This document shows positions 1-32,000 of a DNA stretch of 32,000 nt, piece after piece. Below the pieces are notes generated by a model, which made no database searches, had not been told where the DNA came from, and saw nothing but the letters and a program-made list of their open reading frames with translations. Source of the DNA: Geotalea uraniireducens Rf4 (GTDB taxonomy: Bacteria; Desulfobacterota; Desulfuromonadia; Geobacterales; Geobacteraceae); assembly GCF_000016745.1 (NCBI RefSeq), contig NC_009483.1, positions 600,001 through 632,000 on the forward strand, read 5' to 3'. The translations under genes were made by a program, and so were the position numbers. Position 1 is the first letter of the stretch. Every line of letters begins with the position of its first letter.

Positions 1-2
1 AT

Positions 3-266
3 ACCGGGGCGTACGCGTTGTTTGACCATCCGGATGCGGCCATGACCCCGGAAGCGCGGGAAGAGGCGTTTTACGAAAGTTCGCTGGAGCTGTTGAGTCT
101 GCCGCGGGTGCTGCGGCACATGTTCAAGGTCCCCTTGTCGGGATTTCCCTATGCCCACATCCTTTCGCTCATGAACCAGCTTCCGGTCCGAAAAGGGATG
201 AAGATAGCGTATGAGCAATGGAAAGCTTCCAAAAAGGCTGTGGGTGAAAAACAGATCATTGTGTAA
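3..266 (+). CDS. 3' end of a CDS entering from the left edge; product not recognisable
   Basis: The frame is open from nt 3 to TAA at 264-266. The TTG at 18 used by the ORF track is probably internal. No motif I recognise. Confidence 0.4.
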   Translation, partial: TGAYALFDHPDAAMTPEAREEAFYESSLELLSLPRVLRHMFKVPLSGFPYAHILSLMNQLPVRKGMKIAYEQWKASKKAVGEKQIIV

Positions 267-544
267 CCGACTGGGTTCTTCAAATACCTTGCTAAATTAA
301 GTCAAAAGCCACCCTCCCCCATATCCTGCCGCAGATTGCCTACTACATCGACCAGCGTAAGGTTGATATCCGGGGACTAAAAAACGACATCAATCCTCGG
401 ATCTATTTCAGCTAATGCTTATATTTTGTGCAAATCTGCTTTTGTGCCTGCTTGTTGTGCACTTTTCCCGGAGTGGCGGCGTAGTTTGAGAATGCAATTG
501 CCTTTAACTGGTCGATACTGTTATACTAAAATATCGTTTGTTCT

Positions 545-560
545 TGGCAGGAAGTTTGCT
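545..560 (+). promoter_or_regulatory. Candidate sigma-54 (RpoN) promoter, -24/-12 type
   Basis: TGGCAGGAAGTTTGCT matches TGGCAC-N5-TTGCW with the correct GG-to-GC spacing. It lies about 50 nt upstream of ATG 610. Three TTGTGC repeats (426, 442, 455) sit where an enhancer-binding-protein site would be expected. Confidence 0.45.
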
Positions 561-609
561 TGTTTTTTTTATCCACCCCCGACAATCAAGACATTATTAA
601 GGAGTTCTT

Positions 610-2088
610 ATGTCTACCATTGATAGCGAAAGTCATCGTCTGACTGAAGACATTCTCGGCTTCATCGAGGCTGGCGTCGACGCCGAGCTGCCCGCCTTCA
701 ACGACTACTCTATGCGACTGTTTGCATTCCAATACGCTAACAACAAGCTCTTTCGGGAGTTCTGTGATGCGAAGAAGGTCCGGCCCGGCGACATCGACCG
801 ATGGGAGGATGTGCCCATGGTCTACAACGATGTCTTCAAGACACATCTCGTGTCGTCTTTCCCGCTGGAGGAGGCGGTGCTGTCCTGTCTCACCGGCGGT
901 ACTACCAGCATTACGCAGCGGGGCCGCATCTTCCGTGACGAGGACGGCAAGCGCCTCGTGTTTGCGGCGAACCGCGTTATGACCGGCTCCTACCTCTTCC
1001 CCGACTTCGAGGAAGGGAAGCGTTGCCGCATCCTGATCCTTGCCCCCAGCCCCGAACTCGCCCCCTCCATGGGCATGGCCATCGGCATGGACCAGACCCG
1101 CCAGGCCTTCGGCACGCCGGACAGCATGTTCCTGCTCGGAAAGACAGGCATTGACATCAAGAATCTCCTCAAGGCGTTGCGCGAGTCGGAAGCGAGCGGT
1201 GTACCGGTAGCGCTCATCGGCGCTACGTCGGCGTACGTATATTTCTTTCAGGCCTGCCGTCGCAAAAAGATAAAGTTTCACCTGCCGCCAGGCAGCCGCA
1301 TATGTGACGGTGGTGGCTACCGGGGCCGATTCGGGGTCGTGACCCGCGAAGACTACTACGGGATGGTTCAGGAAATCCTGGCCATACCGGAGAGCCATTG
1401 CGTCAACGTGCTCGGCGAAGCAGAGACGGCGACCAACCTTTTTGACGATGCCCTCCGTCGTCATGTGAAGGGGTTGCCCCCCCGCAAGCGCACACGGCCG
1501 GTGCCGCCCTGGTCGCGTGTTCTGGCCATGAATATCGATGACTTGTCGCCGCTGCCTGACGGAGAGGTCGGTCTTCTCGCGCACTGGGACCTGGCCAACG
1601 TGCCGACGGTTCTGTCGGTGATCACCGACAACCTCGGCTATACCACCGACGGAGGAACCGGCTGCGAGATGGTGGGACGCGCCAAGATCGAGAACGGCAA
1701 GGTGTCGCCGCTGCCTGACGAAACACCCGGCAGCCCCATGGGGGACTCGGCAATCTTCCGCATGCTTGAGACCTATACGAACTTCTCCATCGACTTCAAG
1801 ATGGCGTTGGCCAAGGACCCGAAAGTCGCTCCCAGCGTGCGCGAGGAGATCGAAGCCAGACCCGGTTCTGTTGCGTCGTGCCCGCAGGTCGTTGACGAGA
1901 TTCTCGTAGCACAGGCCGATGATGAGGCTGCAAAGCTGCGGGATGACTCCTTGAAGACTTTCAAGGACCAGACCGAGCGGCCGCTGGATTGGTACAAATC
2001 AAAGTCGGATGAGCAGGTGCTGACAGATCACCCGGCCGGCCTCAAGTCTGAGCAGCAGGTTTCCGGCAAGGGGAAGAAGGTGAAGTGA
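610..2088 (+). CDS. LuxE/PaaK/F390-synthetase-like adenylate-forming acyl-protein (acyl-CoA) synthetase with a hydrophilic C-terminal extension of about 110 aa
   Basis: 492-aa ORF with AAGGAG at 599-604, 5 nt before the ATG. It has an LTGGTTS nucleotide-binding-like motif and a DGGGYRG motif that correspond, as I recall them, to the SSGTSG and GGGWK motifs of LuxE-type enzymes. The charged tail (about aa 380-492) has no recognisable domain. Confidence 0.6.
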   Translation: MSTIDSESHRLTEDILGFIEAGVDAELPAFNDYSMRLFAFQYANNKLFREFCDAKKVRPGDIDRWEDVPMVYNDVFKTHLVSSFPLEEAVLSCLTGGTTSITQRGRIFRDEDGKRLVFAANRVMTGSYLFPDFEEGKRCRILILAPSPELAPSMGMAIGMDQTRQAFGTPDSMFLLGKTGIDIKNLLKALRESEASGVPVALIGATSAYVYFFQACRRKKIKFHLPPGSRICDGGGYRGRFGVVTREDYYGMVQEILAIPESHCVNVLGEAETATNLFDDALRRHVKGLPPRKRTRPVPPWSRVLAMNIDDLSPLPDGEVGLLAHWDLANVPTVLSVITDNLGYTTDGGTGCEMVGRAKIENGKVSPLPDETPGSPMGDSAIFRMLETYTNFSIDFKMALAKDPKVAPSVREEIEARPGSVASCPQVVDEILVAQADDEAAKLRDDSLKTFKDQTERPLDWYKSKSDEQVLTDHPAGLKSEQQVSGKGKKVK

Positions 2089-2203
2089 ATACCCCAATCC
2101 CTGCCGGCCCTGGGTTCATCCGTGGCGCAGGAACCGCCACGTAGAGGATGTTTCTCTCCGGATAATTGGCGGGCAATCCGAACATGGCAAAAACAAACAT
2201 CGT

Positions 2204-2329
2204 AAAGGCAACGGAACACGGATCAAATCTGATTGAACGGATAAAGGCTGATTTTATCGGCTGAACCTCGGGTATTGTTTGCTCCGAAAAAATCCGCCCA
2301 ATCCGCTCTTCCAGTGTTCCGTTGCCTTT
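2204..2329. repeat. Perfect 16-bp inverted repeat (AAAGGCAACGGAACAC / GTGTTCCGTTGCCTTT) enclosing 94 nt that carries a dispersed repeat core
   Basis: Arms at 2204-2219 and 2314-2329 are exact reverse complements. The interior CGGATCAAATCTGATTGAACGGATAAA (2219-2245) recurs nearly identically at 13933-13960. Confidence 0.6.
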
Positions 2330-2446
2330 GTTTTTTATGTCTGCATAATTCAAAACGGACAGAGCCGATTGTGGTTGATAAATACGGCTTTTTCTGCTAG
2401 TTATGAAGGCGTTTTCCGCTGGAATAATGAATGCTGAGGATAGTTT

Positions 2447-2797
2447 GTGAACCTGAAAAAAACCGCTATCGTCTTGAACGGCTTTATCCATGACTTTGCC
2501 ACCGGCTACTGGCTTTCGGCCATGATATCGATCGTTTACCTCCATCATTTCCAATCACAGTACCCGGCGGTAGCCGATCTGCTCGGCCATATCGAACGTT
2601 TTTTCTTCTGGAGCTCTATCGGTGCAATGGTGTTGATCTTTGCCACTGGCGGCGCGCGAACGTTTACCTATGTGAACAATTTTTTCGGTGCGGATGTGGA
2701 AAAAACCAGGCGGAAGATGCTGGTGATCAAGCACGTCCTCCTGGTGGCGATAGCGGCTGCCGGTGGCTACATGGCTTATGTATTGACTTTTCATTGA
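2447..2797 (+). CDS. Small integral membrane protein (3-4 predicted TM segments), function unknown
   Basis: 116-aa ORF with a GTG start; GAGGA lies 6 nt upstream (2436-2440). It has three or four long hydrophobic stretches. Confidence 0.55.
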   Translation: MNLKKTAIVLNGFIHDFATGYWLSAMISIVYLHHFQSQYPAVADLLGHIERFFFWSSIGAMVLIFATGGARTFTYVNNFFGADVEKTRRKMLVIKHVLLVAIAAAGGYMAYVLTFH

Positions 2798-2880
2798 ATC
2801 TTACCACCGGCCTTCCCCGCGCAACCCCTTGATTTACTTGCCATGACAAAAAATCCCCGCTTTCCGAATCAGAAAACCAA

Positions 2881-2922
2881 TAGTTTCTCATCCGGGGTTT
2901 CCGGATGGAAACTATATATTTT
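2881..2922 (+). terminator. Candidate intrinsic terminator downstream of the small membrane protein gene
   Basis: TAGTTTC(t)CATCCGG-ggttt-CCGGATGGAAACTA forms a 14-bp stem with one bulge, followed by TATATTTT. Confidence 0.45.
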
Positions 2923-3128
2923 GCCGGACCGTTGGCCGCATTACGGCAGCGCCTTTGCGTTTCTGCGACTTTTCTGCATTGTGCGGCCAAATGGCTGTAA
3001 CTCCTGATGGCTTTTAATAATTTTAAAGACAAAATGCTTTGTATTTAGTAAGATATTAAGCATTTCGCTGGCGGTCTGATTCTTGCTTGGTTAAGCCGAG
3101 TTTTTGAAGCTTCTTGAAGGAGCAATTG

Positions 3129-4634
3129 ATGAACATTAAAAAGGTAGCTCTCATTACCCCCCCCTATCATTCCGGTGTCGTAGAGTCTGCCGGCACCTGG
3201 CTGAACGTCGGTTTTGTCTATATTGCCGGGGCGCTCAGGGCCGCAGGGTACGAGGTCGATTACTACGATGCCATGTCGCTCTGGCACAAATGGCCGGAAA
3301 TCCAGCAGCGCATCGAGGCGTTCAATCCCGACGTGGTCGCAACTACCGCCTATACCGCCTCAATCGTCCATGCCATTGAGCTTACCCGCCTTGCGAAGAA
3401 GATTAATCCGCAGGTCGTCACTGTCCATGGCAACGTCCATGCCACCTTCTGCTACGAAGAAATGCTCACCGCTGAGCACGACACGATCGATTTTATCGTT
3501 CGCGGCGAAGGGGAGACGACCCTGCCGTCCCTGCTCGACTGCCTGAATGCCGGCGGTGATCCGGCCACAGTCCCGGGGTTGGCATTCTATCGGGATGGCG
3601 CCGTGGTGGCTACGCCCAAGGCTCCCTATATTCAGGACCTGGATGCACTTCCTGCTGCCTGGGATCTGGTCGAATGGCCGATTTACTCCTACAGGGCCAA
3701 GAACAACGCCCGGTTGGCCATTGTTTCATCTTCCCGGGGATGTCAGCAGAAATGCTCCTTCTGTTCCCAGCAGCTGTTCTGGGCCCAGACTTGGCGGGCG
3801 CGGAGCGCTGATAATTTTGTAGCCGAGCTGGAAATGCTGAACAAAACATACGGGGTTGAAGTGGCGATGCTTGCCGACGAGATTCCCACCTTTGACCGGG
3901 AGCGCTGGGTGCGTATTCTCGACCTGATGATAGAGCGCCAGGTGCCGGTCAAGCTCCTGATGGAGACCAGGGTTGATGATATTCTCCGTGATGCCGATAT
4001 CATGGACAAGTATCGCCAAGGGGGCGTGGAGCATATCTATGTTGGTGTTGAAGCAGGCTCTCAGGAGACCCTTGACCTGTTCAAGAAGGACACCAAGGTG
4101 GAGCAGTCCAAGCAGGCCATCGACATCATCAACAATGCCGACATTGTTTCCGAAACTTCCTTTGTCCTCGGCATGCCGGAGGATACTCCGGAGTCGATCG
4201 CTGCCACTATTGAGCTTGCCAAACATTATAATCCGGATATGGCCTTCTTCCTTGCCATTGCGCCTTGGCCCTATGCAGAGCTTTATCCGCAGCTGGAAAA
4301 ATATGTGGCAACAAAGGACTATCGGAAATACAATCTGGTCGAGCCGGTAATCAAGCCTATTCATATGACCGTCGAGGATCTGGAGCGGGAGCTGGGCAAG
4401 GCGGCGCAGAAGTTCTACATGCACAAGTTCCAGAACCTGGACAAGCTGACCCCGTGGAAACGCGAATTCATGCTGGCTGTCTTTGATATATTGATCAATA
4501 ATTCTTATCTGGCCGGCCAAATGCGCGCCATGATGAAAGAAGGCAAGGAGATGCCTGCTGAAGTCAAGGCGCTGATTCAGAACGTTAAAGGGCACAAGGG
4601 CGGAATACCCCACGGGATTGCGCCCATTCCGTAA
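3129..4634 (+). CDS. B12-binding-domain radical SAM protein (class B radical SAM, BchE/HpnP-like architecture); substrate unknown
   Basis: The N-terminal Rossmann-like B12-binding region (KVALITPP...) is followed by the CQQKCSFC (CxxxCxxC) radical SAM cluster motif. GAAGGAG at 3116-3122 favours ATG 3129 over the TTG at 3114 used by the ORF track. Confidence 0.85.
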   Translation: MNIKKVALITPPYHSGVVESAGTWLNVGFVYIAGALRAAGYEVDYYDAMSLWHKWPEIQQRIEAFNPDVVATTAYTASIVHAIELTRLAKKINPQVVTVHGNVHATFCYEEMLTAEHDTIDFIVRGEGETTLPSLLDCLNAGGDPATVPGLAFYRDGAVVATPKAPYIQDLDALPAAWDLVEWPIYSYRAKNNARLAIVSSSRGCQQKCSFCSQQLFWAQTWRARSADNFVAELEMLNKTYGVEVAMLADEIPTFDRERWVRILDLMIERQVPVKLLMETRVDDILRDADIMDKYRQGGVEHIYVGVEAGSQETLDLFKKDTKVEQSKQAIDIINNADIVSETSFVLGMPEDTPESIAATIELAKHYNPDMAFFLAIAPWPYAELYPQLEKYVATKDYRKYNLVEPVIKPIHMTVEDLERELGKAAQKFYMHKFQNLDKLTPWKREFMLAVFDILINNSYLAGQMRAMMKEGKEMPAEVKALIQNVKGHKGGIPHGIAPIP

Positions 4635-4656
4635 TTGGTTGTCCTTTATATTCAGT

Positions 4657-4695
4657 GTAAAAGAAAAGGCCGTCGAACACGGCCTTTTCTTTTAC
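4657..4695. terminator. Bidirectional intrinsic terminator between convergent genes
   Basis: Perfect 17-bp stem GTAAAAGAAAAGGCCGT / ACGGCCTTTTCTTTTAC with a 5-nt loop. The stem itself contains A/T runs on both sides. Confidence 0.7.
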
Positions 4696-4799
4696 ATGGC
4701 AGTCAGCTACGAATATTTTTAAACACCCATCCTGTTGTGCCCTTTCCGTTCCATATGCTTTGAATATCGGTGCGAACTCGTAAAAATCAGCGGCTAAAA

Positions 4800-6026
4800 T
4801 CATTGGAAAAGGAATCTGGCGTCAGCCTGATCGAGCCTTACCTCGGGCTTTAGCGGGACACCGGATTTGGCTGTGCCGTCTGCCATGCCGATGGCCATTA
4901 TCAGAAGGTCCTGACTTCCAGGCATCAGGGTGCGGGGACCCCATTGCAGGAAAATTACCCGGTTGTCCTTGCTGTAGAGGGGGACTTTTTGTTCCTCGTT
5001 AACAAATTGTCCTTCCTTGTTGGAAAAATAGACGAGACCTGGTTTGATATCACCCATCCACTCTATGAAGTTTGCCAAACCTGAATATTTTGACTTTCCC
5101 CCCAAAATGAGCGGATTGCCAATGTCATACATGCCGGCATACGAGTGCTGAAGAGGGTTCAGGGCAGTTTCGTAGTAGTGGAGCCTGTCCTTTGTCCAGC
5201 CGACGTTCCCCGCGGATGTGCCGAATTCTCCGACCCAAGGTTCATCGCCATATACATAATAATAGTCGGTTGGGCTGCTGCCGACGTTGGCGATCTTGAT
5301 CAACAGGGTGAAATAGGTTTCGCCGGCGCGGAAGATGGCATATCGGTCAATATGCAGGACCGTCTTGTCGAAGGGCAATTCATGGCTGCTTTTTAAAACA
5401 AGCTTGGAGTCACTGGCATGGAGTACCTTGCTGCCGAGGAATGTCCAGGTGGACGGATCATGCTTGTCGTCCGGCGACGAAGCGATAGTTTCGTTGGCAT
5501 TGCACCAGAGGTGGTGCCATTCCTTGCCATCAAAGTGGGCCATGCCGGTTGCGCTCATGGTAAGTTCGATGTCGTCATGCTTTGAATAGGGCAGTCCGCC
5601 GCCGACAAAAAGCCCCTTCGGCACCATGTCCTGGCTGTCACGGAACCTGCTGAAGCAGGTCAATAACTGTTTCCCATCGGCAGAATAATTGAAAATATAG
5701 CCGTTGCCGTTTCTGTTGCTCCATCTGTAATTGAGATGGGGCGTATTCGCAGAGAGTTTCTTTTCACCACTGAAGAAATTGTAGAGGGGATCAAACTCTA
5801 TCTTTGCCAGCAGCCGGTTTTCCTCGCCCAGCATGAGATCATTCTTGATGTCGTACAGCAGCCCTCGGTCGCAGCTGAGAAGATATATACCTTCAAAATC
5901 GGATGAAAAATCGAAATGGGTTGCAAAAAAAAGAAATAAAAATGGCAGTACGATGGCGGTTATAGTAATGGCAACAAGCCGTTTTCTCTTAGAGAATGAT
6001 GCAATGTTAAAAAAAATTTTGCTCAT
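4800..6026 (-). CDS. Hypothetical protein with an N-terminal membrane anchor; no recognisable domain
   Basis: 408-aa ORF with a single N-terminal hydrophobic segment (LVAITITAIVLPFLFLFFA). It sits in a stretch visibly more AT-rich than its surroundings. There is no good SD in front of the only ATG. Confidence 0.65.
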   Translation of the reverse strand: MSKIFFNIASFSKRKRLVAITITAIVLPFLFLFFATHFDFSSDFEGIYLLSCDRGLLYDIKNDLMLGEENRLLAKIEFDPLYNFFSGEKKLSANTPHLNYRWSNRNGNGYIFNYSADGKQLLTCFSRFRDSQDMVPKGLFVGGGLPYSKHDDIELTMSATGMAHFDGKEWHHLWCNANETIASSPDDKHDPSTWTFLGSKVLHASDSKLVLKSSHELPFDKTVLHIDRYAIFRAGETYFTLLIKIANVGSSPTDYYYVYGDEPWVGEFGTSAGNVGWTKDRLHYYETALNPLQHSYAGMYDIGNPLILGGKSKYSGLANFIEWMGDIKPGLVYFSNKEGQFVNEEQKVPLYSKDNRVIFLQWGPRTLMPGSQDLLIMAIGMADGTAKSGVPLKPEVRLDQADARFLFQ

Positions 6027-6430
6027 GGTGAAGGGGTATTCCTTTTGACTGATGTGTGCACATTATGTGCAAAAAAAGTGTAAAAAATTATACAAGTAAG
6101 GGGAATTAATATTGCGACCCATTCCGCCGGCAGTCCTATCCAAAGGTGCTTACCGGCCCTCGGCTCTTTGCTTGAGAAAGAAAATTAGCGGCAGTGCAAT
6201 TTTGCTTTTTCTGTGGTCCATTTAAAACGTGTGGTGAAAGGGCGGTTAGTTTTTTGCAATGTCGGGTAATTGACTGAATTCGCTTTTTGCAGGAGAACGA
6301 GATGGCATAAAGAAATGCCGCCGATGAACTGTTTGCGGGGGGGACAAAAGAGCCCTACCTTTTGCGTCTGACCGTTATGCTATGCAATTCGAATGTAATG
6401 TTTGTGACACAATTATGATATTGCGGTGGA

Positions 6431-6697
6431 TTATTGGTGCAATAAGTGCTTTAATGAGAGGAGCGCGGCAGGTAATTTCAGTGGGTTCCCCCTTTTCCCA
6501 TAGAGGATTGCCAGCTCTTTGTGGGCTTCCAGATTATCGGGGTCAAGCTTTATCGCTTCCTGATACTCGGCTATGGCATCCTTGTATTGCTTGCTCTTCT
6601 CGAAAACCTTCCCCAGCTTGAAGTGGAGCAGTGGATTGTCGCTTGAACAGTGAAAAACCTCTGTCCTGAAAGAACAAAGGAGCCGTTTCCGGCCCCT
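6431..6697 (-). pseudogene. TPR-repeat coding remnant without a start codon
   Basis: The minus-strand frame reads ...DNPLLHFKLGKVFEKSKQYKDAIAEYQEAIKLDPDNLEAHKELAILYGKRG...*, a textbook TPR pattern. It is bounded upstream by an in-frame TAA (6698-6700) and contains no ATG/GTG/TTG, so it is absent from the ORF track. Confidence 0.4.
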
Positions 6698-6699
6698 TT
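6668..6699 (-). terminator. Candidate intrinsic terminator of the pal-like gene
   Basis: On the minus strand, AAAGG(g)GCCG-gaaa-CGGC(t)CCTTT is followed by TGTTCTTT, about 20 nt after the stop codon. Confidence 0.5.
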
Positions 6700-6718
6700 A
6701 AGGGTTATGAATCGTGAC

Positions 6719-7318
6719 CTATTTTGATATTATGACGAACTCGTTCCGACGGTTTTTCGCCCAGGCAGCCTCGCCATGGCCCGGATCAGCCGGTTTCTCC
6801 TTGCCGTAGCTGATTACGGCAAGCCTTTGCGCCGGAACGCCCATGGTTACTAGATACTGCATGGCAGACTTGGCCCTCTTCTCCCCCAAGGCGAGGTTGT
6901 ATTCATCCGAACCCAGCTCGTCGCAATGCCCTTCTATCTGGATCTTTACACCGGCCCTCTTTCCCATGATTTTCGCGTTATTCGTAAGCGTGTCACGGGC
7001 AATGGGTGTTAGTGCATATGAATCAAAATCGAAGAAAATCTTCTCCAGGGCAGCTTCTGGTCGTGCGTCAGCGTTGGCTGTATTTGTATTGGCGATATCT
7101 CCACCTGGCAGGCTCGTTATGGGTGCTTCCTTGATCGGTTGGTCCTTGATGCCGGTTTCATTCAGCACAGGCTTGACTGTCGATGTTTCCGCAGATTTAA
7201 CCGGTTCAGCCGCTGGGACCACTTCATCCTTCTTTACCATCTCGTGCTTTGCACAGCCGCCGGCAAAGAGTGCCCCAATAGTCAAAAACAAAAGATATTT
7301 GTTGTATGATTTACGCAT
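6719..7318 (-). CDS. Peptidoglycan-associated lipoprotein, OmpA/Pal family
   Basis: The C-terminal OmpA-like domain reads FDFDSYALT...IEGHCDELGSDEYNLALGEKRA...NRRNEFVI. The lipobox LFAGGC follows MRKSYNKYLLFL. GAGGAG precedes ATG 7318; the longer ORF-track start at 7411 lacks a signal peptide. No tol genes are adjacent. Confidence 0.85.
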   Translation of the reverse strand: MRKSYNKYLLFLTIGALFAGGCAKHEMVKKDEVVPAAEPVKSAETSTVKPVLNETGIKDQPIKEAPITSLPGGDIANTNTANADARPEAALEKIFFDFDSYALTPIARDTLTNNAKIMGKRAGVKIQIEGHCDELGSDEYNLALGEKRAKSAMQYLVTMGVPAQRLAVISYGKEKPADPGHGEAAWAKNRRNEFVIISK

Positions 7319-7518
7319 TTCTATGCTCCTCTCGTTCTCAAAGTTGTGTTTTAGGAGGGGATTTCCCTCTTGGTGATGTGCATGGAACCGGTAGCGCAAT
7401 TGTGCGTGCAAGGATGCAAATACCGATGGCTATACACGGACAGAGATGTGCCTATCCTCGGGATCTGTCCAGCGGACGCAAACAGTGGGCAGGCGGATTT
7501 ACAAACAGAATGGGAAAT

Positions 7519-7830
7519 TTATACGGGGTTTACAGGAGGGGCGCGGGCAGTGTGATGCTCAATCGGAATGAAATTAAACTTGCGGATTTCCTGATGGAAA
7601 GATGAGCTGAATGGTGTGGGAACAGCTAAAAAAGGAGCGATTTGGCACGTTACAACGTCAGCATTTACCCTTATCCCCGCTGGCTGGCCAGCCTTTACAG
7701 TTGTTTCGATAATGGCGCGAGGGCGCGGCTTTGGGGAATGGAGCTTCGAGAGATTGGGAACCCTCATCCCCAGGAAGACGAGACACAAGGCTGCCGTAGC
7801 AATAACAGTACACAAGAGTCTCTTGTGCAT
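7519..7830 (-). CDS. Possible small secreted protein (about 103 aa), hypothetical
   Basis: MHKRLLCTVIATAALCLVFLG looks like a signal peptide and AAGGGA lies 8 nt upstream. There is no family signature, and competing ORFs lie on the other strand. Confidence 0.3.
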   Translation of the reverse strand: MHKRLLCTVIATAALCLVFLGMRVPNLSKLHSPKPRPRAIIETTVKAGQPAGIRVNADVVTCQIAPFLAVPTPFSSSFHQEIRKFNFIPIEHHTARAPPVNPV

Positions 7831-8027
7831 TATGGATATCCCTTGAGCGCTCATCGTAAAAAATAACTTATACTAAATTTGCGTAACGTGCAACCCCGCG
7901 ACGGCGAAACTCCCATGGTTAAGGATTATCTAACGCCAGCATAGGGTGCTCGGTCTGTCACTACGGCACTACTACAACAGGGACAAGCATCACCAATGCC
8001 GCCACTCACAGCAACAGGTTTTACGAC

Positions 8028-9179
8028 GTGACTGCGAAGACCGGCACAACCTTCAGCTATAGCTACAACGCCTCCGGCGGCAGCTGTTCTTCGATCTCCT
8101 GCCACTTCAACAATACCGCCCAGTGGGGGACGACCCTGACCTGTGTCAACTGCCATTCCCTCGCGGCCCTGCAGGCAAACGGTGCCCATGGCAAGCATGT
8201 TGCCCAGGCGCCCGCTTTCTACAATTTCACCGCCAACCATTCCACGGTGGGGAGCTACGATTTCGGATGCTCCAACTGTCATCCCCAGGATAGCCTCGAC
8301 CACGCCAACGGTGCGGTCAATGTCACCATTAACAAGACCAATACCGGCGGCGGTGGTCTTGTCGGCACGCTGCGGAGCAGGAACAGCGCCACGGCGGACG
8401 GACTGGCGGCAACAGACGGACCTTCCGGTATTTACGGGACGACGAAGGTCAGTGTCAGATGCTCCGCCTCCTACTGCCACAGTAACGGCTACGCCGCCAA
8501 CCTGCGATACATGGTTTCGCCCGACTGGTACGGTCCGGCCTACGCGGGCGACAAATGCGCCATGTGCCACGGCAACTCGCCCAATGCCGGTGATCCGGTC
8601 AACCAGCCCGGTTCCCCTGCCCACTACAGCAATAATTTCCTCGGCTTCAGCAACGTCAGCGGCGGCCATGTGATCGGGATTCACACCAACAACATCTTCA
8701 ACGGCGCGTCAGGCCTTGCCATAGTGGGCAATACACCTATCGGCAGTCATGGAAATGCCGGTACATCGTCCACCATCAGCTGCAACATGTGTCATTACGC
8801 TACCGTCATCAGTTCTGCCAATGACAGTAACAAGGCCTGTGTGAAGTGCCACGGCAGCCTGCCGAAGAACCCGGCAGAGCTCATAGCCGACAAGCGTTTC
8901 CACATCAGCGGCTCCGTCGATGTTGCCTTCATGCCGGTCAAGGTCAAGTCAAAGGCCCAGTTGAGGGAGGCAAGCTACGACAAGACGTTATGGTCGCGGC
9001 AGGCAGGCTACAAGACGCCGGGGGCATATGATGCGGCATTCAAGACCTTCAGCACCGCAACCCAGTGGGATGGGGCCACAAAGAGCTGTTCGAACATCGC
9101 CTGCCATAACGGAAAGTCGGTCAAGTGGAGTGAGACCGGCGGACAGACCAGCTGCTTAAGTTGTCACGACACGTTGTAG
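8028..9179 (+). CDS. Multihaem c-type cytochrome-like protein of the Geobacter CxxxxCH...CxxCH repeat family; apparently 5'-truncated
   Basis: Three CxxxxCH motifs (CSSISCH, CSASYCH, CSNIACH) alternate with six CxxCH motifs. The first usable start (GTG 8028) gives no signal peptide. The same frame stays open back to 7923 and contains a further CSVCH motif. Confidence 0.75.
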   Translation: MTAKTGTTFSYSYNASGGSCSSISCHFNNTAQWGTTLTCVNCHSLAALQANGAHGKHVAQAPAFYNFTANHSTVGSYDFGCSNCHPQDSLDHANGAVNVTINKTNTGGGGLVGTLRSRNSATADGLAATDGPSGIYGTTKVSVRCSASYCHSNGYAANLRYMVSPDWYGPAYAGDKCAMCHGNSPNAGDPVNQPGSPAHYSNNFLGFSNVSGGHVIGIHTNNIFNGASGLAIVGNTPIGSHGNAGTSSTISCNMCHYATVISSANDSNKACVKCHGSLPKNPAELIADKRFHISGSVDVAFMPVKVKSKAQLREASYDKTLWSRQAGYKTPGAYDAAFKTFSTATQWDGATKSCSNIACHNGKSVKWSETGGQTSCLSCHDTL

Positions 9180-9192
9180 GGTTTGACCAAAA

Positions 9193-9227
9193 AGCCTCCG
9201 TTCCGAAAGGGACGGGGGCTTTTTTTG
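9193..9227 (+). terminator. Intrinsic terminator after the multihaem gene
   Basis: AGCCTCCGTTCC-gaaa-GGGACGGGGGCT (two G-U pairs) is followed by seven T. Confidence 0.6.
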
Positions 9228-9327
9228 CGTGCAAAAGAGGCTTGGATATTATCGTTCGGTGAGCATCATGACAGGGCGGTGTTTCCCTGCCTTCCCGTTT
9301 CCGGGGGTGGGGCGCCCCTTGTCTCGA

Positions 9328-9356
9328 TTGACTTAATACCGATACATGATAAAAAT
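9328..9356 (+). promoter_or_regulatory. Candidate sigma-70 promoter placing the transcription start at or next to the ccsB ATG
   Basis: TTGACT (9328-9333), a 16-17 nt spacer, then TGaTAAAAAT (9347-9356). ATG 9362 follows within 6 nt and no SD is present. Confidence 0.3.
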
Positions 9357-9361
9357 TATTC

Positions 9362-10675
9362 ATGAATATGCTGAAGATGTTTTTCCTCTCCCGCAAGTTG
9401 GCGCTGTTTCTTCTTGTTGCGATTCTTTCCTCTGTTTTGGTCGCCTCGCTGGTGCCGCAAACCTTTATCACCCCTGCGGCCAAAATGCAAAACTGGCGCG
9501 CCGACAACGAGTGGCTCGTTCCCATTGCGGATGTCTGCGGGCTGAATCATGTCTATACTGCGCCATGGTTTGCCGTTTTCATCGCCCTTGCGTTGGTTTC
9601 GCTCAGCTTGTCGTTAATCGAACAGTTCAGGGCTGCGCTGCGAAGGACATTCAAGGCGGCGCCATTGCCCGAATCCGGCGGAAGCCGGATAAGAGCGACG
9701 GAGCAGAGAATTCCGGCAACCATGAGGCGGCATGGGTATCTGCTGCTGTCGCGTACGGCATCCTGGCGCTTCGTGAAGAATCCGTGGGGGTACTGGGGCA
9801 ATTTCTTGCTTCATGCGGGTATCGTTGCAACCATAGCCGCATCCCTCCTGGTTGCGTTGACCCAGCAGCGCGGCGCGATAATACTTGTCGAAGGCGTACC
9901 CCACCAGACCGGCGAGCCATGGGAGAGCGAAGAACATGGCTTATTGACGGAGAGGCTTTCACTTCCCTATTCGGTGCGCCTCGATCAGCTGAAGCTGGAG
10001 TTCCGAAAGGATAACCATGTTGATCAAGTCGCTTCTGAAATCACCCTTTTCCCTGAAAATGGCGGGGATGTCCGCCGACTCACCGCGGCAATCAATGCAA
10101 ATCTGACCTACCAGGGTAAGCGCATCTATCAGAGCAACGATTATGGCGACGCCTTTACCCTTGAGTTCACTTCAGCCGATGGCGGCACGCACCGGGAAAA
10201 ACTGCTGCTGTTGCATCCGGCGGGCCTTGACAAGGCCGGTTACGGCGATTTTGATTTTCCCTGGTTAAAATACAATTTATCCACCAAATATTATGCCGAT
10301 GCGGACAAGAAACTCATAACCAGTCCCGATCGGCTGCTGGTACTGCGTATTATGGAAAACAATCGTGAACTGGGGCGGATTTCCCTGAAAAATGGAGAAA
10401 GCGGGAGGCTGGGTAACTATCTGGTGCGGCTGACTGCGGTCGAGAAATGGAGCAAGCTCATATTCGTCCATGTGCCGGGGATGCCGCTTGTCTTTATCGG
10501 ATTCATGATGATAGTGCTGGGTATTATGCTTAATTTTTTCACGCCGCCTCGCGAATTTATCGTGGCAAGGGATGGGGACGGGTTTCTCTTTTTCTGGCGT
10601 GCGGAAAAGTTTGCCGACTTCTATGCTGACGAGCATGAAGGCATTCTCAAAAACATCGAAACGGAGCAGGCATGA
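9362..10675 (+). CDS. ccsB: System II cytochrome c biogenesis protein CcsB/ResB
   Basis: 437 aa. N-terminal TM segments, a large soluble central domain and a C-terminal TM match the ResB layout. The stop overlaps the ccsA start (ATGA). Confidence 0.8.
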   Translation: MNMLKMFFLSRKLALFLLVAILSSVLVASLVPQTFITPAAKMQNWRADNEWLVPIADVCGLNHVYTAPWFAVFIALALVSLSLSLIEQFRAALRRTFKAAPLPESGGSRIRATEQRIPATMRRHGYLLLSRTASWRFVKNPWGYWGNFLLHAGIVATIAASLLVALTQQRGAIILVEGVPHQTGEPWESEEHGLLTERLSLPYSVRLDQLKLEFRKDNHVDQVASEITLFPENGGDVRRLTAAINANLTYQGKRIYQSNDYGDAFTLEFTSADGGTHREKLLLLHPAGLDKAGYGDFDFPWLKYNLSTKYYADADKKLITSPDRLLVLRIMENNRELGRISLKNGESGRLGNYLVRLTAVEKWSKLIFVHVPGMPLVFIGFMMIVLGIMLNFFTPPREFIVARDGDGFLFFWRAEKFADFYADEHEGILKNIETEQA

Positions 10676-11502
10676 CAAACGAATCTTTTGCTGTCTATAC
10701 CGGCTTGACGTGGACGGCGGTCATCATATACGTGCTGGCCACCGTGGCAAATACCTCCGGCATTATTTTCGGGCGGTCCGGTTATGAAAAAAACGGCTAT
10801 AAACTTGCTCTGGCCGGCATGGTAGTTCACAGCATACTCATCGCCTATTGGTGGCGTATCGTCGGCCATGGGCCCTACATGGCGCCCAGCGAGGTGCTTT
10901 CATCCGATGCGTGGATCGCCATGTGCCTCTTCCTGATTTTTGTGCGCATCTACCCCAAAATAAAGCCGGTGAGCATAGTCGTCTTTCCCTCGACATTTTT
11001 ACTGTTGGCGCTCAGTATGTTGAGCAATCCCGGAATCCGTACCCTCCCCCCGACCTTCAGAGGCATCTGGCTGGTTATTCATATTGCGCTTTACAAAATA
11101 TCGTTGGCCACCATCATCATCGCTTTTGCCTTTTCAATCTTCTGCCTGCTGAAGAGGAGATACGATTTCGACTGGCTGCAAAGATTGCCCGAGCCCCAGG
11201 CTATCGATGTTTACGCGTATCGGTTTGCCGGTTTCGGGTTCATTTTCTGGACCATAGGGATGCTGGCAGGATCGATCTGGGCGCACCAGTCCTGGGGGCG
11301 TTTCTGGGGGTGGGACCCGGTGGAAATCTGGTCGCTCATCACCTGGCTCTTGTTCGGCATCTATCTGCACCTGAGGCGTTTCTTCCGCTGGCAGGGGGAG
11401 AGGGCCGCCTGGTTCTTCGCTTTTTGCTTCATCATGTCGCTCGTTTCACTTTTCGTCACTTCGCATATGGGTACTTCAATTCACGCGGAGTATTTCAAGT
11501 GA
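10672..11502 (+). CDS. ccsA: System II cytochrome c assembly protein CcsA/ResC (haem handling, WWD domain)
   Basis: Polytopic membrane protein with the Trp-rich motif WGRFWGWDPVEIWSLITW and conserved His residues. Translationally coupled to ccsB. Confidence 0.9.
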   Translation: MTNESFAVYTGLTWTAVIIYVLATVANTSGIIFGRSGYEKNGYKLALAGMVVHSILIAYWWRIVGHGPYMAPSEVLSSDAWIAMCLFLIFVRIYPKIKPVSIVVFPSTFLLLALSMLSNPGIRTLPPTFRGIWLVIHIALYKISLATIIIAFAFSIFCLLKRRYDFDWLQRLPEPQAIDVYAYRFAGFGFIFWTIGMLAGSIWAHQSWGRFWGWDPVEIWSLITWLLFGIYLHLRRFFRWQGERAAWFFAFCFIMSLVSLFVTSHMGTSIHAEYFK

Positions 11503-11531
11503 TCCGATGGTGAATCATTGTGCACAAAGTG

Positions 11532-11560
11532 AAAAGGCCGGGCGTTTTGCCCGGCCTTTT
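11532..11560. terminator. Bidirectional intrinsic terminator between ccsA and the DUF362 gene
   Basis: AAAAGGCCGGGC-gtttt-GCCCGGCCTTTT, with an A-run on one side and a T-run on the other. Confidence 0.65.
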
Positions 11561-11565
11561 CCTTT

Positions 11566-12672
11566 TCATATCTTCACCAGTTCGTATTTTCTCGTTCCCA
11601 TCCCGATCTTCTCCGCGTGCTCCAACTGGACTTCCCAATCAATGTCAGGGTGCACCCCGCGGAACTTGTCTCCCCCCGGCTCCAGGCCGCTCGTAAGCGC
11701 GGTGTTGGCGTTACCGGGGGCGGCGTTCACCAGGTCGGCGCAGGCCTGGTCGAGGGCCACCGGGTCGGTAGAGGCGCAGATGCCGATGTCGTTGACGATC
11801 GGGGCGTCGGCATGGCCGTAGCAGTCGCAGGCTGGCGACACCTGGGTGATGAAGCTGATGAAGATGTTTTTTTGCTCCTTCCCCTTGACCGCCCCTTTGG
11901 CAAATTCGCACATCTTCTTCATGACCAGTTCGGACGCCTCGTTCCACTGGACATTGATCGCCTTTTGCAGGCAGGCGGTGATGCAGCGCCCGCACCCTGT
12001 GCATTTTTCCGGATCGATGACCGCTTTCCCCTCGATGATAGCAATGGCGTCATGGGCGCACGACTTCAGGCAAATGCCGCAGGCGGTGCAGTACTTTTCC
12101 GCCACCTTCGGCGCGACAGTGGAGTGCTGGACCAGTTTCCCCTCCCGGCTGGAGCACCCCATGCCGAGGTTTTTCAGGACACCGCCGAAACCGGTCAGTT
12201 CATGGCACTTGAAATGGGAAACCGCCACCAGGGCATCAGCCTCGACGATCTCCCGGCCGATGCTGACCTTGGACAGGAGTTCACCCCCTATTGCCACGTC
12301 AACGGCGGAGTGTCCCCTCAGTCCGTCGCTCATGATGAGCGGCGCATTGACCACCGCGTAGGCAAAGCCGTTTTCGATGGCGCAGGCCAGGGCCGAAACC
12401 GCTTCCTTCCGTTCGCCGGGGTAGAGGGTTGATGAGTCGGTGAGGAAGGGGCTTCCCTGGCAGGTTTTGACTTCATCCACCACCCGCCGGACGAAGATGG
12501 GGCGGACAAAGGTATGATTGCCCCGCTCGCCGAAATGAACCTTGACCGCGACCAGGTCTCCGGCGTTGATGCGTTCCCTTATGCCGCATTGCTGCAGCAG
12601 CTTGCCGATCTTGGCAAACAGGTTTTCCTTGTGGCCGGCGCGCATGTCGGCGAAAAAGACTTTGCTTTTCAT
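11566..12672 (-). CDS. DUF362-domain protein with an inserted 2x[4Fe-4S] ferredoxin domain
   Basis: 368 aa. It has two CxxCxxCxxxC-type motifs (CTACGICLKSC, CTGCGRCITAC) within a DUF362-like fold (VAVKVHFGE..., SHFKCHELTGFGGVLKNLGMGC). AAGGAG precedes the ATG. Confidence 0.8.
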   Translation of the reverse strand: MKSKVFFADMRAGHKENLFAKIGKLLQQCGIRERINAGDLVAVKVHFGERGNHTFVRPIFVRRVVDEVKTCQGSPFLTDSSTLYPGERKEAVSALACAIENGFAYAVVNAPLIMSDGLRGHSAVDVAIGGELLSKVSIGREIVEADALVAVSHFKCHELTGFGGVLKNLGMGCSSREGKLVQHSTVAPKVAEKYCTACGICLKSCAHDAIAIIEGKAVIDPEKCTGCGRCITACLQKAINVQWNEASELVMKKMCEFAKGAVKGKEQKNIFISFITQVSPACDCYGHADAPIVNDIGICASTDPVALDQACADLVNAAPGNANTALTSGLEPGGDKFRGVHPDIDWEVQLEHAEKIGMGTRKYELVKI

Positions 12673-12691
12673 TGGGGCTCCTTTTTAAAGG

Positions 12692-12764
12692 CGGTCGGTA
12701 GTCGGTAGTCGGTAGTCGATGGTCCTGTTTTTACCGCCGACTGCCGACTATCGACTATCGACCG
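12692..12764. repeat. 32-bp-arm imperfect palindrome built from GGTAGTC heptamer repeats
   Basis: The left arm (12692-12723) has 3-4 tandem GGTAGTC units. The right arm (12733-12764) is its complement, with 4 positions that are G-T on the plus strand and 1 A-C mismatch. The loop is 9 nt. Confidence 0.6.
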
Positions 12765-12890
12765 TTTATAGCTTTGAATACCATAGAACATGGCTATTTT
12801 CAATGGCGGGGCCGCTTATGGAAGAAAGTTTTTCTTGCGGTTAGCGGGAAATGTGATATTTATTAGAAAATTATACCGATCTGACGGGGA

Positions 12891-13631
12891 ATGTACATGA
12901 AAGAATGCGAAGAGCGCGAACTCTGGATTTTAGGCCTTGGCGAGAAAGTGGAAAGAGGGGCGTTGATTTGCAGTTACCTGGCGGAAGCCGGTTACTGGGC
13001 AAGAACGGCGTCACTCTCTGAATTGGCCAAATGCAAGCCCCTGGGGATTTTACTCGATGTTTCCCCATATTCCACGGATGGCTGGGGCACTCTCCTCGAT
13101 ATTAAAAAAAATCCGGAAACCCGTGATATTCCAGTACTTCCGCTCTACCTCAGCCAGGAAGGCAAGGTGGGAGAGGTATTTCCGGTTGCAGGATTTTTTA
13201 CCCTCCCCATCGACGCTGATTATCTGGCCGAGAGGCTCGCGGTATTGGGCTTAACGGAAGATATCGAAGATTATGACCTGCAGACGCTGGTCATTTCCCG
13301 CAAAGGGGAGGAAGCGGTTGCCAAGGCCCTGGGGATGCTCGGTTTCGAGGCGGTCAACGCCTATACGGGCAAGGAAGGTGTGGCGCTGGCGACGATCAGC
13401 CATCCTTACCTGATATTCAGCTCCCTCATGCTGCAGGATATGGGGGCCTTCGAAATGCTGGAAAGATTCCGGCTCTATCCGCAGACGCGTAACATCCCTT
13501 TTTTCATCCTCTTGAAAGACAACATGAAGGAAGGGGAGCGTAACGCCATGAGCCGCCAGGTGGATCACCTGGTGCGGAAGAAGGTCCTCTCCAAGGAAGA
13601 ATTCTTGAGCTACCTGCGCCGGCGGATATAG
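12891..13631 (+). CDS. Stand-alone protein with two tandem degenerate receiver (REC-like) domains
   Basis: Two units of about 115 aa show the receiver beta-alpha periodicity. The first keeps a candidate Asp (ILLDVSP) but lacks the N-terminal acidic pair and the Lys before Pro. The second has Ser at the phospho-acceptor position (LIFSSLML). No output domain. ATG 12897 is an alternative start. Confidence 0.55.
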   Translation: MYMKECEERELWILGLGEKVERGALICSYLAEAGYWARTASLSELAKCKPLGILLDVSPYSTDGWGTLLDIKKNPETRDIPVLPLYLSQEGKVGEVFPVAGFFTLPIDADYLAERLAVLGLTEDIEDYDLQTLVISRKGEEAVAKALGMLGFEAVNAYTGKEGVALATISHPYLIFSSLMLQDMGAFEMLERFRLYPQTRNIPFFILLKDNMKEGERNAMSRQVDHLVRKKVLSKEEFLSYLRRRI

Positions 13632-13664
13632 TCGGCGCTCCCCTTTGGTCCCGACGCAAAGCTC

Positions 13665-13699
13665 AAAAAGGCCACGTCCGTGCGATGTGGCCTTTTTTT
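13665..13699 (+). terminator. Intrinsic terminator after the receiver-like gene
   Basis: GGCCACGTC-loop-GATGTGGCC is followed by seven T. Confidence 0.6.
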
Positions 13700-13702
13700 A
13701 TC

Positions 13703-13889
13703 CTAAGGAACTGTAAACAAATAACATGGGCATCTTGCATCTCATCTTCAGGTCATCTTTAGCCGATCTTCAATCGCCAAATCCTCAACGTAGCCGTGCT
13801 ACGTCTGCGGTTTAGCTCAATCAGTTCGGCCAAATCCGACCTAAATCTGAGCGCAATTTTGACCATGATATTCATTTACAGCTCCTAAG
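13703..13889 (-). repeat. Inverted-repeat-bounded module of about 190 nt with an SD-preceded 38-codon ORF
   Basis: CTAAGGAACTGTAAA (13703-13717) and TTTACAGCTCCTAAG (13875-13889) match at 13 of 15 positions as inverted repeats. On the minus strand the right arm reads CTTAGGAGCTGTAA-ATG, i.e. SD plus start of MNIMVKIALRFRSDLAELIELNRRRSTATLRIWRLKIG (13759-13875). Confidence 0.35.
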
Positions 13890-13925
13890 CCGGCAAAGAC
13901 GGAACCAAACAAGAAAAAGTCAAGG

Positions 13926-14041
13926 GCAATAGCGGATAAAATCTGATTTGAACGGATTTACGCGGATTAAACTAAAAAACGGTCCGATGTTAAAAAATCC
14001 GTGTAAATCAGTTCAATCCGTATAAATCCGTGTGCTATTGC
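13926..14041. repeat. Long imperfect palindrome rich in AATCCG/CGGATT units; member of a dispersed repeat family
   Basis: It is closed by GCAATAGC (13926-13933) / GCTATTGC (14034-14041). The arms contain GGATAAAATCTGATTTGAACGGATTTACGCGGATT and AATCCGTGTAAATCAGTTCAATCCGTATAAATCCGTG. The core matches 2219-2245. Confidence 0.5.
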
Positions 14042-14256
14042 AGTTCTGTTTTTGCTCAGATTTTGTAAAGAGACTAAAAACGGCCGCTCCCCGCTCCCCG
14101 CCCGCCACATATCATCGCCTCCCTTGAACCTTCCCCTGATAGTGATAAATTGATAATGAGGTCCAATGCGACAGCGCTCCGGGGTGACCGCGTTGCGCAC
14201 GTTGTGGATGAAGCTTTTCGCCGCGGACCATCGTGGGGTGCCGTGGAGCGTGAAAC

Positions 14257-15789
14257 ATGACACGTCTTTTGCCCGTGAGAAATGCTGTTGCTGCGGCGGT
14301 AGCCGGCGCGGCGCTGGCCGGCTGCACGGTAGGCCCTGATTTCCGGCCGCCCGAGGCGCCGCGGACGGACAATTATACATCGACTGCATTGCCGGCGCAG
14401 ACGGCCGCCGCGGAGGGTAATGGCGGCGCAGCGCAGCGCTTCGCCATCGGCCGGGAGATTCCCGGCCAGTGGTGGGCGCTCTTTCATTCCGCGGCCTTGG
14501 ATCGCTTGATCAGTCAGGCCATTGCAGACAGTCCGACCCTGGCGACGATCCAGGCGACGCTCCGTCAGGCGCAGGAAAACCTGCGTGCCAGGACCGGTAC
14601 GGAGTATTCGCCGAGTCTGGACGCAAACTTTTCGGCCGTGCGGCAAAAAATCTCAGGCGTCGCGTTCGGTCAGCCGGATCTTGCCAACAGCACCTTCAGC
14701 CTCTTTAACGCCTCGGTGAAAGTCTCGTACGCACTCGATATTTTCGGCGGCGGACGGCGCGAACTGGAGGCACTGCGTTCCCAGGTCGACTACCAGCGTT
14801 ATCAGCTTGAGGGAGCCTATCTCGCGCTCACCGCCAACATTGTCACCACGGCGGTGAAAGAGGCCTCTTTGCGGGCACAGATCCGGGCGACGCAAAATAT
14901 ATTGGCGAACCAGGAGCAGCAACTGGAAGTGGTCGAACGCCAGTTCCAGCTCGGCGGGGTCGCACGTACCGATGTTCTTGCCCAGCGAACCCGGCTTGCA
15001 CAGACGCGGGCGACCCTCCCTCCCCTGGAGAAGGCGCTCGCCCAGACGCGCCATCTGTTGGCAGTGCTGGCCGGAAGGTTCCCCAGTGATGCGGGGCTTC
15101 CCGAGTTCGACCTGGATGGGTTGCAGTTGCCGCAGGAGCTGCCGGTAAGCCTGCCGTCGGCACTGGTCCGCCAGCGCCCCGACATCCGTGCAGCCGAAGA
15201 ACTGATGCATGCCGCCGGCGCCCAGGTCGGCGTGGCCACGGCAAACCTCTATCCGCAGATCACCATCAGCGGCAGCCTGGGGTCGGAGTCGGGAAGGATT
15301 ACCGACCTGTTCGGCAGCGGGACTTCCATCTGGGGTCTTGGCGCAGGGTTGTTGCAGCCACTTTCCCATGGCGGTGAACTTACCGCCAAGCGCCGCGCCG
15401 CCATTGCCGCTTACGATCAGTCGGCGGCCCAGTATCGCTCCACCGTTTTGCAGGCGTTGCAGAACGTGGCCGATGTGCTGCGGGCACTGGATGATGACGC
15501 CCGTACGCTCAAGGCACAGGCGGATGCCGAAACGTCCGCTCGCGATACCTTCGACCTTACCCGGCAGCAGTTCCAGCTCGGTGCAGTGAACTATCTCTCC
15601 CTTCTCGATGCCGAGCGTCAGTATCAGCAGGCGCAAATCAGCCTGGTGCAGGCGCAGGCCGCGCGCTTTGCCGACACCGCCGCACTGTTCCAGGCGCTTG
15701 GCGGCGGCTGGTGGAACCGCTCGGCGGAGGGCGGAGCAGCCCCTCATCCGCCCTTTGCCCGCCCTCGCATTGAGAATGAGGAAAAATGA
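14257..15789 (+). CDS. RND efflux outer membrane factor lipoprotein (NodT/OprM family)
   Basis: Lipobox ALAGC followed by TVGPDFRPP, the typical NodT N-terminus. The two-repeat OEP architecture runs through to the C-terminus. Confidence 0.9.
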   Translation: MTRLLPVRNAVAAAVAGAALAGCTVGPDFRPPEAPRTDNYTSTALPAQTAAAEGNGGAAQRFAIGREIPGQWWALFHSAALDRLISQAIADSPTLATIQATLRQAQENLRARTGTEYSPSLDANFSAVRQKISGVAFGQPDLANSTFSLFNASVKVSYALDIFGGGRRELEALRSQVDYQRYQLEGAYLALTANIVTTAVKEASLRAQIRATQNILANQEQQLEVVERQFQLGGVARTDVLAQRTRLAQTRATLPPLEKALAQTRHLLAVLAGRFPSDAGLPEFDLDGLQLPQELPVSLPSALVRQRPDIRAAEELMHAAGAQVGVATANLYPQITISGSLGSESGRITDLFGSGTSIWGLGAGLLQPLSHGGELTAKRRAAIAAYDQSAAQYRSTVLQALQNVADVLRALDDDARTLKAQADAETSARDTFDLTRQQFQLGAVNYLSLLDAERQYQQAQISLVQAQAARFADTAALFQALGGGWWNRSAEGGAAPHPPFARPRIENEEK

Positions 15790-15800
15790 AACGCATACAT

Positions 15801-15878
15801 GCGTAGGGGCGCAGGGCCTGCGCCCTGTCGGCAGTACGGATGAACCTCGACAAGGGCGGACGCCGTCCGCCCCTACGC
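15801..15878. repeat. REP-like nested GC-rich palindrome in the OMF-MFP spacer
   Basis: Outer arms GCGTAGGGG (15801-15809) / CCCCTACGC (15870-15878) enclose two internal hairpins, GGGCGCAGG/CCTGCGCCC and GGGCGGAC/GTCCGCCC. Confidence 0.5.
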
Positions 15879-15908
15879 GACGCCAAACCTCACATGGAGA
15901 AGCCTTTG

Positions 15909-17039
15909 ATGACCAAGCGGATGTTACTCATGCTGGCGGCAGTCGCCCTTTTGTTCGGCGGCATTTTCGGCTACCAGGCTTTCCAGGCGCGGATGGCGAA
16001 GAAATCCATGGCTGCCGGCCAGGCGCCGCTCATGACGGTAACCACGATCACGGCCAAGTCTCTCCCCTGGCAGCCTCAACTCAAAGCGGTGGGAAGCCTG
16101 CGTGCCGTGCGCGGCGTCGACGTCACCTGCGAAATCGCCGGCCTGGTGCGGTCGGTGCAGTTCAGGTCGGGGAACGATGTGAAGGCGGGGCAGTTGCTGG
16201 TGCAGCTCAACGCCGATGCCGACGTCGCCTTGTTGCGATCCCTCCGGGCGGCGGCCGATCTGGCAAGTACCGTCTATATCCGCGATATAAAGCAGTTTGC
16301 CGTAAAGGGGGTAAGCCAGGCGACGCTGGACGCCGACGCTGCCGATCTCAAGGTGAAGCAGGCCCAGGTAGCGCAGCAGGAGGCTTTGGTCGACAAAAAG
16401 ATTATTCGCGCCCCCTTTACCGGTCGGCTCGGCATCACAACCGTCAACCCGGGCCAGTACCTGAACCCGGGGGACAAGATCGTCACCCTGCAAGCGCTCG
16501 ATGCAATCTATGCCGATTTTTACCTTCCCCAGCAGGAGCTGGCGAGCATCGCCCTCGGCCAGACGGTGGCCGTCACTACCGACTCCTACCCCGGCCGCAT
16601 CTTCAGCGGCAGGATCACCGCCGTCAACCCGCGGGTGGACCCGGAGACGCGCAATTTCCAGGTAGAGGCGACCATCGCCAATCCCCGTCACGTGCTTTTG
16701 CCGGGTATGTACGTCACGGTCGAGGTCCGGGCCGGAGCCGGGCAAAACTTCCTGACGTTGCCACAGACGGCGGTGACCTTCAACCCATACGGGGAGACCA
16801 TCTATATCGTCGAGGAAAAGGGGCAAAGGCCGGACGGCAAACCGCTCCTGATCGCCAGGCAGACCTTTGTTACCGTAGGCCCCACCCGCGGCGACCAGGT
16901 GGCTATCCTCACCGGGGTGAAGGATGGGGAAGAGGTGGTCACCAGCGGCCAGTTGAAGCTGAAGAACGGCAGTCCGGTGATCGTCGACAACCGGATCCAG
17001 CCAAGTAATAATGCCGCTCCCCGGCCGATGGACGAGTGA
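15909..17039 (+). CDS. RND efflux periplasmic adaptor (membrane fusion protein, HlyD/MdtA-like)
   Basis: N-terminal TM anchor (MLLMLAAVALLFGGIFGY), followed by lipoyl/beta-barrel adaptor sequence features. GGAG lies 9 nt before ATG 15909. ATG 15894 and the ORF-track start at 15840 are alternatives. Confidence 0.9.
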   Translation: MTKRMLLMLAAVALLFGGIFGYQAFQARMAKKSMAAGQAPLMTVTTITAKSLPWQPQLKAVGSLRAVRGVDVTCEIAGLVRSVQFRSGNDVKAGQLLVQLNADADVALLRSLRAAADLASTVYIRDIKQFAVKGVSQATLDADAADLKVKQAQVAQQEALVDKKIIRAPFTGRLGITTVNPGQYLNPGDKIVTLQALDAIYADFYLPQQELASIALGQTVAVTTDSYPGRIFSGRITAVNPRVDPETRNFQVEATIANPRHVLLPGMYVTVEVRAGAGQNFLTLPQTAVTFNPYGETIYIVEEKGQRPDGKPLLIARQTFVTVGPTRGDQVAILTGVKDGEEVVTSGQLKLKNGSPVIVDNRIQPSNNAAPRPMDE

Positions 17040-17054
17040 AAATCCACCACACTT

Positions 17055-17165
17055 CCCCCCCCCTCACTCTAGCCCTCTCCTTTAGGCCCGCAATATGGGT
17101 CCACAAGGGGCGAGGGGACTTTAAAGCTCCCCTCCCTTGATGGGAGGGGGTGGGGGAGGGGGCTC
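17055..17165. repeat. C-run/G-run palindromic element in the MFP-RND spacer
   Basis: CCCTCTCCTTT (17073-17083) pairs imperfectly with AAGGGGCGAGGG (17105-17116). CCCCTCCC (17129-17136) / GGGAGGGG (17142-17149) is a perfect hairpin. The element is flanked by C8 and GGGGGAGGGGG runs. Confidence 0.4.
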
Positions 17166-17237
17166 TGTGTCTGGTTCAAAGATTAAAGCTCTTCTCCGTG
17201 TCTCCGTGGTGATGGGTTATTTGGAATAAGGCACCCT

Positions 17238-20200
17238 ATGCACTTTACCGACATTTTCATACGCCGCCCGGTGCTGGCCACAGTGGTCAGCCTGCTGATC
17301 CTGGTGCTGGGGCTCCGCTCCATGGGGGTGCTCAAGGTCCGCGAGTATCCTGAGACCCAAAATGCGGTCGTTACCGTAGCCACCACCTATACCGGCGCCG
17401 ACCCGGCCCTTGTGGCCGGCTTCATCACTACGCCGCTGGAAAACTCCATTGCACAGGCCAACGGCATCGACTATCTCACTTCGGCGAGCATCCAGAGCCA
17501 GAGCACGATCCAGGCGTACCTGCGCCTCAACTATGACCCGAACAAGGCGCTGACCGAGATCAACACGAAGGTCAACGCCGTGCTCAACCAGTTGCCGAAA
17601 GATACGCAGCAGCCGGTAATCACCGTGGCCATCGGCGAGGCCATCGATTCCATGTACATCGGCTTTTACAGCAAGGTGCTCCCCACCAACAAGATCACCG
17701 ACTATCTGATCCGGGTGGTGCAGCCGAAGCTTCAGGCCGTGGAAGGTGTGCAGACCGCCGAGGTCCTCGGCCAGCGCCGGTTCGCCCTGAGGGCATGGCT
17801 CGATCCGGTAAAAATGGCGGCCTTCGGCGTTACCGCCGGCGACGTGAGCACCGCGCTTGCCAACAACGACTTCATCTCCGCAGTTGGACGCACCAAGGGG
17901 CAGATGGTGACCGTCGACCTTATAGCCACGACGAATCTTCACTCGGTCGACGAGTTCCGAAACATGGTGCTGAAGAGCGCCAACGGCGCCATCGTCCGTC
18001 TCGGCAACGTGGCCAGCGTCACGCTCGGCTCCGAAAACTACGATACTGCGGTCGGTTTCGACGGCGAGAGCGCCGTCTACATCGGCATCAAGGTGGCGCC
18101 GACCGCCAACCTGCTCACGGTAATCGACGGGGTGCGCAAGGTGTTCCCGGTGGTCGAGCAACAGCTACCCGAAGGGCTCTCCGGCCGTATCGTCTACGAC
18201 GCCACAAAGTACGTGAACAGTTCGATTCACGAGGTGATCACTACCCTGCTCGAAGCGCTCGCGATCGTTACCCTGGTGATCTTCCTCGTCCTCGGCTCGT
18301 TGCGGTCGGTGATCATCCCGACCATCGCCATGCCGCTGTCGCTGATCGGCGCATTCTTCATCATGCTGCTCATGGGCTATACCATCAACCTGCTGACTTT
18401 GCTGGCGCTGGTACTGGCGATCGGCCTCGTGGTCGACGATGCGATCATCGTCGTGGAGAACGTGCACCGCCACATGGAAAACGGTATGGCGCCCATGGAG
18501 GCGTCGATTCAGGGTGCACGCGAGCTGGCCGGGCCGATTATCGCCATTTCGGTGGTGCTGGTTGCGGTCTACGTCCCCATCGGCTTCATGGGAGGGCTCA
18601 CCGGTGCGCTCTTCACCGAGTTCGCCTATACCCTGGCCGGGGCGGTGGCGGTTTCGGCGGTCATCGCCCTCACGCTGTCGCCGATGATGTGTTCGCGCTC
18701 CCTCAAGTCGTTCGACCATGGCGCTCAGAGCCGTTTCGTGCAATTCATCGACGGCCGGTTCGCCTTGTTGCGCCGCGGCTACGAACGGCTTCTCGCCGGA
18801 GCCCTCAACTATCTGCCCGTGACCGTCGTCTTTGCCGTGATCATCCTGGCCAGCAACTACTTCCTCTATGCCAACGCCAAGAGCGAGCTGGCGCCCCAGG
18901 AGGACCAGGGCTATTTTCTTTCGCTCATCACTGCCGCCCCAAATGCCACGCTCGAACAGACGCAGCTCAATTCGCGCCAGGTGTACCGGACCTTTGCCGG
19001 CTATCCTGAATGCGACCATGTCTTTCAGCTGGACGGCATCACCGGCCTCAACTCGGGACTCGCCGGTATGGTCCTGAAACCTTGGGAGGAGCGCAAACGC
19101 ACGGTCATGCAGATCTACCCGGACGTGCAGATGCGCCTGTTCGGCATCGCCGGAGTGCGGGCGGTCGCGTTCCAGCCGTCTCCCTTGCCCGGCAGCGGCG
19201 GCGGCCTGCCGGTGCAGTTCGTGGTCGGCACCACCGAACCCTTCGAGCGGTTGAACGAGGTCTCCCAGGCGCTGATGGCCAAGGCCTACGCCAGCGGCAT
19301 GTTCGCTTTCATCGACACCGACCTGAAGATCGATAAGCCGCAAGTTACCGTGGAGATAGATCGCGACAAGGCCGCCCAGCTGGGGCTGACCATGCGAGAC
19401 GTGGGCGACGTGCTGGGAGCGATGCTGGGGGAAGGATACGTCAACTACTTCGACCTGGCCGGCCGCTCCTACAAGGTAATCCCCCAGGTGATGCAGCGGG
19501 AGCGGCTCAACGCCGCGCAGCTGCGGGATTACTACCTTACCACCGCCGGCGGCGTCTCGATCCCGCTCGCAACCATCGCCCAGCTCAAGACGACTGTTGT
19601 GCCGGAGTCCCTCAACCACTTTCAGCAGCTCAACTCGGCGACCATCTCCGGGGTGCCGGTCCCCGGCGTTACCCTGGGCCAGGCCCTGGAGACCCTCAAT
19701 GGAATTGCCAAAGACGTGATGCCGCAAGGGTACGGCATCGATTACGCAGGCCAGTTGCGGCAGTACGTGCAGGAGTCGAGTGCGCTTCTGGTTACCTTCT
19801 TCTTCGCCCTGATCATCATCTTCCTGTCACTGGCCGCGCTGTTCGAAAGCTTCCGCGATCCGTTCACCGTCCTTATCAGCGTGCCCATGTCGATCTGCGG
19901 GGCGATGATCTTCATCAGCCTCGGGGTGGGGGGCGCCAGTCTCAACATCTATACAGAGGTGGGTCTGGTGACGCTGATCGGCCTGATCAGCAAACACGGC
20001 ATACTGATCGTCCAGTTTGCCAACGACCTGCAGCGGGAAGGGAAGGGGAAACGCGAGGCTGTTGAGCTTGCCGCCGCCATCCGCCTGCGGCCGATCCTGA
20101 TGACCACAGCGGCGATGGTGCTGGGGGTGTTGCCGCTGGTGACCGCCTCCGGCGCCGGAGCCGTTGGGCGCTTCAATATGGGGCTGGTGATCATGACCGG

Positions 20201-20318
20201 CATTGCCATCGGCACTCTGTTCACCCTGTTCGTAGTGCCGGCCATGTATATGTTACTCGCGGCGGAGCACGCCGGGCAAAATCCGGCAAAAATACCGGAA
20301 ACGAAAGGAGATCATTGA
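17238..20318 (+). CDS. RND multidrug efflux permease (AcrB/MdtB/MdtC family)
   Basis: 1026 aa with the canonical N-terminus MHFTDIFIRRPVLATVVSLLILVLGL, a 12-TM layout and two large periplasmic loops. Confidence 0.95.
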   Translation: MHFTDIFIRRPVLATVVSLLILVLGLRSMGVLKVREYPETQNAVVTVATTYTGADPALVAGFITTPLENSIAQANGIDYLTSASIQSQSTIQAYLRLNYDPNKALTEINTKVNAVLNQLPKDTQQPVITVAIGEAIDSMYIGFYSKVLPTNKITDYLIRVVQPKLQAVEGVQTAEVLGQRRFALRAWLDPVKMAAFGVTAGDVSTALANNDFISAVGRTKGQMVTVDLIATTNLHSVDEFRNMVLKSANGAIVRLGNVASVTLGSENYDTAVGFDGESAVYIGIKVAPTANLLTVIDGVRKVFPVVEQQLPEGLSGRIVYDATKYVNSSIHEVITTLLEALAIVTLVIFLVLGSLRSVIIPTIAMPLSLIGAFFIMLLMGYTINLLTLLALVLAIGLVVDDAIIVVENVHRHMENGMAPMEASIQGARELAGPIIAISVVLVAVYVPIGFMGGLTGALFTEFAYTLAGAVAVSAVIALTLSPMMCSRSLKSFDHGAQSRFVQFIDGRFALLRRGYERLLAGALNYLPVTVVFAVIILASNYFLYANAKSELAPQEDQGYFLSLITAAPNATLEQTQLNSRQVYRTFAGYPECDHVFQLDGITGLNSGLAGMVLKPWEERKRTVMQIYPDVQMRLFGIAGVRAVAFQPSPLPGSGGGLPVQFVVGTTEPFERLNEVSQALMAKAYASGMFAFIDTDLKIDKPQVTVEIDRDKAAQLGLTMRDVGDVLGAMLGEGYVNYFDLAGRSYKVIPQVMQRERLNAAQLRDYYLTTAGGVSIPLATIAQLKTTVVPESLNHFQQLNSATISGVPVPGVTLGQALETLNGIAKDVMPQGYGIDYAGQLRQYVQESSALLVTFFFALIIIFLSLAALFESFRDPFTVLISVPMSICGAMIFISLGVGGASLNIYTEVGLVTLIGLISKHGILIVQFANDLQREGKGKREAVELAAAIRLRPILMTTAAMVLGVLPLVTASGAGAVGRFNMGLVIMTGIAIGTLFTLFVVPAMYMLLAAEHAGQNPAKIPETKGDH

Positions 20319-20319
20319 C

Positions 20320-21345
20320 ATGAAAAGAGTTATCTTCGGGGAGGCAAGGGTATTCGTGGTCAGCCTGCTTCTGCTCCTGATGCCGGCAATGGTCTTTGCC
20401 CAAGCGGGACAGATAAAGCCGGGCGCGCCGCCGATCGAACAACCGTTGGTCAGTGAAGGCGACTTCGCAGTAAGGCTGGGGTCGGCACTGGCCGTGACAA
20501 CGACCGATGATGAGGTCGAGGCAGAGAGCCGGCTCGGCGAACTGGGCATTGCGCCACGGAACGGGTGGATCGCCGATTACCCGGTTACGCCCGATATTAT
20601 CGTCGAGTTGCAGAATTCGCTGGTTGAGGCTGTGGCGTCCGGCAAGCTGTTGTTGAGCAAGGACGAGGCACATAAGAAGTTGTCCGATGTTGTTGCAGAG
20701 TTCGGCTTGGCACTCAAGCCATATACTGCCGGCGCAATCTACGAACCCACCCCCGCCAGTTGCGAGAATTACCCGAATCCCGCAGTGGTGGAGAAAAGTT
20801 ATACCAGTGAAGGTGCGCCGGTCGTCACGTACTACTGTCCACCGCCGGACTACTACAGCCTGTATGCCTGGGTCCCTTATCCGTTCTGGTGGTCCGATTT
20901 ATGGTTTCCCGGATTTTTTATCCTCCATGATTTCCATAGGGTGGTCCACGTGCATCGGAAAGTGTCGGTCATCACCAACCACTTCAACGACGTCAGAACT
21001 CACCGGGTTTTCCGGGTCGATCCGGTGGAGAGATCCAGGGGGAAAACATTCGCAGGCATAGGTGTGACGCGGCCTAAGGATTATATCCAGACGGGGGTGC
21101 CGAGAGGTGAAAGGACCATTTTCAACGCTCCCCGTGCACTGAAGATGCCCGCCGGCGGAGCTGCTACCCCGCCTGTTCGCGGCGGAGAAAGGGTCAGCCC
21201 GGTCCTTCGCGGGGGGGAAAAGATCGCCCCGGCCCCTCGGGGCGGCGAAAGGATCACCCCTCCTTCCGGTGGTGTAAGGATCAGCCCCCCTTCCGGTGGC
21301 GTAAGGACCAGTCCCCCTTCCGGTGGCGGGAGGGAACGAAGATAG
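20320..21345 (+). CDS. Secreted hypothetical protein with an aromatic-rich core and C-terminal RGGE(R/K)xxP / PPSGGVRxS tandem repeats
   Basis: Signal peptide VFVVSLLLLLMPAMVFAQA. The ATG is 1 nt after the RND stop codon, and AAAGGAG (20304-20310) lies inside the RND 3' end. Nucleotide tandem repeats span about 21170-21335. Confidence 0.7.
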   Translation: MKRVIFGEARVFVVSLLLLLMPAMVFAQAGQIKPGAPPIEQPLVSEGDFAVRLGSALAVTTTDDEVEAESRLGELGIAPRNGWIADYPVTPDIIVELQNSLVEAVASGKLLLSKDEAHKKLSDVVAEFGLALKPYTAGAIYEPTPASCENYPNPAVVEKSYTSEGAPVVTYYCPPPDYYSLYAWVPYPFWWSDLWFPGFFILHDFHRVVHVHRKVSVITNHFNDVRTHRVFRVDPVERSRGKTFAGIGVTRPKDYIQTGVPRGERTIFNAPRALKMPAGGAATPPVRGGERVSPVLRGGEKIAPAPRGGERITPPSGGVRISPPSGGVRTSPPSGGGRERR

Positions 21346-21359
21346 TAGATTTACATCCG

Positions 21360-22157
21360 TTATGCGTGGCGGTCGAGGGCTTCTTTGACGTTGGTGACGA
21401 GGTTGAGGAGGCGCGGACCGATGTCGTCTTCGAGCATGTGCCGACGCAGCTGGAAGGCTGCGCCGACACAGCTGAAGACGAGGATGCGGGAACCGTCGGT
21501 GGGGACGAGGGGGGTGGCAACGGCGTGGACGTCCTTTTTCCAGTCGCCGAGGGAGAGGCAGAACCCCAGTTCCGCATAGTCCTTGAGGGCCTGCTCGATG
21601 CCGGCGTTTATCCTCGGCCAGTCGGCTTCGTTGCGAAGCCGGATTTGCTCCATGAGGCTTGCCCGTTCCGCCTCCGGCAGGGCACAGAGGAGCGCTCGTC
21701 CCATGGAGGTGGTGGCAATGGGTATCTGCGAGCCGACTCCGAGGGTCAGGGTGACCATGGCGCTGCTCCGGTAAGCTTCCACGTAGAGCATGTTGAGCCG
21801 GTCCTGAACGCCGATGGTAACCGAGGCCTGGGCGTATTCGCCCAACTCCTGCATGAAGGGGCGGGCGATGCGACGGACGTCCAGGTTTGCGAGGAATGAG
21901 TAGCCGAGGGCAAGTACGGCTGAGTCGAGATAGTACTTGCCGAACTTCTCCGAGTAACTCAGGTAGCCGAGCTTGGTCAGCGTATAGGTGAGGCGGGAGA
22001 CCGTCGGTTTCGGCAGACCGGTGCGTGCGGCGATCTCCTGGTTGCCGAGAAGCCTGTCTCCCGGCTTGAAGCAGCGCAGTACCTCCAGCCCCCGCTCCAA
22101 GGCGCGGATCGACTGTCGATCGTTCTCTTCACCGCTGGCAGTATTCTCCTTTCCCAT
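21360..22157 (-). CDS. IclR-family transcriptional regulator
   Basis: N-terminal winged HTH (SIRALERGLEVLRCF...NQEIAARTGLPKPTVSRLTYTLTKLGYL) plus a C-terminal IclR effector-binding domain. I prefer ATG 22157 (MGKENTAS) because a palindromic operator lies at 22176-22190, inside the longer ORF-track version. Confidence 0.9.
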   Translation of the reverse strand: MGKENTASGEENDRQSIRALERGLEVLRCFKPGDRLLGNQEIAARTGLPKPTVSRLTYTLTKLGYLSYSEKFGKYYLDSAVLALGYSFLANLDVRRIARPFMQELGEYAQASVTIGVQDRLNMLYVEAYRSSAMVTLTLGVGSQIPIATTSMGRALLCALPEAERASLMEQIRLRNEADWPRINAGIEQALKDYAELGFCLSLGDWKKDVHAVATPLVPTDGSRILVFSCVGAAFQLRRHMLEDDIGPRLLNLVTNVKEALDRHA

Positions 22158-22175
22158 AAACAAACCCCCCCAATG

Positions 22176-22190
22176 TTTCACTCTGCGAAA
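22176..22190. promoter_or_regulatory. Operator-like palindrome 1 (TTTCAC-TCT-GCGAAA)
   Basis: One mismatch to TTTCGC-N3-GCGAAA. It lies 19 nt upstream of the preferred iclR start. The extended flank GCGAAATTGTCGGT resembles site 3. Confidence 0.45.
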
Positions 22191-22250
22191 TTGTCGGTAG
22201 ATTTGCATAAGCGTTAAGAGATGTCAAACAGTATTTACATCGAACATATG

Positions 22251-22265
22251 TTTCGCCGTGCGAAA
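22251..22265. promoter_or_regulatory. Operator-like palindrome 2 (TTTCGC-CGT-GCGAAA)
   Basis: Perfect 6+3+6 inverted repeat in the divergent intergenic region. Confidence 0.5.
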
Positions 22266-22425
22266 TTAATGGCTGACGCCGCCTATTTTTCGGTGTGATT
22301 CCTACGAGCGAAGCCAGAACCATACAGGATGAGATGTATACTGTGATAATTAAAAAAAAATCAGAAAAAATATGTTTACACAATCCGCAGATGGCGCTAT
22401 AAAACTAGTGAATTTAGAAATACAG

Positions 22426-22440
22426 TTTCGCAGAGCGAAA
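22426..22440. promoter_or_regulatory. Operator-like palindrome 3 (TTTCGC-AGA-GCGAAA)
   Basis: Perfect inverted repeat ending 24 nt upstream of the RHH gene ATG. Confidence 0.5.
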
Positions 22441-22463
22441 TTATCGGTGTATGAGGTCATGAC

Positions 22464-22640
22464 ATGGGTGCCAGGAAAAAGAAACCACGTTACAACGTCG
22501 TGTCGTTGCGGATCAGTAATGATGAGAAGCAAGAACTCGACAAGGTCGCCAGGCTGTCAAACCGGAACATCTCCGAAGTTATGCGTGAGGCGGTAGGGCT
22601 CATCCAGGTAAAGCTCGAAAAGGGGGAGCTGTTTCAGTAG
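22464..22640 (+). CDS. Ribbon-helix-helix (CopG/MetJ-like) DNA-binding protein, 58 aa
   Basis: Not in the ORF track because it is under 60 aa. GAGG lies 7 nt before the ATG. The sequence is MGARKKKPRYNVVSLRISNDEKQELDKVARLSNRNISEVMREAVGLIQVKLEKGELFQ: a basic tail, a beta-strand (VVSLRIS) and two helices, the classic RHH pattern. Confidence 0.6.
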   Translation: MGARKKKPRYNVVSLRISNDEKQELDKVARLSNRNISEVMREAVGLIQVKLEKGELFQ

Positions 22641-22725
22641 TCAAGCTGAGCGACATCGGCTGTTATGGCGGGACTCGATTCCTTGGGCCGGTGCGATTAC
22701 TATTCTATGTATGTGGAGAGACAAA

Positions 22726-23082
22726 ATGCTTAAAGCAAAACGCGTGCAAACGGTTGAGACAAGCGAAAAGACCTTGGAACTTCTCGAGATACTGGCGGCC
22801 GGGGGGGAGGGACTTCATATCGGTGCTCTGGCAGACAAGCTGCAGATCAGCAGCAAAAAGGTTCTTCTTCTCCTCGTTACCCTGGAATGCCATGGGATGG
22901 TTACGTGGGACGATCGGAGCAGGAAATACCGGACAGGCGGAAGAAGCGAGGCGTTGGCGCGCCAAATACTGAACCAGCCTGAAGTCAGGAAGACCGATTC
23001 GGCGGCGGTTGTTTCTCAAAAGTCGAGTCAGTCAAAGGTAAGGAGCAAGAGGCAGATTTCCCTGTCGCCTCCCCTGCCTTAA
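22726..23082 (+). CDS. IclR-type winged-HTH-only protein (no effector domain) with a basic, low-complexity tail
   Basis: TLELLEILAAGGEGLHIGALADKLQISSKKVLLLLVTLECHGMVTWD resembles the N-terminal HTH of IclR regulators. GGAGAG lies 5 nt before ATG 22726. The protein ends after about 118 aa. Confidence 0.55.
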   Translation: MLKAKRVQTVETSEKTLELLEILAAGGEGLHIGALADKLQISSKKVLLLLVTLECHGMVTWDDRSRKYRTGGRSEALARQILNQPEVRKTDSAAVVSQKSSQSKVRSKRQISLSPPLP

Positions 23083-23106
23083 GAGAGGAGATGGGAAATG
23101 GCTTCT

Positions 23107-25395
23107 TTACTTGCCGTTTTCTATGACGACCGGCTTCAGTCCCTGTTTTTCCAGCTTCGCCGCCTCGTTCATGGCTGCCTCACGTGTCGGGAAGCTGCCG
23201 GCGGTAAGCAGGGACGTTGGAACGGATACGGATATATTCTTCATGCTTAACTTTATGCCGAGGGCGGCAAGCCGCTCCAGTTCCTTTGCCGCATACTTCC
23301 GATTGACGTAAGACCCGGCATAGACGCTGTACTTTCCTGCTCCGCTTTTGATAATGAGTCCTTTGGCGTTGACGCTGCGCAGCTTGTCAAGCTCTTTCCG
23401 GGCCGACTCCCGATCTGGAAATTCCCCGATGTAGAGACCTAGCATCGGTTCCTTTTTCGTTGGGCCCTTTTTCACCACCGGCGACAGGCCGGCGCGTTGT
23501 ACTTTTTTCTTGGCATTCGCCAATGCCGATTTCACCGTATACTCTCCAACCTTAATCGTGTATTTCCCGGTTGCCGCAGCATTCTCCGCCTTGCCGGCAA
23601 AGACCGTCGCCTGCTCTCCAGCGACCATTCCGGCAGCTTCCTTTTCGCCTTCTTTCGTCTGGGCGCTCACCTTATCGGCAGAGTCCTTCCGGGAAGCCTT
23701 CACTTCTCCTTGCTCTTTTTCAGCTTTTGTCGTGATGCGGCCACCGTTTACCTGCATCTCACTGTCGGGCAGAGCGACCTTTCCGTCGCTGACTGGTGCG
23801 GCCGGCATATCCGTGCTTCCGGGCTTTTTGCTTTCCCCGGCGTCAGTGGACACGGCGCGCTCTGGAGCCGGTGTCGGCATCTTCTCATTCGCGAGATCTG
23901 CCGGATGTGACGTGTCGATATGAACGCCCAGGCGGTCGAGAAGTTTTCCCGTGTCTCGCCAGAGCTTTGTTACCGCATTTGCAAACGTTTCAACCGCATC
24001 CAGCTGTGCATTTCGGGCAGAAATCAGGTCGTTTTCCGCATTGAGAACGTCTTGAACCGTGGTCGTGCCTGCCTTGTGGTTCTTCCGGTACTCATCGAGG
24101 CGCTGCTCGGCGAATTGCAGAGACTTGTCGGCCATCTGCATCTGTAACCGTGCCGACAAAAGCGCCCGCATGTCCGCCTCGACATCGTTACGGATTTTCC
24201 ACGCAAGTGCCTTGACCTGGTTTTGCACCTGTTCTGCCCTGATTTTGCTCTTGCGATAATCGTTTATGGCGCTGGTATTGCCGAGCGGAACGCTGAATAG
24301 CATGCCGACCGACCAGAAACTGCCCGGGCGGTCTCCGATCTGTTGGAAGCTGTTGCCTATGCTGCCTCCGGTTCCGGTAAGACCTCCGCTGGCAGTGACG
24401 GAGAGGTCGGGGAGCGATTGATGCCTTGCGACCCGCTCCTGTAACTGGCTTGAAGTCAGGGTCAATTGCAGCTGCTTCAGGTCTGGCCGGAACTCCAACG
24501 CATCCTTCACCGCCTGATCTTCCGTTTCCTGCGGTTCGAGCCTGGACGGAGGATCGACGGGGATTAATTGAGTTTTCGGTTCCATGCCGATGAGGTAACG
24601 AAGGCTTGCCTCCTGGTCTCTGACGTTTCGTTCTGCTTCGACGAGGTCCTTCCGCCGCTGGGCAATGGCGAATTCCGCATTGGCTATTTCCATGTTTTGG
24701 AGCGGTGCCGGCTTTATCTGGTTCCTTATCTCGTCCAGGAAGTTCTGCGCCGAATTCAAGGCCGTCAGTCTCGACTCCAGGACCTGCCGTAACGCATAGA
24801 GATGATTGTATGAGGTGATGACTGCGAGAACGGTGTCGGAGATGACGAGACGTAATCGTTCCAGGGAGTCCTGATGTGCACTGGCGGCCAACGTGATGCT
24901 CACTTCTGTTGTCTCCTTGCCTGAATTTTTCAGAAGCGGCTGAGTAACGGTGATTCCCACTGACGACTGCCAATCTTTCGTGGATGTCCCGGAGTCTTCG
25001 ACTTCGGCGTTCGTGAAGCCGGTCTGGGTCGATGCGGCGATACTACCCCCTGTCGGGATATACTGAGTCAAACCGATGGAAGCAAGTCCGCTCGTGGTCT
25101 TGAAGAACGGGTCTCCCGGAACGGCCGACACTCCACCGGTGGCCGAGACACTGAAGAAGGGATTATAGAACCCCCTGCTCCTGGCAACGTCCGTCTCAGC
25201 CATTGAGGAATTGAGGGCCTCTACCCGCAAATCGATATTTTTACGGAGCGCCATCTCCACTGCGAATCCCCGCGAAAGGTTTACCTTTTCAGGAACAATG
25301 TCGCAGTGGCCTTTTCCGGCTGCGAGGAAGATAATTCCGAATACGATTGCCCTTAAGGTCTTGGGAACAGGGAGACCCGTTGCATGTTTGGCCAT
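23107..25395 (-). CDS. TolC-family outer membrane channel fused to C-terminal SPOR (peptidoglycan-binding) repeats
   Basis: Residues from about 40 to 500 show the two-repeat OEP/TolC pattern. A low-complexity linker of about 110 aa follows. After it come at least two SPOR-like units (YTIKVGEYTVKSALANAKKKVQRAGL...; LYIGEFPDRESARKELDKLRS...YSVYAGSYVNRKYAAKELERLAALG...; LLTAGSFPTREAAMNEAAKLEKQGL). GGAGGGG precedes ATG 25395. Confidence 0.8.
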   Translation of the reverse strand: MAKHATGLPVPKTLRAIVFGIIFLAAGKGHCDIVPEKVNLSRGFAVEMALRKNIDLRVEALNSSMAETDVARSRGFYNPFFSVSATGGVSAVPGDPFFKTTSGLASIGLTQYIPTGGSIAASTQTGFTNAEVEDSGTSTKDWQSSVGITVTQPLLKNSGKETTEVSITLAASAHQDSLERLRLVISDTVLAVITSYNHLYALRQVLESRLTALNSAQNFLDEIRNQIKPAPLQNMEIANAEFAIAQRRKDLVEAERNVRDQEASLRYLIGMEPKTQLIPVDPPSRLEPQETEDQAVKDALEFRPDLKQLQLTLTSSQLQERVARHQSLPDLSVTASGGLTGTGGSIGNSFQQIGDRPGSFWSVGMLFSVPLGNTSAINDYRKSKIRAEQVQNQVKALAWKIRNDVEADMRALLSARLQMQMADKSLQFAEQRLDEYRKNHKAGTTTVQDVLNAENDLISARNAQLDAVETFANAVTKLWRDTGKLLDRLGVHIDTSHPADLANEKMPTPAPERAVSTDAGESKKPGSTDMPAAPVSDGKVALPDSEMQVNGGRITTKAEKEQGEVKASRKDSADKVSAQTKEGEKEAAGMVAGEQATVFAGKAENAAATGKYTIKVGEYTVKSALANAKKKVQRAGLSPVVKKGPTKKEPMLGLYIGEFPDRESARKELDKLRSVNAKGLIIKSGAGKYSVYAGSYVNRKYAAKELERLAALGIKLSMKNISVSVPTSLLTAGSFPTREAAMNEAAKLEKQGLKPVVIENGK

Positions 25396-25516
25396 AAAAA
25401 ATCCCCTCCAAACCATAAATGGTCTAAAGGGGATTATATCAATTTAATAAGTTATATCAAATTTGCGCGTCGCCTTGTCACTAGAGTGAAGGCGTGTCAA
25501 GGTGCCTCCAGTAAGA

Positions 25517-26065
25517 TCAGTACTGGGAAATGGCGGTGATTTGGGCAGCTGTCAGGGATTTGAGGGAGCCCATGCCGCCTATGTTGTTGTTGATGGCGCT
25601 CTGGGTCGCAGAAGCGGACTTGCCGCGTTTTCCCTGGCCGTGACACCCGGCGCAGTACTGGGCGTAGAGTGCGGCGCCGTCAAGAGCCGGAGCTGGTGCC
25701 GGAGCTGGTGCCGGAGCTGGAGCTGGTGCTGGAGCTGGTGCTGGAGCAGGTGCTGGAGCAGGTGCTGGAGTCGGAGCAGGTTTCGGAGCCGGAGCCGGAG
25801 CAGGTGCCGGAGTCGGTTTCGGGGCCGGAGCCGGTACTGGCGCAGGAGTCGGCCTAGGGGTTCTGCGGCGCTCCCTCTCCTTCTTCTCCTTCTTCTCCTT
25901 CTCTTCCTTCTCCTTCTTCTCTTTCTCTTCCTTCTCCTTCTTCTCCTTCAGCACTTTCTGTATTTTGGTTGCGTAGTTGTCGTCTGCATAGCCGGAAGGG
26001 ATTACCGTTGCTTGTGCGAATGCCAGAGCCAGAAATAATACCGCCATTTTCATCGTTTTTGTCAT
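25517..26065 (-). CDS. Secreted monohaem class I c-type cytochrome on a KE-rich / (Pro-Ala)n tether
   Basis: Signal peptide MKMAVLFLALAFAQA. A Lys/Glu block of about 30 aa follows (KEKKEKEEKEKKEKEE...), then about 60 aa of PAPxP with a run of more than ten consecutive PA dipeptides. The C-terminal domain of about 55 aa has CAGCH and a candidate axial Met (GGMGS). AAGGAG lies 8 nt before the ATG. Confidence 0.85.
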   Translation of the reverse strand: MTKTMKMAVLFLALAFAQATVIPSGYADDNYATKIQKVLKEKKEKEEKEKKEKEEKEKKEKKERERRRTPRPTPAPVPAPAPKPTPAPAPAPAPKPAPTPAPAPAPAPAPAPAPAPAPAPAPAPAPALDGAALYAQYCAGCHGQGKRGKSASATQSAINNNIGGMGSLKSLTAAQITAISQY

Positions 26066-26282
26066 TTTTGTTACTCCTTGTTTTTTGGTTTTGTCATCTT
26101 TGAAACTTTGTTGCTGCTATGTACTTCCTGATGTTACTTTGCTCGTGATCTTGGTGATCAGTTTATGCTGCCTGTTTGCCCTCCAAGTGAATTCACGAGA
26201 CCGGATATCAATGCAATCCTGCCGATTCCATCTGCTTGTGTACCTCCTTTGAGTGATCTTCGTGTCGCAGCTCCCTGGGCAC

Positions 26283-26400
26283 AAAAAAAGCCGGGTCGCC
26301 GATATCAGGTGATATTCGGCGACCCGGCTGTCTTCATGAGACCCTATAGGCTTTCCGTCCCATCCTCACGGATGGTTTAGTATTATCGTTTTCCCTGTTT
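26283..26400 (-). promoter_or_regulatory. GEMM-I-like (cyclic dinucleotide) riboswitch unit 1 with intrinsic terminator, proximal to the cytochrome gene
   Basis: On the minus strand, AAACC-AUCC-GUGA-GGAU-GG-GACGGAAAGCC (26349-26378) resembles the P2 hairpin and junction of c-di-GMP-I aptamers. The terminator is AGCCGGGUCGCCGA...UCGGCGACCCGGCU plus U7 (26283-26329). Confidence 0.6.
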
Positions 26401-26486
26401 CCATGTGTTGCTGATCGTTACCCTAACGCAATACTGCCTTTGTGCACCTCCTTTGCGTGATCTTCGTGTCGCAGCTCCCTGGGCAC

Positions 26487-26604
26487 AAAAAAAGCCGGGT
26501 CGCCGATATCAGGTGATATTCGGCGACCCGGCTGTCTTCATGAGACCCTGTAGGCTTTCCGTCCCATCCTCGCGGATGGTTTAGTATTATCGTCTTCCCC
26601 GTTT
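26487..26604 (-). promoter_or_regulatory. GEMM-I-like riboswitch unit 2 with intrinsic terminator, distal copy
   Basis: Same core at 26553-26582 but with a GCGA loop (still GNRA). An identical terminator lies at 26487-26533. The offset from unit 1 is 204 nt. Confidence 0.6.
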
Positions 26605-26658
26605 CAATGCTTCTATGTGTCGGTGATGATCACCCTACCTCAAAAACACGCTCGGATA

Positions 26659-26674
26659 TGTGATTTTGATCACA
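26659..26674. promoter_or_regulatory. CRP-type palindrome TGTGA-N6-TCACA
   Basis: TGTGATTTTGATCACA is a perfect match to the CRP-family half-sites. It lies in the divergent region between the riboswitch/cytochrome transcript and yihY. A second palindrome, GGTGATgATCACC, is at 26622-26634. Confidence 0.4.
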
Positions 26675-26704
26675 TTTTAGCCATGTTTCGATTATGATTG
26701 TCTA

Positions 26705-27712
26705 ATGGCGGGAAACGAGAGGGTGTTCCGGGATGGCCGCAGTTCAGCAGCATTATTGACTTTCCAGCGCATGAGGTTAGACTTTGACGAAAACACCGGC
26801 TTTTCTAATTCCATGACCAACAAACAGCAAACACCACATCGGACGTCGGTCCGGCTCTTCGGCTTCCTGCTGAGTGTCGTGCGGGACTTCAGACGTAATC
26901 AGGGCTTTCTCCTGTCCGGCGCTGTCGCCTATTATACCCTGTTGTCGGTCGTCCCCATGTCAATCCTCGCCTTGACCGCCCTGTCGCATGTCATCGGCGA
27001 GGATGAGCTGGTACACACCCTGGCAACGTACCTGGAACTGGTGATACCCGGCTATGCGGCGACTCTTACGGAACAGGTGCGGGTGTTTGTCGAGAACCGC
27101 CAGGTGATCGGTTCCATCGGCTTTCTCGTCATGCTGTTTTTCAGCTCCATAGCCTTTACCGTCCTGGAAAACGCCATATCGGTGATTTTTTATCACCATG
27201 TCCTGACTAAACGCCGCAAATTTATTGTTTCCGCACTTATTCCGTTTCTTTATATCTCTGCCTTGGCTGTGGGCATCGTGCTGGTGTCGGTTATCGTCGG
27301 AGCGGTAGAGACGCTTGAAAACAGGCATCTGATCATGTTCGGCCGGAGTCTGAGCCTTGCCGGCACTACCAGGGTTGCGCTGTATGTCCTGGGGATAGGC
27401 GGTGAGATGCTGATGCTGACCTCCTTCTATCTGGTCATGCCCGTTGTGCGTATCACGTTCCGTCACGCGGTAATCGGCGGGATAATCACGACGGTTTTAT
27501 GGGAGATCGCCCGCCGGGTGCTGGTCTGGTATTATGCCTCCCTTTCCATGGTGAACGTAATCTATGGTTCCATTGCCACGGTCGTGGTGACCCTGCTCAG
27601 CATCGAGGTCTCGGCGTTGATCCTCCTGCTGGGGGCCCAGGTTATTGCGGAGCTTGAGCGCACAACCGGCGAACTGTCCAGGGAGGAAAAACCGCCCGGT
27701 TTTGAGACATGA
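26705..27712 (+). CDS. YihY/BrkB-family inner membrane protein (formerly annotated ribonuclease BN-like)
   Basis: RNQGFLLSGAVAYYTLLSVVPM... is the characteristic YihY N-terminal signature, followed by 5-6 TM segments. The start is uncertain (ATG 26705, 26771 or 26813; none has a good SD). Confidence 0.8.
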   Translation: MAGNERVFRDGRSSAALLTFQRMRLDFDENTGFSNSMTNKQQTPHRTSVRLFGFLLSVVRDFRRNQGFLLSGAVAYYTLLSVVPMSILALTALSHVIGEDELVHTLATYLELVIPGYAATLTEQVRVFVENRQVIGSIGFLVMLFFSSIAFTVLENAISVIFYHHVLTKRRKFIVSALIPFLYISALAVGIVLVSVIVGAVETLENRHLIMFGRSLSLAGTTRVALYVLGIGGEMLMLTSFYLVMPVVRITFRHAVIGGIITTVLWEIARRVLVWYYASLSMVNVIYGSIATVVVTLLSIEVSALILLLGAQVIAELERTTGELSREEKPPGFET

Positions 27713-27748
27713 TGTTCCGCGATATTTTATATCTTTGCAAGGACTATT

Positions 27749-28741
27749 ATGGAAAAACCATTATCCCCGGACGATCTGCCGATTGTGAACGGCAGGATCT
27801 ATCACCTCGATCTCGCCCCGGAGGAGCTGGCGCGGGACGTGATCCTCGTCGGTGATCCCGACCGGGTGCCGCTATTGGCCGACGAACTCCTGGCGGAACG
27901 GGAAGCTGACCGCTTCCATCGCGGGTTTCGCACCATCACCGGCGTTGCCCGCGAGACGGAGATGCGCGTTTCCATCGTCACCTCGGGAATCGGCGCGCCG
28001 TCCACCGAGATCGTTCTCAACGAGCTTGCCGCTCTCAATGAAATCGACTTCAGCACCCTGACCCGAAAGGAATCGTTCGAGCCTCTCAACATCGTCCGTG
28101 TCGGGACGTCCGGCGGACTCAACCCGGCAACGCCGCTCGGCGCACTGGTGTTGACCGACTACGTGATTGGTCTCGACAACACGGGGCTTTTCTACGATGT
28201 CCCGCTCCCCGACGCTGCCTGCGCCTACCTCGAGGAGCAGGCGAGGACGGTCCTCGACCGGGCTGCGCAGCCGGGGGCGCGGTTCGGCGGGACGCTCGCG
28301 CCGTATGCGGCGCGGGCCGACCGGGACCTTTTGACAGCACTTGAGCAGGAGGCGGCAGAGCTCGGCATAACCCATGTGCGGGGGATCACTATCTCCAGTC
28401 CCGGTTTTTTCGCCGAGCAGGGGAGGGGGGTGGCACGGATCGGTTCCACCGTACCCGGTCTGCTCGATGCACTCGAACGGCTGGAGAGCGGCCGGCTCAA
28501 CCTCTACGTCGAGAACCTGGAGATGGAGGCGGGGGTTGTCCTCCATTTCCTGGGGGGGCTCGGCTATCGGGCGGCTGCGGTCTGCGCAGTGATCAACAAA
28601 CGCAATGAAAAGGCTTTCATGGCCGACTACCGCCGGCAGGTGTGTGCCGGGGCACGGATCGCGCTGCGGGCGTTCCGGCGGCTCAGGCCCGAAGCCGGCC
28701 CCCAGCTCATGGCTGGACGGGGAACTTGGCGGGAATCATAA
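27749..28741 (+). CDS. Nucleoside phosphorylase, PNP/UDP family (uridine phosphorylase-like)
   Basis: Family motifs: VILVGDPDRV, IVTSGIGAPS, VRVGTSGGL and ENLEMEAG. Confidence 0.75.
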   Translation: MEKPLSPDDLPIVNGRIYHLDLAPEELARDVILVGDPDRVPLLADELLAEREADRFHRGFRTITGVARETEMRVSIVTSGIGAPSTEIVLNELAALNEIDFSTLTRKESFEPLNIVRVGTSGGLNPATPLGALVLTDYVIGLDNTGLFYDVPLPDAACAYLEEQARTVLDRAAQPGARFGGTLAPYAARADRDLLTALEQEAAELGITHVRGITISSPGFFAEQGRGVARIGSTVPGLLDALERLESGRLNLYVENLEMEAGVVLHFLGGLGYRAAAVCAVINKRNEKAFMADYRRQVCAGARIALRAFRRLRPEAGPQLMAGRGTWRES

Positions 28742-29951
28742 ATACCGACGGTGGGAAGCGCCGGCCGGTTTCCGGATGGCGGATGGTCCGCTTGAGGACG
28801 AAGTCGAAGAGAAGCGGGTTGTAGCGGTAGATCTCGTCGAGGGCGCGCCGCTCTTCCGCGGTGATGAAGCCGCTGCGGAAGAGGCTGCCGGTCATGACGA
28901 GGAAATTGATCGCCGGGAGGGGGTAGTCGCTCCCGTTGACGAGACGGGGGTGGAGGTCGTCCCGCTCCAGCAGGGTCTTCAGCGCATCATCGGAATGATT
29001 GAAGAACGTCACCCCCGCGATCTCTCCGTAGAGAAGCCCCCGGTACTTAGGCTCCTCCATGAGGCGCAGGAAGAGGTCGAAGCTTGGGACCGTCTCCTTT
29101 TCCGGGCTTTCCAGGTCGACATGCTTGCCGTAACTGGCGCTGTGGAGCGCTACCACGGTCACCCCCATGTCGAGCGGCTTGCGCAGAAGAAGCGGATTCC
29201 CCAGCTCCTGGTGTTCTCCCGAAAAAACGGCCAGTTCCTCCCCCGTGTGGGCGAGGAGGACCATCCCGTATTCCCGCATTTTCCGGTAAAACGGCTCCGT
29301 CAGCGGGCTGGACGGGTCGATCCCCTGGGAGGTCGAAAGCCACTTGACGTAGCGGCACCCCTTCCGCGCCCATCTCTCCAGTTCCCGGACGGCGTCCGGC
29401 CGGTATGGGTGGACGGAGATGACCGGCACGAAGAGTTCAGGATAGTGTTCGGCCAGGGAAAAAATGTAGTCGTTGGGAACATGGAAGGGGGTTGACGCAG
29501 GGTCGAAGGTGCCGTCCGGCCGGTAGTGCCGGTCCATGGCGCAGATGAAGCAGCGGCCGTGCCCCTTGATGTTCCGGACGAGGTCGACGAGGCGCTCAAC
29601 GTACTGCTCGCTGACCCGCTCACTGTCGCTGATCCCCGAGGCGCTCAGGTAGGCCCGGTACTGAAGCATCCTGAAAGGGTGGAGCCACGAGCGGGTGGTG
29701 GGGCTGACCCACGGGCCGTTCTGGTCCGGTCCGTCGCCGAAGACGTGGACGTGGAAATCGGTCAGCCGGGCGGAATCGATTCCCTCGAATGCTTTCGCGA
29801 TCAGTTCGTGGGCCGCGGGTGTGAGCGCCGCATCCATCTCGGCCGGCTTGCCGGCAAAATTCCCCGCTCCCCAGTCGATGAGCGTTCCGCACCCGCCGAG
29901 CAGGGTGGCCAGGAAGAGCATCATCGCCCACGAGGCACGCATGACGGGCAT
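28707..29951 (-). CDS. Amidohydrolase-superfamily (TIM-barrel metal-dependent hydrolase) lipoprotein
   Basis: HVHVF (HxH metal motif), AHTGEE, ALHSAS and NGSDYPLP match the Amidohydro_2-type pattern. The N-terminus MPVMRASWAMMLFLATLLGGCG has a lipobox. The ORF-track start at 29981 is a TTG. The 3' end overlaps the convergent phosphorylase gene by 35 nt. Confidence 0.65.
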   Translation of the reverse strand: MPVMRASWAMMLFLATLLGGCGTLIDWGAGNFAGKPAEMDAALTPAAHELIAKAFEGIDSARLTDFHVHVFGDGPDQNGPWVSPTTRSWLHPFRMLQYRAYLSASGISDSERVSEQYVERLVDLVRNIKGHGRCFICAMDRHYRPDGTFDPASTPFHVPNDYIFSLAEHYPELFVPVISVHPYRPDAVRELERWARKGCRYVKWLSTSQGIDPSSPLTEPFYRKMREYGMVLLAHTGEELAVFSGEHQELGNPLLLRKPLDMGVTVVALHSASYGKHVDLESPEKETVPSFDLFLRLMEEPKYRGLLYGEIAGVTFFNHSDDALKTLLERDDLHPRLVNGSDYPLPAINFLVMTGSLFRSGFITAEERRALDEIYRYNPLLFDFVLKRTIRHPETGRRFPPSVFMIPAKFPVQP

Positions 29952-30032
29952 ATTCGCTAGTCCGACCCATGGAGCAGCCAACGCTTTTCCTCCGTTTCTT
30001 TCAGTCCGTAAAGCCGCAGTACCTATCGACCG

Positions 30033-30488
30033 TCACGGCAAGGATTCGAAATTGCCGAAGTAGGGAACGTCGCCGTATTGCCTGAATGCCGGTGGTTCTT
30101 CCGCCAGCCAGTAGATATAGGTAAAACGGACGTGCGTCGGTGCAAAATCGGGTGAGGGACGGAACTCCATCCGGAACGGCTCGGATCTGCCCGGGGGGAT
30201 GTAGGTAGGAAAATCGGCGTAGGTTTCCCTGGCGAGGATCTTGCGTCGTTCATCCGTGAGCCGGACGGTCAATTCCAGGTCGCGCAGGTAATAGCTCCGC
30301 CGGTTCGTGACCGTCCCCGCCAAACTGACCATCTGGCCGGTACGCTCCGCCTGCCAGGCAATCTCTACATCATAGTAGCTGAAGTGGTGGGGGGAGAAGG
30401 ACGGGTTTTTGTCCAGTTCCTTGTGGTAGACGCTGCAAGCAGCCGTCGCGAGGAGAAGCAACAGGACGAGAGCACATTGTTTTATCAT
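30033..30488 (-). CDS. Small lipoprotein, function unknown
   Basis: MIKQCALVLLLLLATAACS has a lipobox. GGAAGGAAAG precedes ATG 30488. The longer ORF-track version would run into the inverted repeat at 30527. Confidence 0.6.
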   Translation of the reverse strand: MIKQCALVLLLLLATAACSVYHKELDKNPSFSPHHFSYYDVEIAWQAERTGQMVSLAGTVTNRRSYYLRDLELTVRLTDERRKILARETYADFPTYIPPGRSEPFRMEFRPSPDFAPTHVRFTYIYWLAEEPPAFRQYGDVPYFGNFESLP

Positions 30489-30526
30489 GGTCTTTCCTTC
30501 CGGCTCGCGAAAAACGGCACTTCTGC

Positions 30527-30703
30527 CACAGAGACACGGAGAAATCACAGAGAAAATAAAACTGAATTTACCGCAAAGGACCAAAAGGGTCTAAATGCCT
30601 AACATGCCGATATCGCAAAGGAAACCAGACGCTAACAGGGTTAGTTGGCGTTCTTTGTGGCTTTGCGGGAGACTGCTTTTTAATAAATCTCCGTGTCTCT
30701 GTG
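30527..30703. repeat. Perfect 16-bp inverted repeat CACAGAGACACGGAGA / TCTCCGTGTCTCTGTG flanking 145 nt
   Basis: Arms at 30527-30542 and 30688-30703. The same TCTCCGTGTCTCCGTG motif occurs at 17193-17208. Confidence 0.55.
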
Positions 30704-30749
30704 ACTCTATGGCAAAACTGCTTTTTGAATTCGGGACATGAACTGCCGG

Positions 30750-31724
30750 TCACTGTTCTTCCACCAACTTCCAGCGCAGGTCCGGGTTGTACGACTTCAT
30801 CCTGCGGGCGATCTCGGCGGTTTTCGGCCCCAGGTTTTTCTGGTAGACCCGGCCCCGCTGGCTGACGATGAAGGTCATTACCCCCGACACCCCCCATCGT
30901 GCCGGGTAGGCGACCAGCGCATGGCCCGCCACCATATTGCCGTTGATGACGTAGCTGAACCTGCCACCGGGGGCGCTCGGCCCCTGCCGCTTGAGGATAC
31001 GGAAATAGTAGCCGTGGAATGGGCGGGGGCCGCTCTCGCCCGGATTGCGCTTCTGCATGTACCCCTGTTCCCTCGCCCTGGCGACCAGCGGGCCGAGCGG
31101 GCTCTCCTTCTCGCCGGCTGCCGTCGGCCAGTAGAGGCCGTCCCGTTTCCCCGCTCTGCTGATCATGTGCTGGGCGTACTTGGGTACCTGGACGCCGTCC
31201 GGCTCCGGCATGGTGTAGTATTCCCGCTGCGCTTCCACGTATGCACGGCAGGCATTGATGGCGAGCAGCTCGTTGCGGCCGATGCGCCGGGTGAGGATCT
31301 CCTCGCGCCCTGCCTCGGTGTCGAACCGCCAGGTGACCCCTTTTTTGACGATCGGCACGGGAAAGGGCCATTTATTGCCGCCGATGTGGAGGGCCGCCTT
31401 TGCTTCCCCTTCCTTGACCAGCTCGACACCTTCCTGCACATGGCGGGCAAAATGGTCGAATTCGGCAGCCTGTTCCACAGGGTCGCCCGGCCCAAGCTCA
31501 CGGGAAACCGGGCCAAAAATCGCTCTCAGGGCGGCATGGTCCTTTGCCTGGACCGCAGTGATCAGGGCCTGGCGGGCCTCCTCGGCCGAGTTGAACACCC
31601 GTTGCGTTGGTTCGGACTGAATGGCAAAGCTGCCGGACGGGATTGTCGCCATTACCAGCATTATGGCTGCCATCAGGCATAAACCCGTGCCATGCCCCAC
31701 AATTCTACCTATATTTTTCATCAT
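30750..31724 (-). CDS. DUF2950-family secreted protein
   Basis: Signal peptide MMKNIGRIVGHGTGLCLMAAIMLVMATIPSGSFA. Strongly DUF2950-like blocks: WPFPVPIVKKGVTWRFDTEAGREEILTRRIGRNELLAINACRAYVEAQREYY, GKRDGLYWP, PFHGYYFRILKRQGPSAPGG, VAYPARWGVSGVMTFIVSQRGRVYQKNLGP. GAAAGGAA precedes ATG 31724. Confidence 0.8.
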   Translation of the reverse strand: MMKNIGRIVGHGTGLCLMAAIMLVMATIPSGSFAIQSEPTQRVFNSAEEARQALITAVQAKDHAALRAIFGPVSRELGPGDPVEQAAEFDHFARHVQEGVELVKEGEAKAALHIGGNKWPFPVPIVKKGVTWRFDTEAGREEILTRRIGRNELLAINACRAYVEAQREYYTMPEPDGVQVPKYAQHMISRAGKRDGLYWPTAAGEKESPLGPLVARAREQGYMQKRNPGESGPRPFHGYYFRILKRQGPSAPGGRFSYVINGNMVAGHALVAYPARWGVSGVMTFIVSQRGRVYQKNLGPKTAEIARRMKSYNPDLRWKLVEEQ

Positions 31725-31810
31725 ACCTGAGTTCCTTTCTCGATCAAGGGGGCACACCGGACGTGCCGCCGTTGAAGAGCCTAGCGCCATGTAACACTTA
31801 TTTTTGCGGA

Positions 31811-31890
31811 TAACCCCTCTAAATCTCCCCTTATCTAAGGGGAGACTTCAAGGCTTCCCCCCTTAGGTAAGGGGGGACTGAGGGGGGTTA
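31811..31890. repeat. REP-like nested palindrome (two perfect 10-bp hairpins inside an outer stem)
   Basis: TCTCCCCTTA-tc-TAAGGGGAGA (31824-31845), TCCCCCCTTA-gg-TAAGGGGGGA (31856-31877) and outer arms TAACCCCTC / GAGGGGGGTTA. Confidence 0.5.
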
Positions 31891-32000
31891 GATTCAGATG
31901 TTACAGTGTACTAGGAGCCTGTCGGACTTAGGAATGAATCTACTGCGAGAAGGAAAATCGGTCCATATTTCCGGAAATTTTCGACAAATAGGTCCACTAT

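Follow-up and report, generated by a model that had tools for sequence, protein, structure and literature searches.

Riboswitches of the GEMM-Ib class, which respond to 3',3'-cGAMP, were reportedly described in Geobacter by Kellenberger 2015 and Nelson 2015. Their occurrence in Geobacter, tandem forms included, has been documented (Hallberg 2019, PMC6456294), and in G. metallireducens the Gm1191 riboswitch is listed as both predicted and tested to be cGAMP-responsive, with Gmet_1191 being up-regulated in a strain containing more cGAMP (PMC12285248 Table S2). In G. sulfurreducens, PgcA (GSU1761) is a triheme "haems on a string" extracellular cytochrome (PMC5732950, PMC10570954, PMC11520253), for which domain structures are available (PDB 8QJ6, 8QJG and 8QK0). 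The literature also names Gura_0706 as the PgcA homologue of G. uraniireducens with PAx repeats, which may or may not be the cytochrome considered here.

Our analysis of a 32,000-nucleotide stretch of Geotalea uraniireducens Rf4 DNA (the window) concerned a region in which a riboswitch-controlled cytochrome gene lies next to a gene encoding a TolC-type channel. We consider it reasonably probable that this region consists of two adjacent, separately transcribed envelope genes, forming a pair conserved in the Geobacteraceae, together with an unrelated cluster of regulators. The riboswitch-cytochrome half is already known, as the cytochrome is orthologous to Gmet_1191 with its riboswitch Gm1191. 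What is new is the linkage of the cytochrome gene to a gene for an orphan TolC protein; the two genes occur in three orientations, and their flanks are otherwise unrelated. Searches of the literature brought up nothing relevant on a TolC-SPOR fusion or on a connection of TolC with a cytochrome in Geobacter.

The cytochrome gene (25517..26065, minus strand) encodes a PgcA-like monohaem cytochrome c of 182 aa (PF13442, E 1.8e-7), in agreement with the earlier note, which had described a tethered cytochrome c at this place. A signal peptide without a lipobox (residues 1-27) is followed by a single Lys/Glu-rich helix (residues 29-68, from the alignment and the AF2 model), a (Pro-Ala)n linker modelled as coil (residues 70-126), and the haem domain (residues 127-182) with CAGCH at 138-142; C138, C141, H142 and M165 are invariant in the cytochrome alignment. 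The helix would measure about 6 nm and the linker about 18 nm if fully extended. The haem domain matched the sequences of PDB 8qj6 (E 3.1e-16) and 8qjg (E 8.5e-16) by hmmsearch, and its AF2 model superimposed on 8QJ6 by Foldseek with 0.8 A rmsd, a TM of 0.79 and 49% identity; judged from sequence and model, it is a PgcA-type domain. Like PgcA, the protein combines a small His/Met haem domain with a proline-repeat linker, and it probably shares with PgcA the control by a cGAMP riboswitch. However, it has one haem domain where PgcA has three, a (PA)n linker in place of (PT)n, and a 40-residue Lys/Glu helix in place of the lipoprotein Cys and the large N-terminal domain, and it adjoins a TolC gene, a neighbour unreported for pgcA. 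By the same comparisons, the protein is predicted to work like a PgcA module and is not a PgcA orthologue, for it has a single haem domain and lacks both a lipobox Cys and a large N-terminal domain. Haem domains of the PgcA type also occur in proteins of other architecture with no TolC gene nearby.

Upstream of the cytochrome gene, both of the GEMM-I-like units proposed in the earlier note were recognized by the Rfam c-di-GMP-I model RF01051, over its full length and above its gathering score of 35: the aptamer of unit 1 (26519..26595, minus strand; GEMM-I, of the GEMM-Ib A type) at 44.9 bits (E 7.4e-6), and that of unit 2 (26315..26391, minus strand), of the same type, at 46.7 bits (E 2.7e-6). 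Each aptamer lies in a 170-nt unit, and the two units are a duplication with 96% identity and 204-nt spacing. Each unit has an intrinsic terminator with a 17-18 bp stem followed by U7, at 26487..26532 (unit 1, fold z = -5.0) and 26283..26328 (unit 2, fold z = -6.1), both on the minus strand, and in both units the aptamer's 3' strand forms part of the terminator stem, as expected of an ON-type platform; the ligand-free minimum-energy fold of unit 1 is the terminator hairpin. A private terminator accompanied every one of the 27 family aptamers examined. These features, namely the Rfam family, the signature A, the terminator-type ON platform and the tandem arrangement, are shared with Geobacter GEMM-Ib riboswitches such as Gm1191, which is likewise located upstream of an extracellular-type cytochrome gene, whereas the recent 96%-identical duplication distinguishes the Geotalea units from riboswitches of the Gm1191 type.

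Where Vc2 has G20, which we mapped to Rfam model position 11, 27 of 27 family aptamers carry A (two in the window and 25 from related loci), and this position of GEMM-I discriminates G from A ligands (PMC9481103). From this one nucleotide and from the orthologous Gm1191, the ligand of both aptamers is most likely 3',3'-cGAMP. It could be argued that c-di-GMP, and not cGAMP, is the ligand of the two aptamers, or that they respond to either dinucleotide. They match a c-di-GMP-I model, a response to the two ligands is documented for at least one GEMM-I riboswitch of Geobacter (OmcST; PMC6456294), and some genes predicted to be under cGAMP control were raised in a strain with high c-di-GMP; nevertheless, the invariant A and the listing of Gm1191 as tested cGAMP-responsive make this very unlikely. 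Cyclic-dinucleotide control of the cytochrome, as suggested earlier, is thus supported by the RF01051 aptamers and the orthologous riboswitch.

The CRP-type site reported upstream of the riboswitches was also present, as a perfect CRP/FNR-type palindrome TGTGATTTTGATCACA (TGTGA-N6-TCACA) found by sequence scan at 26659..26674. Its centre precedes the inferred start of transcription by approximately 41 nt, and it is the sole site of this type in the window, even with one mismatch allowed. Because a one-mismatch match occurred in 39 of 100 shuffles, the significance of the site rests on its position and on its conservation in the syntenic locus L001, where it appears at the same place as CGTGATCGAAATCACA. 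A putative -10 element of the riboswitch/cytochrome promoter, TAGGGT (26632..26637, minus strand), was read from the sequence, and GGTAGGGT at this element is also conserved in L001. The spacing between the -10 element and the CRP-type site would fit a class II activator-dependent promoter; the window contains no CRP-family gene. Unlike Geotalea, other genera have an A-tract and a TTGACA -35 element at this promoter, which there looks strong and constitutive, instead of the CRP/FNR-type site.

The second gene of the pair (23107..25395, minus strand) encodes a TolC-family outer-membrane factor of 762 aa with two SPOR domains (PF02321, E 4.4e-44 in three stretches; PF05036, E 5.3e-17 in two stretches), and its start at 25395, which is also that of the public gene calls, leaves a gap of 121 nt to the cytochrome gene, as the earlier note had it. 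In the AF2 model, the TolC fold (residues 37-490, 23926-25287) is followed by a disordered linker (residues 504-609, 23569-23886) and by two units of the SPOR fold, beta-alpha-beta-beta-alpha-beta, comprising residues 612-683 (23347-23562) and 689-759 (23119-23331), each with a pLDDT of about 85. The best structural matches were E. coli and Klebsiella TolC, among the top five Foldseek hits (E 1.6e-18 to 1.1e-15). Scores fell below the cut-offs of the curated subfamilies TIGR01844 (type I secretion TolC; 126.7 bits versus 225) and TIGR01845 (NodT; 71.8 versus 210), and a profile of this TolC clade had no match among PDB sequences at 1e-5. The first OEP repeat may hold an extra beta-hairpin. Similar to E. 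coli TolC, OprM and CusC, the protein matches solved TolC structures in fold and has two OEP repeats; in contrast to known TolC-family factors, it is an orphan without an adjacent pump or adaptor gene, and its C terminus is extended by a 105-residue linker with two SPOR domains. Domains of the SPOR family bind denuded peptidoglycan strands, and the tandem copies predicted here should tie the TolC channel to peptidoglycan.

TolC channels need an adaptor or inner-membrane partner to open. No membrane-fusion or inner-membrane transporter gene was found beside this TolC clade in any locus examined, which weakens the idea that the TolC duct exports or positions the cytochrome. The neighbouring RND pump was considered as a user of TolC-SPOR and rejected, as its operon (14257-20318) itself encodes a NodT-type factor (434 bits), to which TolC-SPOR is 22% identical. 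Pairing of genes for an outer-membrane channel and a cytochrome in an electroactive organism recalls the porin-cytochrome conduits (Pcc/Ext, MtrCAB), in which a beta-barrel porin encloses membrane-spanning multihaem cytochromes. The channel here, however, is a TolC-type alpha/beta duct and not a 20- to 26-strand porin, and since the cytochrome has a single haem, there would be no haem wire through the membrane; the TolC fold and the monohaem cytochrome set the pair apart from such conduits.

It had been stated earlier that no terminator-like hairpin separates the two genes and that a single riboswitch-controlled transcript was therefore plausible. The first statement is contradicted by a 16-bp hairpin followed by TTTTTT (25395..25435, minus strand), which resembles a terminator for transcripts that arrive from the cytochrome gene and which also pairs the TolC ribosome-binding site GGAGGGG; it is AU-rich, with GC in 6 of 16 pairs, and may leak. 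Across the gap, the fold of 127 nt (25390-25516) has z = -4.7. Furthermore, a near-consensus sigma-70 promoter for TolC-SPOR, TTGATA-16-TATAAT with TG (11 of 12; 25433..25460, minus strand), lies in the gap, and a transcript from it would be without the left arm of the hairpin. Boxes resembling -10 elements precede the TolC start in the inspected orthologous tandem loci, and the cytochrome gene is followed by a canonical GC-rich terminator in seven loci (L003, L004, L010, L014, L015, L019 and L021) and by weaker hairpins in three (L001, L002 and L013). The hairpin with its U-run and the promoter in the gap, together with the terminators in the seven orthologous loci, therefore predict two transcripts rather than the single one proposed. 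An operon gated by a cyclic dinucleotide, in which riboswitches, cytochrome and TolC-SPOR would be transcribed together so that the duct is made with its cargo, is unlikely. Its appeal lies in the shared strand and the gap of only 121 nt, in the tandem order being the commonest (12 of 19 loci), and in Gmet_1190 and Gmet_1191 (the G. metallireducens orthologues of TolC and cytochrome, respectively) changing in the same direction (0.84 and 1.06 log2) in one G. metallireducens data set. Besides the elements in the gap and the strong terminators, the orientation of the genes argues against it: in seven loci they are divergent or convergent and cannot share a transcript, so that co-transcription is not a conserved property.

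The linkage itself was strongly confirmed when conservation of the pair was examined, a check that the earlier note had proposed. A PgcA-like cytochrome gene was located within 6 kb of the orphan TolC clade in 19 of 23 TolC-centred loci, all from Geobacteraceae-like genomes, with 12 pairs in tandem, two divergent and five convergent, in at least five unrelated flanking contexts. The same tandem pair was present on 13 metagenome contigs in a search that started from the cytochrome side. In Oryzomonas- and Geomonas-type loci the cluster gains riboswitch-controlled glycosylation genes, and neither the TolC-SPOR gene nor the cytochrome is lost. As the pair stays intact through these rearrangements, the TolC channel is probably the functional partner of the cytochrome, and the linkage suggests, without proving, a partnership in export or docking.

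On the other hand, the family is limited to close relatives, and part of the linkage may therefore be inherited gene order. Taken to its end, this would make the two genes neighbours only, with TolC-SPOR serving in general as the outlet of efflux or type I secretion systems whose genes lie elsewhere and the cytochrome independent of it. We regard this as possible, though not probable. It would agree with the lack of a dedicated adaptor or pump gene adjacent to TolC-SPOR in any locus, with the restriction of all loci to Geobacteraceae-like genomes, with locus L005, where the TolC-SPOR gene is present and no cytochrome lies within 6 kb, and with G. sulfurreducens, which exports PgcA and in which no TolC lies beside the riboswitch genes inspected in the eLife supplement, among them pgcA and genes for small hypothetical proteins. 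The reshuffled flanks, the three orientations and the retention of both genes in clusters that add glycosylation genes speak against it.

If the two proteins are partners, more than one arrangement can be envisaged. Tentatively, the TolC clade could be a dedicated outer-membrane passage or anchor for PgcA-type cytochromes, mostly tied to the wall by SPOR and, in some genera, coupled to cGAMP-controlled O-mannosylation of a (PT)n string; we hold this to be doubtful. The TolC duct is about 14 nm long. The proline string would span 15-28 nm if extended, and together with the N-terminal helix it could let the 6-kDa haem domain thread through, or sit at, the duct. It is quite unlikely, alternatively, that the cytochrome is a long-reach electron carrier of the periplasm for which TolC-SPOR serves as a wall-anchored docking post and not as a duct. 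Lacking a lipobox, the cytochrome would be soluble in the periplasm after cleavage of the signal peptide, its helix and linker are on the order of the periplasmic width, and PgcA, when trapped in this compartment, can substitute for its cytochromes PpcA-E, according to work cited in PMC11520253. This proposal, however, is pure inference; no binding surface is apparent, and the known PgcA is extracellular (PMC5732950).

The three regulators that the earlier note had placed next to the module were all found, but a role in the module was not borne out. A full-length IclR-family regulator (21360..22208, minus strand, by profile match; public gene calls give a 265-aa start at 22157) is divergent from a ribbon-helix-helix (RHH) protein (22464..22640, plus strand; PF01402, E 1.7e-5), near an IclR-type HTH-only protein (22711..23082, plus strand; PF09339, E 1.2e-6). 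Within the window, the palindrome TTTCGCnnnGCGAAAT is confined to the IclR/RHH divergent region, with three copies (22176-22191, 22251-22266 and 22426-22441; 6 strand matches versus 1.43 expected; 2 of 100 shuffles reach 6), and these are probably operators of the IclR/RHH regulator pair. The three regulators and the palindromes are shared only by L001 and are absent from the other contexts of the pair, and no copy of the palindrome is near the cytochrome or TolC promoters; the regulators were therefore rejected as members of the module.

In the arrangement that we favour, that of two separately transcribed envelope genes, a promoter dependent on the CRP/FNR-type site would, in Geotalea, drive a leader that carries two complete GEMM-Ib riboswitches one after the other. 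Without ligand, each unit would fold into its own terminator; the cyclic dinucleotide, most likely 3',3'-cGAMP, would hold the 3' strand of the aptamer and so prevent formation of the terminator. Expression would require both units to be ON, and the response would thus be sharper. The product would be a Sec-exported cytochrome of about 16 kDa, in which a stiff Lys/Glu helix and a (Pro-Ala)n string precede a single His/Met haem domain of the PgcA type. It would be a one-haem version of the extracellular PgcA. In the second unit, the hairpin with its U-run would stop or silence read-through and the orphan channel would be expressed from its own promoter. The channel would be made independently and the cytochrome cargo only when cGAMP rises. 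The channel would most likely be the route of the cytochrome to the outer membrane, or its docking point there.

We know of no route by which PgcA-type cytochromes cross the outer membrane of Geobacter. The Shewanella type II system does not recognise recombinant PgcA (PMC11520253). A conserved orphan TolC-type channel beside one-haem relatives of PgcA is a concrete candidate for this passage, and if the passage or anchor function were true, it would represent a route of cytochrome export or display unlike both type II secretion and the porin-cytochrome complexes. If the link reflects inherited gene order only, the locus belongs, as an ordinary member, to the cGAMP riboswitch regulon already known. 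Otherwise, the pair would bring a wall-anchored TolC into the gene set linked with the cGAMP "surface lifestyle" regulon, which in some genera would likewise be joined by a riboswitch-controlled protein glycosylation set.

When 23 distinct loci centred on members of the TolC clade were compared, comprising the window and loci from relatives (designated by L numbers), a cytochrome of the signal/charged/Pro-repeat/haem type was encoded 6 kb or less from the TolC gene in 19. The cytochrome gene lies upstream in tandem in 12 loci (the window, L001-L004, L010, L013-L015, L019, L021, and L105); the two genes are divergent in two (L011 and L016), convergent and adjacent in three (L008, L009, and L106), and convergent with four glycosylation-type genes between them in two (L007 and L107). 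In L006, L012, and L104 the sequence ends too early to judge pairing, and in L005 the cytochrome is absent over 6 kb on each side of the TolC gene. This result confirmed the co-conservation that the earlier note had put forward as a check on the pair. One to three units of GEMM-Ib, the cGAMP-selective subclass of GEMM-I riboswitches, precede the cytochrome gene in every locus with upstream DNA except L008, in which none reached the gathering score. The flanking genes encode BrkB and IclR in the window and its syntenic relative L001, RecBCD and GltX in L003, L014, and L021, large unknown proteins and CorA in G. metallireducens, and GtrA/GT2/PMT in Oryzomonas- and Geomonas-type loci. A search starting from the haem domain recovered the same tandem pair on 13 metagenome contigs; the contigs with the haem domain and without a TolC gene were mostly too short, and the remainder had another architecture, in which the domain ends FN3-repeat or Cys-repeat proteins. 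The linkage has outlasted inversion and change of context, which argues for a functional connection of cytochrome and TolC, and because it occurs in several orientations, shared transcription is not what is conserved. In L009, a GEMM-Ib aptamer with a terminator (7614-7688, minus strand) is also found 3' of the cytochrome gene. This element faces straight into the 3' end of the TolC gene, which is convergent here, has no target gene, and is either left over from a PMT block since lost or arranged in antisense.

All features listed in the earlier note were found in the window, and its inventory is therefore correct. On the minus strand, the first element is a perfect CRP/FNR-type palindrome (26659-26674), followed by two c-di-GMP-I aptamers (26519-26595 and 26315-26391; 44.9 and 46.7 bits in Rfam, for which the gathering score is 35), the cytochrome gene (25517-26065; 182 amino acids, PF13442), a gap of 121 nt (25396-25516), and the gene for a TolC-family protein of 762 amino acids with two C-terminal SPOR domains (23107-25395; PF02321, E = 4.4e-44; PF05036, E = 5.3e-17). 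The latter protein is 100% identical to ABQ24747.1/WP_011937472.1 of Geotalea (Geobacter) uraniireducens Rf4, and its start in public gene calls is the one used here. The RHH gene (22464-22640) and the HTH-only IclR gene (22711-23082) run convergently towards the TolC gene and are divergent from the full IclR gene (21360-22208), which runs in the opposite direction. The palindrome TTTCGCnnnGCGAAAT occurs three times, always in the IclR-RHH divergent region, with zero copies elsewhere in the window. The part of the earlier note's idea that concerns this three-regulator locus is not supported: the cluster is common only to the window and L001, and no copy of the palindrome operator lies near the pair within the window. 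We treat the cluster and its three palindromes as a self-contained unit that neighbours the pair.

Behind each aptamer lies a separate terminator with a stem of 17-18 bp and U7; the left arm of this stem is the 3' strand of the aptamer, and the minimum-energy fold without ligand is the terminator in both units. Each copy of the 170-nt unit, which is duplicated with 96% identity, is a complete ON switch, and the two are arranged in series. Position 11 of the Rfam model, which by our own mapping was equated to G20 of the Vc2 riboswitch because its pairing adjoins the G-C pair of positions 12-13, is A in both window aptamers and in 25 of 25 aptamers of related loci. The G20 position touches the ligand and is G in c-di-GMP binders and A in c-AMP-GMP binders (PMC9481103). 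The orthologous G. metallireducens element Gm1191, located ahead of the cytochrome orthologue Gmet_1191, is listed as a predicted and tested cGAMP-responsive riboswitch, and Gmet_1191 is up-regulated when a strain has elevated cGAMP (PMC12285248). The GEMM-I riboswitches of G. sulfurreducens number 17, and several are tandem. The CRP-type site is kept only in L001, and other genera have an A-tract and a consensus TTGACA at this place; therefore, the extra activator control seems confined to the lineage that includes the window and L001. Just past the second riboswitch terminator is a seven-codon ORF, MESAGLH (26208-26231, minus strand), with a strong AAAGGAGGT site; its RBS-like sequence is also present after the first riboswitch unit, there without an ATG.

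The proposal of a single riboswitch-controlled operon relied on the apparent lack of a terminator-like hairpin between the two genes, which is the single incorrect observation of the earlier note. Our scan of the gap shows a 16-bp hairpin followed by TTTTTT (25435-25395, minus strand), together with a promoter-like TTGATA-16-TATAAT with an upstream TG (11/12; 25460-25433, minus strand), and the 127-nt stretch across the gap (25390-25516) folds far more strongly than its shuffles (z = -4.7). The TolC ribosome-binding site, GGAGGGG, sits within the right arm of the hairpin, and a transcript starting approximately 7 nt past the -10 box would have no left arm, and its fold is no better than random (z = -0.3). 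We therefore infer that RNA from the cytochrome gene reaching the hairpin would be stopped or translationally silenced, and that translation would occur from RNA begun at the TolC promoter. The orthologous loci show this more plainly. Canonical GC-rich hairpins with U-runs are located directly 3' of the cytochrome stop codon in L003, L004, L010, L014, L015, L019, and L021 (for instance, GAGCCCTCCCCTCCCCGGGGAGGGCTTTTTT in G. metallireducens), the hairpins present at this place in L001, L002, and L013 have weak U-tails, and -10-like boxes are found between the hairpins and the TolC start in the tandem loci inspected. The hairpin and promoter in the gap and the orthologous terminators thus speak against the single operon.

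The AF2 model of TolC-SPOR has a TolC fold (37-490), a disordered stretch (504-609), and SPOR-like units (612-683 and 689-759), and its top Foldseek matches are E. coli and Klebsiella TolC. The clade is distant in sequence, with scores below the NCBIfam cut-offs of both subfamilies and zero matches of its profile to PDB sequences at 1e-5. In the first TolC repeat, residues 80-153 (window 24937-25158) are modelled as four beta-strands (74 amino acids) versus two (37 amino acids) in the second, which suggests an extra hairpin in the clade at only moderate model confidence (pLDDT 50-74). That TolC-SPOR serves the neighbouring RND pump as its exit duct was rejected because the RND operon (14257-20318) encodes, with its adaptor and AcrB, its own NodT-type factor, to which TolC-SPOR is 22% identical. 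Directly after the AcrB stop codon is a gene for a 341-aa secreted protein (20320-21345, plus strand) with C-terminal GGxR(I/V)SPP repeats and zero Pfam or NCBIfam matches, which is also conserved in L001. The SPOR part is missing in about half of the TolC orthologues, including Gmet_1190 of G. metallireducens. In G. sulfurreducens, tandem cGAMP riboswitches control the GSU0181-0183 operon, which encodes a SPOR-domain L,D-transpeptidase lipoprotein and is down approximately 16-fold in a gacA mutant (PMC6456294 supplement); therefore, wall-binding SPOR proteins are already in the cGAMP regulon.

An alignment of 15 cytochrome family members showed a signal peptide that lacks a lipobox and has a conserved G-Y-A motif at its end, a charged segment, a Pro-X repeat (49-90 residues in 14 members and 23 in L008; 57, mainly Pro-Ala, in the window), and a C-terminal domain of 54-57 residues in which CxxCH and Met are invariant. 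In the AF2 model, residues 29-68 form a single unbroken helix (pLDDT 88-97) and the repeat an extended coil. The haem-domain profile matches the PgcA domain I/II crystal structures (8qj6, E = 3.1e-16; 8qjg, E = 8.5e-16), and the model superimposes on 8QJ6 at 0.8 Å over 57 columns with 49% identity. PgcA is an extracellular triheme cytochrome under cGAMP-riboswitch control with monohaem domains on (PT)n linkers (PMC11520253, PMC5732950), and Zacharoff et al. had already pointed out a G. uraniireducens homologue with PAx repeats and, in G. metallireducens, a homologue with one haem (PMC5732950). The window cytochrome is therefore related to PgcA as a single-domain protein and is not its orthologue; unlike PgcA, it has no lipid anchor, no N-terminal domain, and only one of the three haem domains. 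The same type of haem domain ends lipoproteins with four to six FN3-like repeats (L034 907-2865, L045 2500-4668, and L046 1125-3677) and Cys-rich-repeat proteins (L031, L041, and L049), and it therefore appears to serve several extracellular scaffolds as a modular terminal haem. In L003 (4751-5866), L014 (4698-5762), and L015 (4764-5789), two tandem cytochrome paralogues precede the TolC gene, one type with a short Asp/Arg-rich segment and the other with a long Lys/Glu helix; where both are present, the Lys/Glu type always adjoins TolC. Elsewhere in the window (8028-11502, plus strand), the gene for a multihaem cytochrome that carries the Geobacter CxxxxCH/CxxCH motif precedes genes for ResB-like and CcsA-like cytochrome c assembly proteins.

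In L107 of Oryzomonas sagensis (12325-18991), the TolC-SPOR gene and a PT-linker cytochrome gene are separated by a seemingly complete gene set for protein O-mannosylation (GtrA, an unknown ~445-aa protein, GT2, and a PMT-family transferase), and the set is also present in L016 (595-5440), L006 (8057-13484), L007 (2779-8456), and L104 (7101-10190). A GEMM-Ib aptamer is immediately 5' of the PMT gene in L107 and L006, and the PMT gene is immediately 3' of the riboswitch-controlled cytochrome gene in L016, an arrangement suggestive of O-glycosylation of (PT)n linkers under cGAMP control. In the window, the cytochrome linker is of the (PA)n type, and the ORFs scanned include no PMT gene.

With a TolC channel predicted to be made from its own promoter and a cytochrome only in the presence of the dinucleotide, the pair might constitute a standing duct with a conditional cargo or partner. 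E. coli TolC is about 14 nm long with a lumen of about 3.5 nm, and a 6-kDa haem domain on a string of 15-28 nm (assuming 3.1 Å per residue) could in principle reach through or along such a duct. However, no adaptor or inner-membrane component genes lie nearby in any examined locus, which counts against export, and the cytochrome could equally act in the periplasm; PgcA trapped in the periplasm can stand in for PpcA-E (cited in PMC11520253). TolC as an export route or anchor for the cytochrome, the earlier note's proposal, seems rather unlikely to us, and we lean towards a functional link of some kind between the two. The riboswitch-cytochrome half is part of the Geobacter cGAMP regulon described previously. 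In the searchable literature, we found no account of its conserved association with an orphan TolC clade whose members are often fused to SPOR domains, and this association is directly testable.

Follow-up and report, generated by a model that had tools for sequence, protein, structure and literature searches.

Two complete riboswitch units of the GEMM-I type, each made of an aptamer and a terminator, stand in series in the leader of a c-type cytochrome gene within the 32-kb stretch of DNA analyzed here (hereafter the window). This core reading is supported by Rfam matches, by folding and by a Pfam domain in the downstream gene product. We propose, with a probability of about 0.8, that the two units act as serial and independent transcriptional ON riboswitches of the GEMM-Ib subclass, which control the cytochrome gene and probably the gene of a TolC/SPOR protein as well. 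As in pseudo-cooperative tandems, each aptamer has an expression platform of its own; both units lie on one strand, and no ORF of at least 60 aa separates them. They are presumably carried by a single transcript, a view left in slight doubt by a copied -10-like hexamer located before the second unit.

Duplicated leader and downstream genes

On the minus strand, the leader contains a direct repeat with a period of 204 nt, in which positions 26236-26405 and 26440-26609 align without gaps over 170 nt at 96% identity. Extended to 217 columns, the alignment of the two units gives 92% identity and a single 8-nt indel, located in the 5' flank. A first-pass annotation, made from the sequence alone, had described a direct repeat of about 200 nt with an offset of 204 nt and roughly nine identical positions in ten, which agrees with these values; the single indel that it reported is also found, with a length of 8 nt and not 7. 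The minus-strand motif AAACC-AUCC-GNRA-GGAU-GG-GACGGAAAGCC that it ascribed to each unit is present in both, as is the difference that it saw between the hairpin loops, which are both of the GNRA type (GCGA in the distal unit, GUGA in the proximal one).

The same annotation had placed the units in the leader of a cytochrome c gene, and the product of the downstream ORF indeed bears a cytochrome domain scoring above the Pfam cut-off (PF13442, E-value 1.8e-7, 31.8 bits against 27). This ORF (25517-26065, minus strand) encodes a secreted monohaem c-type cytochrome of 182 aa, composed successively of a signal peptide, a stretch rich in Lys and Glu, a linker of Pro-Ala repeats and a class-I cytochrome c domain with the haem-binding motif CAGCH. 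Its orthologue on metagenome contig L125 shares this haem domain, with a linker that is longer. After a gap of 100 nt, and on the same strand, comes a gene (23107-25416) coding for a TolC-like outer-membrane efflux protein (PF02321, E-value 4e-44) fused to two SPOR domains (PF05036, E-value 5e-17). It is probably co-transcribed with the cytochrome gene as the second gene of an operon.

Family and fold of the aptamers

A comparison of the whole window with Rfam at gathering thresholds returned exactly two matches, both to RF01051 (c-di-GMP-I/GEMM-I) and both full-length (model positions 1-87). These matches, at 26315-26391 (46.7 bits, E-value 2.7e-6) and 26519-26595 (44.9 bits, E-value 7.4e-6), exceed the gathering score of 35 bits, so that the assignment to this family, which the first-pass annotation had proposed to check with the RF01051 covariance model, holds for both units. 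Aptamer 1, the distal one, which is transcribed first, was delimited at 26515-26591 on the minus strand, and aptamer 2, the proximal one, at 26311-26387 on the same strand. Under model R1, for which only aptamers having A at position 20 were used (from Geobacter, Geomonas, Geotalea and Desulfuromonadales), they score 100.4 and 99.9 bits, respectively.

The two aptamers share one architecture and are 97% identical, aptamer 2 having GUGA instead of GCGA in the hairpin loop and UAUA instead of UACA in an internal loop. The P1 helix (GAUA/UAUC) and the closing pairs C-G and U·G are followed by a six-pair hairpin capped by a GNRA loop, an AAAG junction and a short P2 arm; in aptamer 1, the P1a hairpin reads CCAUCC-GCGA-GGAUGG and P2 reads GCC..GGGUCU/AGAC-AG-CC-G-GGU. 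All helices of this fold, in which two hairpins are closed by P1 and joined by the conserved junction AAA...GAC-NN-AAAG, can form in both units. The structure of the subclass was evaluated on alignment A2, which comprises 37 aptamer sequences of close relatives: pairing is found in 93.7% of its cells, a proportion that drops to 32-44% in controls where the partners are displaced by 1-3 columns. Four base pairs vary on both sides, and compensatory changes affect both the first hairpin and P2.

Every invariant position of the A-type subclass is retained in both units. The A that follows ACGG (26558 and 26354) and the C of the ...AG-C... segment (26531 and 26327) match the RF01051 consensus in the Rfam alignment, where the former stretch reads ACGC-A. 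We take these residues to be the counterparts of the ligand-intercalating A47 and of the ligand-contacting C92 of the Vc2 aptamer. The likeness to Vc2 of Vibrio cholerae, pointed out in the first-pass annotation, is borne out by a common fold and by the junction motif AAACC...GNRA...GGGACG-N-AAAGCC. The two nevertheless differ: Vc2 has G20, the closing pairs G-C/C-G and a long P2 bearing a tetraloop receptor; the window aptamers have A at the corresponding position, the closing pairs C-G and U·G, and a P2 that the Rfam alignment shows to be 12 nt shorter.

The related family RF03167 (c-di-GMP-I-GGC), which belongs to the same clan and has a similarly short P2, was also considered. In E-value mode its bit scores (49.3 and 49.2) slightly exceed those of RF01051 on both units. 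This assignment was rejected because these scores lie below the RF03167 gathering score of 59 and because the base that follows the closing pair, G in its consensus (ACGC-G-AA), is A in both units. Its consensus also has G at position 20, where the window aptamers have A. A text search of the literature for the core sequence GGGACGGAAAGCC gave unrelated matches only, and this sequence is also absent from the text of PMC6456294.

Terminators and the predicted switch

Each aptamer is followed by an intrinsic terminator on the minus strand. Terminator 1 (26487-26532) comprises a hairpin (26494-26532) of 13 bp, a bulged A and 4 further bp closed by an ACCU loop, followed by seven U residues (26487-26493). 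Terminator 2 (26283-26328; hairpin 26290-26328, U7 26283-26289) is identical to it in sequence. The 13 pairs of the stem are rich in G+C. The GC-rich stem of 14 bp followed by U7 that had been annotated earlier is therefore right as to the tract of exactly seven U residues, and its stem is better described as 13+4 bp with a bulge. The riboswitch terminators escaped a consensus terminator scanner, which flagged the P1a hairpin instead, on the wrong strand; their bulged and extended stem falls outside the stem/loop rule of the scanner, and their identification rests on folding.

Nine nucleotides that are paired in the aptamer, within the 3' strands of P2 and P1, recur in the 5' arm of the terminator of each unit (26531, 26530, 26526-26528 and 26515-26518 in unit 1; 26327, 26326, 26322-26324 and 26311-26314 in unit 2). 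The layout of a ligand-controlled terminator that had been read from the sequence is thus upheld, with the correction that the 5' arm of the stem does not merely abut the aptamer: nine paired nucleotides overlap. The minimum-energy fold of the whole units, at about -56.6 kcal/mol (z-scores of -6.0 and -6.4 against shuffled sequences), is the terminator. Since the terminator hairpin alone is far more stable (-33.9 kcal/mol) than the secondary structure of the aptamer (-14.3 kcal/mol), termination is the likely default state. In these folding models, aptamer and terminator are mutually exclusive and are arranged as in an ON switch that works by ligand-induced antitermination. ON polarity is likely to hold in vivo: experiments have demonstrated such a mechanism for the cGAMP riboswitch of pilM in Geobacter metallireducens (PMC9262584), and it was inferred and exploited for the pgcA/GSU1761 riboswitch of G. 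sulfurreducens (PMC6456294).

During transcription, each aptamer of the tandem would adopt its fold and capture a cyclic dinucleotide, of which 3',3'-cGAMP is the most likely. Ligand binding would hold the 3' strands of P2 and P1 within the aptamer, and the polymerase would read through. Without ligand, these nucleotides would instead form the 5' arm of the more stable terminator hairpin, which is followed by U7, and transcription would stop. A transcript would reach the cytochrome gene only after passing both checkpoints, and the output would be the product of two read-through probabilities. Multiplied read-through probabilities imply a lower leakage and a steeper, "pseudo-cooperative" or more digital response, and the two-unit leader is accordingly expected to respond more sharply than a single unit. 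By our own arithmetic, for two identical and independent switches, the range of ligand needed to go from 10% to 90% of output would be about 40-fold instead of 81-fold, and the leak would be squared. With the figures of the pilM model, which has a leak of 6% and a maximum of 80% (PMC9262584), one would expect a dynamic range of about 13-fold for one switch and of about 180-fold for two.

Subclass and ligand

The base to which the literature ties specificity, and which marks the GEMM-Ib subclass, had not been flagged in the first-pass annotation. It is an A on the minus strand in both units, at 26585 in aptamer 1 and 26381 in aptamer 2, located three nucleotides 5' of AAACC and aligned to position 11 of the RF01051 model, where the consensus is G. 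This position is equivalent to G20 of Vc2 and to A14 of Gs1761. G20 of Vc2 reads one guanine of c-di-GMP, and A14 of Gs1761 pairs with the adenine of 3',3'-cGAMP (PMC6140456; PMC9481103). Judging from this base, both units are probably GEMM-Ib sensors of 3',3'-cGAMP. The downstream genes, which encode a secreted c-type cytochrome and a TolC/SPOR outer-membrane protein, fit the theme of electron transfer and cell surface that is typical of GEMM-Ib riboswitches.

What had drawn attention earlier was another feature, the occurrence in both copies of ACGG in place of ACGC, together with CU in place of GC just 5' of AAACC. This combination had been regarded as unusual, and is in fact typical of the subclass, being invariant in 37/37 of its aptamers. 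Of the two roles suggested for it, compensation is borne out, C-G replacing G-C and U·G replacing C-G. A scan for aptamers with the ACGG version, carried out with one genome per species, covered at least 120 loci; among the matches listed, the base at position 20 and the next two are G+CC in 88 cases, A+CU in 35, A+CC in three and G+CU in two. As ACGG also occurs with CC in the 88 G-type aptamers among these matches, the flip alone does not set specificity. Again among the matches listed, ACGG is common in ordinary G-type aptamers of Desulfobacterota, A+CU is the standard form in Geobacter, Geomonas, Geotalea and other Desulfuromonadales, and the aptamers nearest to those of the window come from Geomonas, Geobacter and Geotalea.

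The architecture and mechanism proposed here could also serve a different physiological ligand, either c-di-GMP or both c-di-GMP and cGAMP. The family model matched by both units is that of c-di-GMP-I, and cGAMP selectivity requires A at position 20 but is not ensured by it: the G20A variant of Vc2 and several natural GEMM-Ib RNAs bind both ligands, natural GEMM-Ib aptamers with A are often bispecific, and, in certain conditions, even Gs1761 shows a binding of c-di-GMP that is only about 3-fold weaker and that relies on a protonated adenine (PMC6140456). We nevertheless consider such a ligand unlikely. Both units combine A with U·G, a signature confined, among the matches listed, to Geobacteraceae and Desulfuromonadales, whereas G-type aptamers in the same set almost always have CC instead. 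Moreover, a selectivity of about 1200-fold for cGAMP was reported for the pgcA riboswitch, the characterized member of the same subclass, and in vivo its regulon follows GacA, the cGAMP synthase (PMC6456294).

Reality, age and retention of the tandem

A direct repeat of this kind can arise when an assembler duplicates a single riboswitch, and the short-read Logan contigs do break off within the repeat on either side, L001 ending at 26282 and L123 and L124 beginning at 26564. Each of these contigs, however, bears the copy-specific variants of its own side, and the two copies are distinct from each other at several positions as well as by the 8-nt indel. Two independent metagenome contigs, L125 (55 kb) and L126 (354 kb), were found by means of the TolC/SPOR protein (97% identity), and over 7.8 kb their identity to the window is 95.4%. 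They bear two units with a period of 205 nt, which score 96-100 bits under R1 and above the gathering score under RF01051, and which have copy-specific substitutions of their own. The hypothesis of an assembly artefact is effectively refuted and, as two independent contigs keep both units at this locus, the tandem is not a brand-new duplication either.

Compared in the same frame, orthologous units of the two lineages are 93.7% and 97.1% identical, against 78-84% for paralogous units. The duplication is consequently older than the split between the lineages, and concerted evolution between the two copies, which was also considered, was rejected on the same grounds: orthologous copies are closer than paralogous ones and are not being homogenized. 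The duplicated cassette takes in the -10-like hexamer TAGGGT and the presumed start region at one end, and extends about 45 nt beyond the terminator at the other. Across the terminator and the ~45 nt beyond it, the copies are about 97% identical, against 50-57% for the post-aptamer segments in most other tandem loci. Since the copies are alike even outside their functional parts, the duplication is comparatively young.

This youth lends some weight to the idea that a single unit is functional and that the other is a neutral remnant of the tandem duplication which has not yet decayed, as does a mismatch in the terminator stem of unit 1 on L125. Yet both units have been kept in two lineages since a duplication that precedes their split, both terminators of the window are intact and identical, and every position that is invariant in the subclass is retained. 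In addition, all four substitutions that separate the aptamers from those of L125 and L126 are either confined to loops or compatible with pairing (C-G to U·G). This pattern is consistent with constraint on both copies, a weak test given the 1-3 changes per aptamer and a sister lineage that is only about 5% diverged. Altogether, we regard a neutral remnant as improbable, and two functional units in series remain the preferred reading.

Putative promoter region and remainder of the leader

Upstream of unit 1 and outside the duplicated segment lies a perfect palindrome, TGTGA-N6-TCACA (26659-26674), which corresponds to the operator consensus of the CRP/FNR type and constitutes a candidate activator site. 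It is the sole match in the 32-kb window, where 0.01 would be expected by chance. The orthologous locus of L125 has retained the palindrome, and a perfect copy is found at an equal distance upstream of A-type aptamers at two further loci (L002 and L025). A putative -10 hexamer, TAGGGT (26632-26637, minus strand), read from the sequence and also conserved in L125, begins 21 nt past the palindrome; no TTGACA-like -35 element was found at this putative promoter. With the center of the palindrome at about -41.5 and a start near 26625, the geometry suggests a class-II promoter activated by a CRP/FNR-type protein, and a separate regulator would thus probably gate the initiation of transcription. The palindrome could also serve the divergent gene of a BrkB-family protein.

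Behind terminator 1, the duplicated post-terminator segment of unit 1 (26434-26486, minus strand) includes a box resembling a Shine-Dalgarno sequence, AAAGGAGGU, at 26446-26454. The leader between terminator 2 and the start codon (26066-26282, minus strand) holds the second such box (26242-26250) and an upstream ORF of eight codons (26071-26097), whose stop codon falls in the real Shine-Dalgarno region. The box is kept after the terminator in both units and in both lineages. A leader peptide translated from it was ruled out, an ORF of seven codons following the box in unit 2 and none in unit 1. A weak match to PrrB/RsmZ over the region between the units was likewise dismissed, with 17 bits, an E-value of 0.33 and about ten GGA motifs in the ~450-nt leader against about seven expected by chance. 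Over the 217 nt that separate terminator 2 from the start codon, a search for a third element gave no structure beyond chance (z = +1.0) and no Rfam match.

The duplication also copied the -10-like hexamer and the start region, without the CRP/FNR-type site, from 26632-26637 to 26420-26425, as the alignment of the two units indicates. This candidate element, located on the minus strand just upstream of unit 2 with no adjoining activator palindrome, raises the possibility that the locus is more than a pair of serial switches. Unit 2 would then also be transcribed from an internal start that does not depend on the activator, so that two nested leaders would coexist, basal transcripts meeting one checkpoint and activator-induced transcripts meeting two. 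The boxes resembling Shine-Dalgarno sequences might have a function of their own, through the binding of a ribosome or of a protein. If all this were true, the internal start, the boxes and the activator site would make up a three-input gate on an extracellular cytochrome. We hold this extended scheme to be improbable, and serial switching on a single transcript remains the reading that we favor.

Relation to known tandem riboswitches

The first-pass annotation had considered the duplication of a whole unit, expression platform included, to be unusual. Among the matches listed, tandem A-type aptamers on the same strand occur at 8/31 other A-type loci, the periods ranging over 118-215 nt; RF01051, at its gathering score, recovered each of the eight, and most have a terminator after each aptamer. 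At least two of these tandem loci, L110 and L057, precede multihaem c-type cytochromes according to a crude and noisy scan of the first ORF, and the haem domain at L110 resembles that of the window. On a broader scale, no riboswitch class has more tandems than c-di-GMP-I, for which 347 doublets and 12 triplets were counted; these are described as pseudo-cooperative and as having multiple expression platforms (Sherlock et al. 2022, PMC9481103). G. sulfurreducens alone has 17 GEMM-I riboswitches, several of them in tandem (Hallberg et al. 2019, PMC6456294). The arrangement can therefore not be called unusual, and tandem GEMM-Ib switches with individual terminators before cytochrome genes are already well documented in Geobacter and its relatives.

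Three known systems deserve comparison. First, the riboswitches of pilM and of Gs1761, the latter located upstream of pgcA (GSU1761), share with the window units the RF01051 family, A at the position of Vc2 G20, a short P2 arm, a terminator competing for the 3' strands of the aptamer, and the control of genes for extracellular cytochromes or surface components. The gene concerned is different, and the junction before the 3' strand of P1 has one A fewer in the window (GCCGAAUAUC) than in the subclass consensus (GCCGAAAUAUC). PgcA has a linker of Pro-rich repeats, as does the cytochrome of the window.

Second, the tandem of omcAHG (GSU2885-2882) also consists of two cGAMP-type units in series, each with its terminator, upstream of c-type cytochromes. 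RNA-seq revealed sequential attenuation in the omcAHG leader and, when the cGAMP synthase was deleted, no RNA was detectable by the second unit (PMC6456294). In comparison, the units of the window are much more alike, and their similarity reaches about 45 nt past the terminator as well as into the -10/start region. This greater and further-reaching similarity points to a younger duplication of a promoter-proximal cassette than that of omcAHG. The promoter of the window also differs in appearing to depend on an activator, as predicted from its CRP/FNR-type palindrome. Finally, the c-di-GMP-I tandems in general, including the triplet of Bacillus thuringiensis (PMC9481103), belong to the same family, have one platform per aptamer as here and, also like the window units, are predicted to give a pseudo-cooperative, more digital response; most of them are sensors of c-di-GMP with G at position 20, whereas the window units are of the A type.

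Concluding remarks

General knowledge of GEMM-I riboswitches is unchanged by this locus. What it adds is a pair of genes to the predicted cGAMP regulon of Geobacter-like bacteria, namely those of a small secreted monohaem cytochrome with a Pro-Ala linker of variable length and of a TolC/SPOR protein. This regulon governs extracellular electron transfer. The young tandem also shows how tandem riboswitches originate, through the local duplication of a promoter-proximal cassette, and its near-identical pair of units may offer a natural test case for what is gained from a second, identical checkpoint.

Promoter Architecture and Candidate Co-Regulation

GEMM-I riboswitch promoters of the Geobacteraceae are repeatedly adjoined by a perfect palindrome of the CRP/FNR type, TGTGA-N6-TCACA. 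Upstream of unit 1, the distal riboswitch, a perfect match lies at 26659-26674; it is the sole site in the 32 kb of the window, for 0.01 expected by chance. Further perfect matches occur on the sister-lineage metagenome contig carrying the orthologous locus (L125:2655-2670), in Geobacter sp. OR-1 (L109:1458-1473), and, among the loci listed, at two others with related aptamers, L002 and L025. Inspection of the palindrome-linked promoters of the window, L002 and L025 revealed a -10-like hexamer 21-22 nt after the palindrome and no -35 hexamer. Recurrence of the palindrome beside GEMM-I promoters, while most other loci among those listed have plain TTGACA promoters, suggests that a CRP/FNR-family regulator co-controls a subset of the cGAMP regulon.

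A second copy of the -10-like hexamer, TAGGGT, together with the presumed start region, was brought by the duplication to a point immediately before unit 2, the proximal riboswitch; this copy lacks the activator palindrome. An internal promoter is possible at 26420-26425, before unit 2.

Leader and Coding Sequence of the Cytochrome Gene

Approximately 35 nt past the terminator of each unit lies a Shine-Dalgarno-like box, AAAGGAGGU (26446-26454 in unit 1 and 26242-26250 in unit 2), which both units and the sister lineage retain amid variable flanking sequence. A purine-rich GGAGG-like box also follows the first terminator at four other loci (L057, L068, L110 and L086). No plausible open reading frame was found after the box at either position in the window. 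The box may be a relic of a duplicated riboswitch-plus-RBS cassette, or may be functional.

Closer to the gene, an imperfect 32-nt direct repeat (26044-26107) doubles the sequence around the cytochrome start codon, thereby producing an upstream open reading frame of eight codons (26071-26097; MTKPKNKE). Its stop codon falls inside the real Shine-Dalgarno region, 5 nt upstream of the true ATG, and translational coupling to the cytochrome gene is conceivable from this arrangement.

The cytochrome itself comprises 182 aa in the window (25517-26065, minus strand) versus 212 aa in the sister lineage (L125:3265-3903). Signal peptide and haem domain show near or full identity between the two, and the part differing in length is a Lys/Glu-rich linker with Pro-Ala repeats. 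This low-complexity spacer is hypervariable. A similar Pro-Thr linker occurs in PgcA.

Other Multi-Aptamer Loci and Their Detection

The Geobacter sp. OR-1 locus (L109:1328-1741) is a mixed three-aptamer region: ~120 nt beyond an A-type (cGAMP-type) tandem pair lies a c-di-GMP-I aptamer of G type, scoring 63 bits, which is preceded by an apparent promoter of its own and another TGTGA-N6-TCACA palindrome. Geomonas propionica (L022:1976-2258) has a pair of variant aptamers, almost identical and spaced 206 nt apart, which follow an A-type RF01051 aptamer at a distance of ~740 nt. Rfam splits the pair between two variant families, both matches being just over the gathering score (RF03168 c-di-GMP-I-UAU, 66.8 versus 65.9; RF03167 c-di-GMP-I-GGC, 63.2 versus 59). 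This pair is a tandem of orphan-ligand variants.

Short-read assembly of three public sequencing runs (SRR9436596, SRR9436595 and SRR29904084) yielded Logan contigs L001, L123 and L124, all of which end inside the riboswitch repeat, at window positions 26282 (L001) and 26564 (L123 and L124). Since such assemblies break within the repeat, tandem riboswitches of this kind will be systematically under-counted in censuses based on short-read metagenome assemblies.
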